Source: an uncultured Pseudomonadota bacterium
Lineage (GTDB): Bacteria > Pseudomonadota > Alphaproteobacteria > Rs-D84
Reading direction: 5' to 3'
Length of the DNA stretch: 64,000 nucleotides
Assembly: GCA_902795435.1 (NCBI GenBank)
Contig: CADBLE010000008.1
Coordinates: 28,028 to 92,027, forward strand
Position 1 is the first letter of the stretch; the number at the start of each line of letters is the position of its first letter. The translations under genes and the position numbers were made by a program. This document shows, piece after piece, positions 1-64,000 of this stretch. The notes beneath the pieces are model-generated. The model was not told where the DNA came from. It ran no database searches and worked only from the letters and a program-made list of their open reading frames with translations.

Positions 1-823
1 CCAAACGGGTAATAGAATCTAACAAGATAACAACATCTTGACCTGCTTCTACCAAACGTTTTGCTTTTTCAATAACCATTTCTGCAACCTGGATATGACG
101 TGTTGCAGGTTCATCAAATGTAGAAGAAATAACTTCGCCACGAACACTGCGTTGCATATCTGTAACTTCTTCTGGACGTTCGTCAATCAACAACACAATC
201 AATTTAACATCTGGATAATTTGTAGCAATTGAATGTGCGATATTCTGCAACATAATTGTTTTACCAGTTCTTGGTGGTGCAACGATTAAAGAACGTTGTC
301 CCTTTCCAGTTGGAGAAATTAAATCAATCACACGGGCAGACAAATTGCGTCCCTTGTCTGTGTCGTCTTCCACTTCCATTTTCAATTTTTCATCTGGATA
401 TAATGGTGTCATATCGTCAAAAGAAATACGATGACGTAATTTTTCAGGATTATCACCATTTACGCGTTCAATTGTTTCCAATGCAAAATAACGTTCGGAT
501 TCGTTTTGTGGTGCTTGAATTTGACCTTCTATGTAATCACCTGTCTTTAATCCATATTTTTTAATCAAAGCCGGCGAAACATACAAATCATCTGGGCCCG
601 CCAAATAATTACTTTCAGGTGCGCGCAAGAAACCGAAACCTTCCTGCATACGTTCCAAAACACCATCACCGATTAAAGTGATATCTTTATCAGATGCATA
701 AACACGCATAACCGCGAAACGCAACTGTTGTACATTTAATTGAGAAGGATTTTCAATCCCCATATCTTCAGCCATCTTCAACAATTGTTGTGGTGACTTT
801 GTTTTTAATTCATTTACATGCAT
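1..823 (-). CDS. rho: Transcription termination factor Rho (C-terminal part lies beyond window edge)
   Basis: Absent from ORF track because no stop lies in the window. Manual minus-strand translation from ATG at 821-823 gives [25 protein letters not shown]..., then Walker A APPRTGKT and [13 protein letters not shown], typical of Rho. Confidence 0.9.
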
Positions 824-912
824 GAAAAAACCTTTTTTGGAAATCTGAACCAAGGAACCCTGGCCCGTTATTTATAATGTTAGTAAATTTAAGAGAAAAA
901 GTCAAGAGGATA

Positions 913-941
913 GAAAAAAGGCCTGACAATCCAATCAGGCC
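913..941 (-). terminator. Rho-independent terminator after small ORF 960-1142
   Basis: Stem GGCCTGA (920-926) / TCAGGCC (935-941); A-run 914-919 gives a T-tract on the minus strand. Confidence 0.6.
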
Positions 942-959
942 ATTGAAACCAGATTATTA

Positions 960-1142
960 TTAAGCAGCAGTTTTAACGTTTTGTGTATTTAACATATTTA
1001 CATCAACGCCCAAAGATGCGAATTTACCCGAAATATCAACTCTTTTCTGGGCATTTTTGAAAGCTTCTGTTTTTGTAGCAGATTTTACACCTTCTTTTAC
1101 ATCTTCTGTCGCTTTCTTAAAAGTATTCTTGTTGTTACCCAT
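960..1142 (-). CDS. Small Lys/Ala-rich hypothetical protein (60 aa)
   Basis: ORF track; own terminator downstream; no family recognised. Confidence 0.45.
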   Translation of the reverse strand: MGNNKNTFKKATEDVKEGVKSATKTEAFKNAQKRVDISGKFASLGVDVNMLNTQNVKTAA

Positions 1143-1220
1143 ACTATCACCTTTTCAATTTTTCTATCTATTTTTGACAAATAATACACTAATAAATATT
1201 TTTGTCAAGTATTTTGTCGA

Positions 1221-2612
1221 TTATTTTTCACAATCTTCGCATTCATCAACTTCGGTATATTTTTCAACCAAAATTGGTGTTGGCTTTGGTTCTTCTTCGA
1301 AAGAAGTTTCTTTGACAACACGAACACGACGATTTTCAGCATTTGGTGTGTTGTTTGGTGTTTTGACCTTCAAATCTTCTTCACCAGCAGACACAGCAAT
1401 TATCTGAGAAGATGGGATTCCCGCTTCTATCAACATCTTTTGTACAGCTTCTGCACGACGACCACCCAATGCATAATTGTAAGAATTAGAACCCGCTGTA
1501 TCAGTATGGCCAACCACAGAAACCTTTACATTTTTGTTTGCCTGGGTTGTTTCGGCCAATTTTCTGATAATTTCATCATATTCAGGTTTGATGATGGCTT
1601 TATCAAAATCAAATCTTATTTCAAAGATTTCTTCCATTACACGTTGTTGTGGTTCTAATGGAATCTGTTGAACTTTGATAATTGTTTTTTCTTCGCTTGG
1701 TGCTGGTTGGTTATCCAAAGCATCAAGACGTTTGTTGATTTTTGCCAATTCATCACGCATTTCCAACATCATATTGATAAATTCATCTCTTTTAACATAT
1801 TCTTCACCAACTGTTGGAATATCTGATTCTTCGGTATTTTCTTCACCACCATAAATTGTTTGATTAATAATCATAGGTGCCTGTTGTGGGACAGGTTCTC
1901 TCTTGATTAAATTTTCAGGTATATTTACATTATTAACAATTACTACACCTTCACGTGTTCTGGTTGAACCAGACATAGCGTTCAAACGATATGTTTCTGG
2001 ATAATATTTTTCAGTAACTTCTGTTGGTTTGATTGTCTGAGATTTCACATGTGTCGGTGCAACAACCCTGCCTTCTGCACAATCTTGTAACGCCTGAAGA
2101 GATGCTTTGAATCTTTGTTTGCATTCATTGGCAGTTGCATTTTGGTTTGATGCAGCAGCACTTATCCAACAATCAAATTTAGCCTGGGATTCAGCGGCCA
2201 ATTTTGGTTGTTCATCAGCAGCATCACTTTGTAATTGTGTCATCAAATTGTTATAAGCATTAAAGATTTCAAATCTTTCACTTTCTGAATCTATTTCCCA
2301 ATTATCTAAACTTTCAGGAAAAGGTCTTTCACCAGAAAATGCACCAACCGCTTTTTGTGCGAACAATTCTGCAATATCTGGATAATTGCTTGTTCTGGCA
2401 TTAAATATAGCATAAGAGCGATAATTCATAGCCAATTGATTCAAGAAAGAATCATGATGTGGCGCATCATTCACATTTAAACGTTCAACATAATCAACCG
2501 TTGGAGTATCGTATTCTTCCATGTATTCGTCGTTATTACGCATACCCGCGCAACCCGCAATCATAGTGCAAACACATAATGCCAACACAGATACATAACG
2601 TTTATTTTTCAT
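1221..2612 (-). CDS. OmpA-family peptidoglycan-associated lipoprotein
   Basis: Start trimmed to MKNKRYVSVLALCVCTMIAGC (lipobox-like). C-terminal OmpA domain VVGHTDTAGSNSYNYALGGRRAEAV...NRRVRVV. Confidence 0.8.
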   Translation of the reverse strand: MKNKRYVSVLALCVCTMIAGCAGMRNNDEYMEEYDTPTVDYVERLNVNDAPHHDSFLNQLAMNYRSYAIFNARTSNYPDIAELFAQKAVGAFSGERPFPESLDNWEIDSESERFEIFNAYNNLMTQLQSDAADEQPKLAAESQAKFDCWISAAASNQNATANECKQRFKASLQALQDCAEGRVVAPTHVKSQTIKPTEVTEKYYPETYRLNAMSGSTRTREGVVIVNNVNIPENLIKREPVPQQAPMIINQTIYGGEENTEESDIPTVGEEYVKRDEFINMMLEMRDELAKINKRLDALDNQPAPSEEKTIIKVQQIPLEPQQRVMEEIFEIRFDFDKAIIKPEYDEIIRKLAETTQANKNVKVSVVGHTDTAGSNSYNYALGGRRAEAVQKMLIEAGIPSSQIIAVSAGEEDLKVKTPNNTPNAENRRVRVVKETSFEEEPKPTPILVEKYTEVDECEDCEK

Positions 2613-2708
2613 AATAAATCCCTTTCCTTGTTTTAATATCAAGATAATTATATCTATTTTTGCAAATTGAGTAAAGTAAAAAAGAATACAAAAAATGTTT
2701 TTTTACAA

Positions 2709-3530
2709 TTATTTATCTAAAAATTGTCCCAAAGATGGTAATACGGCCCCACCAATAGATTGCAAATTACCACTGCCACCCATAGCAGAGACCGCTTCTA
2801 TAACAGACCCAGTTCCCGCAGCACCAGTTGTTTGACCAACCGTACCCAATGTCTGTGTTAAAAATCCACCCCACAATTGACGTTTTGCCGCAGTAATTTT
2901 TGCAGGTGCACAACGTTCAGATTTTTCAATCAATTTTGTAACTTTATTTGCTTCTTTGATTGTTAAATCTTCTTCAGCAAAAGGAATCTTGGTAAATACA
3001 TCATACAAATTAGAAAATGTTTTACATTTTTTAGCATTATCTGCTTCACAGATTTTTGCAGAACTCGCCTTTGGATACCCTTCCCAAATCATGTCTTTGT
3101 CAGATTCACTTGAAAATGTAAGATAACAAGATGTTTTACCATCAGATACAAATTCCATATAATCTTTATATGCAGAATCAGCAGAATTATCACCTTCTTC
3201 TGATAATTTACATGGGTCCCCCAAACCAGAAACCGCGTCACTTGCGGAAGATTCCCCTATTTTTGCCCATTCTTTGACCAAATTATTCACGGTATTTAAT
3301 TCATCAGATGTAGGAACACAATCTGCTTCTAATTGTTGCTGTTGTGCACTTAACGCTTTAACAGAACCAACCAAACCGATAACACTTGGCAACAAACTGG
3401 TTGCAGATTCCATTTTGTCTGCTTTCTTTGCAGTCACAGACGCGGCTTTTTTAACCGTAACAGCACCCTGCGACATCACAGGAACCGCAGTCATAAACGC
3501 AATAACAAAAATGGATAATATTTTTTTCAT
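2709..3530 (-). CDS. Secreted hypothetical protein, Cys-containing with Gly-rich C-terminus
   Basis: Signal peptide MKKILSIFVIAFMTAVPVMSQGA; C-terminus TGAAGTGSVIEAVSAMGGSGNLQSIGGAV; no family recognised. Confidence 0.5.
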   Translation of the reverse strand: MKKILSIFVIAFMTAVPVMSQGAVTVKKAASVTAKKADKMESATSLLPSVIGLVGSVKALSAQQQQLEADCVPTSDELNTVNNLVKEWAKIGESSASDAVSGLGDPCKLSEEGDNSADSAYKDYMEFVSDGKTSCYLTFSSESDKDMIWEGYPKASSAKICEADNAKKCKTFSNLYDVFTKIPFAEEDLTIKEANKVTKLIEKSERCAPAKITAAKRQLWGGFLTQTLGTVGQTTGAAGTGSVIEAVSAMGGSGNLQSIGGAVLPSLGQFLDK

Positions 3531-3619
3531 TCTCTCTTTCAGGTGTATTATATCACATTTTTTTAATTAGATAAATATAAAAATTGCTTTTTTGTTTTCA
3601 AAATATTAAACTGTTAAGT

Positions 3620-4099
3620 ATGGTTCAAGATCGCAGAAATTTTATTATCATATCAAAACACAGACGCCTGACCCGTCTTTGGCAATTTTTCTTTACGGGC
3701 TGGGGTTTGATAATGGTTGCTGTGTTGGTGGCCGCGTCTTTGTTTACAAAACAAATTTTATGGACACCTATAACCGCTGTAAATATGAAAGATGTTGTTT
3801 CTAATCAATTCAAAATGACCAATGCATCATTTGCCGGCATGGACAAAGATAATAATCCTTATAAAATTCATGCAAATACTGGTTATAAAAAATATGATAA
3901 ACCAAATATTGTATTTCTTGAAAAACCATCTGGCAAAATAACTCGCACTACAAAAGATGGCAAAGTAACAGATAATATCACCGCATCTCGTGGTCAATTT
4001 AATCACAAAACCAAGGTTTTAACATTGACTGGTAATGTTCGTGTAAATTCCAGCAATGGCGACAAATTTTTAACAGAAGAAATGGTGTTACAATTATGA
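3620..4099 (+). CDS. LptC-like LPS export protein
   Basis: N-terminal TM helix then beta-rich domain; start/stop overlap (ATGA) with lptB; start trimmed to MVQDRRNF. Confidence 0.55.
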   Translation: MVQDRRNFIIISKHRRLTRLWQFFFTGWGLIMVAVLVAASLFTKQILWTPITAVNMKDVVSNQFKMTNASFAGMDKDNNPYKIHANTGYKKYDKPNIVFLEKPSGKITRTTKDGKVTDNITASRGQFNHKTKVLTLTGNVRVNSSNGDKFLTEEMVLQL

Positions 4100-4824
4100 A
4101 AAAGTCTGTATTAAGGGTTGAACATTTATCAAAAAATTATGGCAAACGCATTGTTTTGCGTGATATTTCTTTGATTGCTAACCAGGGTGAATCTGTTGGT
4201 TTATTGGGACCAAACGGTGCTGGTAAAACAACCGCATTTTATTGTATTACCGGACAATTATCTGCAACCAGTGGCCAAATATTCTTGAATTCACAAGATA
4301 TTACACACCTGCCTTTCTATCAACGTTCAAGATTACATATTGGTTATTTACCACAAGAAAACAGCGTGTTCCGTGGTTTATCCGTAGAAGATAATATTAT
4401 GTCTGTATTAGAGGTTGTTGAACCGAATCGTAAAAAACGCGAAGAAAAATTGAACGCTTTACTTGATGAATTTTCTATAACTTTTTTAAGAAAGAGTCCG
4501 GCTACTGCATTATCTGGTGGTGAACGTCGTCGTGTTGAAATTGCACGTGCATTGGCAAATGACCCTAAATTTATTTTGTTAGACGAACCTTTTGCAGGTA
4601 TCGATCCAATCGCAGTAAATGAAATTCGTGAATTGGTATCCCAATTAAAGAACCGTGGCTTGGGTGTTATTATCACAGACCATAACGTTCGTGAAACATT
4701 GGGTATCACAGACAGAAGTTATGTTTTACATGACGGTAAAATCTTGAAACACGGAACTTCTGATGAAATCGTCCAAGACGAAATGGTTAAAAAGGTCTAT
4801 TTGGGCGAAAATTTCACCATGTAA
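4096..4824 (+). CDS. lptB: LPS export ABC transporter ATP-binding protein LptB
   Basis: Walker A GPNGAGKTT, signature LSGGERRRVEIARAL, Walker B ILLDEPFAGIDP; LptB-typical length. Confidence 0.9.
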   Translation: MKKSVLRVEHLSKNYGKRIVLRDISLIANQGESVGLLGPNGAGKTTAFYCITGQLSATSGQIFLNSQDITHLPFYQRSRLHIGYLPQENSVFRGLSVEDNIMSVLEVVEPNRKKREEKLNALLDEFSITFLRKSPATALSGGERRRVEIARALANDPKFILLDEPFAGIDPIAVNEIRELVSQLKNRGLGVIITDHNVRETLGITDRSYVLHDGKILKHGTSDEIVQDEMVKKVYLGENFTM

Positions 4825-4841
4825 AAAATCACAAATTTTAA

Positions 4842-6134
<1,293 letters not shown>

Positions 6135-6225
6135 GCAAAAAACATATACGTTCAATCAAATAAATTTTGATTGAACGTATAAAAAACAGTGTTATAATCA
6201 CAAAAAATTTAGACAGGTTTAATAA

Positions 6226-6432
6226 ATGTTATTCGGTATAAATGTTTTGTTGATTATAAAATATATCGTTGCGGTTGGTGTTTTGACCTGTATTTTTTTG
6301 TTTCCTTCATATCTGGCCGCTGTAACTTCTAAATCTAAATATGATAATATGCGTGTCCGCGTCGGCTCTTGGCTGTTTGGTTGTCTGTTTGTTGGTTGGA
6401 TATTTGCTCTGTTTGTATCTGCAAAGAAATAA
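6226..6432 (+). CDS. Small two-TM membrane protein (possibly superinfection-immunity-like family)
   Basis: 68 aa and hydrophobic; the motif ...WLFGCLFVGWIFALFVS resembles the Imm_superinfect pattern, recalled from memory only. Confidence 0.35.
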   Translation: MLFGINVLLIIKYIVAVGVLTCIFLFPSYLAAVTSKSKYDNMRVRVGSWLFGCLFVGWIFALFVSAKK

Positions 6433-6434
6433 AT

Positions 6435-7760
6435 TTATTTTTTCACTTCTTCTTTGTCATCTAATCTGACAACTTTATTAGGATTATTTTTCAACAATTC
6501 AATTTTAGAATCCAATTTCTTTTTGTATTCCATAAACAGAGGTTTATTTTTAGCGTCCAAATTTTCTATTGCCGGCAATTTCACAGTCAAAGGATTCACA
6601 TGGACACCATTTTTTATAACTTCATAATGTAAATGTGGGCCGGTTGATAAACCTGTGGAACCCGCATATCCGATAATTTGTCCCTGGCGAACAACGGTTC
6701 CAACATTGACACCTTTTGCAAATTTAGACATGTGAGCATACAAAGTTTCAAATGTTCCATTATGTCTAATTTTTACAAAATTACCATGACCACGGTTGAA
6801 ACTGCGTGCAATAACACGACCAGAACCAGCCGCAGGAATTGGTGTTCCGGTTGGTGCGCGGAAATCTACACCTTTGTGTGCACGTGTAAAGCCCAAGACT
6901 GGATGTTTACGTCTGCCAGCAAATTTAGAGGTAATTTTTGCATTATTTATAGGTGTTCTTTTTAATGATTTAATTGCACCATTACCGTTTTCATCATAAT
7001 AACCCGCATGTCCGTCTGGTTTAACATAGCGATACATTTGGACATTACCACGCAACGCATCAAAAGAAACAGCCAATATATGTCCATTATCTACTTTCTT
7101 TTCAGATGCAAAATTTTCTTCATATAAAACATAGAATTTTTGTCCCGCCCTGATGTCACGTTCAAAGTCCATTTCAAACGCCAACAAATCATAAACATCT
7201 ATCAAAATACCTTCTGGAATACCGGCTTCAAGACCTGCTAAATAAAAACTGCTACCATCTTTGATTTCGCCTTCTTTGTAAGTAATTCTGGTATCACGTT
7301 CAATTTCAACTTTTTGACATTGCCATGTGTTTGGTGTTCCACAATCTATTTCAATTCTGGTCCATGGGCCATTTACAATAACAATCTTGGACACAGGTGC
7401 TTTTTCATTTGGACGAATAAAATCAACCTTGTCTTTATCTGCACGCAATGTTGTAAAATCGGCCTCTGTCTTTAATGTTTTTGATATTGTGTCTATATCA
7501 CGCATGGCAAAGCCCTGTTCACCCAAAATTTTAGACAATGTGTCGCCCCTTTTAACCTCTACTACCGTGTGGGTTTCAGGATTACATATAACCTCTTTCA
7601 ATGGGGTTTTATAAAACAAAACTATCCCAATTGCGACAACCATCATGACCGCCGCCACAATCAAAACAACACGTGATAAAACATTTACATTTCTTAAATT
7701 TTGACAAGATTTTACCAATCCGGCATTCATCTTTTTTATAATATTTTTTGCTTTTCTCAT
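6435..7760 (-). CDS. M23 family metallopeptidase (active-site intact)
   Basis: HKGVDF (HxxxD) and GPHLHYEV (HxH) motifs; N-terminal TM anchor; start trimmed to MRKAKNII. Confidence 0.85.
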   Translation of the reverse strand: MRKAKNIIKKMNAGLVKSCQNLRNVNVLSRVVLIVAAVMMVVAIGIVLFYKTPLKEVICNPETHTVVEVKRGDTLSKILGEQGFAMRDIDTISKTLKTEADFTTLRADKDKVDFIRPNEKAPVSKIVIVNGPWTRIEIDCGTPNTWQCQKVEIERDTRITYKEGEIKDGSSFYLAGLEAGIPEGILIDVYDLLAFEMDFERDIRAGQKFYVLYEENFASEKKVDNGHILAVSFDALRGNVQMYRYVKPDGHAGYYDENGNGAIKSLKRTPINNAKITSKFAGRRKHPVLGFTRAHKGVDFRAPTGTPIPAAGSGRVIARSFNRGHGNFVKIRHNGTFETLYAHMSKFAKGVNVGTVVRQGQIIGYAGSTGLSTGPHLHYEVIKNGVHVNPLTVKLPAIENLDAKNKPLFMEYKKKLDSKIELLKNNPNKVVRLDDKEEVKK

Positions 7761-7781
7761 AAAGCGTATTATAATAAAAAT

Positions 7782-8549
7782 ATGAACATAAATCAAGCAT
7801 TCTCAATTTTACAATCTTGTGGTGGAAATCGTGCCGCGCGCATAATAACAGACAGATATAAAAAGATGTCTTTTTTGCGTGTGAAATATTATGCACATTT
7901 ATTAAAGAAAGGAATGCCTGTTGCAAAAATAATTCATTCTAAATGGTTCTATGGTTTGGAATTTTATACAAACAAACACACACTGGACCCACGCCCAGAC
8001 ACCGAAACATTGGTAGAAGCCGTCATAAAAGATTGCGCCACAAACGAACCACGTAAAATATTAGACATGGGAACTGGAACCGGATGTATAATTTGTGCGT
8101 TATGTAAAAATATTCCTGAATCAACGGGGGTTGGGTTTGACAAATCAAAATCTGCATTGCGTGTTGCAAAAAGAAATGTAAAAAATCTTGGGCTGAAAAA
8201 CCAAATCAAATTGTTTCGTGGTGATTTTGCACATTTTGAATCAGAACACATGTTTGACATAATCGTTTCCAACCCGCCATACATAAAATATGGTGATTTG
8301 CGTGTAAATGATGCGGCTAAATTTGACCCTAAAATTGCATTATATGCAAATAATAACGGATTGTCGGCATACGAACAGATTGCAAAAAACGCCCCAAATT
8401 TATTAAAACCAAATGGACGAATTTATCTTGAAATTGGCGCAGGCCAGGCAAATTCTGTTATCAAAATATTTACATTTTTCGGTTGGAAATTTGACCGTAT
8501 TGAAAAAGATTTATCTGGAATAAATCGCGTTGTTATATTCAACCGTTAA
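7782..8549 (+). CDS. prmC: Release-factor glutamine methyltransferase PrmC/HemK
   Basis: ILDMGTGTGCI SAM motif and IVSNPPY catalytic motif; start trimmed to MNINQAF. Confidence 0.8.
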   Translation: MNINQAFSILQSCGGNRAARIITDRYKKMSFLRVKYYAHLLKKGMPVAKIIHSKWFYGLEFYTNKHTLDPRPDTETLVEAVIKDCATNEPRKILDMGTGTGCIICALCKNIPESTGVGFDKSKSALRVAKRNVKNLGLKNQIKLFRGDFAHFESEHMFDIIVSNPPYIKYGDLRVNDAAKFDPKIALYANNNGLSAYEQIAKNAPNLLKPNGRIYLEIGAGQANSVIKIFTFFGWKFDRIEKDLSGINRVVIFNR

Positions 8550-9183
8550 AAAATGGATTGTGTTGTTTTAACCAACCTATCGTTGTGTCGTGGTCATGCC
8601 CGTGAACAACATATGTTTCATCATCAAGATTTTTGTTATAAACATCTTTGATAGATTGCATCAATGCGTTTTTATTCCCACCCGGAAAATCAAAACGACC
8701 AAAAGATGTTGCGAACAAAGTGTCGCCTGTGATTAAAATTTTATATTCTGGAAAATAGAACATCAAACCACCAGGTGTATGACCCGGGCTGTCCCAAATT
8801 TCCATATTTATATTTGGTAAAATTTCTTTCACCCCAGCGCACAAATTTACAGGTCTTTTATAATCATGATGAATATGTGGTATTGAAAACATATCTAATA
8901 ATTCATTACCCCACCCGATTAAAAAATTATCTTTTTCAGACAAAAACCAATCTATATTAAAAGCCCTTGCCAATGCTGGTGCAGCAGAAATATGATCGGG
9001 ATGTCCATGTGTAGAATATATCGCGCGCAATGTCAATCCACGTTCCAACAAAACTTTGTCCCAATCTGCAGGTTTTCCCCACGCGTCAATAATGACCGCA
9101 TCACGCCCAACGGATACCAACACAGAATTTGTGTTGGTTGGTGGCATGTGTAAAACCTCAAATTTTACATTATTTTCTGGCAT
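8539..9183 (-). CDS. MBL-fold metallo-hydrolase
   Basis: STHGHPDH (HxHxDH) motif and a downstream conserved His. Confidence 0.8.
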   Translation of the reverse strand: MPENNVKFEVLHMPPTNTNSVLVSVGRDAVIIDAWGKPADWDKVLLERGLTLRAIYSTHGHPDHISAAPALARAFNIDWFLSEKDNFLIGWGNELLDMFSIPHIHHDYKRPVNLCAGVKEILPNINMEIWDSPGHTPGGLMFYFPEYKILITGDTLFATSFGRFDFPGGNKNALMQSIKDVYNKNLDDETYVVHGHDHDTTIGWLKQHNPFFNG

Positions 9184-11095
9184 TTGATTTTTTTGTTGTT
9201 TTGACTGTCTTAACTGTTTTTACAACTTTTGCTGTTTTTTTGACGGTCTTTTTACCAAAAACAATTTCTTTTATTTCATCAACAGTCAAAGTTTCTTTTT
9301 CAAGCAATGCTTTTGCTAATTTATCAACAGTCGCCTTGTTTTTAGCAATTAAATTTTTAGCATCATTGTGTGCATTGTCCATCCAATGTTTGATTTCAGC
9401 ATCAACCATTTCTGCTGTCTTTTCAGACGCATTTTGTAATGCGATTCTTTGACCGAAACTGTCCGCTTGTTTAATTGCAATCAACCCAATTTTATCGGAC
9501 AACCCAGCGGTTGTGATTGCATATCTGGCCAATCTGGTCGCCATTTCAATATCATTTTCAGCCCCAGTTGTAATTTTATTTGCACCAAAGAAAACTTCTT
9601 CACTGGCACGACCCGCCAATGATGTTGATAAATTCGCACGAACTTCTTCAATACTCATAGAAACTTTGTTATCTATTGGCAAATATTGAACCATCCCCAG
9701 CGCACGACCACGTGGTATAATTGTGGCCTTGTGTATTTGGTCGATAATGTCGCCATAATGCAAACCTACGAATGCATGACCCGCTTCGTGATAGGCGGTC
9801 AATTTGATATCTTCTGGACGCATTTTGCGGTTCTTGACCGGGCCCATCAAGATTTTATCTCTGGCTTCGTCTAAATCATCTTGTTCAACAACAGTATGTT
9901 TTACACGAACCGCATGCAAAGCCGCTTCGTTCAACAGGTTTTCCAAATCTGCGCCTGAAAAACCAGTTGTTCCACGTGCAACATCTAACATATCTATATT
10001 TTCAGCAATCTTGAATTTCTTAGCATGCAAATTCAGAATATCACGACGACCTTCTAAATTAGGCAATTCAATATGAATCTGTCTGTCAAAACGACCCGGT
10101 CTTAACAATGCAGCATCTAACATATCTGGTCTGTTTGTTGCAGCGATAACGATAATACCTGTTTCATTTGCAAAACCGTCCATTTCAATCAACAATTGGT
10201 TTAATGTCTGTTCGCGGTCATTATCATTATGTGAAAATTTACTGCGACTTTGACCGATAGCATCAATTTCATCTATGAACAAAATGCAAGGGGCGTTTCT
10301 TTTTGCCAATTCAAAAATTTCTTTAATCTTGGCAACACCCAAACCAACAATGATACCTGAAAAATCACTGCCTGATGTTGCAAAGAACGGAACATTTGCT
10401 TCGCCGGCGACGGCACGTGCAAGTAAAGTTTTACCAGTCCCCGGTTCACCGGCCAACAAAATACCACGTGGCACACGGGCACCCAATGCCTTGAATTTAT
10501 CTTTGTTTTTCAGGAAATCTACTACTTCCATCAATTCTTGTTTTTCAGCATCTATTCCGGCAACGTCTTTGAATGTAGTTTTTGTTTTACCGGTTGTAAT
10601 TTTAGTTGGGTTTTGACCAATTAAACTGCGTGTGATACCGCCCTTTGGCCCCATACCACCGCCACGTAACATACGCAACAACCAGAAAATAAATAATCCT
10701 GTAAAGAATATAGTCATCCATCTGTATGCAGATTCCAACATAGAATCTCTGTTTTCTATTGAAACAACAGTTCCATTTTTAGAAATCTTTTCCAACATTT
10801 CTGGATTATATGTAATAACGGCTTTGTATTCTGTACCGTCTTTCAATGTTCCAGTTGCAGTATTGTCTTTTTTGATTTCCATTGTTTTGATTTCATTACT
10901 TCTGCGCATAACATCAGAAAAGGTCATTTCTATTGGACGATTTTTGCCGACTATTTTTTCAGCAACAGAATTTGTTTGCAAATCACCCCTGACGAATAAC
11001 ACACGTACAACCAGCAAAACAAACAATATGATAAATGTGATTAAATAAAATTTAGAATTATCTTTCTTCTTAAAAATATTATTTTCTTTTTTCAT
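9170..11095 (-). CDS. ftsH: ATP-dependent zinc metalloprotease FtsH
   Basis: Walker A GEPGTGKTLLA, Walker B ILFIDEIDA, SRH region, HEAGHA zinc site; Lys/Thr/Val-rich C-terminal tail. Confidence 0.95.
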   Translation of the reverse strand: MKKENNIFKKKDNSKFYLITFIILFVLLVVRVLFVRGDLQTNSVAEKIVGKNRPIEMTFSDVMRRSNEIKTMEIKKDNTATGTLKDGTEYKAVITYNPEMLEKISKNGTVVSIENRDSMLESAYRWMTIFFTGLFIFWLLRMLRGGGMGPKGGITRSLIGQNPTKITTGKTKTTFKDVAGIDAEKQELMEVVDFLKNKDKFKALGARVPRGILLAGEPGTGKTLLARAVAGEANVPFFATSGSDFSGIIVGLGVAKIKEIFELAKRNAPCILFIDEIDAIGQSRSKFSHNDNDREQTLNQLLIEMDGFANETGIIVIAATNRPDMLDAALLRPGRFDRQIHIELPNLEGRRDILNLHAKKFKIAENIDMLDVARGTTGFSGADLENLLNEAALHAVRVKHTVVEQDDLDEARDKILMGPVKNRKMRPEDIKLTAYHEAGHAFVGLHYGDIIDQIHKATIIPRGRALGMVQYLPIDNKVSMSIEEVRANLSTSLAGRASEEVFFGANKITTGAENDIEMATRLARYAITTAGLSDKIGLIAIKQADSFGQRIALQNASEKTAEMVDAEIKHWMDNAHNDAKNLIAKNKATVDKLAKALLEKETLTVDEIKEIVFGKKTVKKTAKVVKTVKTVKTTKKSNARK

Positions 11096-12047
11096 GTCTT
11101 TTCCTAAAACTTGTTCTTTTTCCTTCTGGAACGATTAAGATTCTGTCGTTTAATCTTCGCAATGTGCAATGTCCCAATGTAAATTTGCAATCGCTATGCA
11201 ATTTAGATAATGCATTTTGCAAAGAATTCAAGCGTGGAATATAATCACCCCCCCCAATTTTCTGAATCAACAGACCCAGCAATTTTAATCTAATTTCTTC
11301 TGCTTCGTCAAATAAAAAAGAATCTAGGAACAGAGCGCCCCATGAACGAATAACCATTTCAATTCTGGCATCTAAATATTTTTCCATCCATTGACGTGTT
11401 CGCCCCAGATTTTGCACAGCCAACAAAATACGGGCATCACTGATATCTAATTTTTCATTTAATAAATGACGGTTCTGGCGAATTTTCACCCGGGTGTAAT
11501 GTTCGTCAGTATTCATAGAATCAACAAAATATTTAATATTGTTGTCTTCACAATACTTTTTAATTTCACTGCGTGGAACATTTAACAAAGGTCTTAAAAT
11601 TTTAATACCATCACGTTCAGATTCCGCCATCATACCCGCCAAACCAAACAAACCACTACCACGTGATAAATTCATCAAAAATGTTTCAATTTGGTCATCA
11701 CTTTGATGTGCAGTCAATAAATATTCAATATTATTTTCATGGCAAAAATCAGTCATCATTTTATAACGTGCCTGACGCGCGGCTGCTTCCAACCCATTTT
11801 CAGGTTTTTCATCATTCCAATAAAAAATATGCACTGGAATATTTAATTTTTCACAAACACTTTTTACATATTCTGTTTCAATGTCTGCCTCTGGTCGCAA
11901 ACGGTGATTTACATGCAGACAAACGACATCCATTTTAACATTATGTAACCAATATAATAAACACATAGAATCAACGCCACCACTGACCCCAACAGCGACT
12001 TTTGATTGTTTATATTTAGCAATAAAATCCAAAAAATTTTGATTCAT
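11079..12047 (-). CDS. tilS: tRNA(Ile)-lysidine synthase TilS
   Basis: PP-loop VGVSGGVDS; length fits; overlaps ftsH start. Confidence 0.85.
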   Translation of the reverse strand: MNQNFLDFIAKYKQSKVAVGVSGGVDSMCLLYWLHNVKMDVVCLHVNHRLRPEADIETEYVKSVCEKLNIPVHIFYWNDEKPENGLEAAARQARYKMMTDFCHENNIEYLLTAHQSDDQIETFLMNLSRGSGLFGLAGMMAESERDGIKILRPLLNVPRSEIKKYCEDNNIKYFVDSMNTDEHYTRVKIRQNRHLLNEKLDISDARILLAVQNLGRTRQWMEKYLDARIEMVIRSWGALFLDSFLFDEAEEIRLKLLGLLIQKIGGGDYIPRLNSLQNALSKLHSDCKFTLGHCTLRRLNDRILIVPEGKRTSFRKRHEKRK

Positions 12048-12096
12048 AACAGACCTATTTTATGTTATAATTTCCAAAAATAAAGGAAAAAAGAAC

Positions 12097-12654
12097 ATGA
12101 CAAAAAAAATAAAAACAGTTGCAGTTTATTGCGGACATCAATTTGGTTTATACCCTGCATTTGAACATGATGCTAATTTAATGGGCGAACTTATTGGAAA
12201 GAACGGTTTGAATATGGTTTTTGGCGGTGGCGCGGTTGGTTTAATGGGTGCCGTGGCTAATTCCGCACTTGAAAACGGTTCACACGTAATCGGCATTTCA
12301 ACAAAACATGTGATGGCATTGCAAGAACCTGTTCATGAAAAAATAGAAGCAACCATTGTAGATGGTGTGAATGAACGTAAACAAAAAATGTTTGAATTAT
12401 CTGATGCTTTTATAATCTTGCCTGGTGGAATTGGAACTTTGAATGAAGCAACAGATATTTTAACCATGCAACAAATTGGTGAAACAAAAAAACCAATATT
12501 CTTTTTGAATACTAATCGTTTCTGGGGACCTTTCCATGATTTGATTGTTGATATGTTAAACAACAAATTTATTGATTCCCTGGACGAATATAAAGTGTCC
12601 GTCGCCAAAGACCCACAAGAACTTATCGGTTGGATTTTGGAATACAAGGGCTAA
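12097..12654 (+). CDS. LOG family (TIGR00730) nucleotide 5'-monophosphate nucleosidase
   Basis: GGGAVGLMG and PGGIGTLNE motifs. Confidence 0.8.
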   Translation: MTKKIKTVAVYCGHQFGLYPAFEHDANLMGELIGKNGLNMVFGGGAVGLMGAVANSALENGSHVIGISTKHVMALQEPVHEKIEATIVDGVNERKQKMFELSDAFIILPGGIGTLNEATDILTMQQIGETKKPIFFLNTNRFWGPFHDLIVDMLNNKFIDSLDEYKVSVAKDPQELIGWILEYKG

Positions 12655-12884
12655 CCGATTTCAATAACTTTATCGCGTGCGGTACCACCGCGAACGATTT
12701 TGATTTGTGATTTCGGCACATTAAAATATTTTGCCAATAATTCAATAACGGAATCATTTGCCCGCCCCTTTTCAGGGGCGACATTTGTATAAACACGCAA
12801 TTGGCCGTTTTCTTCTACGACCTTTGGTTGTTTTGCATGCGGTGTTACACGCACATTAAAAATCTTCTTTGAATCGTTCATCAC
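12651..12884 (-). CDS. DUF167 (YggU-like) protein
   Basis: 77 aa; the pattern V.VTPHAKQ...APEKGRAN..VIELLAKYF.V.KS.I.IVRGGTARDK matches the DUF167 family. Confidence 0.7.
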   Translation of the reverse strand: MMNDSKKIFNVRVTPHAKQPKVVEENGQLRVYTNVAPEKGRANDSVIELLAKYFNVPKSQIKIVRGGTARDKVIEIG

Positions 12885-13203
12885 TCATTATATGTACATG
12901 AAAATGCATCACAGATTGACCCGCCCCACGACCGGTATTTGCAACAGTTCTGAAATTATCACGCAAACCCAATTTTTCAACCGTATTGCGAACACCCGCC
13001 CAAAAAGCAATTTGCAGAGATTCAGGTGCATTTTGAGTAAAATCAAAAATATCTGTATATTCACCGCGTGGAATAACCAAAACATGAACGCGCGCACGTG
13101 GTGCAACATCATAGAAAGCCAACACATTATCATCACTGTAAACAGTTTTATTTGGAATTTCACCACGCAAAATTTTTGCGAAAACATTGTCTTTGTTATA
13201 CAT
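12856..13203 (-). CDS. HIT family hydrolase
   Basis: Histidine triad HFHVHIM; start trimmed to MYNKDNVFAKILRGEIP (ATG at 13201-13203). Confidence 0.85.
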   Translation of the reverse strand: MYNKDNVFAKILRGEIPNKTVYSDDNVLAFYDVAPRARVHVLVIPRGEYTDIFDFTQNAPESLQIAFWAGVRNTVEKLGLRDNFRTVANTGRGAGQSVMHFHVHIMSDERFKEDF

Positions 13204-13547
13204 TATTTTCCCCTTTCTTGACTTTGATACATTTTTAATAATGGAATATAAGTTTTTTGATAATTTCCCAATTTGAAAGTATCCGGAACAATCACAGATG
13301 TTGTATCGCTGACGACAACACCGTCTTTTTTCATTTGTTCCAGTTTCATTTTTTCTTCTTCCAATCTTATATTTGAACGTCTGCATTCATTTCCGATAAT
13401 ACCGGTTAAAAACATTAAACAAATAACCCACAAACACCCATTAAGTGGCATTGCACACCCCGGTCTGACGGGCATTTGTTGTTGTGGCACTTGATTTGGT
13501 TGAGGTATCACAGGTTTTTGTTCTTTAATTTTCTTTGATTTTTTCAT
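13203..13547 (-). CDS. Hypothetical membrane protein
   Basis: ORF track; Pro/Gln-rich N-terminus, one hydrophobic helix; 1-nt overlap with HIT gene start. Confidence 0.45.
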   Translation of the reverse strand: MKKSKKIKEQKPVIPQPNQVPQQQMPVRPGCAMPLNGCLWVICLMFLTGIIGNECRRSNIRLEEEKMKLEQMKKDGVVVSDTTSVIVPDTFKLGNYQKTYIPLLKMYQSQERGK

Positions 13548-13609
13548 TTAATATTTTACCCTTGTCTATATAATATAGATATACCCAAAAATATAAATAA
13601 AATCAAGGT

Positions 13610-13638
13610 CTTGAAAACTAAATTTTTTTACTTATATT
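13610..13638 (+). promoter_or_regulatory. RpoH (sigma-32)-type heat-shock promoter for groES-groEL
   Basis: CTTGAA at 13610-13615 and CTTATATT at 13631-13638, i.e. CTTG-N17-CTTAT. This matches the alphaproteobacterial sigma-32 consensus CTTG-N17-CYTAT-NT. Confidence 0.55.
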
Positions 13639-13664
13639 TCTGACATGTAAAAGGAGTTGTTATT

Positions 13665-13949
13665 ATGTTTAGACCATTACATAACTATGTCCTGCTGACC
13701 AGAATCGAAGAAGAAAACATCACAGCAGGCGGAATAATTATCCCAGACACAGCAAAAGAAAAACCAGTTCATGGCAAAGTAGTTGCTGTTGGTGACGGAA
13801 TTTATGAAAACGGAGAAAAGATTCCTATGTCTGTCAAGATTGGCGACAATGTATTATTTGCAAAATGGGCTTCATCTGCGAACGAAGTTAAAATAGAAGG
13901 CAAAGATTACATTTTAATCAAAGAATCAGACATATTGGGTATCTTATAA
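13665..13949 (+). CDS. groES: Co-chaperonin GroES
   Basis: 94 aa; RPLHNYVLL...[20 protein letters not shown]; immediately upstream of groEL. Confidence 0.95.
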
Positions 13950-13965
13950 TAAAAGGAACAAAGAT

Positions 13966-15582
13966 ATGGCAAAAGATATTGTTTTTAATACAGACAAATT
14001 GGCTGCGGGTGTTGATAAATTGGCAAACGCAGTAAAAATCACCATGGGGCCAAAGGGTCGCACGGTTGTCATTGAACGTGCATACGGCGCACCAGTTGCA
14101 ACAAAAGACGGTGTTACCGTTGCAAAAGAAGTTTCATTGAAAGATAACGCTGAAAACATTGGTGCAAAAATGATTCAGGAAGTTGCCAAACGCGCGGGCG
14201 ACAGTGCTGGTGACGGAACAACAACTGCAACTGTTTTGGCACAAAATTTATTCAAAGAAGGTCGTCGTGTAATCGCCGCCGGTATGAATCCAATGGACAT
14301 TAAACGCGGTATTGATATCGCGGTATCTGCCGTTGTTGCCGACATTGAAAAACATGCACGTCCGGTCAAAGATTCTTCTGAAATCGCCCAAGTTGCAACA
14401 ATTTCCGCAAACAGCGATTCTGAAATCGGTCAAAAAATTGCAGACGCCATGGAAAAAGTTGGCAAAGAAGGTGTTATCACTGTCCAAGAAGCCAAGGGTC
14501 TGGACACAGAAATTGATGTGGTTGAAGGTATGCAATTTGACCAAGGTTTCATGTCCCCTTATTTCGTAACAAACAGCGAAAAAATGTTGGCGGAATTGGA
14601 AAATGCACAAATTTTGGTTTCTGAAAAGAAAATCACAGGCCTGCAAGCCCTGCTTCCTATATTGGAACCAATCGCTCAACAGGGTCGTCCATTGTTGATT
14701 ATTGCCGAAGATGTTGAAAGCGAAGCATTGGCAACATTGGTATTGAACCGCCTGCGTGGTGGGTTAAAGGTTTGTGCAGTCAAAGCACCTGGATTTGGTG
14801 ACCGTCGCAAAGAAATGTTGAAAGATATCGCAATTGTAACCGGTGCAACCGTCATATCTGATGATATGGGTATGACATTTGAAAACATTACACCGGCGGT
14901 GTTGGGTTCTGCAAAACGCGTTGTTGTTGCGAAAGATAAAACTTTGTTGGTCAATGGCAACGGCGACAAAGAAGCCATCCAAAATCGTGCAGATGAAATC
15001 AGAAAAACCATCACAACCACAACCAGCGAATATGACCGCGATAAATTGGCGGAAAGATTGGCTAAATTGGTTGGCGGTGTTGCTGTTATTCACGTTGGCG
15101 GTATGACAGAAGTAGAAGTTAAAGAAAAGAAAGACCGCGTAGATGATGCATTGGCCGCAACACGTGCCGCCGTCGAAGAAGGCATTGTTGCCGGTGGTGG
15201 TGTCGCATTGGTTCGTGCGGTAAGTGCATTGACCGGTTTAACCGGTGCAAACCCAGACCAAAATGTTGGTATTGATATTGTCCGCAAAGCCATCGTTGCC
15301 CCATGTATGCAAATTGCAGAAAACGCGGGTGTATCTGGCGAAATCGTTGTTGGCAAAATCATGGAAAATTCCGACTATAATTTCGGTTATAACGCACAAA
15401 GCGGTGAATATGTTGACATGATGAACGCCGGCATTATTGACCCAGCCAAAGTTGTAAAAACCGCGATTCAAGCGGCCGCATCAACCGCGGGTGTGTTATT
15501 GACAACGGGCGCCGTTATGTCTGAAATTCCAGAAGAAAAATCATCAACCACACCAAACGGTGCGATGCCTGGAATGATGTAA
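13966..15582 (+). CDS. groEL: Chaperonin GroEL
   Basis: [40 protein letters not shown]-terminal GMM tail. Confidence 0.97.
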
Positions 15583-15602
15583 TATCCAACAAAAAATAAA
15601 AG

Positions 15603-15626
15603 ACCCGATTTTTATCGGGTTTTTTA
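15603..15626 (+). terminator. Rho-independent terminator after groEL
   Basis: Stem ACCCGAT (15603-15609) / ATCGGGT (15614-15620) followed by a T-run. Confidence 0.75.
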
Positions 15627-15639
15627 TTTATACCCCCCG

Positions 15640-15754
15640 CCGATTCCATTTGTCATCCCGAGGAATAAAATACAACAACCCATGTTGTTGATTTTATGAC
15701 GTCCAGAATATCTTTAAGTGTTCGGTGTTTAACCGAACCACATATTACAATTTG
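15640..15754. repeat. Intergenic repeat module, copy A (second copy at 26637-26757)
   Basis: CCGATTCCATTTGTCATCCCGAGGAATAAAATACAACAACCCATGTTGTTGATTTTATGACGT...GTTCGG..TTTAACCGAACCACATATTACAATTTG is near-identical at both loci; contains internal hairpins. Confidence 0.85.
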
Positions 15755-15813
15755 GTTTTGGATTAAACATAACACAGATAATTTATAAACATACTTTCAT
15801 TATTGGTATAACC

Positions 15814-15959
15814 AGGTTCTCCCCCGTGTGGGGGAGTGGTTGCGAAAGCAACCGAGGGGGGTTGGACAAACCGGTCAACAGATAGGCTCTGTCTATGTCG
15901 TTTGTGGGGCCAACCCTCCCCGCCACTCTGTGGCCCTCCCCTCCCTCGGAGGGGAACCT
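15814..15959. mobile_element. GC-rich palindromic MITE/REP-like insertion, present only in cassette A
   Basis: Ends AGGTTCTCCCC and GGGGAACCT are inverted. Internal long-range complements include GAGGGGGGTTGG / CCAACCCTCCCC. Much more GC-rich than its surroundings, and the paralogous locus lacks it. Confidence 0.35.
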
Positions 15960-15971
15960 AGTATCTGGAAT

Positions 15972-15998
15972 AAAAAAACACCCCGAATAATCGGGGTG
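15972..15998 (-). terminator. Terminator of surface-protein paralog A
   Basis: Stem CACCCCG (15979-15985) / CGGGGTG (15992-15998); A-run 15972-15978 gives a T-tract on the minus strand; conserved at 26900-26927. Confidence 0.7.
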
Positions 15999-16066
15999 CA
16001 AAGGAAAGGGAGAGAACCCTTTTTATCGGGACGGACACAACCCCGCCCCAATCTCGTTTAACAACA

Positions 16067-17281
16067 TTACCCGTTGTTGCCACTGGTTGTTGTTTGTTCT
16101 GGTGCACTGAAACGCCAACCCTTAAATGTTTTACCCTTAATAGTTTGGGCTTTAACTGGGGTACGAACGTCAGAACCGTATGTCGCGGTTCCCGCATTAT
16201 TTGCAGATACATCTTCTGCATCTGCATTTGACCAATTAATTGTAATTGTGTTCGCTTCACAACTTGCCAAAGGATTACCAACAAACCCGAAAAATGCAGC
16301 ACGAAAACGCAAATCCGACGAATAAGTAAACGCCAGATTATCTGCACATATAACCGCACAATCTTCAGCACAACTAGATGCAGAACCAGGGTTTTGTGTA
16401 TAAACCCAAGGGGTAGATACAGATATTAAGCTTTCTCCACTTGGAGTATAGCTATCAAGCTTACAGTAGCAATATTGAGCACCAGTATTACCGGTTTCGT
16501 CAACTAATGTTTCGTATACTGTTGGATTACTCCAATTGTAACCGTCAAAATCACCATCCATAAATCCTTGTGATGTACTGCAACGTCCATGTCCTGCTAT
16601 TCTACCTTTATCACCATAATCCACAGCCCATGTATTTTTTTCTGTCATTCCCCAAACATTTGCTTGTCGTACTTTTTCACCGTTATTTCTTATAGCCGCA
16701 TTATATATAGTACTGCCAACTTTTTTTACTTCAGTATTACCAATTATATTTATCAAATCAGGTGCACCTGGTTTTAGATGCCATCCATTTTCACATGCCG
16801 TTGGTTCGCATGTATCGGTGCCGTTGCCGTAATAATCATTACCGCTGATTGCGGTTGCGTGGGCGATTGCTGTTATGGAATCACCAACATTATTTATATC
16901 GCATGCACGATAACATTGGGTATTACTGCTTGAACCGTCTGCGGAACTGCCAAAACCAGATGGGCATGTTTCTATACCCTGAGCCAAATTTTCATTATAT
17001 TGAACCGTTTCACCACCCGCACAGAAAGAACCCGCCGGACATGTTGTTATTGTTTCGGAATCTTTCGGTAAATATTTTCCCGCATTTAACAAATAATTTA
17101 TTGTTTCATATTCTGCTGTTGCGTTGACGGTACCTTCATAAACACCGTCCATATTTGTTGATGTTGCCGCGTTATCGTATGTTTTGTTTTGTTGCATTAA
17201 ACCATTTGACGGAAAATTTTCCGCCATTGCCGGTGCAACCGACATTATCAACATAGAACTTAAAAATATTTTATTTTTCAT
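16067..17281 (-). CDS. Secreted Cys-rich surface protein paralog A, with C-terminal Listeria-Bacteroides-repeat (Flg_new)-like domain
   Basis: Signal peptide MKNKIFLSSMLIMSVAPAMA. The C-terminus ITINWSNA..TATYGSDVRTPVKAQTIKGKTFKGWRF fits the Flg_new pattern (Y/T-V-x-F ... yG ... P ... GytFxGW). Paralog of 26997-28232. Confidence 0.75.
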   Translation of the reverse strand: MKNKIFLSSMLIMSVAPAMAENFPSNGLMQQNKTYDNAATSTNMDGVYEGTVNATAEYETINYLLNAGKYLPKDSETITTCPAGSFCAGGETVQYNENLAQGIETCPSGFGSSADGSSSNTQCYRACDINNVGDSITAIAHATAISGNDYYGNGTDTCEPTACENGWHLKPGAPDLINIIGNTEVKKVGSTIYNAAIRNNGEKVRQANVWGMTEKNTWAVDYGDKGRIAGHGRCSTSQGFMDGDFDGYNWSNPTVYETLVDETGNTGAQYCYCKLDSYTPSGESLISVSTPWVYTQNPGSASSCAEDCAVICADNLAFTYSSDLRFRAAFFGFVGNPLASCEANTITINWSNADAEDVSANNAGTATYGSDVRTPVKAQTIKGKTFKGWRFSAPEQTTTSGNNG

Positions 17282-17303
17282 TTTTCTTTCCTTTCTTTTG
17301 TTA

Positions 17304-17349
17304 AATAAAAAAACAGACAAATAACGTCATCAACGTTATTTGTCTGTTT
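17304..17349 (-). promoter_or_regulatory. Terminator-like hairpin in the 5' leader of paralog A
   Basis: Perfect 17-bp stem 17311-17327 / 17333-17349. On the minus strand it is followed by a T-run, then RBS AAAGGAAAG and the ATG. Conserved at 28257-28302. Confidence 0.6.
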
Positions 17350-17357
17350 TCAATCTT

Positions 17358-17370
17358 GTGCGAATTTCAT

Positions 17371-17376
<6 letters not shown>
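17358..17376. promoter_or_regulatory. Palindrome GTGCGAAT-TTC-ATTCGCAC upstream of paralog A (operator or RNA hairpin)
   Basis: Perfect 8-bp arms. The paralogous site 28311-28329 is GCGTGAAT-ACA-ATTCACGC, so the differences between copies are compensatory. Confidence 0.5.
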
Positions 17377-17466
<90 letters not shown>

Positions 17467-17554
17467 AAACTGCGCCTTTCACGACTTTCACTATTTTTAT
17501 TCCCCCTATCTCGATATGAATATTATACCAAAAATCGCATCTTAAAAAAAGCAC

Positions 17555-17580
17555 AAAAAAACACCGACATTTTGTCGGTG
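17555..17580 (-). terminator. Terminator after the GNAT gene
   Basis: Stem CACCGACA (17562-17569) / TGTCGGTG (17573-17580); A-run on the plus side gives a T-tract on the minus strand; the same stem sequence recurs at 28395-28418. Confidence 0.7.
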
Positions 17581-17583
17581 TTT

Positions 17584-18312
17584 TTATTTAGAATTTAATA
17601 AATAATTTTGTATTTGTTGTTGTCTTAAACCTCTGATATCTGGCAACAATTTATCATTGAAATAAAATTGTTCGGTTCCGTCTTTTTTAATTAAACCGAT
17701 TGAATCTATTTCTTGTTTTTCATTTACATAAACCGCAATTGGTCTGTGTTTTGATTTGCGTAATAACAAAATGTCTGCGTTTGCCATTTGTTTTACACGA
17801 AAATCACCAATATTCCATTTGAATACCGGATAAATACCCGCGGTTGGACGTTTTAATTTTTTTGTAAAATTTTGAGTATCTTGAACATTTGTTCTGATAT
17901 TATAAGATTGATGTTTATAAAACCCAAGCGCCCAAGAATAAGACATACCATGAATATTAGCATGAAATAAATTTACCGCATGTTCAAATTCAGCCAATAA
18001 ATTTTTACCGATTCCATGACCTTGAAATTCAGGTTTCACAAACAAAGAATCAAGATAAAAATCCCCCAACCCCAATTGATAACCATTTGCAAAACCGACC
18101 AATGAATCATTTACATACGCCCCGAACGCCACATTGTTATCAAAATTTTTCCACGCCTTGTAATAAGCATCTATAATATTGTCATAAGCACCATACATAA
18201 ACATGTGGCCATGTTGGGCACGTGCAGATATTTCAATATCAGCAAAATTATCCCATAATTTTGGGTCTGATTTTTGATTAAAAATTGGTCTTACTACATA
18301 ATTTTGTTGCAC
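17584..18312 (-). CDS. GNAT family N-acetyltransferase
   Basis: Acetyl-CoA binding motif FQGHGIGKNLL. Confidence 0.65.
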   Translation of the reverse strand: MQQNYVVRPIFNQKSDPKLWDNFADIEISARAQHGHMFMYGAYDNIIDAYYKAWKNFDNNVAFGAYVNDSLVGFANGYQLGLGDFYLDSLFVKPEFQGHGIGKNLLAEFEHAVNLFHANIHGMSYSWALGFYKHQSYNIRTNVQDTQNFTKKLKRPTAGIYPVFKWNIGDFRVKQMANADILLLRKSKHRPIAVYVNEKQEIDSIGLIKKDGTEQFYFNDKLLPDIRGLRQQQIQNYLLNSK

Positions 18313-18375
18313 GATATTACACCCCCAACAATATAAATATAGACTAAAATTTTATTTTGTCAATTATATTCGTTA

Positions 18376-18408
18376 AAAAAATAATAAAAAAAACGCCCAA
18401 ACGGGCGT
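18376..18408 (-). terminator. Terminator after the DUF374 gene
   Basis: Stem ACGCCC (18393-18398) / GGGCGT (18403-18408), flanked by A-run and T-run, so possibly bidirectional. Confidence 0.65.
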
Positions 18409-18411
18409 GTT

Positions 18412-19185
18412 TTATTTTGATTTTTGTTTTCTGCGACGGTCTTTGTATTCGCCCGCCCCGATTCCATATTCTACAACCGGCAAATTAAATTCAGCATCCA
18501 TACGCGCCAATTGTTCAACCATAACAGATTCAACTTCTTTGCGTTTTTGTTCAAATTCTGCGCCTTTTAATCTGGAATCAATATATATCGGGTGTCCCAA
18601 TTCAAATGTCAATGTGCCAAATAATTTTGGTATTAAATATCTGTCCCACCTGTCCATCATTTTTGCACGTGATGCAGAAAAACAACATGGGATAATTGGT
18701 GCGCCACTCATCTTGGCAAAATAAAGTGCGCCTTCGTGGCATGTCAAAGCCGGGCCTGATGGACCATCAACACTGATTACAATAGATGATTTTTCGTCTT
18801 TTGTGACACGAACACCTTCACGCAGAACATTTAATGCCCCTTTGGTTCCAGAACCATAAATCGCACGCAGACCAAACAAACGCTGTAATTTTGCCATCAT
18901 TCTGCCGTCTGCGTGTTGCGAAGTTATACAATATGCCGGTATTTTCATACTTTTTATCAACGGCGATAACATTGCAGAACGACCATGATAAAATACAAAC
19001 ACAACCGGTTTTCCACGGAATTTTTCAACCAATTCCAGATTATAATATTTGCGTTTTGATGTCAGATATATTGTCCAAATTACACCCGCTATCAACAATG
19101 CTAACACCCATTGAATAATCGCATTAAAGAACAAAAAAGACATTATTTTTCTGCGTATTCTTTTTGCTTTCTTTGACATAATCAC
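18412..19185 (-). CDS. DUF374-type lysophospholipid acyltransferase family protein
   Basis: N-terminal TM helix; the FVFYHGRSAML motif resembles the DUF374 FWHGR box. Confidence 0.55.
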   Translation of the reverse strand: MIMSKKAKRIRRKIMSFLFFNAIIQWVLALLIAGVIWTIYLTSKRKYYNLELVEKFRGKPVVFVFYHGRSAMLSPLIKSMKIPAYCITSQHADGRMMAKLQRLFGLRAIYGSGTKGALNVLREGVRVTKDEKSSIVISVDGPSGPALTCHEGALYFAKMSGAPIIPCCFSASRAKMMDRWDRYLIPKLFGTLTFELGHPIYIDSRLKGAEFEQKRKEVESVMVEQLARMDAEFNLPVVEYGIGAGEYKDRRRKQKSK

Positions 19186-19232
19186 CCTTTTTCATATATC
19201 TATAATTTTAACAACAACAAATGCTATTTACA

Positions 19233-19259
19233 ATAAAAAAACGGGGAAACAATTCCCCG
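19233..19259 (-). terminator. Terminator after the autotransporter gene
   Basis: Stem ACGGGG (19240-19245) / CCCCGT (19254-19259), with an A-run on the plus side. Confidence 0.7.
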
Positions 19260-19279
19260 TTTTTATACAATTGTGATTA

Positions 19280-22200
19280 TTAGAAATTATATCTCCATTT
19301 GATACGGCCAGTATGAGATATATATTCATCACGAACATCTAAATCATAATCTAATGTCCAATCTGCGTTATAATATCTCATTGTCAAACCAACGCCAAAT
19401 TCAGCACCAAATCTGGACAATTTATCACCAGATATTGAATAAGAATTTACACCTGGCATTGTGACAACTGCAACCTGATCATCAGACATAACATCATATT
19501 TCAACAAACCATGGAATTCAGGTGCAAATGAAATATGTGTATGTTTTGTATTGAAATTGCGTGTGTATTTTCCACCCAAAGTCAATGTCATATAGTCTGT
19601 ATCTTTCAAACTGTGTTTAACACCCAGATTGTTTTTATAATCATCTGCATCTATGTGAGTATAACGCAATCCTAATTCTGGTGTTACACCATTTGCTAAA
19701 TCATACCCAGTTGCAATACGTCCACCAAATGAATGAACATCATAATCAGATTTAACACCAATACCCAATGCAGAACCAGTTTCTGAATATTGAGATATAG
19801 TATAATTCAACACTGCATTTGCATACCATTGGTTTGGTTTATATTGACCATATACAAACATTGTGTATGAATCAATTTCTGTATCACGATGTGCAGAATC
19901 AATGTCAGAATGAGAATAAGAATACCCAGTTCCCACAGTGACAACTTTGTTAAATACACCGTCCATACCGATTGCAAATCCACGTGTATAACCATCAAAA
20001 GAATCTTTTTGATTTGTATAGTTATACAAACCATTTGCCCAGAAACCCGCACCTGTTGGTTTTATATCACCACCGGCACGACCAATTGTTGGCAAAGACA
20101 TACGTGTTGCAGCCAAATTACCAACTGTTGTTTGGACAGATGTTGCAACAGATTGAACAACAGATTCTGTTTCAGGATGAACAGATTTTGTTGCATCTTC
20201 AACCGCAGCAATATCATCCTTTGAATGAGTTGCTAATTTTTCCTGCATCTTGATAGACAAATCTTTCAATTGTTCTGAATCAGATGAAGCGATATTCAGA
20301 ACTGTATTTACAGTTTCTTTTGCTGCACCTGTATCTTCAACAATTTTATCTGCTGATTTCAAAGACGCATCAAAACTTTTGCCGTCTACTGACCATGTCA
20401 AATCAAACACAGAACTGGTTATTTGATTTTTAGCATTTGCAAATACTTTGTCACCAAATATATTATATGTTCCAACCTTTTCAACCGCGACACTCAAATT
20501 TCCATCACCTTCAAAAGATTGTGTTGCAGTCAAGAAAGCGTCCCCATCAGCAAACAAATCTGCAATCAAAGTTCCATTTAATGTAATGTTATTTTGATTT
20601 ATTTTTGCACTGCCTATATTCAATGTAGAGCCATCTGCAATTGTTAAATCACCAGCACCCGCAATTCCACCGTCTATTGTTGTAGTGCCGTTTGCGATTG
20701 TTAAATCACCGACATTATAAATATCGTTTGCAGAATTTTGTGCTTTGTTTCCAGAAAATTCATTTGTTCCAGACAAAACCAAAGTTCCCGCATTATAAAT
20801 CGCCCCACCATTTGCAGATGCTGAGTTATTTGTGAATTTAACATTTGATAATGAAATGTTTCCGCCAATCTGGTCTGTTGTCCCATACGTTTCGTTGTAA
20901 ATCGCACCACCATTTAATGCAGTATTAGAATTAAATGATGTATCTGAAATACTTACAAAACCAGAATCATTTTTATCATTATGCAAAGTATTATAAATCG
21001 CACCACCAAAATTGTCCGCATGGTTTCCGATAAATTTTGTATTTGCTATATCCAATGTTGCATCTTTATTATTACCCAGGTCCACAAAACGCATAGATAT
21101 CGCACCACCATTTGTAGCCGATGTATTAGAATTGAATTCAACATTTGATAAATCGTTCGTTGATACAGACCCCATAAATATTGCGCCACCACCATTTGAT
21201 GCTAAACCGTCAACATGGTTGCCATTGAATTTTGCGTTCTTTAATACTAAATCAGAGAAAGAGCCAATCGCACCACCACCGTCTAAATCGACACCCGCAG
21301 TTGAATTATTGATAAATGTTGTGCCGTCTATGGATAATTTGTGTCCTTTGTTTATCAATGTAGCCAAATAAATTGCACCACCACCATCATTTGATGAATT
21401 CCCTTCAAAAGAGCCCCCATTTATATCAACATTTCCGCGGGCAACCATCGCGCCACCCCAATCAGCACTGTTTTCAACAAAATTTACATTTTTTAATTTC
21501 AAAACTGAATTTACATCATGCTGGGCAATTGCACCAGAATTTCCAGTCGCAGTATTTAAATGAAATGATGCGTTTTCTATTTCCAGTGTACCCGCATTAT
21601 AAATCGCACCACCCTTGGTCGCAGTGTTTTCTTTGAATGCAAAGCCAGATGTTTTATAATTTCGTGTATCTTTTATAACCAATTCGCTTTCATTATAGAT
21701 TGCACCACCCATATTCGCATCATTTTTAGAGAAAGTAGAATTATCAATCCACAATTTTGCATTGCCACCATCAGAATCTGTCCAACCTTCTACAAAAACA
21801 GCACCACCTTTGTCTGCACGATTGGAAACAAATGTTGAATCAGAAACATAGGCATAACCTTCTTTCGCTTTGCTGTTATAGAAAGAATTAAAGAACGCAC
21901 CACCACGAGTACCAGCAACATTGTTAAAAAATTGGGAATATGTAATATCAACCTTGGCACCGGCGGACGAATTTGTTCCTTTTCCTGAATAGTTTGTATC
22001 CAACCAATAATTTATTGGACGTGTTGCAATTGCTCCCCCAACCGTTCCAGATTCATTGCTGTCAAAAGAAACACGATAAACGACAGTCTGGCTTTCTGAA
22101 CCCAACATCAAAGCGCCCGCCCCATCACCCAGATTCGCATAATTTGCAGTTGCTTTATTATGTGCAAATTGTGAATTAGAAACAAGACTGTTTGGTGAAA

Positions 22201-22552
22201 ATATTGCAACGGCCCCAAAATCGCCTGCGGTATTATATACAAAATAACTGCTATCTATTGATACAGAATAATTACCAGTTTGTTTTTTAAAAGCGGTCAA
22301 ACTGTTATCATATAATGCACCTGCGGCACCACCTGTGTTATTTTTTATCTCGCTGTTTTTTATAATTAATTTATTATTAGATAAAATTGCACCACCAGTT
22401 GCAGAATTAGAAATATCTTTTATCTGAACACCATCAAAAGTATAATCTTCTTGTAAAACCTGCCGTTCATTAATTTCTGTATAATCATCCGCCATTGCAG
22501 GCAACACCAATAATGCAGGTAATATGGAAATCAATTTGAAAATTTTATTCAT
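19280..22552 (-). CDS. Pmp-type (polymorphic outer membrane protein repeat) autotransporter
   Basis: Signal peptide. At least 12 FxxN...GGAI(Y) repeat pairs, e.g. FSKNDANMGGAIYN, FTNNSASANGGAIYN. C-terminal beta-barrel ends ...RIKWRYNF. Confidence 0.85.
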   Translation of the reverse strand: MNKIFKLISILPALLVLPAMADDYTEINERQVLQEDYTFDGVQIKDISNSATGGAILSNNKLIIKNSEIKNNTGGAAGALYDNSLTAFKKQTGNYSVSIDSSYFVYNTAGDFGAVAIFSPNSLVSNSQFAHNKATANYANLGDGAGALMLGSESQTVVYRVSFDSNESGTVGGAIATRPINYWLDTNYSGKGTNSSAGAKVDITYSQFFNNVAGTRGGAFFNSFYNSKAKEGYAYVSDSTFVSNRADKGGAVFVEGWTDSDGGNAKLWIDNSTFSKNDANMGGAIYNESELVIKDTRNYKTSGFAFKENTATKGGAIYNAGTLEIENASFHLNTATGNSGAIAQHDVNSVLKLKNVNFVENSADWGGAMVARGNVDINGGSFEGNSSNDGGGAIYLATLINKGHKLSIDGTTFINNSTAGVDLDGGGAIGSFSDLVLKNAKFNGNHVDGLASNGGGAIFMGSVSTNDLSNVEFNSNTSATNGGAISMRFVDLGNNKDATLDIANTKFIGNHADNFGGAIYNTLHNDKNDSGFVSISDTSFNSNTALNGGAIYNETYGTTDQIGGNISLSNVKFTNNSASANGGAIYNAGTLVLSGTNEFSGNKAQNSANDIYNVGDLTIANGTTTIDGGIAGAGDLTIADGSTLNIGSAKINQNNITLNGTLIADLFADGDAFLTATQSFEGDGNLSVAVEKVGTYNIFGDKVFANAKNQITSSVFDLTWSVDGKSFDASLKSADKIVEDTGAAKETVNTVLNIASSDSEQLKDLSIKMQEKLATHSKDDIAAVEDATKSVHPETESVVQSVATSVQTTVGNLAATRMSLPTIGRAGGDIKPTGAGFWANGLYNYTNQKDSFDGYTRGFAIGMDGVFNKVVTVGTGYSYSHSDIDSAHRDTEIDSYTMFVYGQYKPNQWYANAVLNYTISQYSETGSALGIGVKSDYDVHSFGGRIATGYDLANGVTPELGLRYTHIDADDYKNNLGVKHSLKDTDYMTLTLGGKYTRNFNTKHTHISFAPEFHGLLKYDVMSDDQVAVVTMPGVNSYSISGDKLSRFGAEFGVGLTMRYYNADWTLDYDLDVRDEYISHTGRIKWRYNF

Positions 22553-22652
22553 GTGAAGACTCCTTGTTCCTATTCATATAAAATTATTACAACAAAAAAT
22601 TTGTGTTTTCAAGTTTTTATGTATATATACAAACAAGATTGTTTTCACAAAA

Positions 22653-23375
22653 TTATTTTGCGTTTTTGCGCATATATAATTTTGTATATTCTTCTAATAA
22701 AGATGTTCTTAAAAAACTGTTATGAATTTTTCCGTATGTAAAACATTTATGATAATCACCAAATGAAGTTCCTTCCCAATCTATAAACGCCTTTATTTTA
22801 AGTGTCTTTTCATCCATCATAAAATTATACCACAAATCATTTTGGCACCAACCATGCATGAAAGACGGTTTTTCATTTTTATTTGGTTTCAAATCACGAA
22901 TCTCTTTTGGGTCTGCCGTTCCAATTTCATACAGAAATTTAGCCAATTGGGTTGTTATAATTTTTGCATATTTTTGTTTTTCTTCCTTGGTAAAAGATTC
23001 CAATGTTCGCCCACCAACAAATTCATATTTACGAACCGCCATATTGTTCCAATTTATAATTTCCATTTTTGGAATTTTTATAGAAGATATTGGACGCAAA
23101 GCATCTGTAACTCTTTTTTCGTGTTCTGCGGCTGCGATACCATTTGATTTTACAGGAAATTTAAACACAAATTTTTTATCAACGATAACAACGAAATTAT
23201 GACACCCATATCCAATCGCAGTTTTTATTTTTGGGTGTTTTTGATTACTGAAAGATTTTGCAAATTTCAACATATTATGCATTAAACGCCAATGATTCAA
23301 ACGCATACGAACACGATTACGTGTATTGTGTCCTGGAATAAAACCACAAATAATATTAACTATAATTTTTTTCAT
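22653..23375 (-). CDS. Phosphotransferase (APH/choline-kinase-like) family protein, tandem paralog 1
   Basis: QNDLWYNF (Brenner-like xNDLxxxN) and FIDWEGTSFGD, cf. LicA/APH HNDLxxxN...IDWE. The N-terminus ICGFIPGHNTRNRVR is common in polysaccharide-modifying enzymes. Confidence 0.5.
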   Translation of the reverse strand: MKKIIVNIICGFIPGHNTRNRVRMRLNHWRLMHNMLKFAKSFSNQKHPKIKTAIGYGCHNFVVIVDKKFVFKFPVKSNGIAAAEHEKRVTDALRPISSIKIPKMEIINWNNMAVRKYEFVGGRTLESFTKEEKQKYAKIITTQLAKFLYEIGTADPKEIRDLKPNKNEKPSFMHGWCQNDLWYNFMMDEKTLKIKAFIDWEGTSFGDYHKCFTYGKIHNSFLRTSLLEEYTKLYMRKNAK

Positions 23376-24110
23376 TTATTTGCCCTGATTTTTAAAATAA
23401 AGACGTGCATATTCTTCCATTATATCTACAACAATATATCTGTAACCAAATTTATCCCAATTGTGTGACGCGACATATAAACCATCTTTAAGAGTTTTGA
23501 ATTCAGTTAATTCCCAATCTATAAAGAAAGTTATATTGAATTTATCATCCAGCATAAAATTCTGCCAAATATCACCCTGGTTCCAACCATATAAAAATCC
23601 AGGTTTTTCGTTTTTATTTGGTTTCAAATCACGAATTTCTTTTGGGTCTGATTTTGCAACAACATATAAAAAATTAGCAATCTGTTTTGCAATATGATTA
23701 CGGTGCTGTGCGATAACACCTGGTTTTATATCGGTCAATAATTTCCCAGTTGCAAATTCATATTTACGAATATAAATGTTTTTATATGGTATAACCTTCA
23801 TCAACGGAATCTTTATCGGCGAAATTCCATAGAACGCATCAACAATACGTTTTTCACGCGCAGCAACTTCGCGTCCATCATTTAACAACGGAAATTTGAA
23901 AACATGTTTATTATTCAAAATCACAACAAAATTTTTACAGCCATACCCGACGGTTGTCTTGATTTTGCATTGTTTCATATTTTTAGCAAAATTACGAACA
24001 TAGCGAACATATTCACGTGTTTGCGGATATCGAATCATAGTGCGGACTTTGTCCCGCAAAGATTTACTCCAAATAAAACCACAAACAATATTAGAAATTA
24101 AATGACGCAT
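23376..24110 (-). CDS. Phosphotransferase (APH/choline-kinase-like) family protein, tandem paralog 2
   Basis: Colinear with 22653-23375 (QGDIWQNF, FIDWELTEF). Its stop TAA abuts the downstream ATG, giving TAAATG. Confidence 0.5.
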   Translation of the reverse strand: MRHLISNIVCGFIWSKSLRDKVRTMIRYPQTREYVRYVRNFAKNMKQCKIKTTVGYGCKNFVVILNNKHVFKFPLLNDGREVAAREKRIVDAFYGISPIKIPLMKVIPYKNIYIRKYEFATGKLLTDIKPGVIAQHRNHIAKQIANFLYVVAKSDPKEIRDLKPNKNEKPGFLYGWNQGDIWQNFMLDDKFNITFFIDWELTEFKTLKDGLYVASHNWDKFGYRYIVVDIMEEYARLYFKNQGK

Positions 24111-24211
24111 AAATATACCTCGATATGAAATATATCATAAGACATTTTTCCCAACTATGCAAAGAAAAGTTTTGTTTAACAAAAAAACACCCACATGGGG
24201 TGTTTGAATTC

Positions 24212-24245
24212 TTGATTGGGGCAGCTGATTGTAATTCCCAACACT
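24212..24245 (-). pseudogene. tRNA-Gln 3'-half fragment (acceptor plus T-arm remnant)
   Basis: TTGATTGGGGCAGCTGATTGTAATTCCCAACACT aligns with the 3' half of the intact tRNA at 24366-24397 (TTGGTTGGGGCAGCTGGATTCGAACCAACACT). Confidence 0.6.
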
Positions 24246-24331
24246 TTGTGTTGGGCCCCTTTCACTCTGCTTTGCTTCGTCCCGAACCAAATCAACTTTG
24301 TTGAATTGTTGAACCATCGCACCACAGAACC

Positions 24332-24359
24332 AAAAATTGAACCGCCACTTCGGGCGGTT
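24332..24359 (-). terminator. Terminator immediately after tRNA-Gln
   Basis: Stem AACCGCC (24340-24346) / GGCGGTT (24353-24359); AAAAATT on the plus side gives a T-run on the minus strand. Confidence 0.55.
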
Positions 24360-24366
24360 AAATCTT

Positions 24367-24440
24367 TGGTTGGGGCAGCTGGATTCGAACCAACACTAGC
24401 GGAGTCAGAGTCCGATGTTCTACCATTAAACTATGCCCCA
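24367..24440 (-). tRNA. tRNA-Gln (anticodon CUG), CCA encoded
   Basis: Manual cloverleaf of 74 nt. Acceptor TGGGGCA/TGCCCCA, D-arm GTTT-AATGGTA-GAAC, anticodon loop CTCTGAC, T-arm GTTGG-TTCGAAT-CCAGC, discriminator A plus CCA. The U1-A72 pair is typical of bacterial tRNA-Gln. Confidence 0.9.
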
Positions 24441-24475
24441 ATGCGAAATACATTATATATTTATTCTTTTTAATT

Positions 24476-25201
24476 TCAATCAAATATTTTCAGATTCTTA
24501 AATTTATCATGTGTGGCGTTTTCTATTAAAACTATGTCTTTTTCATTTGCCCATTGTTTTGCCAATTCGTATGGAACGATATCGTCACGACCACCAACAA
24601 AATGAGTTTGTTTTATTTTTGGTAATTGTTTCATATTTAACGAAGCATCTAATTTTGTATCCCCGAAATGCTGTGTCCATTTTTCGTGGTCTAATACACC
24701 CGCAATTGTGACCCATTGTTTAATTGGTAAATTTTTATTTTGTTCTATGACCAAACCAGACACCAAAGCCCCACCAGAATAACCGATTAAAACAATATCC
24801 CTGCCCCGCGATATTTGTTTTATCACAGACGACACAGAATCTATAATTTTTTGTGAAAACCGACCATTTGTCCAATCTGATACAGTGCAATTTTTATCCA
24901 TTATAAATTGACATGGACGCGCAATATAAACCACATTATCAAAATCGTCATTAAACGCAATTTCCCGCAAAGTTGTTGATTGTGGTGTTGGGTCAAAACT
25001 TGGGCGACCATATACATCAAATGCGTGTCCATCACCTTCTATATAAATATGCAGAATATTATTTTTTGGGCTGTTTATTTTTTGCCATGTTGCGATTTCA
25101 TAGTTTTGTGTTTTTATATCTTGTCTGACAAAATCATTTGGAACAAATATGCTTTGCCCGACACACGCAGATAATAAAAAGAAAAATAAAATCTTTCTCA
25201 T
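24476..25201 (-). CDS. Alpha/beta hydrolase lipoprotein
   Basis: Lipobox LLSAC; nucleophile elbow GYSGG. Confidence 0.6.
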   Translation of the reverse strand: MRKILFFFLLSACVGQSIFVPNDFVRQDIKTQNYEIATWQKINSPKNNILHIYIEGDGHAFDVYGRPSFDPTPQSTTLREIAFNDDFDNVVYIARPCQFIMDKNCTVSDWTNGRFSQKIIDSVSSVIKQISRGRDIVLIGYSGGALVSGLVIEQNKNLPIKQWVTIAGVLDHEKWTQHFGDTKLDASLNMKQLPKIKQTHFVGGRDDIVPYELAKQWANEKDIVLIENATHDKFKNLKIFD

Positions 25202-25324
25202 AACAATATAATGACATTTTTAATTTCTAAATTCAATCTGACAAATCAAAACGTGCAAAAGATTTTTTTTTATGTTATAATTCGCAATGTCATATACAGA
25301 CAATTTAACAAAAGGAAAAATATC

Positions 25325-26563
25325 ATGAAAATTAAACCATTTGCAGGCGTTCGCCCACCAAAAGAATTGGCCAGCGAAGTTGCTTCGCGTCCTTATGATG
25401 TGCTGAATTCAGAAGAAGCCAAGGCCGAAGCCGGTGAAAAATCTTTACTGCACATTATCAAACCTGAAATAGATTTTGACCCTATTGCAGATGAACACGA
25501 ACAAAGAACTTATGACAAAGCGGTTGAAAATTTCAAGAAATGGCAAGATAACGGTTGGCTGGTCCAAGATGAAAAAGAAATGTATTACATCTATGCACAA
25601 ACAATGGACGGCCGCACACAATATGGTTTGGTTGCTGCTGCAAATGTTGATGATTATATGACTGGAAAAATCAAGAAACATGAATTGACTCGCAAAGACA
25701 AAGAAGACGACCGTATGATTCACGTTCGTATTCAAAATGCGAATTTGGAACCTGTGTTTTTTGCATATCCAGACGTTGAAGAAATGAATAAAATCGTTGA
25801 AAACATTGTTAAAAATCAAAAGCCAGAATATGATTATATCGCTCCAGATGGCTTTGGCCACACTTTCTGGAAAATCGAAGATGACGCAATAAACGCACGT
25901 ATCACAGAAATTTTTGCAAATGTTCCTGCGTTTTATGTTGCAGACGGTCACCACAGAACCGCTGCCGCCGCACGTGTGGGTGCTGAAAAACGCGAACAAA
26001 ATCCAAACCATACCGGAAACGAAGAATACAATTATTTCTTGGCTGTGATATTCCCAGAAAGCCAATTAAAAGTTATTGACTATAACCGCGTGGTCAAAGA
26101 TTTGAATGGACTTAGCAAAGAAGAATTTTTATCAAAATTGTCTGAATCTTTTGACGTCGTTGAAATGGGTTCTGAAATTTACCACCCAACAAAATTGCAT
26201 AATTTTGCAATGTATCTGGACGGCAAATGGTATTCTTTGACCGCAAAGGCGGGAACATATAACGACAACGACCCAATCGGCGTTTTGGACGTAACCGTAT
26301 TATCAAATTTGATATTTGATAAAATATTAAATTTGGGTGATTTGCGCACATCAAAACGTATAGATTTCGTTGGTGGAATTCGTGGTTTGGGCGAATTACA
26401 AAAACGCGTAGATTCTGGTGAAATGGCGGTTGCATTTGCATTATATCCGGTAACAATGCGTCAAATCATAGATATCGCAGACACCGGCAACATTATGCCA
26501 CCAAAGACAACTTGGTTTGAACCAAAATTGCGCAGCGGTTTGGTAATTCACAAATTGTCATAA
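25325..26563 (+). CDS. DUF1015 family protein
   Basis: Start trimmed to MKIKPFAGVRPP; internal ADGHHR motif typical of DUF1015. Confidence 0.75.
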   Translation: MKIKPFAGVRPPKELASEVASRPYDVLNSEEAKAEAGEKSLLHIIKPEIDFDPIADEHEQRTYDKAVENFKKWQDNGWLVQDEKEMYYIYAQTMDGRTQYGLVAAANVDDYMTGKIKKHELTRKDKEDDRMIHVRIQNANLEPVFFAYPDVEEMNKIVENIVKNQKPEYDYIAPDGFGHTFWKIEDDAINARITEIFANVPAFYVADGHHRTAAAARVGAEKREQNPNHTGNEEYNYFLAVIFPESQLKVIDYNRVVKDLNGLSKEEFLSKLSESFDVVEMGSEIYHPTKLHNFAMYLDGKWYSLTAKAGTYNDNDPIGVLDVTVLSNLIFDKILNLGDLRTSKRIDFVGGIRGLGELQKRVDSGEMAVAFALYPVTMRQIIDIADTGNIMPPKTTWFEPKLRSGLVIHKLS

Positions 26564-26583
26564 AAAAATAAAAGCAACAAAAA

Positions 26584-26606
26584 ACGCCCAATCGGGCGTT
26601 TTTTTT
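26584..26606 (+). terminator. Terminator after the DUF1015 gene
   Basis: Stem ACGCCC (26584-26589) / GGGCGT (26594-26599) followed by a T-run. Confidence 0.75.
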
Positions 26607-26636
26607 ATATCGCGACGGAGTGAAACAGAGAGGGTT

Positions 26637-26757
26637 CCGATTCCATTTGTCATCCCGAGGAATAAAATACAACAACCCATGTTGTTGATTTTATGACGTG
26701 GGGATCCAGAATATCTTTAAGCGTTCGGGTTTTAACCGAACCACATATTACAATTTG
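26637..26757. repeat. Intergenic repeat module, copy B (first copy at 15640-15754)
   Basis: Near-identical to copy A apart from a 6-nt insertion (GGGGAT) and a few substitutions. Confidence 0.85.
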
Positions 26758-26899
26758 TATCGGCATTCTGCCGAAACTTTTATAACCTGGATTGCCACAT
26801 TCGTATTGCGACGAACATGGTCGCCGACAATACTCATTCGCAATGACAAAATGGAGTGTAGCGGAGACGGACCATCGCGACGGAGTGAAACGAAGACGG

Positions 26900-26927
26900 A
26901 AAAAAAACACCCCGTTGAAACGGGGTG
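26900..26927 (-). terminator. Terminator of surface-protein paralog B
   Basis: Stem CACCCCG (26908-26914) / CGGGGTG (26921-26927) with an A-run on the plus side; homologous to 15972-15998. Confidence 0.7.
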
Positions 26928-26996
26928 CAAAGGAAAAGGGAGAGATGCCCCTTTATCGGGACGGACACAACCCCGCCCCAATCTCGTTTAACAACA

Positions 26997-28232
26997 TTAC
27001 CCGTTATTGCCGGTTGTTGTTTGTTCTGGTGCACTGAAACGCCAGCCACGGAATGTTTTACCTTTCTTGGTTGCCGCTTTGACTGGGGTTCTGACGTCGC
27101 TGCCATATGTAGCGGTTCCGGCATTGTTTGCGGATATATCCGCTGCACTTGCATCCGACCAATTAATTGTAATTGTATTCGCTTCACATGATGCCAAACC
27201 ACCAGTTCCGGTTGCAGAACCGACCAACGCAGCACGGAACGCGAGGTTGGTCGGGTCCGAGTTATTCATGCCGCTCACACAGGCTCTAGCGCAGCTGTCC
27301 GCACAATTCGACGCGCTGTTGTAGCTGTTGTAGCTGTTGTAGAACACCCAAGGGGAGAGCACCGCTTGCAAGGTTCCACCATTCGGTGTATAGCCCGTCA
27401 CATTACAATAACAATTTGATGCGCCCTCTTGTCCCGTTTCGTCTGTTAAACTGCTTACAAAATGGTCAGATTCAAATGTATTATTATTGTAAGACCATTT
27501 ATTTGCTACACCACGTGTGCTACAACGGGCCTGACCAATCAACATACCCTTGGATGAACCGTAATCTACCACCCATGTGTTATTATCGCTTATGCCATAA
27601 TAACTTTGTTCTTGATGTACAACAACTTTACTGTCTTCACTGAAAGAACCGTTGTTGTTTATAGATGCACCCGCACCGGTGCCTGTACCAATTGCGGTTG
27701 CTAATTCACTGCTACTTATTCCTGATTTCAGATGCCATCCGTTTTCACAATCTGTTGCGCCACATTGGTTATTATCACCATAATAATAGCCACCCGTTAC
27801 GCCCGCAGAATGTTCTACATCCGCCGTTGTACATGTTCTGTAACAATCGTTTTGTGAATCAGAACCCGCTGCGGATAATGCGTATATACCGTCTGTCGCG
27901 GTGGAACATGAATTTATACCCTGGTCTGCGTTTTCATTATACAATGCATTTGTTAACCCAGGGCACCAAGAACCCGCTGGACATTGTGTTCCGTTTGTTG
28001 CGTCAGAACCAGCCGCCAAATAATTACCAGCGACGATATTATACAAGATATCTGTATATTCTGCGACCGCGTTTACGGTTCCCGAATATACACCGTCCAT
28101 ATTTGTTGATGTTGCCGCATTATCGTATGTTTTGTTTTCCTGCATATATCCGTTTGATGGAAACGTTTCCGCCATTGCAGGTAACACAAACCCCATTGCA
28201 AATGCACTGGTTAAAAATATATTCTTTTTCAT
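26997..28232 (-). CDS. Secreted Cys-rich surface protein paralog B, with C-terminal Flg_new-like domain
   Basis: Signal peptide MKKNIFLTSAFAMGFVLPAMA. The N-terminal block ETFPSNGYMQENKTYDNAATSTNMDGVY and the C-terminal block ASCEANTITINWS...GKTFRGWRFSAPEQTTT are shared with 16067-17281; the core is diverged. Confidence 0.75.
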   Translation of the reverse strand: MKKNIFLTSAFAMGFVLPAMAETFPSNGYMQENKTYDNAATSTNMDGVYSGTVNAVAEYTDILYNIVAGNYLAAGSDATNGTQCPAGSWCPGLTNALYNENADQGINSCSTATDGIYALSAAGSDSQNDCYRTCTTADVEHSAGVTGGYYYGDNNQCGATDCENGWHLKSGISSSELATAIGTGTGAGASINNNGSFSEDSKVVVHQEQSYYGISDNNTWVVDYGSSKGMLIGQARCSTRGVANKWSYNNNTFESDHFVSSLTDETGQEGASNCYCNVTGYTPNGGTLQAVLSPWVFYNSYNSYNSASNCADSCARACVSGMNNSDPTNLAFRAALVGSATGTGGLASCEANTITINWSDASAADISANNAGTATYGSDVRTPVKAATKKGKTFRGWRFSAPEQTTTGNNG

Positions 28233-28256
28233 GTTTTTCCTTCCTTTGTTTGTTAA

Positions 28257-28302
28257 ATAAAAAAAACAGACAAATAACGTCATAAACGTTATTTGTCTGT
28301 TT
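28257..28302 (-). promoter_or_regulatory. Terminator-like hairpin in the 5' leader of paralog B
   Basis: 17-bp stem 28264-28280 / 28286-28302, identical in sequence to the cassette A stem; only the loop differs. Confidence 0.6.
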
Positions 28303-28310
28303 TCATATTC

Positions 28311-28329
28311 GCGTGAATACAATTCACGC
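28311..28329. promoter_or_regulatory. Palindrome GCGTGAAT-ACA-ATTCACGC upstream of paralog B
   Basis: Perfect 8-bp arms; a covarying counterpart of 17358-17376. Confidence 0.5.
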
Positions 28330-28354
28330 AATTTATACACGCAACGAAACTATC

Positions 28355-28374
28355 TGTGTGTGTGTGTGTGTGTG
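28355..28374. repeat. (TG)10 dinucleotide microsatellite upstream of paralog B
   Basis: Direct count of 10 TG units; same flanks (AACGAAACTATC...TAGAAAACT) as the (TG)15 tract at 17433-17462. Confidence 0.95.
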
Positions 28375-28388
28375 TAGAAAACTAGCAC

Positions 28389-28418
28389 AAAAAAACACCG
28401 ACAAAAAAATGTCGGTGT
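28389..28418 (-). terminator. Terminator after ssb
   Basis: Stem ACACCGAC (28395-28402) / GTCGGTGT (28411-28418) with flanking A and T runs. Confidence 0.7.
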
Positions 28419-28439
28419 TTTTTATAAAAGATGAGATCT

Positions 28440-28898
28440 TTAGAATGGAATTTCATCATCACCCATATCGACGACACCTTCTTCTGGTTTATATTCGTCG
28501 TGTGATGGTTGTGCACCACCCGATTGTTCAGAACCAGATACAGATTTTGCACCCGCCAAAATAACCATCTGGCCAGAATATGGATTCAATACAACTTCTG
28601 TTGTTCTGATATCTGCACCTTCTTGGTTTTGCCATTTACGTGTGCGCAGTGAACCTTCCAAATACAGTTTTGTACCCTTTTGCAACAAACGTTCTGCAAT
28701 ATCTACCAATGATGGGTTAAATATAACGATATTGTGCCATTCTGTTTGTTCTTTCTGTTCACCAGATTGTCTGTCGCGCCATCTTTCAGATGTTGCCAAT
28801 GAAAAAGTAACTACCTTTTGACCATTTTGGGTTTGGCGAATATTTGGTTCTTGACCGATATTACCAACCAAAATAACTTTATTTATAGAACCTGCCAT
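28440..28898 (-). CDS. ssb: Single-stranded DNA-binding protein
   Basis: OB-fold N-terminus INKVILVGNIGQEP; acidic C-terminal tip DDEIPF. Confidence 0.95.
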   Translation of the reverse strand: MAGSINKVILVGNIGQEPNIRQTQNGQKVVTFSLATSERWRDRQSGEQKEQTEWHNIVIFNPSLVDIAERLLQKGTKLYLEGSLRTRKWQNQEGADIRTTEVVLNPYSGQMVILAGAKSVSGSEQSGGAQPSHDEYKPEEGVVDMGDDEIPF

Positions 28899-28987
28899 TT
28901 TTTCTTCCTTTGTTAAATCTGTTTATATCATGGCGAATTTTTTTGATAAAAACAAGAAAAAAAGAAAGGGGTTTTTACACCCCTTTT

Positions 28988-29554
28988 TTATCCTTCGTCA
29001 TCTTCGCCATCATCATCTTCTTCGTCTTCGTCAATGGCGTTCAAATCTATTTCTTTTGGCACACCCAAAATATCTTCTATTTTATCGGATGCGGCGTCTA
29101 AATCCATTTTATGCAATACGGCAAATTCTTGGGCCATACGTTCCAACGCACGCAAATATAATTGACGTGCAGAAAATGTCATTGTATCTGTTGTTGAACG
29201 ACGTTGCAGGTCACGAACCACCTCTGCCAATTTCATTGGGTCGCCAGAATTTATGTTTTCTTCGTATTGTGCGGCACGTCTTGCCCAAATCATACGTTTG
29301 GCACCCGCCTTGCCCTTTGCCGAAGCGATTGCTTCGTCCATTTTTTTGACACTTGACAATGGGCGCAACCCAGATAATTCAGCACGTTCCAATGGAACAC
29401 GCAAAGTCATATGATTTCTTTCAAAATCTATGACCATCATTTTAATCTTTTGATCACCGATTGTTTGTTCTTCTACACGCAATAATTTTCCAACACCCTG
29501 GGTTGGATAAACAACATATTGTCCAGATTTAAAATCAAGTTTTTTTGTTGGCAT
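28988..29554 (-). CDS. carD: CarD/CdnL family transcriptional regulator
   Basis: N-terminal FKSGQYVVYPTQGVGKLL (CarD_CdnL_TRCF domain); acidic C-terminal tail. Confidence 0.8.
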   Translation of the reverse strand: MPTKKLDFKSGQYVVYPTQGVGKLLRVEEQTIGDQKIKMMVIDFERNHMTLRVPLERAELSGLRPLSSVKKMDEAIASAKGKAGAKRMIWARRAAQYEENINSGDPMKLAEVVRDLQRRSTTDTMTFSARQLYLRALERMAQEFAVLHKMDLDAASDKIEDILGVPKEIDLNAIDEDEEDDDGEDDEG

Positions 29555-29642
29555 ATCTTAAACACCTTTTATGGTTGCCATTCTCTCATCTCAATGGTGA
29601 TTATAGCACAAATTTACGAAAAAACAAATCTATCGTGCAAAT

Positions 29643-30071
29643 TTATTGTCCCAGACCCGCTGGTGAAAAACGACCGATATTATTGAACAATTCTTCAAAC
29701 GCATTTAATTCAATTGCCGCAGGTATCTTGGTTTCACCGTCAGCCATTTTGACATCTTCTAAATCTTTATCGTTCAAAATTTTGGTTTTCAGGACTTTTT
29801 TCCCATTTACCCATACCAATAAGACCTTTTTATTGTCGTATGTTGTTGGAAATGGCCCATGCAAGTTTTCGTCGGCACTGTAATAAATCCAAACTTCATC
29901 ACCATAGATAGTGCGGGTTTGTGGGTCACCAATTTCGTCCTGTAATTGTGTTGTAGTTTTGATTTTCGCAACCCTTTCTTCCAGATTTTCTGGGAAAACA
30001 TAGCCACGATGTTTCGTCTGCAACGAACAAGACGCCATTACCAATGCCAACAAAAACAATACTTTTTTCAT
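29643..30071 (-). CDS. bamE: Outer membrane protein assembly factor BamE (SmpA/OmlA lipoprotein)
   Basis: Lipobox VMASC; small size; the HRGY...L..I..G.T motif is typical of SmpA/OmlA. Confidence 0.6.
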   Translation of the reverse strand: MKKVLFLLALVMASCSLQTKHRGYVFPENLEERVAKIKTTTQLQDEIGDPQTRTIYGDEVWIYYSADENLHGPFPTTYDNKKVLLVWVNGKKVLKTKILNDKDLEDVKMADGETKIPAAIELNAFEELFNNIGRFSPAGLGQ

Positions 30072-30073
30072 AT

Positions 30074-33000
30074 TTAACCTTCGCCGTTGTCTTTATTTAC
30101 CTTTACTGTGAAATTAGCAATATGCTGTTTCAATTCAGTTTTGTATAAATTGTTTGCTTTGGCCTGTTCTACCAATCTGTCAAAGTTTGGATTTACAGAA
30201 CGTGCCGCTGCAAATCTGGTTTCAGATTTCATGAATTCTTCCAATGGGAATGGTGTATCAACATGTGAATCCATTGTCAATGGGTTTTGTTCCCGTGACA
30301 AATTTTCAGGATTAAATCTGTAAAGTGGCCATGCCCCTGTATTCACCAAATTGATTTGATGTTCAACACCGTTCTGTAATGCGAATCCATGTGCAATACA
30401 TGGTGCATACGCCAAAATAATAGATGGGCCATCAAATGCTTCTGCTTCACGGAATGCACGAATCGCTTGTGCTTGGTTTGCACCAATCGCAATTTGCGCA
30501 ACATAGGCACCCGACATCATTGCCATTAAACCTAAATCTTTCTTGGCATGTTCTTTACCGCCAATTGCAAATTTCATAGACGCACCAAATGGTGTTGATT
30601 TAGATTGCTGACCACCGGTGTTGGAATAACCTTCGGTATCCAAAACCAATATATTTACATTTTCACCACTGTGTAAAATATGGTCAACGCCACCGTAACC
30701 AATATCGTATGCCCAACCATCACCACCAACAATCCAAACAGATTTATCAACAATCGCATCTAACAAAGTCAATGCGTATTTAGCGCGTTCATTATCCATT
30801 TGTGATAATTGTTGTTGCAGTGTTTCTTTGATTTGTCTTTGTTGTTCGGTGTCTTTGATATTGAACATATCTTCTACGTTTTCAATACCCAATTCAAACA
30901 ATACACTTTTCAATGCAGATTTTTTCTGGTTCAAAGCGATTCGCATACCTAAACCATATTCTGCATTATCTTCGAACAAAGAATTAGACCATGCCGGACC
31001 GCGCCCGTTTTTATCCGCACACCATGGTGTTGTTGGTAAATTTCCACCGTATATAGATGAACATCCCGTTGCATTTGCAACAACCATTTTATCCCCGAAC
31101 AAATGCGACATTAAACGAACATAAGGTGTTTCGCCACAACCAGCGCACGCCCCAGGAAATTCAAAATAATGAGGCAACAATTCAACATGCTTTGGTATAT
31201 TCAGATTCAATTTTGATTTATCAATGTCTTTGATTTTCAGAGATTCATCAAATGTCTTTTGATTTTTTATACCATCACTCATTGGAATCATTGTCAATGC
31301 ACCAACTGGACAATTTTTCATACACAAACCACACCCCGTACAATCAGATGGTGAAATATTTAATGTGTAATACAAACCATCACCCAATTCAGGTGTTTTC
31401 ATTGGAACAACAGTTATACCGTTTGCCTTTTCACGTTCCATTTCTGATTCATTCATAACCTTGATACGAATCGCACCATGTGGGCACAACATTGAACATT
31501 TTCCACATTGGATACATTTGCTCAAATCACAATTCGCAACGCGTGTTGCCAATGCCCTTTTTTCATAACGCGATGTTCCAACAGGATATTGACCACCACC
31601 AAATGTACCGTCTATCTTGAATCTGGACACAGGAATTTCATCACCCCTGCCCGCTGCCATTTCACCCAATGTGCCGGCAATTTCAGATGGTGCATCCATT
31701 GTCATTGCAGGAACAAAATCAGGTGCAAATTCAGAAACACTGGATGGAAAATCATATTTACGCAAATATGATTCCGCCATATCAACCGCTTTCCAGTTAG
31801 CCTGGACAACTTCGATTCCTTTCTTTTTATATGTTTTTTCAATTGCAACCTTTGCCGCGTCTTTCGCTGTATCTGGGTTTATCACTTTTGTTAAATTAAA
31901 GAAATTCAACATTATAAATGTGTTTATTCTGTTACCCAATCCCAATTCTTGTGCCGCAGCATTCGCGTCTAAGAAATACAAATTCGCACGCATACGAATC
32001 AAATGTTCTTGGGCTGATTTTGGTAAATTCATAAATGCTTCATCTGGTGTCATAGCAGTATTTATCATAACCGTTCCGCCCGCACGCAAAGACGCAAACA
32101 CATCAAATCTTTGTGCAATCATAAAATTAGATACACAGATGAAATCTGCACTTTCTACTAAATATTCACTTTTGATTGGATTTTCAGAAAAACGAATATG
32201 AGATTGTGTTATACCACCAGATTTTTTGGAATCATATACCGCATAAGATTGTGGATATAAATCAGAATTTTCACCAACAATTTTTACAATGTTTTTCACG
32301 GCACCAACTGTTCCGTCACTGCCGATACCATAAAGAATAGCGGTTTTAACATCTTTGTTTTCAATGGTGAAACTTTTATCTGTATCCAATGATAAATGTG
32401 TTAAATCATCTTCAATTCCAACTGTGAAATTATGATGTAATTTATTTTGCATCATGTATTCAACGATTGCTTTGACATCACGTGGTTTAAATTCTTTTGA
32501 CCCCAAACCATATCTGCCACCGAATACAGAAATCTTGGAATCAACGATTGAACGAACATTTTGATACAATGGTTCACCCACAGAACCCGCTTCTTTTGTT
32601 CTGTCTAAAACTGCGATTTGTTCAACTGTTTCTGGCAGTACATCTAAAAACGCTTTCACAGGGAACGGATTAAATAAATGAACACGAATTAAACCAACAC
32701 CCTTTGGTAAAAATTCAATTGTTTCTTCTATTGTTTCGCAACTTGACCCCATTGAAACAATTACATATTTTGCAGATTTATCACCAACATAATCAACCAG
32801 ACCATATTTACGACCGGTCAATTCTGCAAATTTATCCATACATTTTTGGACAATATCTGGCAATTCATCATACAGTGGATTTGCCGCTTCGCGTCCTTGG
32901 AAATAAACATCTGGATTTTGAGCCGTTCCACGAATCTTTGGATTATCAGGATTCATACCACGTGATTTATTCAACGCAACTAAATCAGCCGGCATCATTT

Positions 33001-33571
33001 CACGCAAAACATCATCTTCTATTCTGACCAAAGCAGATTCTTCGTGACTGGTTCTGAAACCATCAAAGAAATGTAAAAATGGAACACGACTTTGTAATGT
33101 CGCAGCATGTGCAATCGCCGCCATATCGTGTGCAGATTGAACATTATGTGAAGACAACATTGCAAACCCAGTTTGACGAACCGCCATAACATCACTGTGG
33201 TCACCAAAAATAGACAACGCATGTGTAGCCAGCGCACGTGCCGCAACATGCATAACGAAAGGTGTCTGTTCACCAGCAATTTTATACATGTTTGGAATCA
33301 TCAACAACAAACCCTGAGATGCTGTAAATGTTGTTGCCAAAGCCCCCATCTGTAACGCACCATGCAACGCACCCGCCGCACCTGCTTCAGATTGCATTTC
33401 TATAATTTCAGGAATCACACCCCAAATATTTTTCTTGTGTTGGAAAGACCATTCGTCTGCCAATTCACCCATAGTAGAACTTGGTGTAATCGGATAAATC
33501 GCCGCACAATCAACACATCTGTACGCAACATCAGCCGCAGCCCAGTTTCCATCAACAATCATTTTTGCCAT
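30074..33571 (-). CDS. nifJ: Pyruvate:ferredoxin (flavodoxin) oxidoreductase, single-chain NifJ/PFOR type
   Basis: Two ferredoxin-type clusters (CIQCGKCSMLCPHGAI and CTGCGLCMKNCPVGAL); TPP-binding GGDGWAYDIGYGG; start trimmed to MAKMIVDGNWAAA (ATG at 33569-33571). Confidence 0.93.
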   Translation of the reverse strand: MAKMIVDGNWAAADVAYRCVDCAAIYPITPSSTMGELADEWSFQHKKNIWGVIPEIIEMQSEAGAAGALHGALQMGALATTFTASQGLLLMIPNMYKIAGEQTPFVMHVAARALATHALSIFGDHSDVMAVRQTGFAMLSSHNVQSAHDMAAIAHAATLQSRVPFLHFFDGFRTSHEESALVRIEDDVLREMMPADLVALNKSRGMNPDNPKIRGTAQNPDVYFQGREAANPLYDELPDIVQKCMDKFAELTGRKYGLVDYVGDKSAKYVIVSMGSSCETIEETIEFLPKGVGLIRVHLFNPFPVKAFLDVLPETVEQIAVLDRTKEAGSVGEPLYQNVRSIVDSKISVFGGRYGLGSKEFKPRDVKAIVEYMMQNKLHHNFTVGIEDDLTHLSLDTDKSFTIENKDVKTAILYGIGSDGTVGAVKNIVKIVGENSDLYPQSYAVYDSKKSGGITQSHIRFSENPIKSEYLVESADFICVSNFMIAQRFDVFASLRAGGTVMINTAMTPDEAFMNLPKSAQEHLIRMRANLYFLDANAAAQELGLGNRINTFIMLNFFNLTKVINPDTAKDAAKVAIEKTYKKKGIEVVQANWKAVDMAESYLRKYDFPSSVSEFAPDFVPAMTMDAPSEIAGTLGEMAAGRGDEIPVSRFKIDGTFGGGQYPVGTSRYEKRALATRVANCDLSKCIQCGKCSMLCPHGAIRIKVMNESEMEREKANGITVVPMKTPELGDGLYYTLNISPSDCTGCGLCMKNCPVGALTMIPMSDGIKNQKTFDESLKIKDIDKSKLNLNIPKHVELLPHYFEFPGACAGCGETPYVRLMSHLFGDKMVVANATGCSSIYGGNLPTTPWCADKNGRGPAWSNSLFEDNAEYGLGMRIALNQKKSALKSVLFELGIENVEDMFNIKDTEQQRQIKETLQQQLSQMDNERAKYALTLLDAIVDKSVWIVGGDGWAYDIGYGGVDHILHSGENVNILVLDTEGYSNTGGQQSKSTPFGASMKFAIGGKEHAKKDLGLMAMMSGAYVAQIAIGANQAQAIRAFREAEAFDGPSIILAYAPCIAHGFALQNGVEHQINLVNTGAWPLYRFNPENLSREQNPLTMDSHVDTPFPLEEFMKSETRFAAARSVNPNFDRLVEQAKANNLYKTELKQHIANFTVKVNKDNGEG

Positions 33572-33732
33572 TTCTTTTACCCCAATTTTTTCAATATTAA
33601 AATTATGAGAAAAATATACATCTTTTATAAATTTAAGGCAATACAAAAAAACAAAACTATAAATAAAAATATTTGCATTAAATTATAACCTTATTTATAA
33701 TTGGGTTGACAATATGAATTATATTGTTGGGG

Positions 33733-33894
33733 TGTAGTTACCCTTGAAAGTAGCGTCTGTGGCAGACGAAAAATGCCTCCAATCTTCATGGTTGGAGGGC
33801 TGTGAATAATACGACATTGTCGTAAAATAAGCACACTATTCTACTTTATAGTAACTAACCTCCAACCACCAATCAATTTTGGTGGTGTTTTTTG
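33733..33894 (+). ncRNA. Structured leader / riboswitch-like attenuator upstream of the PAP2 gene (class unknown)
   Basis: Closing helices 33735-41/33851-57 and 33747-53/33841-47. Hairpins at 33754-68, 33776-98 and 33811-23. GGTTGGAGG (33790-98) can pair with either CCTCCAA (33776-82) or CCTCCAACC (33859-67); the second overlaps the terminator stem 33865-72/33879-86, which is followed by a T-run. Confidence 0.5.
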
Positions 33895-33920
33895 TTTAAC
33901 AAAAACATGGAGAGTTATAA

Positions 33921-34472
33921 ATGAAAAAAACATTACTTATATCAAGTATTGTGTGTTTAGCAATTATATCAAACTCAAATAAAGCTGATGCTTTTGGTGG
34001 TCCGTTCTCTAATTGGGAAAAGGCTGGCGATATGATGCTTGTTATGGCACCAGCATACGCACTTGGTCTGTCTATTATGGCCCAAGATTACAAAGGCGCA
34101 CTTCAACTTGGCGAATCTGTACTTGCAGGACAAATAGCAAGTGAAGGGATAAAGGCATTTAATCTTGAAAGACGCCCAAATAAAAAAGATAAAAAATCTT
34201 TTCCAAGTGGACATGCAGTTGGAGCTTTTTCTGCTGCAATGTTTGTTCATAAAAGATATGGCATAAGATACGCAATCACACCTTATGTTATGAGTGCTTT
34301 TGTCGGATATTCTCGTGTGAGAGCAAAAGCACACTATTGGCACGATGTTGCTGCAGGTGCCGCAATATCAGCATTTTTTACATGGGTACTTGTTGATAAA
34401 TATTTACCAAATGGTGTAAATGTAGAAGCCAACCCAAAATCTGTTCGTGTCGGTTTCAACACACAATTTTAA
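33921..34472 (+). CDS. PAP2 superfamily lipid phosphatase
   Basis: Signal peptide; three acid-phosphatase motifs: K...RP (LERRPNK), PSGH, and SRVRAKAHYWHD. Confidence 0.85.
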   Translation: MKKTLLISSIVCLAIISNSNKADAFGGPFSNWEKAGDMMLVMAPAYALGLSIMAQDYKGALQLGESVLAGQIASEGIKAFNLERRPNKKDKKSFPSGHAVGAFSAAMFVHKRYGIRYAITPYVMSAFVGYSRVRAKAHYWHDVAAGAAISAFFTWVLVDKYLPNGVNVEANPKSVRVGFNTQF

Positions 34473-34505
34473 AATAAAAATAATGGGATTAAAAAAATCC
34501 CATTA

Positions 34506-35987
34506 TCATTTTGATTTTTTATCAGATTTATTTTCAGTTTTTGTTTCTGATTTCTTATCAGATTTTTCTTCAACTTTTTTATCTGATTTTTCTTCGGTTT
34601 TTGTTTCTGTTTTTTCCAGATTTTTTGTTCCGTATTTAGACAACGCACGCACCATATCCATTGCCCTTTGCAATTGATAATCACGTGCATCTTTTTCTTC
34701 ATCTGTTAAATTCAAGAAATCTTCATCATCATCTTTGTCGTCATCTTTTGATTTCTTAGAATCTTTTTTCTTTGATTTGTCCCCTTTCTTAGACGCGTCA
34801 TTTTTCAATGAATTTTTGAAAGTTGCTTCTGTAAACAATGCTTCTTTCTTTTCAAGTGTTTCTACTTTACTCTGTAAAACTTCTACATCTGGGGTGATAC
34901 CTTCGTTTTGGATTGAACGACCACTTGGTGTGTAATAACGTGCAATTGTTATGTGTATTGCAGAACCATCACCCAATGGTTTTTGTTGTTGTACAGACCC
35001 CTTGCCAAAACTCTGTGATCCCATAACGATAGCACGACCGTTATCTTGTAATGCGCCCGCAACAATTTCAGATGCAGATGCGGAACCATGATTTATCAAA
35101 ACAACAATTGGTTTGCCATTTATCAAATCACCTTTTGTTGCGAAACTTCTTTCTATATCTGTTTTTTCTTTGCCACGTGTGGAAACAATTTCGCCTTCGT
35201 CCAAAAATGCATCAGACACTTCAATCGCAGCGGTTAAATATCCACCCGGATTATTACGCAAATCCAAAACATAACCTGCAACTTTTTTCTTTTCTAAATC
35301 TTTTAATGCATCATGTAATTCTTTTGTTGTTGTTGCACCGAAATCAGAAATACGAACATAACCTATCTTGGCAATTTTATCGTCATCTTGTGCAACAGCA
35401 TCTGATTTTTCTGCAAATTTAACAGATTTAACCTTTATAATTGCACGTTTCAGAGTTATAACCTTTGGTTCTTCACCGTCATGAACAATTGTCAATTTAA
35501 CTTTTGTTCCTGGTTTTCCTTTCATTTTTTTGACTGCCTGATTTAATGACATATCAAAAACCTGTTCACCATCAATGTGTGTAATATAATCGCCAGATTG
35601 AATTCCTGCCTTGGCCGCCGGTGTATCGTCAATCGGAGATATTACACGAACAGCCCCCTTGTCACTTGTAATCTGAATTCCCAAACCACCAAATTCACCA
35701 TGTGATTTATCATAAAATTCTTTGAAATCTTCTTTGGATAAATATGAAGAATGTGGGTCCAATGCCGCCAACATACCGTTCATTGCCCCTTCTAACATCT
35801 TTTTTTCGTCGGCTTCTTCTACGAATTTATCGCGTGCCGTTTCAAAAACAAGAGCCAATTTTTTCAATTCGCTATAAATTTGTTCGTCGGTTAAATGCAC
35901 CACAGGTTCATCTTTTTTGCCCTTTTCAGCACTATACACCGAACAAATTGGCATTATCAAAGCAATCAATAGCAATAATTTTTTCAT
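34506..35987 (-). CDS. ctpA: S41 C-terminal processing peptidase (CtpA-like) with Lys/Glu/Asp-rich tail
   Basis: PDZ segment GDYITHIDG, catalytic region GSASASEI...SFGKGSVQ; repetitive C-terminal tail ...EKSDKKVEEKSDKKSETKTENKSDKKSK. Confidence 0.88.
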   Translation of the reverse strand: MKKLLLLIALIMPICSVYSAEKGKKDEPVVHLTDEQIYSELKKLALVFETARDKFVEEADEKKMLEGAMNGMLAALDPHSSYLSKEDFKEFYDKSHGEFGGLGIQITSDKGAVRVISPIDDTPAAKAGIQSGDYITHIDGEQVFDMSLNQAVKKMKGKPGTKVKLTIVHDGEEPKVITLKRAIIKVKSVKFAEKSDAVAQDDDKIAKIGYVRISDFGATTTKELHDALKDLEKKKVAGYVLDLRNNPGGYLTAAIEVSDAFLDEGEIVSTRGKEKTDIERSFATKGDLINGKPIVVLINHGSASASEIVAGALQDNGRAIVMGSQSFGKGSVQQQKPLGDGSAIHITIARYYTPSGRSIQNEGITPDVEVLQSKVETLEKKEALFTEATFKNSLKNDASKKGDKSKKKDSKKSKDDDKDDDEDFLNLTDEEKDARDYQLQRAMDMVRALSKYGTKNLEKTETKTEEKSDKKVEEKSDKKSETKTENKSDKKSK

Positions 35988-36117
35988 ATTTTACCCTTTT
36001 CCTTTTCAATTCAGCATAATAAAAAACAGAATATTGTGCAACACGATTTTTTTATATTTTTATTTTTCTAATCTAACGATTTACAATTCCAATCTGTTTT
36101 GATAAAATGAATTTGAT

Positions 36118-37221
36118 ATGAAGGCAAATCGTTTATTTTTATCAGGTATTATTTTGGGTATTTTCTGTAATACATCTGTATTTGCTGCAAATAACGAATT
36201 GATAAAAATCCAAAATCAAATCAAACAAACAGAACAACAACACAAAAAGATTGCCCAACAATTAAAAGCAGCATTGCAAGATGTTGAAAAAACAAAAAAG
36301 AAGTTAGTAAAAACGGCCGACCGCGTCAGCGATTTAGAAGAACAACGCACTATTTTAATAAAACGTATTGCAGAATTGGATAAACAACGCGATATTATCA
36401 GCAAAGATTTAGCACAAAGTCATGACGGAATATCCGATACATTATCCAGCATTTTATTTATATCACAAAATCCGAATTTTGATTCTGAAACAATGCACGA
36501 ATATGTTTTGACATCTGTTATATTATCATCTGCGGCAGACCAATTTGATGCTCAAATTATGGACGCCACTGCGAAAATGAAAGAAATAGATAAAATTCGT
36601 GACGCACGTGCCGTTGAAAAAGAAAAATTGGACCGCAGTGCAAAAAGATACACAGACGAAAAAAACAGTCTGGATAAATTATTAAAAACGCGTTCTGCAC
36701 AAAATGAAAAATTGAAAAACCAACAAATTGCAATTCAAGAAAAATTGAAAAAATTATCTGCCCAGGCAAAAAATATTTCTGAATTGTCTGCCGGGGTCGG
36801 TTCATCTGAAATGTCTGGGGATAGCCGTTTTTCAAGACGCAAACTGACAACACCTGTACGTGGGAAATTGGTTGTTCGTTTTGGTGAAAAAACAGCATTA
36901 GGCCTTAAATCAGACGGTTGGCGTATTCGTACACGTGGGGACGCTTTGGTTATGGCACCTGCAGATGGTGTTGTAAAATTCGCTGATAATTTCCGTGGAT
37001 TTGGCAAAGTCGTAATTATGTCTCATAAAAATGGATATAATACAGTTATGACAAATATGGGCAGTATAGATGCCCTGGTCGGCCAGGAAGTATTAGCGGG
37101 CGAACCAATCGGACGTATGAACGAAAATCGTCCTGAAATGTATTTAGAAGTCAGACGTGGCAAAAACTTGGTTGACCCTGCGTCATTATTTAATGAACCA
37201 AAATCAAATTCTTGGATATAA
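36118..37221 (+). CDS. EnvC-like murein hydrolase activator (coiled-coil plus degenerate LytM domain)
   Basis: Signal peptide, long Gln/Lys-rich coiled coil, and a C-terminal LytM fold that lacks the HxxxD and HxH metal ligands. Confidence 0.7.
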   Translation: MKANRLFLSGIILGIFCNTSVFAANNELIKIQNQIKQTEQQHKKIAQQLKAALQDVEKTKKKLVKTADRVSDLEEQRTILIKRIAELDKQRDIISKDLAQSHDGISDTLSSILFISQNPNFDSETMHEYVLTSVILSSAADQFDAQIMDATAKMKEIDKIRDARAVEKEKLDRSAKRYTDEKNSLDKLLKTRSAQNEKLKNQQIAIQEKLKKLSAQAKNISELSAGVGSSEMSGDSRFSRRKLTTPVRGKLVVRFGEKTALGLKSDGWRIRTRGDALVMAPADGVVKFADNFRGFGKVVIMSHKNGYNTVMTNMGSIDALVGQEVLAGEPIGRMNENRPEMYLEVRRGKNLVDPASLFNEPKSNSWI

Positions 37222-37230
37222 AAAATTCAA

Positions 37231-38211
37231 TTAAAATTCAAATCTTAAACCAATCATAACATTGGTATAGAGCATATTTTCAGCACTGAACCAATCACGA
37301 TGACGTGTTGCCTCAGAATTTACCAATTGCCATGTGATTTTTGGAACATACATTAAACGAACACCCGCGTCTATAAATGTGTTTTCTGCGATACCGTATG
37401 CAAAACCCACAGACCCCAAAACCGCTATATTTGTAGAAGATGGTAAATCATTATCGGACGGTGTATCAAATTGTAAAATATTATCAGAATCAGGTGTTCC
37501 ATAATTTTTCAAATCAGAATCTAATGACAAATCACCATAAATATCTGTCAAATGTAATTTTGTCTTAGAAATTGCATAACCGACACCAAAACCGACATAC
37601 GGAACAAATTGTCCAACTGTCTTTTGACGACCTTCATAAAAATCATAGAACGCCATTGCGGATATAATATCTGTTGTTATGCTTGATTTTGCACCACTGC
37701 TGCGAACATGAACAGTTGCGCCACTTGAAAGTTCTAAATCACCTTCGAACAAAGGTATTTGATTATAATCTGTTTCTGCAATATGATCATATCCTGCTTC
37801 TAATCTCCAATTAGAATGGTGTGGAATTGTGAAACCGATACTGCCCCCCGCTGTGAATACAGTTTTTGCAAATTTTTCTTTCACCGGTAATTTTGATAAA
37901 TCACCAGTTCCGGCATATTCCCATCCCGGAATAACCGCATCACAATCACCAGCCGCAAGACAATATCTTAAATCAGAAATCACTTCACCACTGGTTGTAT
38001 TCACATAATATCCAGATTCCAAACTGCCCATTTCGTTTTTCATTTTTGCATTTGCGAAAGATACCCCGCCACGCAAACCAATAACAAATCTGGAACCGTC
38101 ATCTGTATAACGCCCATCATCCATATAATAGCCAGCATTCTGCCAACCCGCAAATGCAGGCATTATTGCAACAGACAATATTAAAGAAACAAGATATTTA
38201 TTTATTCTCAT
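37231..38211 (-). CDS. Outer-membrane beta-barrel protein
   Basis: Signal peptide, alternating hydrophobic strands, C-terminal ...MIGLRFEF. Confidence 0.6.
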   Translation of the reverse strand: MRINKYLVSLILSVAIMPAFAGWQNAGYYMDDGRYTDDGSRFVIGLRGGVSFANAKMKNEMGSLESGYYVNTTSGEVISDLRYCLAAGDCDAVIPGWEYAGTGDLSKLPVKEKFAKTVFTAGGSIGFTIPHHSNWRLEAGYDHIAETDYNQIPLFEGDLELSSGATVHVRSSGAKSSITTDIISAMAFYDFYEGRQKTVGQFVPYVGFGVGYAISKTKLHLTDIYGDLSLDSDLKNYGTPDSDNILQFDTPSDNDLPSSTNIAVLGSVGFAYGIAENTFIDAGVRLMYVPKITWQLVNSEATRHRDWFSAENMLYTNVMIGLRFEF

Positions 38212-38274
38212 GATTTAATATATTATATCACAAAAAAAGTATAAAAAAAAGTAAAATGCCCTTTCGGGCATTTT

Positions 38275-38628
38275 TTATTTTTCAACAGATTCAACATCTA
38301 TTTCTGTGTAATTTACGCCCTTGTCTACATTACCATAAACAGTGACAATATCATTTACACGAACTGTATTTCCGTTCCAATCTTCTTCGTCTATTTCCAA
38401 CATCACATTACCCGAAGAATCTTCAAACAAATACATATTACCGCCCATATTTTTTGTTATACGACCACGCATAACAACCGGTGAATTATCAGGTAATGCC
38501 ATAACCTCTGTCACCGACCAATATGTTGGTTGATTATTTGTTTTTTGCATTTGATTATTATTATTCATTGCCATTGCATTACAAACTGGCAACAAAGTTA
38601 AAACAGCAAGCATAGATATTTTTTTCAT
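38275..38628 (-). CDS. YgiW/BOF family periplasmic OB-fold protein
   Basis: Start trimmed to MKKISMLAVLTLLPVCNAMA. The C-terminal pattern V.MRG.I.....GN.Y.F.D.SG.....ID...W is typical of BOF/YgiW. Confidence 0.65.
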   Translation of the reverse strand: MKKISMLAVLTLLPVCNAMAMNNNNQMQKTNNQPTYWSVTEVMALPDNSPVVMRGRITKNMGGNMYLFEDSSGNVMLEIDEEDWNGNTVRVNDIVTVYGNVDKGVNYTEIDVESVEK

Positions 38629-38732
38629 TTTTTTCTCCTTATGTTTATATGTTCGCCACATAAAGATTATATCAAATGCCCCCCAAAAAATATCTAGGAA
38701 CGATTGCCAAAACCCCAGGTATAAATTCAGCA

Positions 38733-38762
38733 CAAAAAAAACAACCACCAAATTGGTGGTTG
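38733..38762 (-). terminator. Terminator after Cys-rich paralog P1
   Basis: Stem ACAACCACC (38741-49) / GGTGGTTGT (38754-62) with flanking A and T runs. Confidence 0.7.
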
Positions 38763-38780
38763 TTTTTGATTGGTTTATTT

Positions 38781-41255
38781 TTACATCTTTACTTCTTTAC
38801 ATTCTTCTTCGCCATCTTTAACCTTGCAATCTCTATCGTTTCTGTTCCAACTGTATTTTCCGCCCTTCTTACATTCCTTGGTTGCGCGAGTTGTACAGAT
38901 TTTACATGTTCTGGTTGGTTTGTCAAAGTATGTAGATTTTGTTGTTCTAACGCCACTGACATCCATAGATTCATCCCAAGAAGCATCCCTGTCTGAACCA
39001 GTTGATTTCATAGAAGCCAAATCATTTACATCCAAACCAACACCAACATCATAGTATATTGCAAATGGTGCAGTCAAAGGTGATTGTTCTACAATACCCT
39101 TGTTACTTGATGACCCAGCACCAATATCTGCCATTTTCTTACACAGATATTCTGCTACTTCTGCACTAGAATCATTTGATGCTTTTTCTATGGCTTCTGT
39201 AACTTTCTTATTATAATTATCTTGTGCCTGACGCAAAGCAGACATACCAATCATTACACGATATTGATTCAACAATTTCGGGAAACGGGCTTCTGTTTGA
39301 TTTTTGCCATTCTTGTTATCTTTACCGTTGATTTGGCTCAAATCACGACCGTTGATACAATATTGGATTTGTTGGTCAGATTCAATCAAAGAAATTGTTC
39401 TGTTAATTGTTCCAGCAATGTTTTTCAATTCTTCTTCAATAGAAGAAATTATAGCGTCTGCATTAGGAACATTTTTATTATTTTTCTTGATTTCTTTGAT
39501 GTAATCTTGAACACCGATTTCACCAGGTTCAAGAACTCTTCCACCGTCTGTTACAGTACCACCAGCGTCACCCATTTTGATAGAACCAAATGAAATCATA
39601 CCAGTTACACGATATACGGTTCCATCTTTCTGGGATTTAACAGAACTTGTTCCGATATAGTTATCACTAGCAAAAGAATTACAATCTGTTGTTGAACCAC
39701 ACAATTCAAGCATTTTTTCTTCTGCTAAATTTTGACAGTTATCCAATGCCTTGTTATCTATGTTCAAATACAGACCCATCAACATAGAATCTAAATCAGA
39801 CATCTTGAAATCTGGGTTTGTTTGTTTACATACAACCAATTTATCAATTGGGCAAATATCATGTATGTAATCAAAATCCATACCTATACAATTCTTGAAA
39901 TCTTCACCACAACGGTCTTCGGCTGTAAAGCAATCTTTAACTTCTTTTGTACATGCATCAACACGCATAGAAGCCAATTTGCTTACAACGTAATCCCAAA
40001 TTTGTGGTTCCATTCTTTCGCATGGATCAATTTGGATTTTACAGAAAGAACGAGCCATATCTGGACGTGCAAGACATGCGTCCATTGTTGCTACACCCTT
40101 GCCTTCAATATCATCTTTACATGCTTTCTGGATACATGCAGAAATATCACCCAAACAAGATTGTCTTTTCTGAGATTCAATATTTTGTTCAGCCAATCTG
40201 ATTGTTGGTGCTGCTTCCCTTAAGAAATCGTCCCAAATTAAATCACGAACAGCAACGCAACTATCTAAAACTTTTTCACAAATAAAACGTTTTGATTCCA
40301 AAATACTCATTGTAGATGCTGTAATATCGTATGTATTCACAGTATCAATGCTTGTTCCTGCAACTGATTCTGCTTTATTATTTTGCATGTTTTCAGATGC
40401 AATTGTAAATACACATTGTCCCCAATCTGCACCACACGCGTCTTCGCTTTTCATACATTTTTTATATTCAACCATACATGTTCCACGATCATATTTGTTG
40501 GATTCTTCCAAACTTTCTTTCAAAGCATTACGAACCGCAGAATTTGCAGATGCTAACGCTGTTTTTGCTTCTGCTGTTTTTTGTTCAATACTGTTTGCCA
40601 AACCTTTACAATCTGAAACAATTTGACGAGAATACATCTGGGTCAACATTGTTAAATCTTTGGAACATTTGTCATCCATTTCAGATTTACACAATTGATG
40701 TGCCGCTGCATATAATTGGTTACCCGTCTTTGATGAAATATCTAAATCAAATTCTTCACCTTCTGATTCTTCATCTTCTTCATCAGCGTCATAAAAATTA
40801 GACCATTGTGTAGACGCTATTTTTGTTTTATCTTTTGTAGCAGTTGTTTGAACAACATTGTTGTTTTCATCATATTTTCTTGTTCCATTAAAGATAATAT
40901 CAGCATTTGCACCGGCCTGAACTTTTTCAACTTCTTCTGTGTTGATACGATCCGCTTCTGCTAACATTTTTTTGATATTTTCAAGATCGGCTTCATATTT
41001 TTTAATATCATCATTACAATTACAAGTTCCCCCAATTTCATTATCTACAATACAAAATTGGTCCATACATCCATAATATTGATCATAGCAATCTTGGTCA
41101 TATAAACCTTTGGAATCTACTTTCGCACGAACTTTTGTTCCAATAGAGATAGCCGCCTGTTTTTTTCCTGCCTTTGTCGCAGCAAAAGAATCTGCGGTTC
41201 CTAATAAAGCCCCAACAAATCCGAACACCAAACCAATATTTAACAACTTTTTCAT
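38781..41255 (-). CDS. Large secreted cysteine-dense protein, family member P1 (824 aa)
   Basis: Signal peptide MKKLLNIGLVFGFVGALLGTADSFA. Motif DCYDQYYGCMDQFCIVDNEIGGTCNC. Colinear Cys blocks shared with P2, P3 and P5. RBS GGGAGAG lies 17 nt after the P2 stop. Confidence 0.8.
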   Translation of the reverse strand: MKKLLNIGLVFGFVGALLGTADSFAATKAGKKQAAISIGTKVRAKVDSKGLYDQDCYDQYYGCMDQFCIVDNEIGGTCNCNDDIKKYEADLENIKKMLAEADRINTEEVEKVQAGANADIIFNGTRKYDENNNVVQTTATKDKTKIASTQWSNFYDADEEDEESEGEEFDLDISSKTGNQLYAAAHQLCKSEMDDKCSKDLTMLTQMYSRQIVSDCKGLANSIEQKTAEAKTALASANSAVRNALKESLEESNKYDRGTCMVEYKKCMKSEDACGADWGQCVFTIASENMQNNKAESVAGTSIDTVNTYDITASTMSILESKRFICEKVLDSCVAVRDLIWDDFLREAAPTIRLAEQNIESQKRQSCLGDISACIQKACKDDIEGKGVATMDACLARPDMARSFCKIQIDPCERMEPQIWDYVVSKLASMRVDACTKEVKDCFTAEDRCGEDFKNCIGMDFDYIHDICPIDKLVVCKQTNPDFKMSDLDSMLMGLYLNIDNKALDNCQNLAEEKMLELCGSTTDCNSFASDNYIGTSSVKSQKDGTVYRVTGMISFGSIKMGDAGGTVTDGGRVLEPGEIGVQDYIKEIKKNNKNVPNADAIISSIEEELKNIAGTINRTISLIESDQQIQYCINGRDLSQINGKDNKNGKNQTEARFPKLLNQYRVMIGMSALRQAQDNYNKKVTEAIEKASNDSSAEVAEYLCKKMADIGAGSSSNKGIVEQSPLTAPFAIYYDVGVGLDVNDLASMKSTGSDRDASWDESMDVSGVRTTKSTYFDKPTRTCKICTTRATKECKKGGKYSWNRNDRDCKVKDGEEECKEVKM

Positions 41256-41272
41256 TGTTTTCTCTCCCAATT

Positions 41273-43486
41273 TTACATGTTTATATCTTCGCAAGATTCA
41301 AGTTCTTGACAGAATTGTTTTTTACCACCAGATGCAGCACCCAATGCACCGGCACCAACCGCACCAACCAATCCACCAATGGCGGTTCCCCAACCTGCAC
41401 TGACCATTGTTCCAGCTGACGCACCAGCAGACAAACCACCCGCAGCTGCCTTTAATGCAGATGTAGCCTTGGATTCGCCACCTTCTTCGCAAACCTGTTG
41501 CATGCGACAAACATGACAATTACGCAAATTTGGTTCAAATGATACAGTATGGATATAACTGTAATTTGAAGATTTCTTTTCTTCATCTGGCTTTTCTGGT
41601 TTATATGTCTTCAAGCAAATTTCTTTTGCTTCTTCCAAATCTTTTTTACGTGCCAATTCTGCAATTTTGGAATCTAATTCACGCAAATTACGATTTTCAG
41701 CAGACATTTTCGCCAACAACTTAGCAGTCATAAACACACTGGTTCCCAAAGAATTTTTACCTTTTACCTTCTTGGTATCATCAGCAACACTTTGAGAATC
41801 CGCACATGCAGAAACAGTTTTATCTCTTTCAAATTGTGTAAAGAATTCTTCTACAGCAGCATCAGAATTTGCAACAACCGTCTTACGCAAAGCCATCAAA
41901 CCTTCTTCTGTATCTGGCAAATCTGTCAAAGATTCAACCGTTGCATCTATTGGCAAACAGGCCATATCTGTTCCACACACTTTTGACAATTGGTCACTGA
42001 AATAATTCACACAACCCTGCAACATCTGATAATCCATTTGCAAGATTGCAGATTGAACAATTATATCATATTGTGTTGCACCATTACATGATGGGAACAT
42101 ATCTTGTGGGCAGAGTGCAGCAATTTCGTACGGTTTTTTACCAACACATTCTGGTTTACTGAAATCTTGACCACATTTATCTTGCAAACATTTATCAATA
42201 TCGTTTTCACAGAACTTTGTTCTCAAAAAACCAAGTTTATCATTTATAACCGCTTGGAAACCTGGGATAATGGAATCACATTCTGTAATAATTGGACAGA
42301 TACCCGCCGCAACATTTACATTTGTTAAACATTCAGCATTTGTTGATGTTGCGCAACTATCTTCCAAACAATATTGTGCCTGGGCCAAACAAGTACCACG
42401 TCTGTGTTTATCAGCGTATTTTTCTGCATCAACCAAGATGCTTTTCATTTCCGCTTCCCAATCTTTTTTAACATAATCACGAACAGCCATACATTGATCC
42501 AAAACATTATCACAAGCATTAGAACGACGTTGTAATAATTTTTTATCAAGACAGTTTTCGAAATTAGTTCCACAACCACCCTTATCCGCAACGCACGCAC
42601 GATAAGCCAACAAACATTCACCACGGTTATATTTGTTTGTTATATCCAACATTTCAAGACGCGCTTTTCTAACCGCAGATTCAGCAATACGTTTATTTGA
42701 TTCAGCATTTGCTTTTTGATCTTTCAAATAAGCATCATAATTCTTACAATCTTGGGCAATCATACGTGTGTATAACATTGATTCCATTTCAGATTTAGAA
42801 CCACATGATTTCAATTCAGCAGAACAATATTTTACAGCCATTTTGTATAAATCATCACCCATTGTGACATCTTCACCAACCTCACCTTCATCGTCTTCGT
42901 CTTCTTCAGACCCCAACCATGCCAAGAAACTGGTTCCAGAAACACCCTTATTACCAGATTTTTCACTAAACACCAATGACGCTTTGGCACCTAATTGTTC
43001 ACGTTCTACACCTTCTGTGAATAATTTATCTGCCTCTGCTTGAATATCAAGAACGGCTTTAATTTTGCTTTTTGCAAGATTTATATTATCTGAACAAGCA
43101 CATCTTTCCCCCTGACTTTCGTCTAACAAACAGAATTGGTCCATACAATCACGATACGCATCACGACAATCGCCATTGCTACTCGCTGTCTTTGCCGGAA
43201 TCGATTCGGAAACTGGTTCTGAAACCACACTTGCATTTGCAGATTCTACATCAGTTTTTTCAACAACTGGTTCTTCTTCAACAAAATCTTCTTCCTCAGG
43301 AACTTCTTCTTTTTCAACGGTTCCAGCGACCAATGCTGCTTTAACATCAGCAGTTGTTATCGTCATACGATTTCCTGCTTGAGAATTTCTGTTCATGCCA
43401 ACACGTGCACTTGAATCAACACGTCCCGCACCAAACACAAGCGTTGGAAACACTAATAAAACCGGTAAAATATTTATTATTTTCAT
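41273..43486 (-). CDS. Large secreted cysteine-dense protein, family member P2 (737 aa), Gly-zipper C-terminal segment
   Basis: Signal peptide MKIINILPVLLVFPTLVFG. Motif DCRDAYRDCMDQFCLLDESQGERCAC. C-terminus AAGGLSAGASAGTMVSAGWGTAIGGLVGAVGAGALGAASGG. Confidence 0.8.
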   Translation of the reverse strand: MKIINILPVLLVFPTLVFGAGRVDSSARVGMNRNSQAGNRMTITTADVKAALVAGTVEKEEVPEEEDFVEEEPVVEKTDVESANASVVSEPVSESIPAKTASSNGDCRDAYRDCMDQFCLLDESQGERCACSDNINLAKSKIKAVLDIQAEADKLFTEGVEREQLGAKASLVFSEKSGNKGVSGTSFLAWLGSEEDEDDEGEVGEDVTMGDDLYKMAVKYCSAELKSCGSKSEMESMLYTRMIAQDCKNYDAYLKDQKANAESNKRIAESAVRKARLEMLDITNKYNRGECLLAYRACVADKGGCGTNFENCLDKKLLQRRSNACDNVLDQCMAVRDYVKKDWEAEMKSILVDAEKYADKHRRGTCLAQAQYCLEDSCATSTNAECLTNVNVAAGICPIITECDSIIPGFQAVINDKLGFLRTKFCENDIDKCLQDKCGQDFSKPECVGKKPYEIAALCPQDMFPSCNGATQYDIIVQSAILQMDYQMLQGCVNYFSDQLSKVCGTDMACLPIDATVESLTDLPDTEEGLMALRKTVVANSDAAVEEFFTQFERDKTVSACADSQSVADDTKKVKGKNSLGTSVFMTAKLLAKMSAENRNLRELDSKIAELARKKDLEEAKEICLKTYKPEKPDEEKKSSNYSYIHTVSFEPNLRNCHVCRMQQVCEEGGESKATSALKAAAGGLSAGASAGTMVSAGWGTAIGGLVGAVGAGALGAASGGKKQFCQELESCEDINM

Positions 43487-43617
43487 GTGACACATTCCTA
43501 CATTTTGTATTTATTTTATCAAAAAATATCAACTCTTGCAAGCACATAAAAATTTCTTGCTTTTTATTTTTATGATGAATAATATTATTCAAGTACAAAC
43601 AACTAAGGATTTTATAC

Positions 43618-43869
43618 ATGGCAAAAGATGATGTAATTGTTTTTTCTGGAACTGTTGAAGAAAGATTACCAAACACAATGTTTCGTGTAAAACTTGAAAA
43701 CGGACATGTAATTTTAGCGACAGTTTGTGGAAAAATGCGTAAAAACCGCATTTGGGTAAACGTTGGTGAAAATGTTCATGTTGAAATGACACCTTATGAT
43801 TTAGACAAAGGTCGTATCACTTTTGTTGAAAGAAGTCATTCAACAGAAACAACCCAAAACCACCAATAA
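43618..43869 (+). CDS. infA: Translation initiation factor IF-1
   Basis: S1-like fold: ...[52 protein letters not shown]. Confidence 0.9.
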
Positions 43870-43873
43870 TAAA

Positions 43874-43897
43874 AATCCACGAAATGTGGATTTTTTT
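43874..43897 (+). terminator. Terminator after infA
   Basis: Stem AATCCAC / GTGGATT followed by a T-run. Confidence 0.75.
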
Positions 43898-43969
43898 ATT
43901 TTTATTTTTTTGTAAAATACCCTTGCTTAAAACCACCTATTTTTGATATTATTATTAAAAGGTAAAGGA

Positions 43970-46336
43970 ATGAGGAAAATCTCTTTGATTTTATCAGCAC
44001 TGTTTTTGTGCATTGGTTTTAATACCAATGCTGCTGTTCGCACACCTCAATCCCCTGCCCGTCAATCAGAAACTAATGCACGTCAAACAGCAACCGCAAA
44101 AAAATCAGTTGTAAAAAATACAGAAACAAAATCTTCAAGAACAGCAACTTCTAAATCTGTAAAAAAAACTGTTTCTAATGTAAATCGTTCCGCAACAAAC
44201 AAAAAAACTGTTATGTCTAGAAATACGGCAAACGCATCTGTCCACAAAATTTCAACTGCACGTTCTGCGACAAAACAACAAAAAAGCAAAAACGCACGTG
44301 CAGCTGCCACAACAAAAACAGTTGCTTTCAGCGAACCATACATTGCATGTCGCGATGCTTATTTTTCATGCATGGACCAATTTTGCGCAACACAAAACGA
44401 AACATACAGAAGATGTGTATGTTCTTCTAAACTGACAAAAATTCAAGACACTGAAAAGAAAATAGACCAGACAGTAGATAGTTTGAAAGATTTCCAAGAC
44501 ATAAACATAGACGCAATTTCTAAAACATCTGCAGAAGTAAAAGCAATGGGTAATGCATCTGAAGGCGAAAGCGCTATGAAAAAAGATAAATCCAGCAGTG
44601 CAACTGCATTGAAAAATATTTCTGGGGTTCTGAATGACACAAAACAAAAATCATTACAAGAACCTGTTTCAACAAACAACAAAGCAATTTGGGGAACGAC
44701 AGATTTAATTGGCGGTTCTGATATTGCTGATTTAACTGGCGAACCATTGTATAATGCGGTTCATGCACAATGTGCAGAAATTGTTCAAGCAAGTTGTTCT
44801 GATTCTGATTTAAAAATGGTTTCGTCCGCATACGGTGTTTATATTGAAAACGATTGTGCATTATTAGAATCAGCATTAAACAATAAAAAGAATGCTACAA
44901 ATTCTTCAATCCGTTCTACAAGGCATCAAATGCAAGAAGCCCGTCTTGAAAATTATAATGCACACAATTCTTTATCATTAAACGATTGCATTGCAAAAGT
45001 CCGCGAAGATTTGACACAAGAAACCGCTTGCGGTAAAGATTATATTCACTGTCTGGATGTAACAGGTAAATATTTGAATATAACAACCGGCGAACCAATT
45101 TATTCCAAAGAATTTTATCAACTTGAAAATCAAATCTCGTTATCTGGTGATGTATTAAAAAATTCTACAAACAGTCTTGTTTTATCTGTATTGAACGATA
45201 AAAAAGCATTCGCACAAAAATCTCTTGATTTGTGCACAGACAATTCTACAGATGTATGGGAAGAATTTTTAAGACAGGCCATTGTTGAAATTTCCCAGGG
45301 ACAATTAAAGAGAATACAAAATGTTAAATCAGAATGTTTAAAGGTTGTAAATGATTGTTATCTTAAACAAACAGAACAAATAAAAGGTTTCTCTGATAAT
45401 TCATCTGAAATTTCGTTGGGAACAACCCTTGAATTATCCGAAGAAATGTGCAAAGAAAAATTGACCACATGCAGTAATTTATATGGTCATGGTTCAGATG
45501 GTCTTGAAATTTTAGTAAATACAATGAAAGGAATCACAGATTCAACCATTGCGCAAACATGCCCTGATTTATTAGATACCTTTATTACAAAAACATGTGC
45601 CGTATCATCAAATGATTCTAAACATTCTTTCCCATACGGATGTCGTGCATATGCACCGGGTGAACAACGTTATGCTGTGAATTCAATATGTAATTTATCA
45701 ACTATCAATCCTTTTGAACGTTCATCAACATCAACAATTGATGCATCATCATCAACAACAACCACAATAAATACTATGTACAATGTAGCAACACTTGTAA
45801 AATCGTTATCGTTAGTATTGAAATACACATATTGTAATTTCAATTATTATTTATTCTATTCTGATGGTGAAACAGAATGTAACGCTACCAACGAATGGTG
45901 TTATAATCAAACTAAAGCGACACAATGTAAAACATGTCCTACGGGATACCTGTGTATGGGGGGGCAAAACCCACCAACCCAAGGCGACCAAACAATAATA
46001 TATAAAAATTGTGGTGAAACATATATCGGTTCTCTTTATCATAAATTGGTCAGATACGCTTTACAAAACTGCGTTCGTCCATCCAGCAATTCTGGTGAAT
46101 TACCTGAAACACTGTTGGGGGATGTTGATAATGCGATGAAGAAAGTTAAACAAAAACTTGTTGCAGAATTATCAACAGAATGTTCTGACATGGGTGGTGT
46201 TTGGGTTGAAATTCCATGGAAAGATACCAATTCAGACGGAAAACATGACGACAACAAAGCGACATTATACGTAAAATTCTATACAACAACTGGTGCAAGT
46301 AATTTATGGGGATTCTGTGCAACACCGACAGAATAA
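43970..46336 (+). CDS. Large secreted cysteine-dense protein, family member P3 (788 aa)
   Basis: Signal peptide MRKISLILSALFLCIGFNTNA; basic Ser/Thr/Lys-rich N-region; motif ACRDAYFSCMDQFCATQNETYRRCVC; late CKTCPTGYLCMGG module. Confidence 0.8.
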   Translation: MRKISLILSALFLCIGFNTNAAVRTPQSPARQSETNARQTATAKKSVVKNTETKSSRTATSKSVKKTVSNVNRSATNKKTVMSRNTANASVHKISTARSATKQQKSKNARAAATTKTVAFSEPYIACRDAYFSCMDQFCATQNETYRRCVCSSKLTKIQDTEKKIDQTVDSLKDFQDINIDAISKTSAEVKAMGNASEGESAMKKDKSSSATALKNISGVLNDTKQKSLQEPVSTNNKAIWGTTDLIGGSDIADLTGEPLYNAVHAQCAEIVQASCSDSDLKMVSSAYGVYIENDCALLESALNNKKNATNSSIRSTRHQMQEARLENYNAHNSLSLNDCIAKVREDLTQETACGKDYIHCLDVTGKYLNITTGEPIYSKEFYQLENQISLSGDVLKNSTNSLVLSVLNDKKAFAQKSLDLCTDNSTDVWEEFLRQAIVEISQGQLKRIQNVKSECLKVVNDCYLKQTEQIKGFSDNSSEISLGTTLELSEEMCKEKLTTCSNLYGHGSDGLEILVNTMKGITDSTIAQTCPDLLDTFITKTCAVSSNDSKHSFPYGCRAYAPGEQRYAVNSICNLSTINPFERSSTSTIDASSSTTTTINTMYNVATLVKSLSLVLKYTYCNFNYYLFYSDGETECNATNEWCYNQTKATQCKTCPTGYLCMGGQNPPTQGDQTIIYKNCGETYIGSLYHKLVRYALQNCVRPSSNSGELPETLLGDVDNAMKKVKQKLVAELSTECSDMGGVWVEIPWKDTNSDGKHDDNKATLYVKFYTTTGASNLWGFCATPTE

Positions 46337-46352
46337 TAAATAAAATAAAAAA

Positions 46353-46376
46353 ACCGATAATTATATCGGTTTTTTT
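46353..46376. terminator. Bidirectional terminator between P3 and clpX
   Basis: Stem ACCGATA (46353-59) / TATCGGT (46364-70), with an A-run upstream and a T-run downstream. Confidence 0.75.
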
Positions 46377-46396
46377 ATTTTAAGATTCACAACTTT

Positions 46397-47659
46397 TTAT
46401 GCTGCTTTTTTATTTTCAGCATAAATTTCCATAGGTGCCTTTTTACCATTTACAACATCAGCATCTACGACTATTTCTTGTAATCCTTTCTTGTCAGGAG
46501 CATCAAACATAGATTGCAATAATATTTTTTCTAAAATAGAACGCAAACCACGTGCACCTGTTTTTCTGTCTATTGCCATTTTTGCAATTGCATTCAACCC
46601 ATCTTTTGTGACATTTAATTTTATTCCGTCCATTTCAAGCATTGCTGCATATTGTTTTACAATCGCATTTTTAGGTTCTGTTAAAATTTTTACCAATGCT
46701 TTTTCATCCAATGGTTTCAATGTTGTAACAATTGGCAAACGACCAATCAATTCTGGGATAATACCAAATTTAACCAAATCGCTTGATTGAACATCATCTA
46801 ATCTGTCTTGTTCTTCGCGTTCTTTTTTATCGGATACAGTTGCACCAAAACCTATACCTGCACGGGCAGCAGTTCTTGATGCGATAATTTTATTTAATCC
46901 ATCAAACGCACCGCCACAGATAAACAGAATCTTGCTGGTATCTAATTGAACAGTTGTTTCCCCAGGGTGTTTTCTGCCACCACCACCAGCAGGAACATTT
47001 GCAACAGTTCCTTCTATCAATTTCAATAGTGCCTGTTGTACACCTTCGCCAGAAACATCCCTGGTCAAAGATGGGTTTTCAGATTTTCTTGAAATTTTAT
47101 CTATTTCATCAATATAAATAATTCCACGTTGTGCGCGTTCTACATCAAAATTCGCATTTTGTAATAAACGTGTTAAAACAGATTCAACGTCATCACCAAC
47201 ATAGCCCGCTTCTGTCAAAGTGGTCGCATCTGCAATTGCAAATGGAACATCTAAAATACGAGCCAATGTTTGTGCAAACAATGTTTTACCAGTACCCGTA
47301 GAACCAATCATCAAAATATTTGATTTCTGGATTTCTACATTTGATGCAACGGATGCAGAATTTCTTTTGTAATGATTATATACTGCCACAGACAAAGTTC
47401 TTTTTGCATCATCTTGACCGATAACATAATCATTCAAGAATTTATAAATTTGTGATGGTGTTGGCAGAGTTGCCGCATCTGTCTTGATACGAGTTTTCTT
47501 GTCATCAGCCATAATATCATTACATAAATTGATACATTCATCACAAATGCAAACATTACGGCCACGTACAAGTTTTTTTACTTCATACATAGATTTACCA
47601 CAAAAACTGCAAAATTGTTGTGGTGTCTCTGGTGTCTGCTGTTTTTTATCATCACTCAT
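46397..47659 (-). CDS. clpX: ATP-dependent Clp protease ATP-binding subunit ClpX
   Basis: Zinc finger CSFCGK...CICDEC; Walker [12 protein letters not shown]; Walker [10 protein letters not shown]. Confidence 0.96.
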
Positions 47660-47685
47660 TTTATAAACCTTGATTTATATGTGAA

Positions 47686-48267
47686 TTATTTACGAACCAA
47701 AATGCTATCTACCAATCCGAATTTTTTGGCATCTTCTGCACTCATCCAATTATCACGTTCCATCGCATCAAAAACTTCTTTTTCTTTGCGACCTGTGAAT
47801 TCAGCCATTTGTTTAATCAAAACTTTCTTTACACGTTGTGTTTCATTCATGTAAATTTCCATATCTGTCACTTTACCCTGGGTTCCAGAAGATGGTTGGT
47901 GAATCATAATTTCAGTATTTGGCAAAACAAATCTTTTACCCTTTTCACCGGCAGCCAACAATACAGCACCCATAGATGCAACCAACCCCATACCAATTGT
48001 AGAAACATTTGGTTTGATATATTGCATTGTGTCCATAATTGCCCAACCTGCATTTACATCACCGCCAGGTGTGTTGATATATAAAGAAATATCTGCATTT
48101 GGGTTTTCAGATTCCAAGAATAATAATTGTGCAATAACAGTATTCGCCATTCCTGGTTCAATTGGACCAGAAATCATAACAATTCTATCACGCAATAAAC
48201 GTGAATAAATATCAAATGAACGTTCTCCACGTGGTGAAGATTCTATAACCATAGGGATTAAAGACAT
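47686..48267 (-). CDS. clpP: ATP-dependent Clp protease proteolytic subunit ClpP
   Basis: Catalytic region [11 protein letters not shown] and IMIHQPS; directly upstream of clpX. Confidence 0.95.
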
Positions 48268-48289
48268 ATAAAGACCTCTTTTTGCGTAA

Positions 48290-48319
48290 ATTATACCATA
48301 AAAATGACCGATTCGCCAA
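48290..48319 (-). promoter_or_regulatory. Candidate sigma-70 promoter for clpP-clpX (extended -10)
   Basis: On the minus strand: TTGGCG (48314-19), 18-nt spacer, TGgTATAAT (-10 at 48290-95). Confidence 0.45.
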
Positions 48320-48353
48320 TTTTATAACAGATAAATAGTTTTTTTTCCTGAAA

Positions 48354-49550
48354 TTACAAGTCCAACTTGATATTATTTTTTACCAGAGCGTCAATTCCAG
48401 GCAAAATATCCCCCTGGATAAATTCAAGGAACGCACCACCACCGGTTGAAACATAACTGATATCTTGCATAACATCACACGCGTTTAATACAGAAACACT
48501 GTCACCACCACCAACAACACTTTCCAGTTTTTGTTCGCGTGTATATTGTGCCAATGTTTTTGCAAAATCAAAAGATGCCCTGCCCCAGATTTCGCCCCAT
48601 TCTGTCACACCGAACGGACCGTTCCAGATAACCGTTTTTGCATCTTTTAATAATTCTGCATTTCGCAATATTGTTTTTTCACCATCGTCCATAATAACAT
48701 CATCATCTGTAATTTCGTCTATTGACTTGTTTGTTCTGATTGCATCATTTGAGAAAGTTTTTCCAACACCCTTGTCCAATGGGAAATATAATTCACAATT
48801 ATTTTCTTTGGCTAAATTTATAATATCCAGCGCATCTTGTTTCATATCTGGTTCATACAGGGAATTTCCAACATTATATCCACGTGCATAATTGAAAGTT
48901 GTTCCCATTGCACCACCTATGACCAATTTGTCTGCAATATGAATCAAACGTTTTAATAATGTCAATTTTGTAGAAACCTTGCCCCCGCCGACAAATACCA
49001 ATAATGGTCTGGTTGGGTGTTGCATAATGTTTGTTAAATTTTCAATTTCTGTGGTCAATAATAAACCTGCAAAAGAAGGCAAATATTTTGTAACCCCGGT
49101 TACACTGGCTGCATTTCTGTGTGATACTGCAAAACCATCATTTACATACAAATCAAAACCGTCTGACAATTTTTTTGCAAAATCATCTTCGTTTTTTTCT
49201 TCGCCATTATAGAATCGCAAATTTTCCAATAAAACAACATCACCATTTTTCATATCGTGCAAAAAATCTTTTTCCAAACAATCATGAACAAATGGAACAT
49301 TCATATAATCTGCAACAATTTGTAAAGATAAATCTTTTTTATATTCGCCCTTTGGTCGTCCCAAATGTGCACAAATAACAACACGCGCCCCGTTTTCTGT
49401 CAGATAATTTATTGTTTCCATAGATTTATCTATACGAAAAGAATCTGTAATTTTTCCATCAACAATTTGAACATTAAAATCATCACGCAATAAAATATAT
49501 TTACCAATTAAATCTTGTTTATTCACATCAGAAATTTTACGCATTGCCAT
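48354..49550 (-). CDS. pgk: Phosphoglycerate kinase
   Basis: N-terminal RDDFNV; C-terminal STGGGAFLEF; length fits. Confidence 0.92.
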   Translation of the reverse strand: MAMRKISDVNKQDLIGKYILLRDDFNVQIVDGKITDSFRIDKSMETINYLTENGARVVICAHLGRPKGEYKKDLSLQIVADYMNVPFVHDCLEKDFLHDMKNGDVVLLENLRFYNGEEKNEDDFAKKLSDGFDLYVNDGFAVSHRNAASVTGVTKYLPSFAGLLLTTEIENLTNIMQHPTRPLLVFVGGGKVSTKLTLLKRLIHIADKLVIGGAMGTTFNYARGYNVGNSLYEPDMKQDALDIINLAKENNCELYFPLDKGVGKTFSNDAIRTNKSIDEITDDDVIMDDGEKTILRNAELLKDAKTVIWNGPFGVTEWGEIWGRASFDFAKTLAQYTREQKLESVVGGGDSVSVLNACDVMQDISYVSTGGGAFLEFIQGDILPGIDALVKNNIKLDL

Positions 49551-50163
49551 TTTTTTCTATCCTTTCTTTCACAGGACGATATGTCTTTCTATAATGTTCA
49601 TTTATACCATATTTTTCTATCGCTTGCAAATGTTGTTGTGTTGGATAGCCCGCATTTTTATCCCAACAATATTCAGGATATTTTAATGCCAATTCACGCA
49701 TAATTTTATCACGCGTCTGTTTTGCAATTATAGATGCTGCTGCAATTGAAACAGATGTTGCATCACCCTTTACCACCGCTTCACCGACCAATCCTTTTGG
49801 CATTTTATTACCGTCTATTAAACAATATTCAGGTTGAACAGACAATTTTTCAATTGCACGTTTCATAGCCGTCATAGACGCATTTAATATATTTAATTCA
49901 TCTATTTCTTGCGCACTGCATTGTGCAACCGCCCAAATAATATCAGGATTATTTGTTATCCAATTATATGCAATTTCACGTTGCTTTTCAGACATTTTCT
50001 TAGAATCAGTAATAAGTGGCATACCATCAAAATCATATTTCTTGAATATAACCGCACCCGCAACAACTGGGCCACATAATGGACCACGACCCGCTTCGTC
50101 TGTGCCGGCTATGATTTTATAACCACAATTTTTTTCAATTGAAAAATCAGGAATTTTTTTCAT
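49537..50163 (-). CDS. rnhB: Ribonuclease HII
   Basis: GTDEAGRGPLCGPVV and the DSKK motif. Confidence 0.9.
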   Translation of the reverse strand: MKKIPDFSIEKNCGYKIIAGTDEAGRGPLCGPVVAGAVIFKKYDFDGMPLITDSKKMSEKQREIAYNWITNNPDIIWAVAQCSAQEIDELNILNASMTAMKRAIEKLSVQPEYCLIDGNKMPKGLVGEAVVKGDATSVSIAAASIIAKQTRDKIMRELALKYPEYCWDKNAGYPTQQHLQAIEKYGINEHYRKTYRPVKERIEKNGNA

Positions 50164-50170
50164 TTTGTTT

Positions 50171-51895
50171 TTACAAAGATAATCTGTTCATTATTTGATT
50201 TTGCACATATTCATCTTCGCTGTTATAAAGTGGCCATTCACCATCTGCCAATTCTTTCAATGAAGTCAAAGGTTGATTTAATCTAGCACGATATAACCAT
50301 AAATTAGACATAACACGTTTGATATAATTTCTGGTTTCATAGATAGGAAAACTTTCTATAAATAACAACGGGTCAGATGTCGCGAATGTTTTTTCAAATT
50401 TTACCAAATGCCCCATACCTGCATTATAAGCAACCAACATTTTTATAATATTATTTTGAATCATTTGATGTTGTAATAAATCAACAATATATTGCTGGCC
50501 TAAAAACATATTATGTTCTGGGTTTGACATATCTATTTCAGACATTTTTACATCATTTTTACGCGCAACACGTTTTGCAGTATTTGGCATAATCTGCATT
50601 AAACCATTTGCACCCGCACCAGATTTAGCATTTGTTTTGAAACCACTTTCTTGTTTTGTAATTGCCAACAACAAAGCACGGTCAATAGACCAACCACCCA
50701 TTGGTTCCCAATCTGGTAATGGATATTGTGCAGAATAAATAATATCATCATTTATTTCCAAAACGCCCCTGTCGTGCATAACACCTGAAACCAATATAGA
50801 AACACGTGGCAAACCATACAACGAAGACACCGCATTCACAGCATGTAACATCTGGTCAGATGATTTAGATGTTACAAGGTATTTCAAATATTGTTCTGCC
50901 CTGTCCTTTTTTCCAACTTGAATCAATTCCAAAGCAATTTTTCCATATTTGTTTTTACGTAATTCAACGATATCTTCATCTGAACATTCTTGATCATAAA
51001 AAACATATTCTGGTCCATCATCTAACATACTTGATGCCAGCGCACCGTAAAAAGACATTGGATACGCCGCAGCAATTTCCCAATATTTTTTTGCTTCACT
51101 TTTTTCATCATTTATATATGCCGCACGTCCCGCCCAGAAAGCAGCCTCTGTCTTGCGGGCATTATTTATTTGATTCAGATTTAATATCTGTGAAAAATAT
51201 TGTTTACTTTCTTTGTATTTTTCTTCCCTGAAATAAACCAATCCCATTGACCATAAACCATATTCAGATTTTTCATCAGAAGAAACAAAACCCCATTTTT
51301 TTGCCAATTCATATTCACCATTTGTGTAATATAAATAAGACAAACGACCCGCCAAACGACCATAGTCTGCAGATGTTATTTTTGATTTGAACGATTTATC
51401 TTCTAATATCATACGTGCATTCTTGGAAGAACCAGAACGAACAGATTTCTTAAATTTTTCTATTTTCTTTGCAACATTTCCTGTATAAGTTTTCGCAGTC
51501 CATGTTTCAGATTGTGCGGTTTCAATATATTCTTTACCAGTTAAAATATGTGGTGACACTGGCTTTTTTACAGAAACTTTTTTCAAGTTTGCAATTTTTG
51601 CCAATCTTTCTGCACCCGGCATATCATAGTTTTTATTCATCCAACTTTGTATTTCTGAACCATGTGTATGATATGTTTTGGAAACAAATCTTTGATATAA
51701 CACTTCGTGCATCAAAGATTTATCCATCAATTTACTTTCAAGTTTTTTTGCAGAATCAATTTTTTCTTTGTCTTGCAACATAAATATTTGTTGATAAATC
51801 GCCGCATCTTCATCAGATAAAATATCAATAGATTCCAACGCCATCACAGACAGCGGACAAAATATTGCAAACAAAAATGCTAAGATTTTTTTCAT
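50171..51895 (-). CDS. Soluble lytic murein transglycosylase (Slt family)
   Basis: Signal peptide; superhelical repeat region; catalytic SLT domain ITKQESGF...GANGLMQIMPNTA. Confidence 0.82.
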   Translation of the reverse strand: MKKILAFLFAIFCPLSVMALESIDILSDEDAAIYQQIFMLQDKEKIDSAKKLESKLMDKSLMHEVLYQRFVSKTYHTHGSEIQSWMNKNYDMPGAERLAKIANLKKVSVKKPVSPHILTGKEYIETAQSETWTAKTYTGNVAKKIEKFKKSVRSGSSKNARMILEDKSFKSKITSADYGRLAGRLSYLYYTNGEYELAKKWGFVSSDEKSEYGLWSMGLVYFREEKYKESKQYFSQILNLNQINNARKTEAAFWAGRAAYINDEKSEAKKYWEIAAAYPMSFYGALASSMLDDGPEYVFYDQECSDEDIVELRKNKYGKIALELIQVGKKDRAEQYLKYLVTSKSSDQMLHAVNAVSSLYGLPRVSILVSGVMHDRGVLEINDDIIYSAQYPLPDWEPMGGWSIDRALLLAITKQESGFKTNAKSGAGANGLMQIMPNTAKRVARKNDVKMSEIDMSNPEHNMFLGQQYIVDLLQHQMIQNNIIKMLVAYNAGMGHLVKFEKTFATSDPLLFIESFPIYETRNYIKRVMSNLWLYRARLNQPLTSLKELADGEWPLYNSEDEYVQNQIMNRLSL

Positions 51896-51900
51896 ATTTA

Positions 51901-52401
51901 TCAGAACAAAGATGTCTTTGGTAATTTACATACAACCGCATCATCTTTATCTTCTGGGATTTGGTTGATAATTTTTTTGAAATCAGAAACCTTGCTAAAT
52001 TTTCTGTAAACAGAAACAAATCTTATAAATGCGATTGGGTCAAGATTCAGCAAAGAATCAGAAACCATTTGACCAACCTGGGCACTGGTGACAGTATCAT
52101 CAGCACTTTCAGTTTCAAGGCGTCTTTGGATAGAAGCAACCAATTTTTCAATCTGGTCATCTTTCACATCACGATTACGGCATGCTAATTTAATAGAACG
52201 AAATAATTTGTCCCTATCAAAAGGTTCTGTTTTACCATTATTTTTAATAACAATTAAATCACGCATTTGAATACGTTCCACAGTAGTAAATTTTGCACCA
52301 CATTGGTTGCAAACACGTCTGCGACGAATAATCGCATCTTCAATATCAGGACGGGAATCCGCCACTCTGCTATCTGTAGAATTACAATAAGGACATCTCA
52401 T
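51901..52401 (-). CDS. nrdR: Transcriptional repressor NrdR
   Basis: Start trimmed to MRCPYCNS...CNQCGAKFTTVERI (zinc ribbon) followed by an ATP-cone. Confidence 0.9.
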   Translation of the reverse strand: MRCPYCNSTDSRVADSRPDIEDAIIRRRRVCNQCGAKFTTVERIQMRDLIVIKNNGKTEPFDRDKLFRSIKLACRNRDVKDDQIEKLVASIQRRLETESADDTVTSAQVGQMVSDSLLNLDPIAFIRFVSVYRKFSKVSDFKKIINQIPEDKDDAVVCKLPKTSLF

Positions 52402-52591
52402 AATTCTTAAAGATAGAAAAAAAACATCAATATGTAAAGAAGAATTTAACATTAAAAAAATTGCTTTTTTATAAAAATCAAGTGTTTTTTTTACAAACCG
52501 ATTCGTTCAATGCTTTTTTATAACCCTTTTTTATGGTAAAATATTACTAAATAAAGGGATTTTTATTCCCAAAAAAAACGAGAGAGAAAAA

Positions 52592-53692
52592 ATGCAAAAA
52601 TATCTTAACCAAATTTTGTGTGGTGATTGCATAGAAATCATGCGCAAAATTCCAGATGCATCTGTTGATGCTATTTTTGCTGATTCCCCTTATAATTTAC
52701 AGTTGGGTGAAAAAACTCTCTACAGACCAGAAGACCAAACCGCAGCCCGTGCGGTTCGTGATAATTGGGACGCGTTTGAATCACCAAAACAATATGATGA
52801 ATTCACACGTCAATGGATGGAACAATGTAAACGCATATTAAAACCAGATGGTGCAATGTGGGTTATTGGTTCTTATCACAATATATTCCGCGTTGGCGCT
52901 ATATTACAAGATTTGGGATTTTGGATATTAAATGATATTGTTTGGGTAAAAACAAATCCTATGCCTAATTTCCGTGGAACACGTTTTACAAATGCACATG
53001 AAACTTTAATCTGGGCTACACCGACAAAAACCGGAAAATACACTTTCAATTACGAAACAATGAAAAAATTAAACGGTGGAAAACAGATGCGTTCTGATTG
53101 GGATATAAATATATGTTTGGGCGAAGAACGCGTGAAAGATGAAAACGGAAAAAGTTTACACAATACACAAAAACCACTTGATTTATTACGTCGCGTAATT
53201 TTGGCATCTACCAAGGCGGGTGATGTTATATTGGACCCATTTGTTGGTTCTGGAACAACCGCTGCGGCTGCGAAAGAATTAGGACGTAATTTCATTGGTA
53301 TTGACCGCGAAGAATCTTATGTGAAAGCGGCACGTGAACGTGTTGAAAATGTTAAACCAATTGATTTATCTGAAATTGAGGTTGCAAAACCAAAACGCGA
53401 AGAAATCAAGATAGCATTCAAAGAATTGATAGAGGCAGGATTGCTGTATGTTGGTCAAACATTGGTTGGACCACGTGGCGACCGTGTTATGATAACACAT
53501 GACGGCCAATTATCACATTCATTACATGGCAAAGCATCTATCCACGTTATGGCTGCCCGCATACAACACAGCGTCAGTTTTAACGGTTGGGATTATTGGT
53601 CTGCGCAAAAACAAGATGGCTCTCTGGTGGCAATAGATGATTTAAGAAAATATCTGCGCGAAATAAAACAGAATATGAAACAAGCCGCATAA
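52592..53692 (+). CDS. ccrM: CcrM-type N6-adenine DNA methyltransferase (beta class)
   Basis: Strongly colinear with Caulobacter CcrM as I recall it (WVIGSYHNIFRVG...DLGFWILNDIVW.K.NPMPNF.GTRF.NAHETLIWA; DVILDPF.GSGTT; a C-terminal about 80-aa domain). Motif IV reads DSPY rather than DPPY. Confidence 0.85.
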   Translation: MQKYLNQILCGDCIEIMRKIPDASVDAIFADSPYNLQLGEKTLYRPEDQTAARAVRDNWDAFESPKQYDEFTRQWMEQCKRILKPDGAMWVIGSYHNIFRVGAILQDLGFWILNDIVWVKTNPMPNFRGTRFTNAHETLIWATPTKTGKYTFNYETMKKLNGGKQMRSDWDINICLGEERVKDENGKSLHNTQKPLDLLRRVILASTKAGDVILDPFVGSGTTAAAAKELGRNFIGIDREESYVKAARERVENVKPIDLSEIEVAKPKREEIKIAFKELIEAGLLYVGQTLVGPRGDRVMITHDGQLSHSLHGKASIHVMAARIQHSVSFNGWDYWSAQKQDGSLVAIDDLRKYLREIKQNMKQAA

Positions 53693-53749
53693 AACCAACA
53701 ACACAATTTTCATAACAAAAAAATTCATAAACAAAAAGACAATAAAAAA

Positions 53750-53775
53750 ACACCGATTAAATATCGGTGTTTTTA
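53750..53775. terminator. Bidirectional terminator between ccrM and P4
   Basis: Stem ACACCGAT (53750-57) / ATCGGTGT (53763-70) with A and T runs on either side. Confidence 0.75.
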
Positions 53776-53791
53776 TTTATATATCTGACGA

Positions 53792-55867
53792 TTACTTGTG
53801 TATGATACCATCCTTTTTGAAATAATCATAGCACATTTGTTCCAAACTGCCACTGTATGTTGCATTTGAAGCACCAGTTGTTGATACTGCTGAATCTGGC
53901 AAATGTAAATTCCACTTTACATAGAAATCTTTCAAAGAATCTATGGTGTGTGATTTACCCAATGAAACAGAATTCAAACCATCACCAACCTTACATGTAA
54001 TGTTACTGCGTTCAATCAAAGCGGTAATACCTGTTGCCAAACCACCAGCGGCCGCACCAGTTACAGCACCGATTGCCAAACCTTTACCGATTTCAGCGCC
54101 CTTGCTCAATTTCTTTGTTGAACCAGATTTTATACCAGATGGAATAACCGGAGCAATTTCATCTAACAATGAATTCATTCTGGCCAATTCATTTTTGATT
54201 TGGTTCACAGTTTTGCACATACCATTATGATTACAGAATGGATTATCTGGACCTTCTACTGCAAATCCAAGCTGTAATGGAACAAATAAACATTGTTCAT
54301 TAAATGTACGTATTTCATCATTAGTAATTCCATTAGCAGAACCACATATTACAGAACCAGACATAACAACACTATCACCTTCTGGGGTTCTGATTTCCAA
54401 TTTTTCGTATGCAGTTTGATTTTTTGCACTTTCAACCATCGCGGTCAATCTGTTGTTTGTTTGATTTGATGTACAAGATGCAATTGCGTCTTTATAAACA
54501 TTAGCCTTGGAATACAAATCAAGTATTGCATTACATTGTTGTTTGTTCAAATTATACCAATTTGTTTCTGGGCCAAATAATTTGTTAGAAGATGCTTCTT
54601 CAACTTCTGCCAAAGATTTACCATCTGTACCTGTTTTCAATTTAACATTTTCATACAAATATGTTTTTAATAAACCTTGGTTAGAAGTAGAAGTTATTTG
54701 CGCAGCCAATTTTCTGCGGTATTCATCATCAGCACAAGGATTCAAATCTTTGTTTGCCAATTCTTCTTCTGCTGCTGCAGCTGCTTTTGCTTTCTTGTCA
54801 TATACTGCGGCACCTGCACCTGCACCAATTGCAGCACCCAACAGAGTACCACCGCCAACACCAACAACAGCAACTGTTCTGGTATCATTTAACAGAGATT
54901 TGAAATCAAACAATTCTTTGTTACATGTAAATGTAGAACCTGTCTTTTCCCAAACTTCTGCAGGATTATTATTACCAACTGCACCGAACAACCAACTGTT
55001 TGTAATCAATTTATCTTTGTTATATGCAGCAACACGAATTAAACATTCTGCCTTTGATGCGTCCCAACGTGCATAATGACCACGATTTCCATCATAGCCA
55101 GCAGTATTTACCATAACACCTTGAGGATTCAATTTAGACAAATTGCCATCACCAGATTTGTTGTATGCACCAACACCATTATTGTATTCTGTATTCACAG
55201 CATTTGTATCAGATACCGCTGCAAATGAAGAACCGTATGTATTTCTGTCAATCAACAAACAAGTATTTTCAGCCTGGTTAGGTGTCAAACCTGTTTTACG
55301 TAAAACGAAATTATAATATTCTGGTTGAACGATAGAACAATTGAAATTCATCCAAACATCAGCATTGGAAGAATAAACATTTTTACAATCAACACGAACT
55401 TCGCGGATACATTTATCAATTTGGGCCTGACATAATCTCATTCCACCCATGATAGAATTACGAACTTCGTCATTAAACATATCGTTTAAACCACCCTGTA
55501 ATGCACCACCATTGATACATTGCAAAACATCATCCATACACATAGTTGTTGTGTATGTGGAATTTTTTACACCACCATCTTCGCATTCAGGTGTTGGTGT
55601 TGGGGTATCAGGTGTTGGAACAACCGGTGTCGGCACAATACTGCCACCAGAAACACTTAAATTTCCAGACAAATCAATATTCTGAACCGCAGGATTTCCG
55701 ACCGTATTCAAAGACACAACCGGCATAGTTGGCATACGTGCAGTGTTTACATTTTGTGGCATCACACTGCGACTTGCACGACCATTATCAGCAGCATTTA
55801 CACCGCTGAAAGCCAGCATAACTGCGAAACTTGTAAGTGTTATTCCAAAATAATTTAATGTTTTCAT
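53792..55867 (-). CDS. Secreted Cys-rich protein P4 with two glycine-zipper hydrophobic segments (691 aa)
   Basis: Signal peptide MKTLNYFGITLTSFAVMLAFSGVNA; Pro/Thr linker PTPVVPTPDTPTPTPEC; segments VGVGGGTLLGAAIGAGAGAAV and GLAIGAVTGAAAGGLATGITALI. Confidence 0.7.
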   Translation of the reverse strand: MKTLNYFGITLTSFAVMLAFSGVNAADNGRASRSVMPQNVNTARMPTMPVVSLNTVGNPAVQNIDLSGNLSVSGGSIVPTPVVPTPDTPTPTPECEDGGVKNSTYTTTMCMDDVLQCINGGALQGGLNDMFNDEVRNSIMGGMRLCQAQIDKCIREVRVDCKNVYSSNADVWMNFNCSIVQPEYYNFVLRKTGLTPNQAENTCLLIDRNTYGSSFAAVSDTNAVNTEYNNGVGAYNKSGDGNLSKLNPQGVMVNTAGYDGNRGHYARWDASKAECLIRVAAYNKDKLITNSWLFGAVGNNNPAEVWEKTGSTFTCNKELFDFKSLLNDTRTVAVVGVGGGTLLGAAIGAGAGAAVYDKKAKAAAAAEEELANKDLNPCADDEYRRKLAAQITSTSNQGLLKTYLYENVKLKTGTDGKSLAEVEEASSNKLFGPETNWYNLNKQQCNAILDLYSKANVYKDAIASCTSNQTNNRLTAMVESAKNQTAYEKLEIRTPEGDSVVMSGSVICGSANGITNDEIRTFNEQCLFVPLQLGFAVEGPDNPFCNHNGMCKTVNQIKNELARMNSLLDEIAPVIPSGIKSGSTKKLSKGAEIGKGLAIGAVTGAAAGGLATGITALIERSNITCKVGDGLNSVSLGKSHTIDSLKDFYVKWNLHLPDSAVSTTGASNATYSGSLEQMCYDYFKKDGIIHK

Positions 55868-56004
55868 ACTATTTTCCCCTAAATTCCTATGAAATTATTA
55901 TATCACAGAACGCATATAAAAAAAAGTTTTTTTTAGAATAATATTACAACGATTTTATTTGTATAAAATATTGACAAAGCAAATATATTGTCTATAATTT
56001 ATAT

Positions 56005-56964
56005 ATGAACAAAATAAAAGAATTCTTGCAAACAAATCTGATTGTATTGAAATGGGGTTTATACTATTTCATTGGACTGTGGTTTATTTTGGAATTTTTG
56101 TTTGGTTTTAATTTGTTATCTGCACAACATTGGCACAAATTCTTTCATTCCAGTTTTCATGGTTTTGCCGGATTTACATTTCAAATAATTATGTATGCCG
56201 CATTACCAATATTTATTGCAAGTGTTATAACAATATACAGAACGAAAGAACCAATAATAAAAATAACTATTTTTGATAAAATCAAAGAATACTTAAAAGG
56301 TCTGAAACCGACAACCGCTGAAGAATCAAAAGAAGAAACAACACCGGAAAACGAATCGGAACCAGAATATATCTATCCGAACGATTTACCACGTGAATTA
56401 CGCATTCCGTTTAAACGTGCCAAAGAAAGAATTGGTATCCGTGGCCCAGTATCCGCATATAATCAAATTCATCAAACAAAAAACGAAACACTGGAACAAC
56501 CAACACCAGAATCAACGGACGCGTTCCCTATTCCATCAGATTTTGATATATCTGATACATTTGACGAAAATGATACACAATCATTAAATGAAATACCTGT
56601 ATTCCAAGATTTAGATTTTGATACACCAATCATGACTGAAAAAAAATTAGAAAACGAAACAACAAAATATTTTGATAATAAAAAAATAGAATATGAAACA
56701 AATAAAAATTTTGTTATCACAGATAAATATGTAATCTATGAACATAATGATGGCGATTTTTGGATAATGGATAATGAGGCATGGTTTGCCGCTGGAAAAC
56801 AAATAGATTCCCCTGTTCCAGAAATTTTACAAATTGCAAAAATGAACAGTTTAATACCAATCATATATTTACAATCTGAAAACATTATGGATATAGAAAC
56901 AACAATATCTAATTTTGAAAACAATGGCATTCGTGTAATAAAAAGTCTGGCTGAATTAGATTAA
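56005..56964 (+). CDS. Hypothetical membrane protein (N-terminal TM helices, acidic linker, C-terminal globular domain)
   Basis: ORF track; hydrophobic N-terminal third; own terminator; no family recognised. Confidence 0.5.
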   Translation: MNKIKEFLQTNLIVLKWGLYYFIGLWFILEFLFGFNLLSAQHWHKFFHSSFHGFAGFTFQIIMYAALPIFIASVITIYRTKEPIIKITIFDKIKEYLKGLKPTTAEESKEETTPENESEPEYIYPNDLPRELRIPFKRAKERIGIRGPVSAYNQIHQTKNETLEQPTPESTDAFPIPSDFDISDTFDENDTQSLNEIPVFQDLDFDTPIMTEKKLENETTKYFDNKKIEYETNKNFVITDKYVIYEHNDGDFWIMDNEAWFAAGKQIDSPVPEILQIAKMNSLIPIIYLQSENIMDIETTISNFENNGIRVIKSLAELD

Positions 56965-56978
56965 AAAACAAATAAAAA

Positions 56979-57008
56979 CAGTGGTCAAAAACGACCACTG
57001 TTTTTTTT
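56979..57008 (+). terminator. Terminator after 56005-56964
   Basis: Stem CAGTGGTC (56979-86) / GACCACTG (56993-57000) followed by a T8 run. Confidence 0.8.
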
Positions 57009-57032
57009 ACCGGACAACCATTAAATCTCAGA

Positions 57033-57057
57033 TAAAAAAACCACCCGTTTGGGTGGT
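57033..57057 (-). terminator. Terminator after Cys-rich paralog P5
   Basis: Stem ACCACCC (57040-46) / GGGTGGT (57051-57) with an A-run on the plus side. Confidence 0.7.
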
Positions 57058-57065
57058 TTTTGTTT

Positions 57066-59834
57066 TTATTGACCTGTCTTATCAACCAAGCTTCCTCTGT
57101 TTACTTTCTTCATAGGAATCTTGTCTGTTGCTGTAACTTTTGCATCTTTGTCTTGTTGCCAACTCCAGCAACAACCCGCAACACGTCTTGAACAACGATA
57201 TTCTTTACGTGTTACAGTACATGTGCTTGTAGCGGAATCATACGCAACTGTTGCACCGTATGTAACACCACGACGGCCACGTCTTGTGCAACCTGTATAG
57301 AAATCAGGTGTTTCTTTTCTTGCGTTACACATAGCTTCATTATATCTATGTTGTTTATCCGCTTCGAATTGAACGATTTCATCTATACGTGCATCAAGTT
57401 TCTTTTGTACGTCATCCCATTTGTCTTCTTTCAACTTATTGATTTGACCTGCATAAAGTTCCCATAATTGGTCAACCAATTGTTGTGCAATAACAACCTT
57501 GTAAGCATCTAACAAGTTAGGGAATCTTGCACCATTACCAGAATCAGAAGGAGATGTTCCATCTTTCTTGGAAATGCCTTGGAAATCTTTACCAACCAAA
57601 CAAGCGTTCACAGTTCTGTCTGCTTGAATTTGTTTGATTTTCAGATTGAAAGCATTCTGCATAGCAACTTCCAATTTTTCCAAATCAGATTCTTTATATC
57701 CCGCTGTCGCATCAACATTTGTCAAAGGATCATGAGAGAAGATTTTTTCTGGAACCGGTGTTGCATTTGCATTTGCATTTGCTGCATCTTGTGCAACTGG
57801 GGCAACTGGTGTTGCAGAAAAGTCCTTATATCCAACAACTGACAAATCTAAACGACCAACGACACGTGGTGTAATCTTACCGGCAATCAAATCTTCTTTA
57901 GCAAATGAATATGCATCTGCTGAACAAGTTGTTGTGCCTTCTTTACACAATTGAACTGTCAAGATATCGTTTACGAACAAGTTATCTGACAAAGTTGCGT
58001 TTTCACAAGTTGTTGTTCCACCACAAACTTCTGTCATTGCTTTATCCGCAGCTTCTTCACAGATTTCGCCATAAGAATTATTGATATTCAAAGCCAAACC
58101 TTGCGCAACTTCTGCAACATAATCTTGAACTGTGTCTTTGTTATATTTTGTTTGGCAAGCGATAAGTTTGTCAAATGGGCAAAGAGCAACTATACGATCT
58201 GTAGATAAACCAATACAGCCAGCATAATCTTCACCGCAACGATCTTCGCTTTGCAAACATTCTTTAATTTGTTCTGTACATCTATCAACACGGTCTGCAG
58301 CCAATTTAGCCTGAACGTATGCAACAACGTCATTTTCAGAACCTACATCACCGCAACGTTTGATTTCTAATGAACAGTAGTTTTTAATAGAATCTGGATT
58401 TGACAAACATGAATCGTAGTTGTCTGTTCCTTCATCCATACCTGCAGATTTACATGATTTCTTTACACAGTTAATGATTGTTGTTAAACAATTCATACGT
58501 GAATTAGAAGCCATGTTATATTCTGTATTATAAACTGTCAAAGCAATGTCTTTCATAAATTCACCAAGAACTTTACCGCCAGCCAATGTAACACCACCGT
58601 TAGCGTTTTGACATTGACGAACAACAGATTCACAACGCATTGCTTTATTCTGCAAGATATCGTATGTTGCAGAAGAAATTGTTACAGTTGTAGCACCTGT
58701 TTTGATTTGGGTTGTAGCAACCTTACCATTTTTTGTGCCTTTTGTTTTTCCATATAAAGCACTCAAAATAGAAGTGTCAGCAACGCAACCGCCGAAATCT
58801 GTTCCGCATTCACCAGTTGTTTGCATACATTGTTTAAACGCGATTACGCAAGAACCCAAATCTTCGTATTTGTTTTTGTTCTTTTCTTCGTCCAACAATG
58901 CTTCACGAACTGCTCTTTGTGCTGTTTGCAATTTTTGAGCAGATGCTGTTCTTTGTTGTTTCAAAGCATTTTCGTAACCCGTACAATCTGAACGGATTTT
59001 TTGAGCGTATGTTTGTTGCAACATAGCAGCTGCTGTTTTACATTGACTTGGGATTTGTTGTGTACAAATCTTTGCGGCAGATTTATGTAATTCATCACCT
59101 TTTTTGTTTGCCAAATCATCTTCGATTTTGAAATCGTCTTTTTCTTCGTCTCCACCGAATATTTCATCATCATCAAACATAGATGAATTATTCCAAGCAG
59201 ACAAATCTAATTCTCTCTTCTTTGATGTATTAGCAGCAGCCTGTTGCTTTTTTTCTTCATCGGTCAAGAATTCTTTTTCCAAAGATTTTGCACGAGCATC
59301 AATTTGAGAAGCCAATTCACCCATTTGGACTTTTTCAACACCCTGTGTTGCCAAATTCATACTCTTTTCGTCCAACTTCATAATTTCATCAAGAATCTTG
59401 TCTAATTCTGTAATTCTGTCATTACATTGACAACGACCACCAGAAGCATTATCCATCATACAGAAAGCGTCCATACATCCATAGTATGCATTTTGACATT
59501 CTGTACTTATAGTTGTGTTTTCAACAGCAGTTGAAACCTTGGTTCCCATGTTGATTGCTTTCTTAGTAGCAGCAGCACGCGCACCATTTGGTTTACCAGC
59601 AGATGGCTTTGTTGCAGCAGCATTTGAACCACCAGTTGTTGAACCTGTGGATTTGCCAGGATTAGTAACCTTGCCACCACCCATTTTTGCGGCACGGGCG
59701 CCATTTGGTTTTGGTGCGGCACTGGCATTTGAACCAGATGTTCCACCACCACGTCCACTACGAGGTGCAGCGAAAGTGCTGGTTTCCACGGCACACATAG
59801 CCATGATTATCGGTAAAATTAAAAGTTTTTTCAT
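57066..59834 (-). CDS. Large secreted cysteine-dense protein, family member P5 (922 aa)
   Basis: Start trimmed to MKKLLILPIIMAMCAVETSTFA (ATG at 59832-59834). Gly/Ala/Lys-rich N-region with KPNGARAA twice. Motif ECQNAYYGCMDAFCMMDNASGGRCQC. Colinear with P1. Confidence 0.8.
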   Translation of the reverse strand: MKKLLILPIIMAMCAVETSTFAAPRSGRGGGTSGSNASAAPKPNGARAAKMGGGKVTNPGKSTGSTTGGSNAAATKPSAGKPNGARAAATKKAINMGTKVSTAVENTTISTECQNAYYGCMDAFCMMDNASGGRCQCNDRITELDKILDEIMKLDEKSMNLATQGVEKVQMGELASQIDARAKSLEKEFLTDEEKKQQAAANTSKKRELDLSAWNNSSMFDDDEIFGGDEEKDDFKIEDDLANKKGDELHKSAAKICTQQIPSQCKTAAAMLQQTYAQKIRSDCTGYENALKQQRTASAQKLQTAQRAVREALLDEEKNKNKYEDLGSCVIAFKQCMQTTGECGTDFGGCVADTSILSALYGKTKGTKNGKVATTQIKTGATTVTISSATYDILQNKAMRCESVVRQCQNANGGVTLAGGKVLGEFMKDIALTVYNTEYNMASNSRMNCLTTIINCVKKSCKSAGMDEGTDNYDSCLSNPDSIKNYCSLEIKRCGDVGSENDVVAYVQAKLAADRVDRCTEQIKECLQSEDRCGEDYAGCIGLSTDRIVALCPFDKLIACQTKYNKDTVQDYVAEVAQGLALNINNSYGEICEEAADKAMTEVCGGTTTCENATLSDNLFVNDILTVQLCKEGTTTCSADAYSFAKEDLIAGKITPRVVGRLDLSVVGYKDFSATPVAPVAQDAANANANATPVPEKIFSHDPLTNVDATAGYKESDLEKLEVAMQNAFNLKIKQIQADRTVNACLVGKDFQGISKKDGTSPSDSGNGARFPNLLDAYKVVIAQQLVDQLWELYAGQINKLKEDKWDDVQKKLDARIDEIVQFEADKQHRYNEAMCNARKETPDFYTGCTRRGRRGVTYGATVAYDSATSTCTVTRKEYRCSRRVAGCCWSWQQDKDAKVTATDKIPMKKVNRGSLVDKTGQ

Positions 59835-59859
59835 AAAGTACTCCTTAACCTTTACGGTT

Positions 59860-59888
59860 ATTTTATCATAATCACCAAATATTGACAA
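59860..59888 (-). promoter_or_regulatory. Candidate sigma-70 promoter of P5
   Basis: On the minus strand: TTGTCA (59883-88), 17-nt spacer, TAAAAT (59860-65), about 25 nt before the ATG. Confidence 0.45.
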
Positions 59889-60035
59889 GCACATTTTTAT
59901 ACAAAAAAAGAAAAAATTTCTACATTTTGAAAAATTTTTATAAAAAAACACATCTTATATTTGACAAACCATTTTTATCGTGCTAGTTTTTGTCGGCTTG
60001 CCCTAAAAAAAGTGGGTCAAAATAAAGGTTAAAAA

Positions 60036-60419
60036 ATGAGATTAAAAAAACGTACTTATGTAATAGACATAAAATCTTTTCCTCAGGTTTTTTGCGATCA
60101 CTATGCCGATCACACTTATATTCCTGTGACAATATTATCTGTCAATGGACAAAAAATTCCAAGACCAACATCTGAAATACCAACAAAATTATTACCATCA
60201 TTTGAAACAATCAGAATGTTGGCTGATTTTTATTACAAACCAAAATCACATACAAGATATTCTTTGACGGTTGTTGAATATCACACCAGAAACCAAGAAC
60301 CAATTGCGTATTTATATCCAAACGGTATGGTGTCTTATACAAAACACCCAACAAACAATGCAATCAAACGCGATATAGCATATCAAATTGCATTACGTCA
60401 AAACGCATTGTCTAAATAA
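60036..60419 (+). CDS. Hypothetical protein (127 aa)
   Basis: ORF track; upstream TTGACA-N17-TAGTTT; own terminator; no family recognised. Confidence 0.45.
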   Translation: MRLKKRTYVIDIKSFPQVFCDHYADHTYIPVTILSVNGQKIPRPTSEIPTKLLPSFETIRMLADFYYKPKSHTRYSLTVVEYHTRNQEPIAYLYPNGMVSYTKHPTNNAIKRDIAYQIALRQNALSK

Positions 60420-60436
60420 AAAAATAAAATAAAAAA

Positions 60437-60462
60437 ATACCACCGATTTGGTGGTATTTTTT
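60437..60462. terminator. Bidirectional terminator between 60036-60419 and rplQ
   Basis: Stem ATACCACC (60437-44) / GGTGGTAT (60450-57) with A and T runs on either side. Confidence 0.75.
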
Positions 60463-60476
60463 ATATTACTGAAAAA

Positions 60477-61028
60477 TTATTTTCCAGTTGCACGACGTTT
60501 AACAGCCACTGTTTTTGTAGTTTTTGCAGCCTTTGGTGCAGAAACTTTCTTTTCAGCAGTTGCTTTCTTTTCTGTTTTTGGTGCAGAAGTTTTTGTTTCT
60601 TCTTTTGCAACAGGTTCTGCTTTTTCAGCAGCAACAGTTTTTGGTGCAACTTTCTTTGCATTTTCGTCACGGTCAACCAATTCAATAATAGCCATTGGTG
60701 CCGCATCACCATAACGGAAGCCCGCTTTCAAAACGCGAGTGTAACCGCCCGGACGTTTTGCATAACGTGGTCCCAATACAGCGAACAATTTTTTAACTGT
60801 TTTATCAGAATTGTTACCCAATTCAGAAGCAGTCAAACGACGATTTGCAACAGTATCCACTTTTGCGCGGGTAATCAATTTTTCAACCACACTGCGCAAA
60901 TCTTTTGCTTTTGGTAAAGTTGTTTTAATTTGTTCTTTTTCAATCAAATTTTTTGCCAAACCAATAAACATGGCTTTGCGAGCATTTGTGTCGCGATTGA
61001 AAGTACGACCTGCTTTCATATGTCTCAT
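60477..61028 (-). CDS. rplQ: 50S ribosomal protein L17 with Lys/Ala/Thr-rich C-terminal extension
   Basis: [20 protein letters not shown]...; core ends near ...[10 protein letters not shown], then a low-complexity basic tail of about 60 aa. Confidence 0.9.
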
Positions 61029-61141
61029 TGATTACTCCTTTTGTTTGCTTCTGCCCTGACATTTAATTACACCAGGGATTCATTTGAGACACCATAACCT
61101 GGGGTTACACCCCAGTATTATGGAATTTATAAAGACCATTA

Positions 61142-62170
61142 TTATTTATAAGGATCTTCGTATTTTTTTGCCAATTCAGAAATATTTTCTGGTGGCCAAC
61201 CTGGAACTTCCATACCCAATGACAATCCCATTGCTTCCAATTGAGCCTTGATTTCGTTCAAAGATTTACGGCCGAAATTAGGTGTTTTCAACATATCATT
61301 TTCGGTCTTTTGAACCAATTCGCCCAACCAGTTGATTTTGTCGTTCTTTAAGCAATTTGTTGCACGAACAGACAATTCAAGTTCATCAACACGTTTCAAT
61401 AACTTTGGATCAAATGGCAAAGTGTCTTTTGATTTTTCGTCATCATCTTCAACAGAAGACATTGCAGGATCTTCAAAATTGATAAATCCTGTCAATTGGT
61501 CTGTCAAGATACGTGCTGCGAAAGCGATTGCATCTTCTGGAGATACAGAACCGTTAGTTTTAACAGTCAATTCCAATTTATCATAATCTGTGTTTTGTCC
61601 AACACGAGTTGGTGAAACATTGGACGCAACATTCAAAATTGGTGAATAAATTGAATCTACTGGGATAGTTCCCAATGGTAAATCAACAGCATTGATATTT
61701 GCAGGTACATAACCACGGCCAGAATTCAAAGTTATTTCCATATCAAAAGAAGCGCCTGCGTCCAAAGTGCAGATTTCAGCGTCTTTGTTCATAACTTCAA
61801 CATTGCCAGATGTTTCAATCATACCAGCAGTTACAACAGCAGGACCTTTGACTTTCAATTCTGCCTTGTGTTGACCTTCGGTCAGGGCTTTGAAATAAAC
61901 GCCCTTCAAATTTAACAGGATATCTGTGATATCTTCACGAACACCAGACAAAGATGTGAATTCGTGTTGAGCACCTTCAATTTTTACATAGACAGGTGCA
62001 CATCCCTGTAAAGAAGACAACAACACACGACGCAAAGCGGTTCCCAATGTTAAACCGAAACCTTTTTCCAAAGGTTCAGCGATCAATGTTGCAATATTAG
62101 GATTATGTTCATCAACTTTGATATTCATTTTTTTTGGTTTTATCAAAGTCATCCAGTTTTTTTCAATCAT
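61142..62170 (-). CDS. rpoA: DNA-directed RNA polymerase subunit alpha
   Basis: N-terminal domain ...[18 protein letters not shown]-terminal domain [14 protein letters not shown]...[10 protein letters not shown]. Confidence 0.96.
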
Positions 62171-62310
62171 TTTAAAAACTCCATAAGGCTTAGTTTATTA
62201 TTTTCGCCACACGGCACACACCTGATTTTTCAAGTATGCCCGGAAATTTTAATCTAAAAAACCAATAAAGTCAAATAAAATCACAATATTATTTTATAAT
62301 TTACAAACAC

Positions 62311-64000
62311 CTAATTTCCCGCAGGTTCTTTGTTTGTTATATGATACATTTTTTCAAAACTCATTGGTATTTCCGCTATTTCAAAGCACCAATTCTGATT
62401 TTGTTTGTCTTTTATGCAAAACTTTTTTGCATCAATATATGTATTGCAAACACTTGATTGACAAGTTGTTTCATCACTAGAATTACATACGGTTCCCTTG
62501 CCACTTGTCGTTTTACCGTTTTGGCACGCAACACAATTACCAACTGCGCCACTACACGCCATACCTTTCCAAGAATAAGTTCCCTGGACACATTCATATT
62601 TATCACCATTCATACAACAAGAACCCGCCGGACATTCTGTCCAAACATTGCTTTCTTGATAGTATGTATTTGCATCATCCACTACTTTAGCCAATTCAGC
62701 ATATGTTAAACACCATTTCAATTTCATGTTACTTGAATCTGTATATAAAGCGGTATTCCCACCACATGTTTCGCATTTAAAAGTGTTTGTGCTTGTATCC
62801 CACAAGAATCCCTTGTTATCTGAACATGGTTTGCAAGTGTGAGGTGCCTGGTCGGTTCCTATGTTAACACCATTAGGGCAACCTTGACAAACCGTTCCGT
62901 GTCCACCTTCTGTAACAATATCTACAATTTGCCCAGCAGTTGGATTAGCAGCAGCTTGACCACACACACAACTATTGCCTACGACACGTTCTATATCTTT
63001 GCATTGATGACAAACACGAATATTATGGTTACCATCATTGAACGTACTAAATTTTACCACTCTAAAATCTTCATATTCTGCTGAGTTTGTTGCTTGTAAC
63101 TCATAAGTGTCTGGATATCCATTTACTATAGAACATTCTGCATATTCAAAACCGCTATAATAACTATCTTCATGATTTTCTCTATATGTTACTTCTGATA
63201 CAATCTCATATGTTTTGTTTGAATTGTGTAAAAAACCCTTATTTGAATTATTAACACCTTTTTTTAAAGATACACATGAATTATTAAAGGTTCCATTAGT
63301 TTGCCCATTTACTGTTCCGAACGGACATTTTATCTTTGTTTTTCTATTACATGCAAAATTTTTCGGACAAGGTTGACAAGTTTGTTCCGAAAACCATTGG
63401 TCTGTATCACACTGTTCACATTTACCTTCTTCTGTATTAAAATATTGATATTCACCACAACAAACGTTTACATTTGTATCTCCAGCAGATACAGTATACG
63501 AATTATCACATGTTTCTACACACTCTTTGCTATCAAAATCATAATACCCACTGCAATAAGCACAACTGCCATCTTGTATTACTTGATAATCACCACATTC
63601 TAATTCACAAGAATAGACCCTTGGTTTTTTTATATCTTGTTTTGACGTCATTCCATAAATAGAACATTTAACACATTGACTATAGGATGTTCCTTCTATT
63701 ATTTGGGAAAATTTCCCATATCCTTTTTCATTATTAAATCCAGTCTCAGTACAATAGTTAACACACCTAGAATTATCATATTTTGCAACTTGGACAGACC
63801 CACACGTTTTATACTTATAATAATATTTCTCATTTCCATCTGAAACTTCGTCCGGCACTTTTCCAAAATCATTTTCACTGGTATATGTTATACATTTATA
63901 TCCCTCAGTATCTTCAACTGACGTTTCACCTGGGTGTTCGTCACCACCGCATTTCCGACATTCACCGTTTTCGGTGTCTCGCCCATATCCTTTCTTACAA
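62311..64000 (-). CDS. CxxC-repeat, extremely Cys-rich protein P6 (N-terminus beyond window edge)
   Basis: The ORF track starts it at a GTG (63858), but the frame stays open to position 63999 (manual translation: CKKGYGRDTENGECRKCGGDEHPGE...). Many C-x2-C modules: CQPCPKNFAC, CHQCKD, CQGCPNG, CKPCSD, CETCGG, CVACQNG, CPAGSCCMNG. Confidence 0.7.
   Translation of the reverse strand, partial: CKKGYGRDTENGECRKCGGDEHPGETSVEDTEGYKCITYTSENDFGKVPDEVSDGNEKYYYKYKTCGSVQVAKYDNSRCVNYCTETGFNNEKGYGKFSQIIEGTSYSQCVKCSIYGMTSKQDIKKPRVYSCELECGDYQVIQDGSCAYCSGYYDFDSKECVETCDNSYTVSAGDTNVNVCCGEYQYFNTEEGKCEQCDTDQWFSEQTCQPCPKNFACNRKTKIKCPFGTVNGQTNGTFNNSCVSLKKGVNNSNKGFLHNSNKTYEIVSEVTYRENHEDSYYSGFEYAECSIVNGYPDTYELQATNSAEYEDFRVVKFSTFNDGNHNIRVCHQCKDIERVVGNSCVCGQAAANPTAGQIVDIVTEGGHGTVCQGCPNGVNIGTDQAPHTCKPCSDNKGFLWDTSTNTFKCETCGGNTALYTDSSNMKLKWCLTYAELAKVVDDANTYYQESNVWTECPAGSCCMNGDKYECVQGTYSWKGMACSGAVGNCVACQNGKTTSGKGTVCNSSDETTCQSSVCNTYIDAKKFCIKDKQNQNWCFEIAEIPMSFEKMYHITNKEPAGN

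Follow-up and report, generated by a model that had tools for sequence, protein, structure and literature searches.

On the minus strand of the window, by which we mean the whole stretch of 64,000 nucleotides analyzed here, two paralogous genes for secreted proteins are each preceded by a small palindrome, a long hairpin, and a run of T residues. This raises the question of what these elements do, and whether they do the same thing in front of both genes. An initial annotation of the sequence had interpreted the hairpin and T-run as a transcription attenuator, and had proposed that the palindrome acts either as an RNA hairpin or as a dyad-symmetric operator. We examined these proposals by sequence analysis, by RNA folding, and by comparison with the upstream regions of 51 members of the same protein family, which carry several types of leader.

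Both proteins have a signal peptide and conserved cysteines. No Pfam family passed in a search with either paralog, and the one weak, sub-threshold match, to Flg_new, was confined to the C terminus of the cassette B protein. The family to which they belong has at least 276 members, is present in multiple copies in each genome, and is distributed among Candidatus Enterousia and related uncultured Alphaproteobacteria of animal guts; genomes of the Ca. Enterousia lineage are smaller than about 1 Mb (PMC12306168). Family copies differ in their control element, which may be a repeat leader, an invertible promoter, or a structured leader RNA. Searches for further copies within the window, using tblastn and motif scans, returned the two paralogs and two (CA)n tracts and nothing more.

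A palindrome and a terminator-like hairpin precede both genes

The features of the two cassettes, which we call A and B, are listed in Table 1. Read on the minus strand, the order is the same in each: the palindrome, the hairpin 6 nt further on, a T-run of seven (A) or eight (B) residues, the RBS AAAGGAA(A/G)G, and the ATG. The two palindromes differ by a pair of fully compensatory double changes, with pair 2 going from U-A to C-G and pair 4 from C-G to U-A. The hairpin arms, AAACAGACAAATAACGT and ACGTTATTTGTCTGTTT, are exact over 17 nt and are the same in cassettes A and B, and the loops differ by one base. In all of these respects, coordinates and sequences included, the initial annotation was accurate.

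Table 1. Features of cassettes A and B, with positions in the window (all on the minus strand)
Feature	Cassette	Position	Description	Basis
GNAT-gene intrinsic terminator	A	17557..17585	Upstream boundary of the conserved cassette	Terminator scan, cassette alignment
Predicted extended -10 promoter of the leader, TGgTATAAT	A	17522..17530		Sequence reading, prediction
Shine-Dalgarno-like GGGGGA	A	17501..17506	9 nt before the leader GTG (17491)	
Leader ORF	A	17336..17491	51 codons plus TAA, GTG start	Translation, frame analysis
(CA)15 tract in leader ORF	A	17433..17462	Sets the reading frame	TRF
Exact 33-nt tandem duplication in leader ORF	A	17371..17437	2 copies; 11 codons	TRF (period 33, 100% match)
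Palindrome	A	17376-17358	Core GTGCGAAT-gaa-ATTCGCAC; stem extends to 10 bp, 17378-17356	
Candidate leader terminator	A	17307..17351	20-bp stem 17351-17309, loop GAT, T7 run 17313-17307	Terminator scan, covariation, folding
RBS and gene	A	16067..17295	RBS GAAAGGAAAG 17295-17286; ATG 17281, stop 16067; 404-aa secreted cysteine-rich protein	
(CA)10 tract	B	28355..28374	ssb terminator directly upstream	TRF
Palindrome	B	28329-28311	Core GCGTGAAT-tgt-ATTCACGC; stem extends to 10 bp, 28331-28309	
Candidate leader terminator	B	28259..28304	20-bp stem 28304-28262, loop TAT, T8 run 28266-28259	Terminator scan, folding
Gene	B	26997..28232	ATG 28232; protein of 411 aa, sharing about 50% identity with that of cassette A	

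The 17-mer of the hairpin occurs four times, as two arms in each cassette, and nowhere else. When up to 3 mismatches were allowed, five matches were found against 0.49 expected, and none of 100 shuffles reached five. Once the flanking A-U and G·U pairs are counted, the stem is 20 bp long in both cassettes. The hairpin folds with a dG of -24 kcal/mol (z = -8.9 and -9.5), and the palindromes fold with -11.2 and -10.8 kcal/mol (z = -4.4 and -4.6); in each case, at most one of 200 shuffles was as good. Both hairpins were also listed by a terminator scan. Between hairpin and RBS there is room for the T-run and about 15 nt only, with no space for a further promoter.

Cassette A contains a leader ORF whose frame is set by a CA repeat

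The conserved cassette begins at the terminator of a GNAT gene, the sequence of which recurs after ssb, upstream of cassette B, when the two cassettes are aligned. Downstream of this terminator, cassette A contains a predicted extended -10 promoter, TGgTATAAT. The same motif lies 30 to 60 nt before the leader start codon in several related leaders (L009, L031, L043, L044, L118, and L151/L152), and it stands directly before the main gene in two loci that have no leader (L005 and L061).

Following the promoter, cassette A has a leader ORF with its own ribosome-binding signal and start (GGGGGA-N9-GTG, 17506-17489) and a repeat with a unit length not divisible by three. The ORF encodes the peptide VKVVKGAVFY(TH)n...ANEIRTRLKTDK and passes in turn through the (CA)15 tract, a 33-nt duplication, and the palindrome before it stops inside the hairpin, at a TAA (17338-17336) that lies 13 nt into the 5' arm. 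The other two frames are closed much earlier, by a TAG right behind the repeat and by a TGA shortly behind it, and because the 33-nt duplication is present these stops are located at -66 and -79 relative to the hairpin. Since the length of the duplication is a multiple of 3, the reading frame is kept across it. With 15 CA units, the leader is in the frame that reaches the hairpin. No codon runs occur in the leader besides the (Thr-His)n encoded by the repeat.

Cassette B lacks the promoter and the leader start

In the alignment with cassette A, cassette B shows a gap of about 78 bp straight after the conserved upstream terminator. This gap takes out the promoter, the Shine-Dalgarno sequence, and the leader start, and the only GTG that is left lies in a frame that ends at -48, short of the hairpin. 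Cassette B therefore has no Shine-Dalgarno sequence and start in a usable frame. The read-through frame has its TAA at 28291-28289.

Because cassette B is without promoter and leader start, the two cassettes are not equivalent, and a device that depends on a translated leader cannot work as described in cassette B, where the hairpin and palindrome are present but the parts that would feed a ribosome into them are not. The initial annotation had assigned the arrangement to both paralogs; this is correct for the hairpin and palindrome upstream of each gene, but it does not extend to the promoter and leader start. We predict from the sequence that the cassette B gene is either silent or expressed solely via read-through from ssb.

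A three-frame arrangement of stop codons recurs in diverged leaders

Leaders of the type found in the window recur in Ca. Enterousia genomes and in metagenomes, across several species and with heavy sequence turnover. Their layout consists of a promoter, a Shine-Dalgarno sequence and start, the motif '...CGCAG-WWWY-CTA', a dinucleotide repeat, the small palindrome, the long hairpin with its T-run, the RBS, and the ATG. We grouped these leaders into seven sequence variants belonging to five diverged classes (W, X/X'/X'', Y, Z). Class W comprises the window together with L006, L009, L031, L043, L044, L083, L151, and L152, and, like classes X (L011, L012), X' (L020), X'' (L118), and Y (L114), has a (CA)n repeat; class Z (L033) has (GA)n, as does an additional leader, L040. 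A purine-rich Shine-Dalgarno sequence and an ATG or GTG start, in many cases GTG, are found in every class.

The repeat itself is part of a module made up of a unit of about 22 nt, 'GCTGAAAsC-CGCAG-AAAYC-TA', followed by (CA)n, 'nGTAa', and a hairpin 19 to 25 nt downstream. The 22-nt unit keeps its nucleotide sequence in either of the two reading frames in which it occurs, and most metagenomic matches have the module joined in frame to a signal peptide.

We compared where the three frames end relative to the hairpin, and refer to the frame that reaches the hairpin as the predicted ON frame and to the other two as OFF frames. In all seven variants, two frames end 25 to 51 nt before the hairpin and the third ends between -1 and +13, with the class X stop, at -1, abutting the 5' arm. 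Shuffles of the inter-region indicate that this design would arise by chance in 5 to 19% of cases per variant, and because the leader classes are homologous these probabilities are not independent and cannot be multiplied. The design is nonetheless kept across a 2-nt indel, where other stop codons are used (L006 versus L009), and across the in-frame 33-nt duplication of cassette A. Stops of the OFF frames are always upstream of the palindrome, whereas the ON frame translates through it. For class W, the rule is that the hairpin is reached when n = 0 mod 3, which is the case in cassette A (n = 15), in L044 (n = 27), and in L151 (n = 24), so that only 3 of 14 distinct leaders are predicted to be ON, a point against reading the arrangement as a switch.

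Covariation points to selection on RNA structure

Cassettes A and B are about 81% identical over the entire leader, and the identity of their stems alone is consequently no proof of selection. On sequence grounds, selection on structure is instead indicated by covariation across diverged homologs. For the terminator stem, 98.8% of cells were paired, 7 pairs had changes on both sides (18 cells), and none of 500 shuffles matched the score, in a count of 8 sequences from 5 classes from which class Z was left out (it was misaligned by MAFFT). When the stem was slid as a control, pairing fell to 35 to 60%. For the palindrome, which was aligned separately because MAFFT also misaligned the copies with a 4-nt loop, 95.6% of cells were paired across 9 homologous leaders, double changes occurred in 6 of its 10 pairs, and again none of 500 shuffles matched. 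Selection on structure, which the initial annotation had read from the two cassettes, is thus borne out by a wider set of leaders.

G·U pairs occur in both stems, and there are many of them in the terminator stem. Because a G·U pair would be an A·C mismatch on the opposite strand, we conclude that the structure is selected in the sense-strand RNA.

Repeat length differs between assemblies at a closely related locus

If the repeat acts as a switch, its length should vary at a single locus. P0002 is the protein most closely related to that of cassette A, and its gene stands behind a leader of class W in each of two independent assemblies; the flanks of the locus are 100% identical between them over 300 nt upstream and 1400 nt downstream. 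One assembly (L151) has (CA)24 and a leader peptide of 43 aa that stops at +13, inside the hairpin, while the other (L152) has (CA)20 and a leader peptide of 25 aa that stops at -33. This same-locus polymorphism belongs to the nearest related locus and not to the two loci of the window itself. For the cassette A protein there is only one other contig, L076, and it ends within the hairpin. At other loci that carry the repeat module, n likewise differs between assemblies with identical flanks (13 versus 12, 17 versus 19, and 7 versus 11). Of two further family members compared, P0042 has a type-2 leader with no difference between assemblies, and P0057 is a copy without a leader.

A likely ribosome-mediated attenuator

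From the ORF, the repeat, the stop positions, the covarying stems, and the repeat polymorphism that we observed, we consider it likely that the hairpin and T-run form an intrinsic terminator that serves as the attenuator of a phase-variable, ribosome-mediated leader. Transcription would start at the extended -10 promoter, about 170 nt upstream, and slipped-strand changes in n would shift the ribosome that translates the leader among the three frames. In two of these frames the ribosome would leave the RNA 25 to 79 nt before the hairpin, the terminator would fold, and no transcript of the surface-protein gene would be made (OFF). In the third frame the ribosome would pass the palindrome and stop at the TAA 13 nt into the 5' arm, where it would cover the base of the stem, so that no terminator forms and RNA polymerase enters the RBS and gene (ON). 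Because the ON stop lies within or at the 5' arm, not beyond the hairpin, the model needs tight coupling of transcription and translation.

The anatomy fits this proposal, since a hairpin of -24 kcal/mol with a U7-8 tail is placed as an intrinsic terminator between leader ORF and RBS, and the position of hairpin and T-run between promoter and RBS is the one recognized in the initial annotation. That annotation had invoked either an antiterminator factor or an alternative fold for read-through. With a leader ORF that ends in the 5' arm, the factor is most likely the ribosome. The fold finds no counterpart, since both hairpins are present in the RNAfold MFE structure of every class, and MFE and centroid structures of the whole leader contained no competing antiterminator fold; folding the leader, as had been suggested, accordingly returned the two stems and no rival to them.

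We read the small palindrome as an RNA hairpin that came with the repeat module; it might make RNA polymerase pause so that the ribosome catches up, or act as a first barrier. The attenuator model itself works without the palindrome and does not account for its conservation.

Alternative explanations

One alternative is the reading of the initial annotation, which places the palindrome, as a dyad operator, within the spacer of a weak promoter (TTGYGY ... TATGAA/ATTGAA) and treats the hairpin as an attenuator governed by a protein antiterminator or an alternative fold. The -35-like and -10-like hexamers can be read 18 nt apart in both cassettes, and cassette B has no other visible promoter. However, the other leader classes do not conserve the -10-like hexamer, which class Y lacks altogether, a transcript from this promoter would start inside the 5' arm, and the alternative fold is the one that the MFE and centroid structures lack. 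Further upstream are a much better promoter candidate, the conserved TGgTATAAT, and the leader ORF, and we accordingly set the weak promoter aside. As for the dyad, its half-sites change with compensation even within one genome, which makes an operator for one dimeric regulator unlikely, because such an operator would keep its half-site sequence. The palindrome covaries, differs between paralogs of the same genome, and has G·U pairs, so that of the two roles offered for it the RNA stem is favored and the operator is not supported. We regard this explanation as a whole as highly improbable.

Two other explanations accept the leader ORF but assign the hairpin a different part. The mini-ORF could be what is left, after decay, of the 5' end of an older phase-variable gene and have no regulatory link to the paralog, the hairpin being a terminator or insulator and the paralog being expressed via residual read-through or an unrecognized promoter. 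The leader indeed shares its layout, by homology, with the N-terminal module of those genes that carry the repeat in frame with a signal peptide, decayed module remnants are found upstream of some leaders (L114, L151), and cassette B resembles a partly deleted copy. Yet the architecture and the three-frame stops persist through sequence turnover in five classes and several species, Shine-Dalgarno sequences and start codons have been retained, long repeats are present and remain polymorphic, and there is no promoter space behind the hairpin, all of which makes simple decay unlikely. Alternatively, the repeat frame could act mainly via Rho-dependent polarity or mRNA decay after premature termination of leader translation, with the hairpin as a stabilizer or a secondary element. 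The 30 to 80 nt of untranslated RNA before the hairpin in the OFF frames would suit such a mechanism, as would the fact that direct-fusion genes of the module lack a strong terminator behind the repeat. A 20-bp hairpin with a U7-8 tail is, however, a canonical intrinsic terminator, and every class has its ON-frame stop within or next to the 5' arm; a stabilizer would need neither a U-run nor a stop in such a position. We find this mechanism very unlikely as the main route by which frame affects expression, and continue with the ribosome-mediated attenuator as our preferred explanation.

We also considered an attenuator of the amino acid type (trp/his/leu/thr) and rejected it, there being no gathering-level Rfam match, no competing fold, and no regulatory codon run. 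In Rfam searches at the gathering threshold, covering the window and 17 loci, tRNAs alone passed, and searches of the leader region and of type-2 leaders in E-value mode gave sub-threshold, generic terminator-like matches only.

Comparison with known attenuators and phase-variable genes

A comparable arrangement is known from the pilus operons of Streptococcus gallolyticus, where a leader ORF with GCAGA repeats precedes a premature stem-loop terminator, as was shown for pil1 and described for pil3 (Danne et al. 2014, PMC3894217). Short pil1 peptides end 39 bp before the hairpin and are associated with low expression, whereas frame-shifted long peptides end within or after the hairpin and lead to ribosome-induced antitermination (PMC3894217). 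The likeness covers the entire series of promoter (a predicted one in our case), RBS, short repeat-bearing leader ORF, stem-loop terminator, RBS, and gene for a surface structure (PMC3894217). It also covers the position of the stops, with short frames ending 39 bp before the hairpin in pil1 and 25 to 51 nt before it here, and with the long frame ending within the hairpin in both systems, the ON state being due to antitermination in pil1 and presumed to be so here. Hairpin stability is similar as well, at -18.7 and -28.2 kcal/mol for pil1/pil3 against -24 kcal/mol in our case. Judged from its sequence, our case has all of the sequence-level defining features of a pil1-type attenuator, with the promoter as a prediction.

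Nevertheless, the two systems differ in several ways. They have no sequence relationship, and while pil1/pil3 belong to a Firmicute, the leaders described here come from a Gram-negative alphaproteobacterium whose genome is reduced. The unit repeated here has two nucleotides, as (CA)n or in some relatives (GA)n, where that of the pil repeat has five, and one of three frames is predicted to be ON, while in pil1 both out-of-frame states are. Unlike pil1/pil3, the leaders described here have an extra covarying small hairpin between repeat and terminator, and the device stands before many paralogs of one family, with its module also fused in frame elsewhere. Beyond S. gallolyticus, we found no other instance of repeat-bearing leader-peptide attenuation in the full-text-searchable literature.

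The mechanism that we propose would also resemble better-known attenuators. In the E. coli pyrBI operon and in the trp, his, and leu leaders, a ribosome close behind RNA polymerase decides whether an intrinsic terminator forms. In leaders of the pyrBI type it is the ribosome itself that keeps the terminator from forming, so that an antiterminator hairpin is not needed, and in classical attenuators a pause hairpin upstream of the terminator synchronizes ribosome and polymerase. In contrast to all of these, the input here would be genetic, from repeat length to frame, and not metabolic, and there are no regulatory codons and no alternative fold.

Phase variation by repeats is likewise familiar from the CTCTT repeats of Neisseria opa genes and the CT/CA repeats of Helicobacter pylori, which lie in signal-peptide regions, close to the 5' end of surface-protein genes, shift the frame, and allow many paralogs to switch independently. 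In the window, by contrast, the repeat lies in a separate leader ORF, and its frame state would be relayed via the terminator, so that the structural protein is never truncated. A different route is taken by cwpV of Clostridioides difficile, in which a site-specific DNA inversion in the 5'-UTR changes the RNA fold with no repeat and no leader translation. What cwpV and our candidate device would have in common is that a heritable change in leader DNA decides terminator formation before a surface-protein gene.

A candidate switch for a surface-protein family

The distribution of the repeat module raises the further possibility that it is a portable phase-variation cassette of these gut alphaproteobacteria, which is either fused in frame to signal peptides or serves as a leader ORF before a terminator. 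Its nucleotide-level conservation could then reflect a nucleic-acid signal, such as the target of a trans factor that tunes slippage, or a pause or termination hairpin that is sensed by the ribosome. We put this forward tentatively and consider it rather unlikely. If the hairpin were ribosome-sensed, frame state would control transcription even in the direct fusions.

Experimental demonstration of repeat-leader attenuation is so far limited to two pilus operons of a single species (PMC3894217). Because the same logic appears to have been built independently here, in an uncultured, symbiont-like gut alphaproteobacterium and with a dinucleotide repeat and an extra hairpin, our results suggest that it may be a general solution and not a curiosity. 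Such a switch would turn an intact gene on and off without producing a truncated protein. The dependence on n mod 3 is, moreover, a rule at the level of sequence, open to direct testing with metagenome and metatranscriptome reads that already exist. Together, these findings point to the surface-protein family of Ca. Enterousia as a heavily phase-varied repertoire of antigens or adhesins, and they may offer a lead to how these unculturable bacteria cope with their hosts or with phages.

A repeat module shared across metagenomes

The (CA)n repeats of the two surface-protein cassettes, A and B, belong to a repeat module conserved at the nucleotide level, with '..GCTGAAAsC-CGCAG-AAAYC-TA' 5' of (CA)n and 'nGTAa' 3' of it. 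Across rumen, gut, and termite metagenomes, we found this module at 65 distinct loci (L077-L150), where it usually forms an in-frame fusion with the signal peptides of a variety of surface proteins. Among these loci the module is read in two different reading frames, and its nucleotide conservation cannot be explained by constraint on the encoded peptide. We also observed decayed second copies 5' of active leaders, for example 'gtgaaagtcgtgacaagcagtagattacacaag' and 'gggaaacctacacacatggg' (L151/L152, L114). These remnants suggest that the module has been inserted repeatedly or turned over.

The assembled loci are predicted to be mostly OFF, meaning that their repeat number does not place them in the ON frame. 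Only 4 of the 33 direct-fusion genes carrying the module (L077-L150) were ON in the assembled consensus, as called by a crude start-codon rule, and 3 of 14 leader-type loci were predicted to be ON. Given that one-third would be expected to be ON by chance, both sets are biased toward OFF.

Positions of the features in the window and in homologous loci (gene start at 1501 where this number is given)
Feature	Locus	Position	Strand
Repeat module	Window	17474-17433 and 28383-28355	minus
Leader regions compared across the cassette B gap	Cassettes B and A	28384-28423 vs 17463-17585	minus
Tandem duplication, 33 nt	Cassette A	17371-17437	
Regions compared with cassette B	Cassette A	15972-16271 and 17108-17404	
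Decayed module remnant	L151/L152	about 200-330 nt upstream of gene	
Decayed module remnant	L114	about 60 nt 5' of its leader start	
Leader RNA, ~190 nt	L001-L004, L008, L010, L015, L022, L052, L153/L154	about 30-220 nt upstream of gene	
Leader RNA, ~190 nt, variants	L019, L030, L046, L049, L013, L014, L017, L026, L045, L047, L042, L037	about 30-220 nt upstream of gene	
98-bp segment	L024, L032, L036, L053, L064	about 60-170 nt upstream of gene start (1501)	
Copies lacking the repeat leader	L005, L061	upstream of 1501	

Other leaders and promoters in the family

Many other paralogs carry a leader RNA of ~190 nt, in which a three-way alternative pairing (CCTCCAAC / GGTTGGAGG / CCTCCAACC) overlaps a terminator. 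The pairing covaries between loci (CTCCTGAC/GTCAGGAG and CCCGACC/GGTCGGGG), with compensatory pairs at 6 of 10, and no Rfam family matched this leader at gathering score. We consider it a candidate for a new attenuator or riboswitch-like element.

Five family paralogs of another Candidatus Enterousia MAG share a 98-bp segment bounded by the inverted repeats AAAAACCTAGGTTT / AAACCTAGGTTTTT. This segment occurs both ways round, with 91-97% identity as reverse complements, and in one orientation a TTGCAA -35 element points toward the gene. The arrangement resembles an invertible promoter switch. Two further family copies lie directly 3' of the predicted TGgTATAAT promoter and 5' UTR also found in cassette A, with the repeat leader absent, and are apparently constitutive.

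Divergence and mosaicism of cassettes A and B

Outside the window, the identical cassette A protein is encoded by only one other public contig (L076), which ends inside the leader hairpin (position 1), probably at an assembly break caused by repetition of the leader among paralogs. Within the cassette A leader ORF, the predicted mini-gene spanning the repeat, there is an exact tandem duplication whose length of 33 nt, being a multiple of 3, keeps the read-through frame.

Cassette B lacks ~78 bp that in cassette A comprise the predicted promoter, SD, and leader start, and the gap begins right behind the upstream terminator, which is near-identical in the two cassettes. Given that its 411-aa gene, repeat, palindrome, and terminator are intact, and yet these initiation elements are gone, cassette B may serve as an archive or simply be silent. 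The two paralogs are also mosaic at the DNA level: the leader and approximately the first 170 nt of the coding sequence are 81% identical, and the last ~200 nt with the 3' flank are 84% identical, while the middle of the gene gives no DNA-level alignment. Such a pattern would allow recombination between the copies.

Follow-up and report, generated by a model that had tools for sequence, protein, structure and literature searches.

The window (the whole 64-kb stretch of DNA that was analyzed) contains two paralogous genes on its minus strand. Paralog B (26997–28232) is an intact open reading frame that encodes a cysteine-rich protein of 411 aa with a signal peptide, and paralog A (16067–17281) encodes a protein of 404 aa that is 49.5% identical to it. 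They are the only members of their family within the window, and their neighbors are housekeeping genes (ssb, carD, PFOR, groEL and DUF1015) and one autotransporter gene. By inspection of the translations, the N-termini of both A and B are typical signal peptides. A Pfam search returned nothing for either paralog at E ≤ 0.01, and at E ≤ 10 the sole match was a sub-threshold one of Flg_new to the C-terminus of B (16.1 bits, cutoff 27). Comparison of an AlphaFold model (pLDDT 76.6) with the PDB gave no structural match at E ≤ 0.001. From their sequences, a surface location of the two proteins is plausible. Homologues were found only in uncultured Alphaproteobacteria from animal guts, many of them labelled Candidatus Enterousia, with several copies per genome. 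Enterousia is a member of the order Rs-D84, in which most genomes are smaller than 1 Mb (PMC12306168). Searches for exact protein matches gave no record for paralog B, P0005 or the DUF1015 neighbor, and no orthologue of paralog B was retrieved in this way. Inside paralog B, at positions 27315–27342, we also observed a perfect in-frame 9-nt repeat (GCTGTTGTA on the plus strand, 3.1 copies) that encodes YNSYNSYNS and could be a second, frame-preserving source of length variation.

Upstream of each paralog lies a perfect dinucleotide tract. On the plus strand, positions 28355–28374 read (TG)10 upstream of paralog B and positions 17433–17462 read (TG)15 upstream of paralog A, which correspond to (CA)10 and (CA)15 on the coding strand; TRF delimited the former as 28355–28375 (10.5 copies, 100% match). 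Both are tandem repeats far longer than expected by chance. In 100 dinucleotide-preserving shuffles of the window, the expected number of 12-nt TG runs was 0.00, compared with 15 matches observed, all of which fell in these two tracts, and the longest of the other dinucleotide repeats in the 64 kb has five units. The original prediction had described the (TG)10 tract as the counterpart of the (TG)15 tract, with identical flanks and a distance of about 120 nt from the ATG of paralog B at 28232. This description was confirmed: there are 122 nt between the tract and the ATG, which is on the minus strand, and the two loci share ACGCAACGAAACTATC, which within the window is confined to them, on one side and TAGAAAACT on the other. 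Past the shared flank, an alignment of the two loci showed that B diverges from A by the absence of 78 nt, as described below.

Organization of the leader in paralog A and its relatives

We examined the region between the upstream gene and paralog A on the minus strand. In the 5΄ to 3΄ direction, it comprises the terminator of the upstream gene, an extended –10 promoter element, a Shine–Dalgarno (SD) sequence, an open reading frame (ORF) beginning with GTG, the (CA)n tract, GATAGTTTCGTTGCGTG, a hairpin, an intrinsic terminator, and the SD sequence and ATG of the paralog. The extended –10 element (TGGTATAAT, 17522–17530) and the SD sequence GGGGGAA (17500–17506) precede a leader ORF (17336–17491) that starts with GTG at 17491, encodes MKVVKGAVFY(TH)n... 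and ends at a TAA (17338–17336) inside the terminator. In this ORF the (CA)n tract reads as (Thr-His)n, and the (CA)15 tract (17433–17462) lies in the long frame. A sequence of 33 nt, equal to 11 codons, is perfectly duplicated in tandem (17371–17436), and the duplication leaves the long frame open; it begins within the last CA units, immediately after or overlapping the end of the (CA)15 tract. Hairpin 1 (GTGCGAAT-GAA-ATTCGCAC, 17358–17376, –12.6 kcal/mol) is followed by the terminator (17307–17351), which has a stem of approximately 17–20 bp, a run of T7–8 and a folding energy of about –24 kcal/mol.

The same layout was found in about 20 related Candidatus Enterousia loci in addition to A, with approximately nine codons from the GTG or ATG to a (CA)n or (GA)n tract. 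In a survey of the 300 nt that precede each of 58 related genes, we identified 13 tract-bearing leaders (that of A and those of 12 relatives), which belong to at least five sequence classes and have their parts in the same order. All 13 contain a purine-rich SD sequence followed by GTG or ATG, and the ORF enters the tract at one codon phase (TTC TAC ACA CAC... or CTA GAG AGA...). Four of them carry (GA)n in place of (CA)n, within an ORF initiated by ATG (e.g. MAETRRFL(ER)n). This exchange at the same position speaks for selection on repetitiveness rather than on sequence. At most loci, an extended –10 element (TGnTAnAAT) is located 64–68 nt upstream of the tract, and the tract is therefore transcribed and outside the promoter spacer. 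Between the tract and the terminator lies a hairpin with a stem of 8–10 bp; the structures of hairpin 1 and of the terminator (13–20 bp) are kept despite a lack of sequence relationship (z-scores –5.3 to –9.3), and compensatory changes distinguish hairpin 1 of A from that of B. The leader peptide showed no clear purifying selection (GGC, GCC and GAC occur at one codon, for example).

A different structured leader of approximately 200 nt, located about 240 nt upstream of the gene, was observed in many other family members (L005, L006, L008, L010–L012, L014, L018, L019, L022, L027, L028, L031–L033, L035, L036, L055, L058, L062, L067 and L070). Its GGTYGGRG pairs over a long range with CYCC-RACC just 5΄ of a terminator (ACCRCC..GGYGGTTTT), and AU/GC covariation was seen (11 versus 8 sequences). 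It matched no Rfam family at the gathering score, and is a candidate for an undescribed riboswitch-like attenuator.

Truncation of the paralog B leader

The leader of paralog B, likewise on the minus strand, retains the parts from the tract onwards. The (CA)10 tract (28355–28374) is preceded by the conserved 5΄ flank AGTTTTCTA (28375–28383), which in intact relatives holds the last leader-ORF codons (..GTT TTC TA), and is followed by the conserved 3΄ flank GATAGTTTCGTTGCGTG (28338–28354), which contains the immediate TAG (28352–28350) of one short frame. Farther downstream are hairpin 1 (GCGTGAAT-TGT-ATTCACGC, 28311–28329, –11.6 kcal/mol), the intrinsic terminator (28259–28304; a stem of approximately 17–20 bp with T8, –24.4 kcal/mol, z-score –8.6) and the SD region of paralog B (AAAGGAAGGAAAAAC, 28233–28247).

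To the 5΄ side, exactly 78 nt are missing in comparison with A and with L090, L091 and L092, three other strains with a 100% identical SSB in which the leader at the same site downstream of ssb is complete (compared at L090:2955–3260). The missing segment consists of the promoter TGGTATAAT, the SD sequence and the first seven leader codons. The junction left by the deletion (GTGCT|AGTTTTCTA, between 28384 and 28383) shows no obvious microhomology, and the hairpin of the ssb terminator (28389–28423, –19.2 kcal/mol) directly adjoins the truncated leader. The ssb gene itself (28440–28898, minus strand) is the upstream neighbor and served as the anchor for locating the site in other strains. A second copy of the junction was absent among the 93 fetched loci, and the deletion rests on one assembled sequence. 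A scan of the minus strand from 28150 to 28950 found no σ70-like promoter, and the only in-frame start left in the B leader is a GTG in GTGCTAGTTTTC, which has no ribosome-binding site. Because the promoter, the SD sequence and the leader start are lost, paralog B would be silent at any tract length. It is thus probably locked off in this genome, and its tract would be an intact remnant of a switch.

The site downstream of ssb also differs between strains in the gene that it holds. The SSB and the upstream DNA are identical in L090, L091 and the window, yet different alleles of the family follow (26997–28232 in the window), and their N-termini part ways right after the signal peptide. This pattern suggests cassette replacement or recombination among paralogs. 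In addition, contigs often stop in or beside the leader (L001, L086, L092 and L093).

Reading frames downstream of the tract

A switch of comparable architecture has been demonstrated experimentally in Streptococcus gallolyticus, in which pil1 (and pil3) is preceded by a gene for a leader peptide whose frame is determined by GCAGA repeats (Danne et al. 2014, PMC3894217). Short peptides that end 28–39 nt or more before a stem-loop terminator give low expression, and long peptides that end in or next to the terminator give high expression, through ribosome-mediated destabilization of the stem (PMC3894217). We compared the leaders found here with this arrangement. An intrinsic terminator is present in B, in A and in all variants. 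A promoter upstream of the leader and a leader ORF that has both a start codon and a ribosome-binding site are absent from B and present in A; among the relatives, the promoter occurs in most and the leader ORF in 12.

The position of the stop codon depends on the frame in B and in all leader classes. In every class, two of the three frames stop 5–26 nt past the tract, often at once (...CA GA TAG), which leaves at least approximately 30 nt between these stops and the terminator stem. In the third frame, 18–38 codons are open before a stop, which falls between 4 nt ahead of the terminator stem and 12 nt into its 5΄ arm, or past it. In the B leader, for example, the stops end 5, 22 and 66 nt after the tract and the stem begins at +54, the last stop being the TAA at 28291–28289 within the 5΄ arm. 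The leader of the window occurs in two subtypes in which small indels swap the long frame, and both long frames end at the same TAA in CAGACAAATAACG. The long frame requires n mod 3 = 0 in GATTGTTG leaders and n mod 3 = 2 in GTATAAAT leaders, the subtype of B. With n = 10, B is in the immediate-stop frame (AGA TAG), and 11 or 8 units, for instance, would be needed for the long one.

We evaluated this arrangement by shuffling and found it weakly non-random. An open frame that reaches the terminator is common by chance (P = 0.7–0.9 per leader), the combination of a single long frame with two short ones has P of approximately 0.3 per leader, and a strict form of the pattern was found in six of nine leader classes. 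Taken alone, the frame layout is weak evidence for a switch. The argument draws its weight from the conserved promoter, SD sequence and start codon with the tract in phase, from the exchange of the repeat unit, from length polymorphism and from precedent.

Length variation among relatives

We scanned metagenome contigs for the conserved flank and a tract, and thereby obtained the same loci from other samples. The tracts range from 6 to 27 units (12–54 bp) across loci. Repeat number varied between otherwise identical sequences: L083 has 13 units and L089 has 12, with 600 nt on each side 100% identical, and L086 has 11 units and L052 has 27, with 600 nt of identical upstream DNA. A more diverged pair, L082 and L087, has 7 and 12 units, respectively. 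At the site downstream of ssb, the window has 10 units and the other strains have 13, 13 and at least 12. Length polymorphism, on which the original prediction depended, is therefore present in relatives (12 versus 13 and 11 versus 27 units in otherwise identical DNA).

Tract lengths also differ among the copies within one genome. A single metagenome-assembled genome (CAMORN01) contains five family members with 10, 11, 16, 17 and 27 units, of which one (L052, n = 27) is in its own long frame. Such differences make independent switching of family members plausible. Accordingly, the proposal that the two paralogs could be switched independently is supported at the level of the family, in which tracts of different length are attached to individual paralogs, but it probably does not apply to the present copy of B, which lacks the promoter, SD sequence and start codon.

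In L089 and L083, the repeat lies within a main ORF. At this locus (L089:6280–7239), ...GCCGCAGTTTTCTA(CA)n is located inside the ORF of a secreted protein with a Flg_new domain, ahead of the signal peptide. The ORF is in frame and intact with n = 12 and broken with n = 13, although the sequences, which come from two metagenomes, are otherwise identical over 1.2 kb; repeat number acting via the reading frame is thus directly visible in this lineage. In L082 and L087, the leader module (MKREPTYREDKRATGLKAAVFY(TH)n and the terminator) precedes an unrelated protein of 860 aa, without a signal peptide or a Pfam match. The putative switch is thus not confined to the secreted family.

A proposed leader-peptide switch and alternative explanations

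We consider a leader-peptide frame switch acting on an attenuator, with paralog A ON and paralog B silent, to be the best explanation, and hold it with moderate confidence on the basis of the sequence features and the analogy with pil1. A dinucleotide repeat prone to slippage would form part of a short leader ORF that has a promoter on one side and an intrinsic terminator on the other, and repeat length (n mod 3) would set the leader reading frame, with no graded or spacing effect. In the short frames, the ribosome would halt 5–26 nt past the tract, the terminator would form and the gene would be OFF. In the long frame, the ribosome would pass hairpin 1 and reach a stop at the 5΄ arm of the terminator or within it, which would prevent the stem, allow read-through and turn the gene ON. 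Hairpin 1 might make the polymerase pause and so couple it to the ribosome, although this is speculation and pil1 is without it. The SD sequence, the start codon and the layout indicate that the leader ORF is probably translated, whereas the assignment of the long frame to ON and of the short frames to OFF is drawn from pil1. By the same analogy, paralog A (n = 15, n mod 3 = 0, long frame) is predicted to be ON. The TG tract is real and belongs to a polymorphic repeat system carried by individual paralogs, which most likely acts not on promoter strength but on the leader frame.

The silence of B depends on the 78-nt gap. If this gap were an artefact of assembly or strain mixture, the B leader would really be intact and B would be an ordinary member of the switch that is now in an OFF frame, and a gain of one unit or a loss of two would turn it on. 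The leader is repeated at many paralog loci, the four contigs named above break right there, and the full leader is present at the same site in three other strains. However, a k-mer assembler does not normally invent a junction without supporting reads, the junction is clean, and the rest of the B leader is of the distinct subtype GTATAAAT, unlike that of L090 and L091; because of this difference in subtype, B is not a simple collapse of the L090 and L091 sequences. An artefact is therefore rather unlikely in our estimation. A role for the repeat in its own right was weighed against a passive one as well. The tract could be a neutral microsatellite that was carried along by duplication of the cassette, with the leader ORF as a coincidence, which would agree with the statistical weakness of the frame pattern and with the B tract, which very probably has no current effect. 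Such neutrality would hardly be expected to maintain a tract of 6–27 units at the same position despite flanks that have diverged beyond recognition and even a changed unit; moreover, there are no other long dinucleotide repeats in the 64 kb, and the same module directly gates the main ORF in L089 and L083. We accordingly give the neutral explanation little credence.

Two further explanations would assign the effect of tract length to a level other than translation of the leader. Textbook examples of intergenic repeats most commonly act on promoter spacing, and repeat length might alter the –35/–10 spacing or the geometry of a promoter of the paralog gene. The B subtype does have a TATAAA 17 nt past the tract, whose end (CACACA) is weakly –35-like. 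Nevertheless, this –35-like end would be at a fixed distance for any n, the conserved promoter is 64–68 nt upstream of the tract, tracts of 12–54 bp do not fit a spacer of 16–18 bp, and the scan found no minus-strand promoter around the tract; the repeat neither lies between nor overlaps –35 and –10 elements, and a transcript from there would still meet the terminator, without the leader ORF. We rejected this role on the position of the promoter and the tract lengths of 12–54 bp, and regard it as very improbable. The transcribed tract might instead act as RNA without being translated, through length-graded folding of the 5΄-UTR, processing or protein binding, in the manner of hmw1A. The tract is downstream of the promoter and hence transcribed, and there is precedent for simple sequence repeats acting via 5΄-UTR structure (PMC12721329). 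Against this, folds of the full leader, for both CA and GA types, predict an essentially unpaired tract, and no conserved complementary GU- or UC-rich arm was found; an hmw-like hairpin involving the tract was rejected on this prediction. The exchange of (CA) for (GA) also speaks against a sequence-specific binding site, and the conserved upstream SD sequence and start codon and the stops adjacent to the tract would be left unexplained. An effect at the RNA level thus seems improbable to us.

A broader reading, which we regard as doubtful, is that Enterousia, with a genome smaller than 1 Mb, uses modular antigenic variation. A portable cassette, consisting of an insulating terminator, a promoter, a leader ORF with the dinucleotide repeat, a pause-like hairpin and a terminator, would be carried by several paralogs of a lineage-specific secreted protein in each genome, typically one or a few of which would be ON at once. 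Promoterless copies such as B might then be silent donors or recipients in recombination, and fixed sites such as that at ssb might hold strain-specific alleles.

Comparison with known systems

The leader-peptide switch proposed here resembles that of pil1 in the presence and order of a promoter, a leader ORF bearing the repeat, an intrinsic terminator and a gene for a surface or secreted product, and in that repeat number places the leader stop either far upstream of the terminator or within or at it. The two differ in several respects. The unit is the dinucleotide (CA) or (GA) in Enterousia and the pentanucleotide GCAGA in pil1; one of the three frames is long and two are short in Enterousia, whereas pil1 has a short in-frame peptide and two long out-of-frame peptides. 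Enterousia also has an additional conserved hairpin between the repeat and the terminator and several paralogs per genome, and its system is known here from sequence.

In the outer membrane protein (OMP) genes of Helicobacter pylori (CT repeats) and the opa genes of Neisseria (CTCTT), the repeat is located in the region encoding the signal peptide. These are likewise multi-copy exported families in which each copy has its own repeat and is switched independently through the reading frame. In contrast to these repeats within the structural gene, the Enterousia tract is in a leader ORF 122 nt upstream and would affect termination. In B, stops in all frames and the terminator lie between the tract and the ATG; L089 and L083 do carry an in-gene repeat. 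A third comparison is the trp operon of Escherichia coli, where the position of the ribosome on the leader ORF decides whether the downstream terminator forms; trp-type attenuation is also discussed in PMC3894217. The proposed logic of a ribosome on a leader is the same, and hairpin 1 could correspond to a pause hairpin. Unlike trp, however, the Enterousia leaders have no regulatory codon run and no obvious antiterminator, and control would be by heritable frameshift rather than by the supply of charged tRNA. Finally, the heptamer repeat in the 5΄-UTR of Haemophilus influenzae hmw1A forms a hairpin that is cleaved by RNase III, with a graded effect (PMC12721329). As in the leader of that adhesin gene, the Enterousia repeat is transcribed in the 5΄ leader and its length would affect expression; in hmw1A the repeat pairs in a long hairpin, whereas the Enterousia tract is predicted to be unpaired and is embedded in an ORF.

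A literature search on phase variation of leader peptides combined with attenuation turned up the pili of S. gallolyticus only, and none of the sampled titles and abstracts on Enterousia dealt with phase variation. If the leader-peptide switch is real, attenuation-coupled phase variation of a leader would be a recurrent solution that is also found in a distant, genome-reduced gut alphaproteobacterium. The value of n mod 3 would then give the predicted ON or OFF state of each paralog straight from metagenomes, and surface variation of an unculturable symbiont would become testable with existing read data. For annotation, these leaders are a warning that intergenic microsatellites may sit in unannotated leader ORFs, and paralog B that an intact-looking gene can be cut off from its switch.

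Other features of the region

Several further elements were observed around the paralogs. An element of approximately 121 nt lies 3΄ of both (15640–15760 and 26637–26757), between convergent genes, and 63 nt of it are 100% identical between the two copies. It contains two small hairpins and, among the fetched loci, occurred only in L001, which is another assembly of the same strain. The autotransporter gene between A and B (19280–22552, minus strand) encodes 1090 aa with Chlamydia PMP repeats, and its signal-peptide region has a 23-nt stretch in common with the paralogs. The Rfam search of the window matched tRNA-Gln alone (24367–24440, minus strand). Near this gene, a 42-nt direct repeat with 76% identity (24186–24227 and 24340–24381) overlaps the 3΄ end of the tRNA and its downstream hairpin, and could be the leftover of a duplication of the tRNA end.

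Follow-up and report, generated by a model that had tools for sequence, protein, structure and literature searches.

What controls the PAP2 phosphatase gene that lies, in the window (the whole stretch of DNA analysed, 64,000 nucleotides long), behind an elaborately folded leader? A preliminary description, made from the sequence alone, suggested that this leader is an unclassified riboswitch-like attenuator, in which a terminator and an antiterminator compete on a multi-helix junction; that layout is now backed by covariation in both conformers. We show herein that the leader element is a remote, much-expanded relative of sRNA-Xcc1 (RF02221), a family that entered the catalogues in 2010-2012 and now carries annotations across numerous genomes, phages and integrons, yet is without an accepted mechanism. 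The element probably serves as a cis-acting, promoter-proximal, default-off transcription attenuator with two mutually exclusive complete folds. Its hosts, Candidatus Enterousia and other Rs-D84, are uncultured animal-gut bacteria with genomes of less than about 1 Mb and probably with few other regulators.

The element was recognized on the + strand of the window by two covariance models, R1 (169.1 bits, E = 3e-40) and R2 (149.1 bits), the reverse strand scoring just 13.7 bits. No second copy was found within the window by blastn, nhmmer or model R2. The transcription start deduced from the promoter scan, at about 33706-08, coincides with the 5' base of the first hairpin, P0, and the RNA from the predicted promoter to the terminator would be about 185 nt long. 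TTGAC-like -35 boxes and -10 boxes were seen by eye at an equal distance 5' of the element in other copies. The intrinsic terminator and T-run proposed earlier were also picked out by a terminator scan, and the spacing to the PAP2 start codon at 33921 is 27 nt, an interval in which a scan of the window found no promoter-like site. The PAP2 product has 183 amino acids and an N-terminal signal-like segment. A promoter inside the structure was considered and rejected by eye, as the TTGAAT in the P4 loop is not followed by a consistently spaced -10 box. Leader-peptide attenuation was likewise rejected, the sole short open reading frame (ATG at 33715, 7 codons) being missing from close homologues. 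The promoter, the gene and the parts of the terminator-permissive conformer are as follows.

33672..33701, + strand: sigma-70-like promoter, TTTGCA-18 nt-TATAAT (consensus scan)
33705..33895, + strand: whole leader element (extent of the covariance-model match)
33708..33728, + strand: P0, 5'-terminal hairpin of 9 bp, common to both conformers (96.2% paired)
33729-33 with 33858-62: P1x, GGGGU / ACCUC, a 5-bp extension of P1 in the terminator-permissive conformer
33735..33741, + strand: 5' strand of P1, TAGTTAC, pairing with GTAACTA at 33851-57 (93.5% paired)
33747..33753, + strand: 5' strand of P2, AAAGTAG, pairing with CTACTTT at 33841-47 (97.6% paired)
33754..33768, + strand: P2a, hairpin variable in length but conserved at its base (YGUC...GACR)
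33769-75: A-rich linker after P2a
33776..33798, + strand: P3, hairpin CCUCCAAUC / GGUUGGAGG (90.5% paired)
33801..33835, + strand: P4, with a UGUG/CACA stem, an A/U-rich internal loop (AAUAAUA / UAAAAUAAG) and an inner hairpin at 33811-23
33841..33857, + strand: 3' strands of P2 (33841-47) and P1 (33851-57)
33865..33893, + strand: intrinsic terminator, with an 8-bp stem and a 6-nt loop, followed by GUUUUUU (terminator scan)
33909..34472, + strand: Shine-Dalgarno sequence GGAG (33909-12) and PAP2 phosphatase gene (33921-34472; Pfam PF01569, E = 1.8e-15)

The outer helix, the second helix and the three hairpins of the preliminary description were all recovered in place, and the minimum-energy fold of 33730-33900, which contains the helices described here, has an energy of -58.2 kcal/mol. 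Shuffled sequences averaged -35.6 kcal/mol (z = -5.69), and none of 200 was as stable. The covariation check that had been proposed for homologous leaders was run on 80 distinct relatives, and double-sided changes were found in 42 of the 49 pairs. Overall, 90.5% of the cells were paired (shuffling gave 71.3%, and sliding the partners 37-50%), in alignments that were made by covariance models and are biased toward the terminator-permissive structure.

Among the same 80 homologues, P0 showed double changes in 9/9 pairs, and its strand is fixed by frequent G-U pairs; a DNA operator palindrome at this position was ruled out by the covariation and by G-U pairs that occur on the + strand only. Every pair of P1 was doubly changed, as were all seven pairs of P2, which displayed all four Watson-Crick pair types at most positions. 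The terminator helix (arms ACCACCAA at 33865-72 and TTGGTGGT at 33879-86, with T6 at 33888-93) was 91.3% paired, with double changes in 6/8 pairs. When copies were folded one by one, P2a formed a hairpin of at least 4 bp in 72 of 77 distinct copies; its loops are variable, with GNRA loops in one subgroup. P4 has the loop motif GAAUA...AAUAAG, kept within the subtype of the window, and a column-wise pairing of merely 52%. Column-wise counting failed for P4 because the register of its stem shifts between copies, and the support for this helix therefore comes from per-sequence folds and the Rfam alignment only.

The second fold is centred on the 3' arm of P3, which doubles as the 5' strand of an antiterminator. 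The perfect complementarity that had been noticed between GGTTGGAGG (33790-98) and CCTCCAACC (33859-67) was confirmed; it extends to 10 bp (33789-98 x 33859-68) and covaries. The parts specific to the readthrough conformer are given below.

33729..33744, + strand: aP1, hairpin GGGGUG / UACCCU, whose loop contains the P1 5' strand
33835..33852, + strand: aP2, hairpin ACUAU / AUAGU, whose loop contains the P2 3' strand
33859..33868, + strand: Y, CCUCCAACCA, the distal copy and 3' strand of the antiterminator (helix 89.3% paired)

The terminator stem shares its first 4 nt with Y, and formation of the antiterminator removes four of the eight terminator pairs. In a set of 21 sequences that mixes three subtypes, the antiterminator helix was doubly changed in 6/9 pairs. 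Moreover, the 5' arm of P3, its 3' arm and the distal copy co-vary by subtype, reading CUCCAAC, UCCCGAC or CCUCCUG. aP2 was 98.7% paired in 45 sequences, its middle pair being A-U in 23, U-A in 22 and unpaired in none. In aP1, one pair changed from G-C to A-U in 9 sequences, and its position is occupied by UUUGG/CCAAA in subtype B and by GGUG/CACC in phage copies. The 76 metagenomic copies were collected by a pattern that fixes GGTTGGAG and CTCCARCCACC, so that part of the conservation seen there in P3, in the antiterminator and in the terminator is built in; for the covariation of these three, the evidence is a smaller set anchored on proteins, together with second copies from those loci. To judge from the compensatory changes, both folds are real. 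P0, the promoter at 33672-33701, aP1 and aP2 are additional to the features described previously.

When the antiterminator was forced in the fold computation, it appeared together with aP1 and aP2, and in the window the 33789-98 x 33859-68 helix encloses P4 (33801-35) and aP2 (33835-52) in a three-way junction. By nearest-neighbour energies, this fold costs 7.3 kcal/mol in the window. Over 70 copies the median cost is 8.6 kcal/mol, and just three of them contain the antiterminator in their minimum-energy fold. Being 7-9 kcal/mol less stable in these calculations, the readthrough fold would appear to need help to form.

A mechanism can be proposed on this basis. The sigma-70-like promoter would start an RNA of about 185 nt able to adopt either fold. 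In the thermodynamic default, P0 would be followed by the long P1/P2 stem, extended by P1x, closing a four-way junction with P2a, P3 and P4. GGUUGGAGG would then be kept locked within P3, and the terminator at 33865-93 would form, such that transcription would end 27 nt 5' of the PAP2 start codon and a small RNA would be released. In the alternative fold, the 5' strand of P1 would be caught in the aP1 loop and the 3' strand of P2 in the aP2 loop, and the 3' arm of P3 would pair with the downstream CCUCCAACCA to create the three-way junction of antiterminator helix, P4 and aP2, which corresponds to the fold described by Rfam as sRNA-Xcc1 (RF02221). As this junction takes 4 nt of the terminator stem, polymerase would continue into PAP2. 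The start site, the stop at 33893 and the readthrough are predictions, and we infer that termination and readthrough actually follow the two folds. Some factor presumably tips the balance to "on" by stabilizing the three-way junction, the candidates being a small molecule, an ion, a protein and the kinetics of transcription itself. A fully covarying two-state design of this kind suits in vitro transcription, chemical probing and fishing for ligands or proteins.

The cassette (promoter, leader of about 185 nt, terminator) recurs in many copies in Candidatus Enterousia-like gut Alphaproteobacteria. A ribosome-binding site and the start of an open reading frame follow on the same strand within 70 nt (median 23 nt) in 56 of 71 usable metagenomic copies, and another copy follows in 9 more; in the reverse-orientation control, a gene start was found in 2/74. 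These counts establish the position of the element as a leader. It stands immediately 5' of PAP2 in about 50 of 80 PAP2 loci from related genomes and is kept before orthologous PAP2 genes whose proteins are merely 45-80% identical. Subtypes A, B and C all precede such orthologues despite their differing junction and loop sequences, and two loci, L036 and L021, each carry both A and B. Control specific to PAP2 did not hold up, since the same cassette precedes many unrelated genes. Downstream genes encode Cys-rich secreted proteins, XRE helix-turn-helix regulators, an outer-membrane barrel protein, a UvrD helicase and a UDG-family (uracil-DNA-glycosylase) protein in addition to PAP2. One cassette before lipid phosphatases and Cys-rich secreted, regulator and DNA-repair genes would offer a handle on the control of the cell surface in these bacteria. 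Some copies are arranged in tandem, each with its own promoter and with no gene between them, an arrangement not predicted by a simple cis switch. Some also adjoin mobile-element-type genes. No description of a PAP2 riboswitch or of Enterousia RNAs was found in the literature.

The relationship to RF02221 was seen in the relatives of the window rather than in the window itself. Nothing in Rfam was matched by the whole window at the gathering thresholds; in the region 33500-34100, matches at E <= 10 were at chance level (AfaR, MCS4, ARRPOF), and RF02221 (gathering threshold, 53 bits) did not appear even at that setting. The element in the window itself is thus matched by no Rfam family, but it is not unclassifiable, as the antiterminator conformer of its sisters does resemble one: the PAP2 leaders of subtype C scored 52.7, 42.1, 41.4, 41.4, 40.9 and 36.3 bits against RF02221. 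One copy of the window's subtype scored 31.1 bits, and a confirmed E. coli prophage copy scored 79.8 bits. Likeness to RF02221 is graded, from the phage copies through subtype C to the window's subtype (31 bits at most). In the reciprocal direction, model R3, built solely from 45 copies of the window's subtype, matched an Stx-phage (L202, 2587-2665; 21.7 bits, E = 0.004) and the E. coli prophage (L201, 2986-3064; 16.7 bits, E = 0.075) at the exact RF02221 coordinates. These were the best and fourth best matches in 64 kb, and with E-values that are roughly calibrated, the reciprocal support is therefore moderate. The full-length model R2 gave a colinear alignment with the E. coli prophage copy at a score that was not significant (6.9 bits, E = 0.27); this alignment pointed to equivalents of P1, P2 and aP1 in that copy. 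A search of a plasmid collection with the RF02221 consensus returned a single match, partial and uninformative.

The two structures can be superimposed in register: both are three-way junctions with an outer helix around two hairpins and a C-rich tail after it, hairpin 1 having an A/U-rich internal loop and hairpin 2 being short, and the antiterminator of the sister leaders corresponds to the outer helix, P4 to hairpin 1 and aP2 to hairpin 2. The hairpin 1 loop of RF02221 has AUACAAUA on its 5' side and GAA(UA) on its 3' side. In subtype C the loop reads AUACAAUA...AAAAG and in the window AAUAAUA / UAAAAUAAG; GAAUAUAUUGAAUAAG is found in most copies of the window's subtype, and no such loop in subtype B. 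By sequence, the P4 loop motif of the window's subtype appears similar to that of RF02221, not the same. The confirmed phage copies sit 30-45 nt 5' of antirepressor-type genes and carry an unannotated aP1/P1/P2 5' half, in which P2 covaries. Both elements are multi-copy, clustered and located just 5' of a gene (PMC12189769; bioRxiv 10.1101/2025.06.18.660453). They differ in that the element of the window is about 185 nt long rather than 87 nt, with a 5' domain able to refold the junction; it has a canonical intrinsic terminator, whereas the phage copies examined have none; and it is chromosomal, before envelope genes, and not integron or prophage cargo. If the proposed mechanism is true, Rfam's sRNA-Xcc1 would represent just the antiterminator conformer of a leader that is longer and bistable. 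The Enterousia branch is missed by the Rfam model, which also lacks the 5' half of the unit that functions. No proposal of sRNA-Xcc1 as a cis switch was found in the literature.

Several known systems resemble the element in part. As in terminator-antiterminator riboswitches and in attenuators such as the PyrR-controlled pyr leaders, three tiers of mutually exclusive helices are present: P3/P1/P2 as the anti-antiterminator, 33789-98 x 33859-68 as the antiterminator and 33865-86 as the terminator. Again as in these systems, they lie in a promoter-proximal 5' untranslated region near the start codon. Unlike in them, the regulon is heterogeneous, no known family matches, and both conformers are elaborate multi-helix structures rather than one aptamer and a simple hairpin. 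C4 RNA of phages P1 and P7 and IsrK of Salmonella (RF01695, RF01394) are leader-encoded RNAs that control antirepressor genes. The RF02221 phage copies likewise lie in leaders of prophage antirepressor or regulator genes; a central segment is flanked by complementary copies upstream and downstream; and short terminated and long readthrough isoforms are possible. In Xylella, C4/IsrK families are annotated beside an sRNA-Xcc1 copy (PMC12189769). The fold is different, however, and neither RF01695 nor RF01394 was matched in any copy examined. Nothing points to trans action in the Enterousia copies, given that their complementary segments vary within one genome. Class I and II c-di-GMP and cGAMP riboswitches occur in many copies, now and then in tandem, before genes for regulators and for secreted or surface proteins. 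The element shares the high copy number, the placement and the occasional tandem arrangement, and it showed no sequence or structure match to their Rfam families. The preliminary description had left open a riboswitch or a protein- or tRNA-responsive attenuator; the attenuator layout stood, the tRNA option did not, and no single metabolite is implied. tRNA sensing had been considered in view of a terminator arm that reads ACCACCA, and was rejected: there was no T-box match at E <= 10, the CCACCA/UGGUGG arms differ from copy to copy, GACUUCUA and CCAUCUGA being two examples, and the downstream genes are unrelated to tRNA charging.

What, then, might set the switch? A classical metabolite or ion riboswitch is possible without being probable. 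Its ligand pocket, which picks terminator or antiterminator, would be the four-way junction (ligand turning transcription off) or the sRNA-Xcc1-like three-way junction (ligand turning it on). The layout of an aptamer-like junction with an expression platform is backed by covariation, a structured 5' domain being joined to a terminator and an antiterminator that exclude each other through a 4-nt overlap. The A-rich linker after P2a is conserved and unpaired, GAAUA...AAUAAG is kept in the P4 loop and AUACAAUA...GAA in subtype C and RF02221, and a tight ligand could pay for the gap of 7-9 kcal/mol. The multi-copy c-di-GMP riboswitches of classes I and II before surface and secreted genes provide a precedent. 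Yet the downstream genes, phage antirepressors included, share no metabolic theme or single ligand; junction and loop sequences differ among subtypes A, B and C before orthologous PAP2 genes, B having no P4 internal loop; riboswitches do not usually come as tandem copies that each have a promoter; and no known riboswitch family matches. As junction conservation differs between the subtypes, a riboswitch is therefore just one of several possible triggers. A bolder version, which we consider doubtful, makes the three-way junction a riboswitch-like sensor of a universal small molecule, second messenger or ion that turns transcription on; Rs-D84 symbionts would have expanded it into a genome-wide envelope regulon (PAP2, Cys-rich surface proteins), and phages and integrons would gate antirepressor or toxin genes with the same sensor. 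Were this so, an orphan "sRNA" family known since 2010 would become a cis-regulatory sensor with a testable ligand. The opposite view, an attenuator or insulator free of any effector, is unlikely in our judgement. Here a low readthrough would be fixed or kinetically set with no specific signal, sensitive only to polymerase speed, NTP pools and general factors (NusA, NusG), and the structure would also stabilize the 5' end. Copies are found in Enterousia chromosomes, in phages of enterobacteria, Acinetobacter and Pasteurella, and in Xanthomonas integrons (bioRxiv 10.1101/2025.06.18.660453), and such different hosts and mobile elements favour a host-independent mechanism. The downstream genes, too, are very diverse. 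Local hairpins (aP1, P3, P4 and aP2) would presumably form first during transcription, and the outcome could therefore be kinetic, decided over the approximately 20 nt that separate Y from the 3' terminator arm. Two elaborate, fully covarying folds nevertheless exceed the needs of a fixed attenuator, and the conserved unpaired motifs suggest a specific binding partner.

Two further explanations remain. The copies might be primarily trans-acting sRNA genes, their adjacency to PAP2 being incidental or secondary, in which the C-rich strand before the terminator (CCUCC or UCCC) is a seed against ribosome-binding sites; CCUCC does resemble the anti-Shine-Dalgarno seeds of known sRNA families. Every copy, tandem arrays included, has a promoter and an intrinsic terminator, and since the computed energies make termination the default, the RNA of about 185 nt should accumulate. 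In Xanthomonas, Northern blot and RACE revealed sRNA-Xcc1 as an RNA of 88 nt, and it was described as a trans-acting sRNA (PMC2996969); in Xylella, five of the seven copies are clustered (PMC12189769). Against this stand the leader-like orientation and spacing (56/71 copies within 70 nt of a same-strand gene start versus 2/74 in the control), the lack of room or signal for a further promoter before PAP2, and the fact that the putative seed belongs to an intramolecular helix that covaries, of which it forms one strand. The seed sequence also differs between copies in one genome (L036, L021), which makes a shared trans target unlikely. A shared target of the C-rich motif as the main function was rejected, given the coexistence of subtypes with different motifs in L021 and L036, and we consider the trans-acting reading quite improbable; a dual role, as attenuator and as released sRNA, is possible. 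That the element is a dispersed repeat or miniature mobile element of the Correia, ERIC or BOX type, with no dedicated switch, is hardly credible. As a repeat would show, copies are numerous per locus set, some stand in tandem arrays and some have mobile-element-type neighbours; the window, however, has a single copy, and diverged copies keep their pairing through compensatory changes at nearly every position of P0, P1 and P2. Furthermore, orientation and distance to the start codon are fixed, and the element is retained before PAP2 orthologues that have diverged to the extent given above.

Every helix drawn by eye in the preliminary description was recovered in the leader (33705-33895, + strand): P1 (33735-41 with 33851-57), P2 (33747-53 with 33841-47), hairpins P2a (33754-68) and P3 (33776-98), and a small hairpin (33811-23) that lies inside P4. 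The claimed complementarity between GGTTGGAGG (33790-98) and CCTCCAACC (33859-67) also holds. The intrinsic terminator is of textbook form, with a stem (33865-72 with 33879-86) followed by T6, and stands 27 nt before the start codon (33921) of what is indeed a PAP2 phosphatase gene (Pfam PF01569, E = 1.8e-15). The minimum-energy fold of 33730-33900 (-58.2 kcal/mol) reproduces these helices, while dinucleotide shuffles reach -35.6 +/- 4.0 kcal/mol (native z = -5.69). The opposite strand is likewise stable (z = -5.17), so the strand is not fixed by energy alone; it is fixed as + by G-U pairs and covariance-model scores (169 bits on + vs 13.7 bits on -). A sigma-70-like promoter (TTTGCA-18-TATAAT, 33672-33701, + strand) stands at a fixed distance from the element, and the transcription start is therefore predicted at the base of helix P0. 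The finding is real, and its interest goes beyond that of a leader for one gene. The whole analysis was computational, with sequences from assemblies of uncultured organisms.

More than 120 relatives of the PAP2 protein were found, nearly all in uncultured gut Alphaproteobacteria. Scanning one genome per species gave 80 PAP2 loci, most of them in assemblies of Candidatus Enterousia / order Rs-D84 that derive from rumen, faecal and termite-gut samples; one locus, L001, is 99% identical to the window. Such genomes are reduced, fermentative and under ~1 Mb (PMC12306168). The leader was detected 5' of PAP2 in a dozen loci by nhmmer, and directly 5' of PAP2 in ~50 of the 80 by two covariance models, R1, built from nine leader sequences, and the broader R2. 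No R1 or R2 match was present upstream of PAP2 in ~30 of the 80 loci (e.g. L004, L006, L009, L010, L011 and L016-L020), some of which encode a PAP2 protein 60-72% identical to the window's. The leaders have a common architecture and different sequences, falling into subtypes A (the window's), B and C. Subtypes coexist within a genome: in L021 and L036, subtype B precedes PAP2 and subtype A precedes a Cys-rich secreted protein. Two PAP2 paralogues are present in some Enterousia genomes; those of L036 are arranged in tandem (1661-3037, + strand), and L002 and L035 are two paralogues of the same assembly (JAFXPG01). Each paralogue checked has its own leader copy, and the two leaders can differ in subtype.

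The element is a leader, but it is not PAP2-specific. Metagenome contigs were searched with a pattern (GGTTGGAG, 40-70 nt, CTCCARCCACC) and then with the model, which yielded 76 more copies; in these, the pattern itself fixes parts of P3, the terminator and Y, the distal copy (33859-68 in the window). A same-strand ribosome-binding site and ORF start lie <=70 nt away (median 23 nt) in 56 of 71 copies not at contig ends, and another element copy comes next in 9 of the 71; the reverse-orientation control gave 2 of 74. The largest downstream clusters are secreted Cys-rich protein families, one of which has a Cys repeat like that of ephrin receptors. Other downstream genes encode XRE helix-turn-helix regulators, a UvrD helicase, an outer-membrane barrel protein, a member of the UDG family and small unknown proteins. 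The window holds one copy in its 64 kb, and as many as five copies occur within 6.7 kb in sampled loci. In tandem arrays, each copy is served by a separate -35/-10 promoter that lies directly behind the preceding terminator:

Tandem arrays of the element
L144 154-1004, + strand: four copies in a row
L118 6309-6740, - strand: two copies
L176 872-1292, + strand: two copies
L154 605-1012, + strand: two copies
L186 4110-4528, - strand: two copies
L194 645-1118, - strand: array of two to four complete copies
L084 398-828, + strand: array of two to four complete copies

Downstream of the arrays followed are genes for XRE-family regulators or for a conserved protein of 84-92 aa, of unknown function, with the motif PAPLI.KL..FY...PDY.TGIV.I.ILARI.HTE.DKF.

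Covariation in homologous leaders supported the proposed fold. RNAalifold called 46 pairs in nine sequences, 20 of them with compensatory changes. In 21 sequences of all subtypes, the terminator-permissive structure, a four-way junction, was 90.5% paired (69.3% in shuffles, 35-47% with slid partners), with both-sided changes in 38 of 49 pairs. For 80 distinct subtype-A sequences the values were 90.5% vs 71.3% in shuffles, with 42 of 49 pairs changed on both sides, covariance-model alignments being biased towards the modelled fold and the P4 stem not permitting a column-wise pair count. In this set, most positions of P0, P1 and P2 occur with every type of Watson-Crick pair. The mutually exclusive antiterminator postulated earlier, formed by the P3 3' arm and Y, was likewise borne out (89% paired, double changes in six of nine pairs). 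Moreover, both P3 arms and Y vary together between copies:

Three-way changes
P3 5' arm CUCCAAYC; P3 3' arm GGUUGGAG; Y CUCCAACC
P3 5' arm GUCCCGACC; P3 3' arm GGUCGGGAU; Y CUCCCGACC
P3 5' arm UCCCGACA; P3 3' arm UGUCGGGAAG; Y CUUCCCGACA
P3 5' arm CCCCCUGC; P3 3' arm CAGGAGG; Y CCUCCUGC

In subtype C the antiterminator has 10 bp vs 8 bp in P3, and the extra nucleotides can be paired only by Y. As a separate observation, a GNRA tetraloop with varying middle bases (GUGA, GGGA, GCGA, GAGA) caps P2a in one subgroup (L015, L035, L008, L012, L007 and ~15 metagenomic copies); such variation is often the mark of a tertiary contact. The P2a loop of the window (33754-68) is UGG, not GNRA.

The readthrough fold, a three-way junction, was obtained by forcing the antiterminator (33789-98 with 33859-68) in the window sequence, upon which two further hairpins appeared:

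Alternative hairpins of the readthrough fold
33729-34 (GGGGUG) with 33739-44 (UACCCU): aP1, its loop holding the P1 5' strand
33835-39 (ACUAU) with 33848-52 (AUAGU): aP2, its loop holding the P2 3' strand

Across 45 cleanly aligned 3' domains, aP2 reaches 98.7% pairing; the middle pair is A-U in 23 sequences and U-A in 22, and no sequence leaves it unpaired. One pair of aP1 changes from G-C to A-U in nine sequences, and the equivalents of the helix are UUUGG/CCAAA in subtype B and GGUG/CACC in phages. The GGG of aP1 pairs instead, when the terminator-permissive fold forms, with the first nucleotides of Y and extends P1 by 5 bp (P1x, 96% paired). Having two partners thus accounts for nearly all the nucleotides conserved in the outer regions of the element.

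The readthrough fold costs +7.3 kcal/mol in the window (median +8.6 kcal/mol in 70 copies) and has the lowest energy of all folds in only 3 of the 70; computed energies suggest that termination would be the default state. The element is most likely a default-off transcription attenuator. The four-way junction would sequester the antiterminator strand and let the terminator form, and the three-way junction would take 4 nt from the terminator stem and permit readthrough into PAP2, with a presumed factor paying the ~7-9 kcal/mol. The analysis demonstrated both folds, the position as a leader and the signals for promoter and terminator; we infer that termination and readthrough actually occur.

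The preliminary description recognized no known class in this junction. That stands for the window, which lacks an Rfam match to the leader, and fails for subtype-C PAP2 leaders, which match RF02221 (sRNA-Xcc1): L013 reaches 52.7 bits (gathering score 53), L053 42.1, L049 and L060 41.4, L058 40.9 and L014 36.3 bits, and one subtype-A copy 31.1 bits. In the alignment, the RF02221 outer helix corresponds to the antiterminator of the Enterousia leaders, its first hairpin, with internal loop AUACAAUA / GAA, to P4, and its second to aP2. Conversely, R3, a model built solely from 3' domains of subtype A, folded for readthrough, recovers at exact Rfam coordinates the confirmed RF02221 copies of an Stx phage (21.7 bits; E = 0.004, the calibration of model E-values being rough) and of an E. 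coli prophage (16.7 bits; 79.8 bits against RF02221). By Rfam's criterion the window is not a member of RF02221; the link between the two is a graded one, of moderate strength where the window itself is concerned. The leader is not categorically new, since Rfam already lists the family of which it forms a remote and extended branch with a terminator.

In Xanthomonas, sRNA-Xcc1 is an 88-nt RNA by Northern blot and RACE, regarded as trans-acting (PMC2996969); in the integron cassette that is most widespread in that genus, it precedes symE (bioRxiv 10.1101/2025.06.18.660453), and Xylella has seven copies, five of them clustered (PMC12189769). In the annotated phage records examined, it precedes antirepressor-type genes:

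Confirmed RF02221 copies in phages
L201 2898-3112, E. coli prophage: 30-45 nt 5' of a BRO-N gene
L202 2501-2715, Stx phage phiON-2011: 30-45 nt 5' of antB1
L204 440-735, Acinetobacter phage 4316: 30-45 nt 5' of a KilA-N gene
L205 440-740, Pasteurella phage Pmp3: 30-45 nt 5' of Ant

The phage leaders share the Enterousia 5' half, ~90 nt that lie 5' of the Rfam-defined 87 nt and are omitted by the Rfam model. This domain is predicted to be able to refold the junction, with aP1 (GGUG-CUCAAAA-CACC), P1 (CUCAAAAC / GUUUUGAG) and a P2 with covariation from phage to phage (UGCAAAG/CUUUGCA, UACGAAG/CUUCGUA, CCAAAAA/UUUUUGG); the strand of the outer helix also has a copy further upstream. With the same 5' half in phages, bistability seems to be a general property of the sRNA-Xcc1 family, Rfam capturing one conformer of the 3' half. 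Y is followed by a hairpin, and by no U-tract, in the phage copies read, whereas the Enterousia leaders have a canonical intrinsic terminator, which is therefore a feature of the Enterousia branch. The loop of that phage hairpin, CUCAAAA, is identical to the upstream aP1 loop. Just 5' of the E. coli prophage copy (L201 2772-2847, + strand), a hairpin resembling a terminator scores 44.5 bits (threshold 50) against Rfam ohsC_RNA, which is a type I antitoxin sRNA. Our literature search turned up no proposal that this family acts as a switch in cis; the cis-acting bistable reading and the expansion in Rs-D84 appear to be undescribed.

The trigger of the attenuator might be a small molecule or ion, which would make the element a riboswitch in the strict sense, or a protein, or the kinetics of transcription. 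Conserved unpaired motifs, namely the P4 loop and an A-rich linker, favour a specific partner, but a classical metabolite riboswitch is disfavoured by the heterogeneous regulon, by subtypes that differ before orthologous PAP2 genes and by the tandem stand-alone copies. The spread of the family over many hosts and mobile elements favours a universal or self-contained trigger. In addition to attenuation, the released ~185-nt RNA may have a function of its own.

The PAP2 protein (33921-34472, + strand) has 183 aa, an N-terminal signal-like segment and the C-terminus ...VRVGFNTQF, whose terminal F is invariant in 28 relatives and which resembles an outer-membrane protein C-terminal signature. Its weak NCBIfam similarity to undecaprenyl-diphosphatase SepP and lipid A 1-phosphatase LpxE does not imply a substrate. 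Between PAP2 and a convergent S41/PDZ carboxy-terminal protease gene (34506-35987, - strand), there is a perfect 11-12-bp palindrome (ATAATGGGATT...AATCCCATTAT, 34479-34507) that the terminator scan reports for either strand and that resembles a bidirectional terminator. The protease has a long low-complexity Lys/Asp/Glu/Ser-rich C-terminal tail, seen on the opposite strand as T-rich direct repeats (34520-34620). The sole Rfam gathering-level match in the 64-kb window is one tRNA (24370-24440, - strand). The divergent upstream neighbour (30074-33646, - strand) encodes a 1190-aa pyruvate:ferredoxin (flavodoxin) oxidoreductase (TIGR02176, 1455 bits), in keeping with a life by fermentation without oxygen.

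Follow-up and report, generated by a model that had tools for sequence, protein, structure and literature searches.

The 64-kb stretch of DNA that was analysed (the window) encodes four apparently exported, cysteine-rich proteins, P1 to P4, that are best explained, judging from their sequences, as four paralogs of one family specific to the Rs-D84/Candidatus Enterousia lineage. Because no known family or fold matches these proteins, they are probably part of an undescribed cell envelope structure. We tentatively favor an explanation in which they form a membrane-tethered envelope scaffold composed of helical proteins that are stabilised by internal disulfides. The initial annotation of this DNA listed three such proteins, but the window holds four, and its term "giant" overstates the size of proteins of 740-920 aa. 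The host is a Candidatus Enterousia-type alphaproteobacterium of the order Rs-D84, whose members live in gut and rumen and have genomes of <1 Mb. Members of Rs-D84/Enterousia occur widely in the guts of humans, livestock, birds, and termites, and we found no report in the literature of a cultured representative. Their lifestyle is a puzzle because genomes of <1 Mb carry almost no recognisable transporters (PMC12306168).

The gene for P1 (38781 to 41255, minus strand) encodes 824 aa followed by a stop codon, and its orthologs are 55-99% identical. It follows the P2 gene (41273 to 43486, minus strand; 737 aa plus stop) after a spacer of 17 nt (41256 to 41272, minus strand) that includes the Shine-Dalgarno-like sequence GGGAGAG at 41262-41268, as had been proposed when a ribosome binding site was placed in this gap. 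An AGGA motif precedes the P2 start codon (ATG at 43486) by 8-9 nt. Farther upstream, inside the divergent P2/infA intergenic region, are sigma-70-like hexamers (TTGCAA-17-TAAAAT with TG; 43513 to 43541, minus strand), which represent a consensus match only. Beginning 14 nt past the P1 stop codon, a 14-bp hairpin followed by a T-run (38737 to 38767, assigned to neither strand) is likely the terminator of a P2-P1 operon and could act bidirectionally. The conserved gene infA for translation initiation factor IF-1 (43618 to 43869, plus strand) resides between P2 and P3 and has its own hairpin terminator at 43871-43895. It is followed by the P3 gene (43970 to 46336, plus strand; 788 aa plus stop), for which a hairpin terminator is located at 46341-46382. 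The fourth family member, P4 (57066 to 59834, minus strand; 922 aa), is encoded approximately 13 kb from the P1-P3 cluster and directly downstream of rpoA-rplQ.

The neighborhood of these genes includes envelope genes (M23 peptidase, Opacity-like beta-barrel, and BOF protein). The window also encodes an autotransporter with Chlam_PMP repeats and several other cysteine-rich secreted proteins, and cysteine is abundant in many further exported proteins encoded here and at related loci. A profile search of all window open reading frames (ORFs) placed a 691-aa glycine-zipper/cysteine protein and the other cysteine-rich ORFs outside the family. An Rfam scan of the whole window returned one tRNA only; neither a riboswitch nor a leader RNA was detected at the P1-P3 locus.

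The P1, P2, and P3 ORFs are present as annotated (737-824 aa, each with a Sec-type leader), and all of the motif strings said to be shared among them occur verbatim in the sequence. Their relationship as a paralog set likewise holds. P1 and P2 are 26% identical over 473 aa (E = 1e-46), and the corresponding E values are 8e-20 for P1 and P3 and 2e-12 for P2 and P3. With similarity this far above chance, alignment identifies the three as true paralogs. P1 consists of a Sec leader (residues 1-25), a helical module with 29 cysteines (residues 56-525), and a helical and beta-rich C-terminal part with seven further cysteines. Its N-proximal signature, DCYDQYYGCMDQFCIVDNEIGGTCNC (C-x6-C-x4-C-x9-C-x-C; 41016 to 41093, minus strand), corresponds to invariant alignment columns. 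In P2, the Sec leader is followed by an acidic variable linker, the 29-cysteine module, and a C-terminal glycine-zipper hairpin. P3 has a Sec leader, a basic disordered linker of approximately 100 aa, 20 of the 29 core cysteines, and a C-terminal domain of its own.

All 80 species-level loci retain the order P3-infA-P2-P1 as far as the flanks reach, P1 is directly after P2 in 79 of the 80, and the position of P4 beside rpoA-rplQ is also kept in the related locus L081. Values of dN/dS are 0.04-0.08 for P1 and P2 (0.04-0.07 for P1), similar to clpX, and among the 25 loci holding all genes the mean identities of P1 (66%) and P2 (69%) are close to that of pgk (65%). We conclude that the genes are genuine, with strong purifying selection acting on them. 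Because of the synteny in 80 genomes and these low dN/dS values, we consider P1-P3 to be native core genes, in agreement with the earlier view of a native family. The GC content of the P1-P3 region (0.35-0.37) equals that of the flanks, as had also been claimed, and recent horizontal acquisition was rejected on the basis of this composition and the conserved synteny. A pseudogene reading of P1-P4 was rejected because of the purifying selection. Family genes adjoin infA (P2 and P3) and rpoA-rplQ (P4), and together P1-P4 occupy approximately 1.1% of a genome of <1 Mb. A core, lineage-defining function is suggested because four genes without relatives, comprising about 1% of the genome, are as conserved as glycolytic enzymes.

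Searches for known relatives agree with the initial annotation, which could assign these proteins to no characterised family. With Pfam, the best E values were 0.05-0.3, none passing the cutoffs, and P4 had no match at all; NCBIfam gave nothing under E = 0.07. The PHROGs collection yielded only weak matches (E = 0.002 and 0.009), both on the glycine-rich tail, and a PADLOC scan of P1-P4 returned no match. A phage or defence gene reading was rejected for P1-P4 because matching families are absent. Against PDB sequences, the best E value was 0.35 in a single-protein phmmer search and 0.58 with an 81-sequence profile. A cluster look-up with 10 distant family representatives returned no informative names.

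Structure predictions were similarly without known counterparts. Long helices predominate in the AlphaFold models of P1 and P3, which are of moderate confidence (pLDDT of 69 and 74 and pTM of 0.44 and 0.51, respectively), although pLDDT reaches 85-97 across residues 340-580 and 610-788 of P3. Foldseek comparison of the P1 model with the PDB gave a best E value of 1.9, and the P3 model gave 0.47 (PDB) and 0.15 (BFVD) with TM scores of ≤0.2. These are chance-level matches to helical or beta-hairpin structures. No solved fold matches the 29-cysteine helical module with its seven-residue cysteine spacing.

P1 and P2 contain 36 cysteines each, whereas P3 contains 31 and P4 contains 39, the latter two totals each including one cysteine in the leader. 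The conservation of these positions among orthologs, on which the original proposal depended, is strongly favorable. All 36 cysteines in each of P1 and P2 are at least 99% conserved, compared to 59-61% for other residues (80 orthologs for P1), and the 29 core cysteines of P4 are 100% conserved, compared to 36% for its other residues. The mature cysteine count is even in 81 of 81 P1, 69 of 69 P2, and 105 of 107 P4 sequences but is odd in 54 of 67 P3 orthologs, and cysteine number shifts by two at a time in P3 and P4. A bias toward even numbers is an accepted indicator of disulfides in exported proteins (PMC2823432), and both cysteine conservation and even number are found in P1, P2, and P4, with P3 mostly odd. 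Furthermore, pairs of cysteines at positions i and i+7 occur 10, 8, 5, and 12 times in P1 through P4, whereas approximately 1.2 are expected and the maximum among 5,000 random cysteine placements was 7. A search for internal duplication with hhalign recovered only a short Cx6Cx6CGx5C motif that is not significant (E = 0.15).

From these patterns, we infer that the cysteines of P1-P4 form disulfides. With their even parity, P1, P2, and P4 look internally stapled and need not be cross-linked between molecules, and an odd, potentially free cysteine appears to be usual only in P3. Weighing against this, approximately 18 disulfides per protein would need an oxidant in Rs-D84 bacteria, a physiological puzzle given that their metabolism is described as strictly fermentative, without a respiratory chain (PMC12306168). 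In addition, the window contains no Dsb, VKOR, or thioredoxin-type gene.

It is very improbable that the cysteines of these proteins instead function as free thiolates, binding Cu(I), Zn, Fe, or sulfur or scavenging oxidants in the manner of Csp-like proteins. The alignment of cysteines on helix faces at i,i+7 would suit such metal, sulfur, or redox-buffer proteins, as would an anaerobic host and a window with no oxidising machinery. However, strict even parity and the paired gain and loss of cysteines are unexpected for metal ligands, the core has no CxxC or CxxCH ligand-type motifs, and there is no Pfam match. The cysteine density of P1-P4 (4-5%) is also far under that of metal-storage proteins. 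Heme or Fe-S binding was rejected because CxxCH and ferredoxin motifs are absent from P1-P4.

We also regard as unlikely the cross-linked layer that the initial annotation raised as a possibility, a shell in which P1-P4 are bonded to one another or to outer membrane proteins by intermolecular disulfides, thereby creating a rigid layer comparable to the chlamydial outer membrane complex or to cysteine-rich spore layers. The odd count in most P3 orthologs would leave one cysteine free for such a bond, other cysteine-rich exported proteins are numerous in the window and related loci, and a precedent from a gut anaerobe exists in the cysteine-rich Clostridioides difficile exosporium protein CdeC, which is reported to be self-assembling (PMC7677010). 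Regardless, the simplest reading of even counts in 255 of 257 P1, P2, and P4 sequences is that pairing is fully internal. Moreover, Enterousia-type bacteria retain rod-shape and peptidoglycan genes, so a substitute for peptidoglycan is not needed, and Pfam searches gave no homology to OmcA/OmcB, CdeC, or CotY.

The preferred scaffold model also includes export and a membrane anchor. Sec-type leaders were called by directly reading n, h, and c regions and the small-x-small motif, together with hydropathy, and all four proteins appear to have one. In the P1-P3 leaders, a basic n-region precedes a hydrophobic core (Kyte-Doolittle 1.7-2.1), and the cleavage-type site reads A/G-x-A/G (SFA|A, VFG|A, and TNA|A). 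No canonical lipobox is present in P1-P4. The P1 and P2 leaders have no cysteine, and the leader cysteines of P3 and P4 (conserved in 39% and 70% of orthologs, respectively) are in noncanonical contexts. The glycine-zipper hydrophobic tail noted previously for P2 was confirmed and hardly varies among 79 orthologs. Its zipper segment (residues 679-721; 41324 to 41452, minus strand) is 72% Gly/Ala/Ser and moderately hydrophobic (Kyte-Doolittle maximum of 1.46), and five GxxxG motifs occur in the C-terminal 67 residues, giving the tandem GxxxG-rich hairpin of the SlyB/YfgH type. The hydrophobic segment is followed by 14 residues carrying two cysteines, including the C-terminal tail FCQELESCEDINM (41276 to 41314, minus strand), likewise almost unchanged in the 79 orthologs, to which the C...CxExxM tail at the P1 C-terminus is related. 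When the glycine-zipper segments were scanned separately against Pfam, no glycine-zipper family came up even at E ≤ 10, and P2 did not match the NCBIfam sorting-domain models (PEP-CTERM, GlyGly-CTERM, and MYXO-CTERM). The composition of this hairpin suggests that it serves as a membrane tether for P2.

The less conserved parts of the family bear on a different possibility, namely that P1-P4 form a surface adhesin or partner-recognition complex in which P3 residues 575-690, most of P4, and the C-terminus of P1 would attach to the host or partner cell on which these metabolically dependent bacteria rely and the disulfides would give resistance to gut proteases. This P3 region (45692 to 46039, plus strand) is hypervariable and indel-rich, with identity of 0.16-0.38, gaps up to 0.38, and cysteine pairs gained or lost so that their number differs between orthologs, and its dN/dS is raised to 0.3-0.4, compared to 0.03-0.09 in the P3 core. 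P4 also evolves much faster than P1 within the same genomes (35-48% identity where P1 is 65-70%). Rs-D84 bacteria have been proposed to be partner-dependent and to carry uncharacterised membrane proteins that mediate contact between cells (PMC12306168), and the Chlam_PMP-repeat autotransporter and other cysteine-rich secreted proteins of the window would fit such a surface. Against this, P1-P4 have no evident outer membrane route, given that NCBIfam and Pfam searches revealed no autotransporter, two-partner, or sorting-signal domain and lipoboxes are absent. In addition, P1 and P2 are conserved like a glycolytic enzyme, which is unusual for exposed adhesins, and dN/dS remains ≤1 even in the variable region, with no sign of positive selection there (dN/dS > 1). 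We therefore view an adhesin role as possible but doubtful.

The opposite extreme of conservation is residues 361-510 of P1 (39726 to 40175, minus strand), where mean identity is 80-91% across 80 species. As a point against the scaffold model, this stretch may just as well be a binding or catalytic site as a purely structural element. Its conservation also lends some support to the idea that the family is a trans-envelope conduit or uptake machine, with helical proteins that bridge the periplasm and import metabolites. Standard sugar, amino acid, and peptide transporters are lacking in Rs-D84 genomes, and the predicted long helices and membrane-inserting hairpin would be compatible with such a device. 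However, neither Pfam nor Foldseek revealed similarity to MCE, TolC, AsmA, or Tol systems, and no partner ATPase or inner membrane component is conserved at the P1-P3 locus. A conduit is thus quite unlikely.

In the scaffold model, each of P1-P4 would be exported through the Sec pathway, and each body would be largely alpha-helical and pinned by approximately 15-19 internal disulfides, many formed by cysteines located seven residues apart along helices. A single two-gene operon would yield P2 and P1. The glycine-zipper hairpin may hold P2 in a membrane, most likely the outer membrane by analogy with SlyB/YfgH-type proteins, and P1, which has no anchor, probably docks on P2. P3 and P4 would be faster-evolving members with variable C-terminal parts. 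Jointly, the four proteins might provide a rigid envelope scaffold, resistant to proteases and stress, for these reduced-genome gut bacteria. Both the P1-P2 association and the structural role are inferred from these features.

A bolder extension, to which we assign a low probability, is that P1-P4 constitute a previously unknown envelope structure: a disulfide-stapled, hetero-oligomeric helical lattice, anchored by glycine zippers, that acts as armour and/or a partner-docking surface and is oxidatively folded without a respiratory chain. If true, this lattice would equip sub-1-Mb, partner-dependent gut Alphaproteobacteria with a rigid armour and/or docking surface and would mean that a strict anaerobe draws oxidising power from a source not yet recognised. 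For the Rs-D84/Enterousia clade, the family could also provide a specific marker and an antigen.

Several known systems resemble P1-P4 in part. Chlamydial OmcB/OmcA (with MOMP) are likewise Sec-exported, cysteine-rich envelope proteins retained despite strong genome reduction, they are found together with a Pmp-type (Chlam_PMP repeat) autotransporter, and a stiffening of the envelope is attributed to their disulfides, as we propose for P1-P4. However, Pfam reveals no sequence or profile similarity between the two groups, the predicted alpha-helical fold of P1-P4 contrasts with the beta-rich OmcB, the even parity of P1-P4 suggests internal rather than intermolecular bonds, and the host of P1-P4 keeps its peptidoglycan and rod-shape genes. 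Helicobacter Hcp and other Sel1-like proteins are secreted helical proteins in which conserved disulfides join pairs of helices, but P1-P4 are much larger and have neither a Sel1 profile match (Pfam) nor a regular 36-aa repeat. The copper storage proteins Csp1 and Csp3 are helical bundles with many cysteines along their helices. They differ from P1-P4, which yield no profile match, have a several-fold lower cysteine density, and exhibit even-number, paired cysteine gain and loss that points to disulfides rather than thiolate ligands.

The GxxxG-rich, weakly hydrophobic, two-part stretch at the P2 C-terminus resembles the transmembrane glycine-zipper hairpin by which the lipoproteins SlyB, YfgH, Pcp, and the Rickettsia 17-kDa antigen enter the outer membrane, and its moderate hydrophobicity is like that of outer membrane glycine-zipper hairpins (bioRxiv 10.64898/2025.12.22.696046). 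P2 differs from these proteins in that it has no lipobox or Pfam glycine-zipper match, and its zipper is C-terminal, flanked by cysteine pairs, and carried on a 670-aa cysteine-rich body. C. difficile CdeC/CdeM and Bacillus CotY/ExsY are cysteine-rich builders of robust extracellular layers, also in an obligate gut anaerobe (PMC7677010), but their setting is the Firmicute spore and they show no sequence relationship to P1-P4, whereas the P1-P4 host is a nonsporulating diderm. Finally, cysteine-rich keratins and disulfide coiled coils are eukaryotic, cytoplasmic, and nonhomologous to P1-P4, and their cross-links are mainly intermolecular, but they are alpha-helical structural proteins hardened by disulfides, as P1-P4 may be (PMC7086170).

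The three ORFs of the initial annotation, P1 (38781-41255, minus strand, 824 aa), P2 (41273-43486, minus strand, 737 aa), and P3 (43970-46336, plus strand, 788 aa), are present as reported, with infA (43618-43869, plus strand) between P2 and P3. Every motif string quoted for them was found verbatim, and the proposed Sec-type leaders can be read from each sequence: after a basic n-region comes a hydrophobic core, scoring 1.7-2.1 on the Kyte-Doolittle scale across 19 residues, and then a cleavage-type site of small-x-small form (SFA↓A, VFG↓A, and TNA↓A in P1, P2, and P3, respectively). P1 aligns with P2 at an E of 1e-46 (26% identity across 473 aa) and with P3 at 8e-20, and P2 aligns with P3 at 2e-12. 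Judged by these alignments, paralogy is far above chance. The three are thus true paralogs, as proposed, but their number was too low: a six-frame scan and a profile of the family recovered a fourth member, P4 (57066-59834, minus strand, 922 aa), which shares the signature C..AY..CMD.FC and the colinear Cys pattern. The window ORFs include no further members.

The P2 stop codon (TAA, 41273-41275) is followed by the expected 17 nt, including the RBS-like GGGAGAG, and then by the P1 ATG. The divergent intergenic region common to P2 and infA contains, upstream of P2, a sigma-70-like TTGCAA-17-TAAAAT (a consensus match only). A 14-bp hairpin with a T-run (38737-38767) lies 14 nt past the P1 stop, infA has a hairpin terminator (43871-43895), and another hairpin lies 3' of P3 (46341-46382). 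The spacing, the upstream hexamers, and these hairpins suggest a two-gene P2-P1 operon and a separate P3 unit. The only promoter-like hexamers found ahead of P3 are too near the start codon to convince, and Rfam detected no structured RNA at the locus. The GC content of the P genes (0.35-0.37) equals that of the flanks, in line with the base composition first noted.

The order P3(-) infA(-) P2(+) P1(+) is kept in every one of 80 loci of relatives where the flank reaches, and the outer flanks (clpX-clpP-pgk and BOF-OMP-M23) are retained only in closer relatives. Across the 25 loci with the full gene set, identity to the window averages 85% for infA, 87% for clpX, 84% for clpP, and 65% for pgk, and it is 66% for P1, 69% for P2, and 53% for P3. 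Between close species, P1 has a pairwise dN/dS of 0.04-0.07 and P2 one of 0.04-0.08, compared to 0.03-0.09 for clpX. For P3, dN/dS is 0.10-0.22 overall, 0.03-0.09 in the core, and 0.3-0.4 at residues 575-690. P4 lies directly downstream of rpoA-rplQ in the window and has kept this position in a relative (L081), and it shows 35-48% identity in genomes whose P1 is at 65-70%, a much faster divergence. By these measures of synteny, identity, and dN/dS, P1 to P4 are functional, native core genes. The members that evolve faster are P3 and P4, whose C-terminal parts vary. A possible, if somewhat unlikely, reading of such a family is a complex for surface adhesion or partner recognition.

Full-length homologs of P1 and P3 number in the hundreds, each unnamed or called “hypothetical protein,” and come from metagenome-assembled genomes (MAGs) of gut and rumen origin that carry the label Alphaproteobacteria or Candidatus Enterousia. 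When one genome per GTDB species was scanned, at least 572 relatives emerged; the 80 best loci belong to MAGs of Enterousia type, sampled from cattle, sheep, yak, deer, horse, chicken, rabbit, and humans. Against 1.84 billion 50%-identity representatives, the family profile matched 1025 clusters at E ≤1e-3 (537 at E ≤1e-30), and the named ones are solely “hypothetical protein [Proteobacteria bacterium].” Two contigs titled “Muribaculaceae” (L055) and “Bacteroides fragilis” (L069) carry a complete Enterousia-type P3-infA-P2-P1 locus and probably reflect mis-binning in public MAGs. The order Rs-D84 has genomes of ~0.75-1.0 Mb and a fermentative metabolism, lacks the TCA cycle, respiratory chain, and standard transporters, and is probably partner-dependent (PMC12306168). 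Flagellate-free termites also harbour Rs-D84, so these bacteria cannot be described simply as endosymbionts of protists (PMC11257099). Together, the P1-P4 genes occupy 9.8 kb, or ~1.1% of a genome of this size.

The initial annotation had named lack of expression or of Cys conservation as a refuting result, and the analysis gives no sign of either. In 80 orthologs, each of the 36 Cys in P1, and likewise each of the 36 in P2, is ≥99% conserved (other residues, 59-61%), and the 29 core Cys of P4 are 100% conserved in 116 orthologs (other residues, mean 36%). A 29-Cys module is common to P1, P2, and P4, and 20 of its positions are kept in P3. Counted from the first conserved Cys onward, totals are even in 81/81 P1, 69/69 P2, and 105/107 P4 sequences, with P4 varying as 34, 36, 38, 40, 42, 44, and 46. 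In exported proteins, an even-number bias together with paired Cys gain and loss is the accepted mark, at sequence level, of disulfide bonding (PMC2823432). Such parity speaks against thiolate-based metal or redox chemistry, which we consider extremely improbable. No Dsb-type oxidising system was identified within the 64-kb window, which, with the reported lack of a respiratory chain in this organism, is a weak point of a disulfide-based reading.

Of 67 P3 sequences, 54 have an odd total (29, 31, 33, 35, 37, or 39, in steps of two), which suggests one unpaired Cys in these orthologs; the window's own P3 has 30. This residue could make an intermolecular bond. The shell cross-linked between molecules that was first proposed for the whole family is, in our estimate, unlikely. 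Adjacent Cys exactly seven residues apart occur 10, 8, 5, and 12 times in P1 to P4, respectively, where chance predicts ~1.2 (maximum of 7 in 5000 random placements). The motif Cx6Cx6CGx5C appears twice in P1 (residues 260-281 and 435-456), and profile self-comparison does not support a domain duplication in this protein (E 0.15).

An AlphaFold2 model of P1 (81-sequence alignment; mean pLDDT 69, pTM 0.44) predicts long helices (residues 54-530), a region with a helical hairpin (583-710), disordered linkers, and, at the C-terminus, a beta-rich domain (734-823; pLDDT 80-89). The P3 model (132 sequences; pLDDT 74, pTM 0.51) reaches pLDDT 85-97 at residues 340-580 and 610-788 and has a disordered basic N-terminal linker (15-118). 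Foldseek searches of PDB with the P1 and P3 models returned nothing at E ≤0.001 (best 1.9 and 0.47, TM ≤0.2), as did a BFVD search with P3 at the same threshold. The family is also without match in Pfam, NCBIfam, PHROGs, PADLOC, and PDB sequence and profile searches. These negative sequence and fold searches leave it without a characterised relative, as initially supposed. On sequence and modeled fold, the family is outside the curated families and solved structures searched, and we regard it as categorically new, with a function that we infer.

The glycine-zipper hydrophobic tail ascribed to P2 is borne out. Its last ~75 residues are nearly invariant in 79 orthologs, far above the rest of P2, with the pattern QQVCE.GGESK...AAGGLSAGA.AGTM..GWGTAIGG.VGAVG.G..G...GG..FCQEIESCEDINM. 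Gly, Ala, and Ser make up 72% of the 43-residue zipper, whose hydrophobicity is only moderate (KD maximum 1.46 versus 2.13 for the signal peptide), and five GxxxG fall within the C-terminal 67 residues. P1 keeps the Cys-flanked C-terminal frame of P2 (R.C..C...C..GG ... C....C.E..M) and lacks the zipper insert. In our preferred reading, the zipper hairpin would tether P2 to a membrane, and P1 is the likely partner of P2 because the two would be co-expressed from one operon and share an architecture, with P1 lacking the anchor. A trans-envelope conduit built from these proteins seems quite improbable.

The window encodes other secreted or Cys-rich products. A 1090-aa autotransporter (19280-22552, minus strand) has Chlam_PMP repeats (Chlamydia polymorphic-membrane-protein; Pfam 2e-18) and an Autotransporter beta-domain (9e-30). 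In a distant relative (L034), a similar gene (749-3919) adjoins the P3 locus, and Cys-rich secreted proteins of 720 aa (14131-16293; repeats and a C-terminal hydrophobic segment) and 254 aa (3996-4760) lie beside the P locus. Just upstream of rpoA, an ORF open at the window end (62311-63999, minus strand) has 8.5% Cys and CxxC-type repeats. Its L081 ortholog (7031-7990), with weak or faint Ephrin_rec_like/TNFR matches, sits between rpsK and rpoA, the usual place of rpsD. The ribosomal/alpha operon seems to contain a eukaryote-like Cys-rich repeat gene. The gene for a secreted 691-aa protein (53792-55867, minus strand) is syntenic with P4 and has a counterpart in L081 (14302-16317). Its product contains 19 Cys and, at residues 329-355 and 593-619, two hydrophobic segments resembling glycine zippers; it lacks a Pfam match and falls outside the P family by profile. 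Two secreted Cys-containing paralogs (16067-17281 and 26997-28232, both minus strand; 404 and 411 aa, 50% identity, E 3e-121), neither with a Pfam match, are almost identical over their C-terminal 60 aa (CEANTITINWS...KGKTF.GWRFSAPEQTTT). A secreted 273-aa protein (2709-3530, minus strand) with 7 Cys, a Gly-rich C-terminus, and no Pfam match adjoins an OmpA-family lipoprotein-like protein with an ECEDCEK end (1221-2642, minus strand), and this pair indicates that Cys-rich tails recur among the organism's envelope proteins. Tandem paralogous genes (22653-23375 and 23376-24110, minus strand) encode ~240 aa each; the product of the former, the only one scanned, has a weak APH (phosphotransferase) match under the Pfam cut-off.

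The genes around the P locus are envelope genes (EnvC-like M23 peptidase, Opacity-like beta-barrel, and BOF protein). Our preferred reading, held tentatively at somewhat below even chances, is a structural envelope-scaffold role for P1-P4. The proteins would be exported via Sec, helical, rigidified by ~15-19 internal disulfides, and joined in an envelope-associated assembly. The P2 zipper resembles the outer-membrane transmembrane glycine-zipper hairpins of SlyB and YfgH (bioRxiv 10.64898/2025.12.22.696046). However, P2 has no lipobox and fits none of the Pfam glycine-zipper models, so the likeness would be functional rather than one of family membership. As a concept, Cys-rich envelope proteins have parallels in the chlamydial OmcA/OmcB complex, the Helicobacter Hcp proteins, C. 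difficile CdeC, and the cysteine-rich keratins, but none is homologous to the P family.
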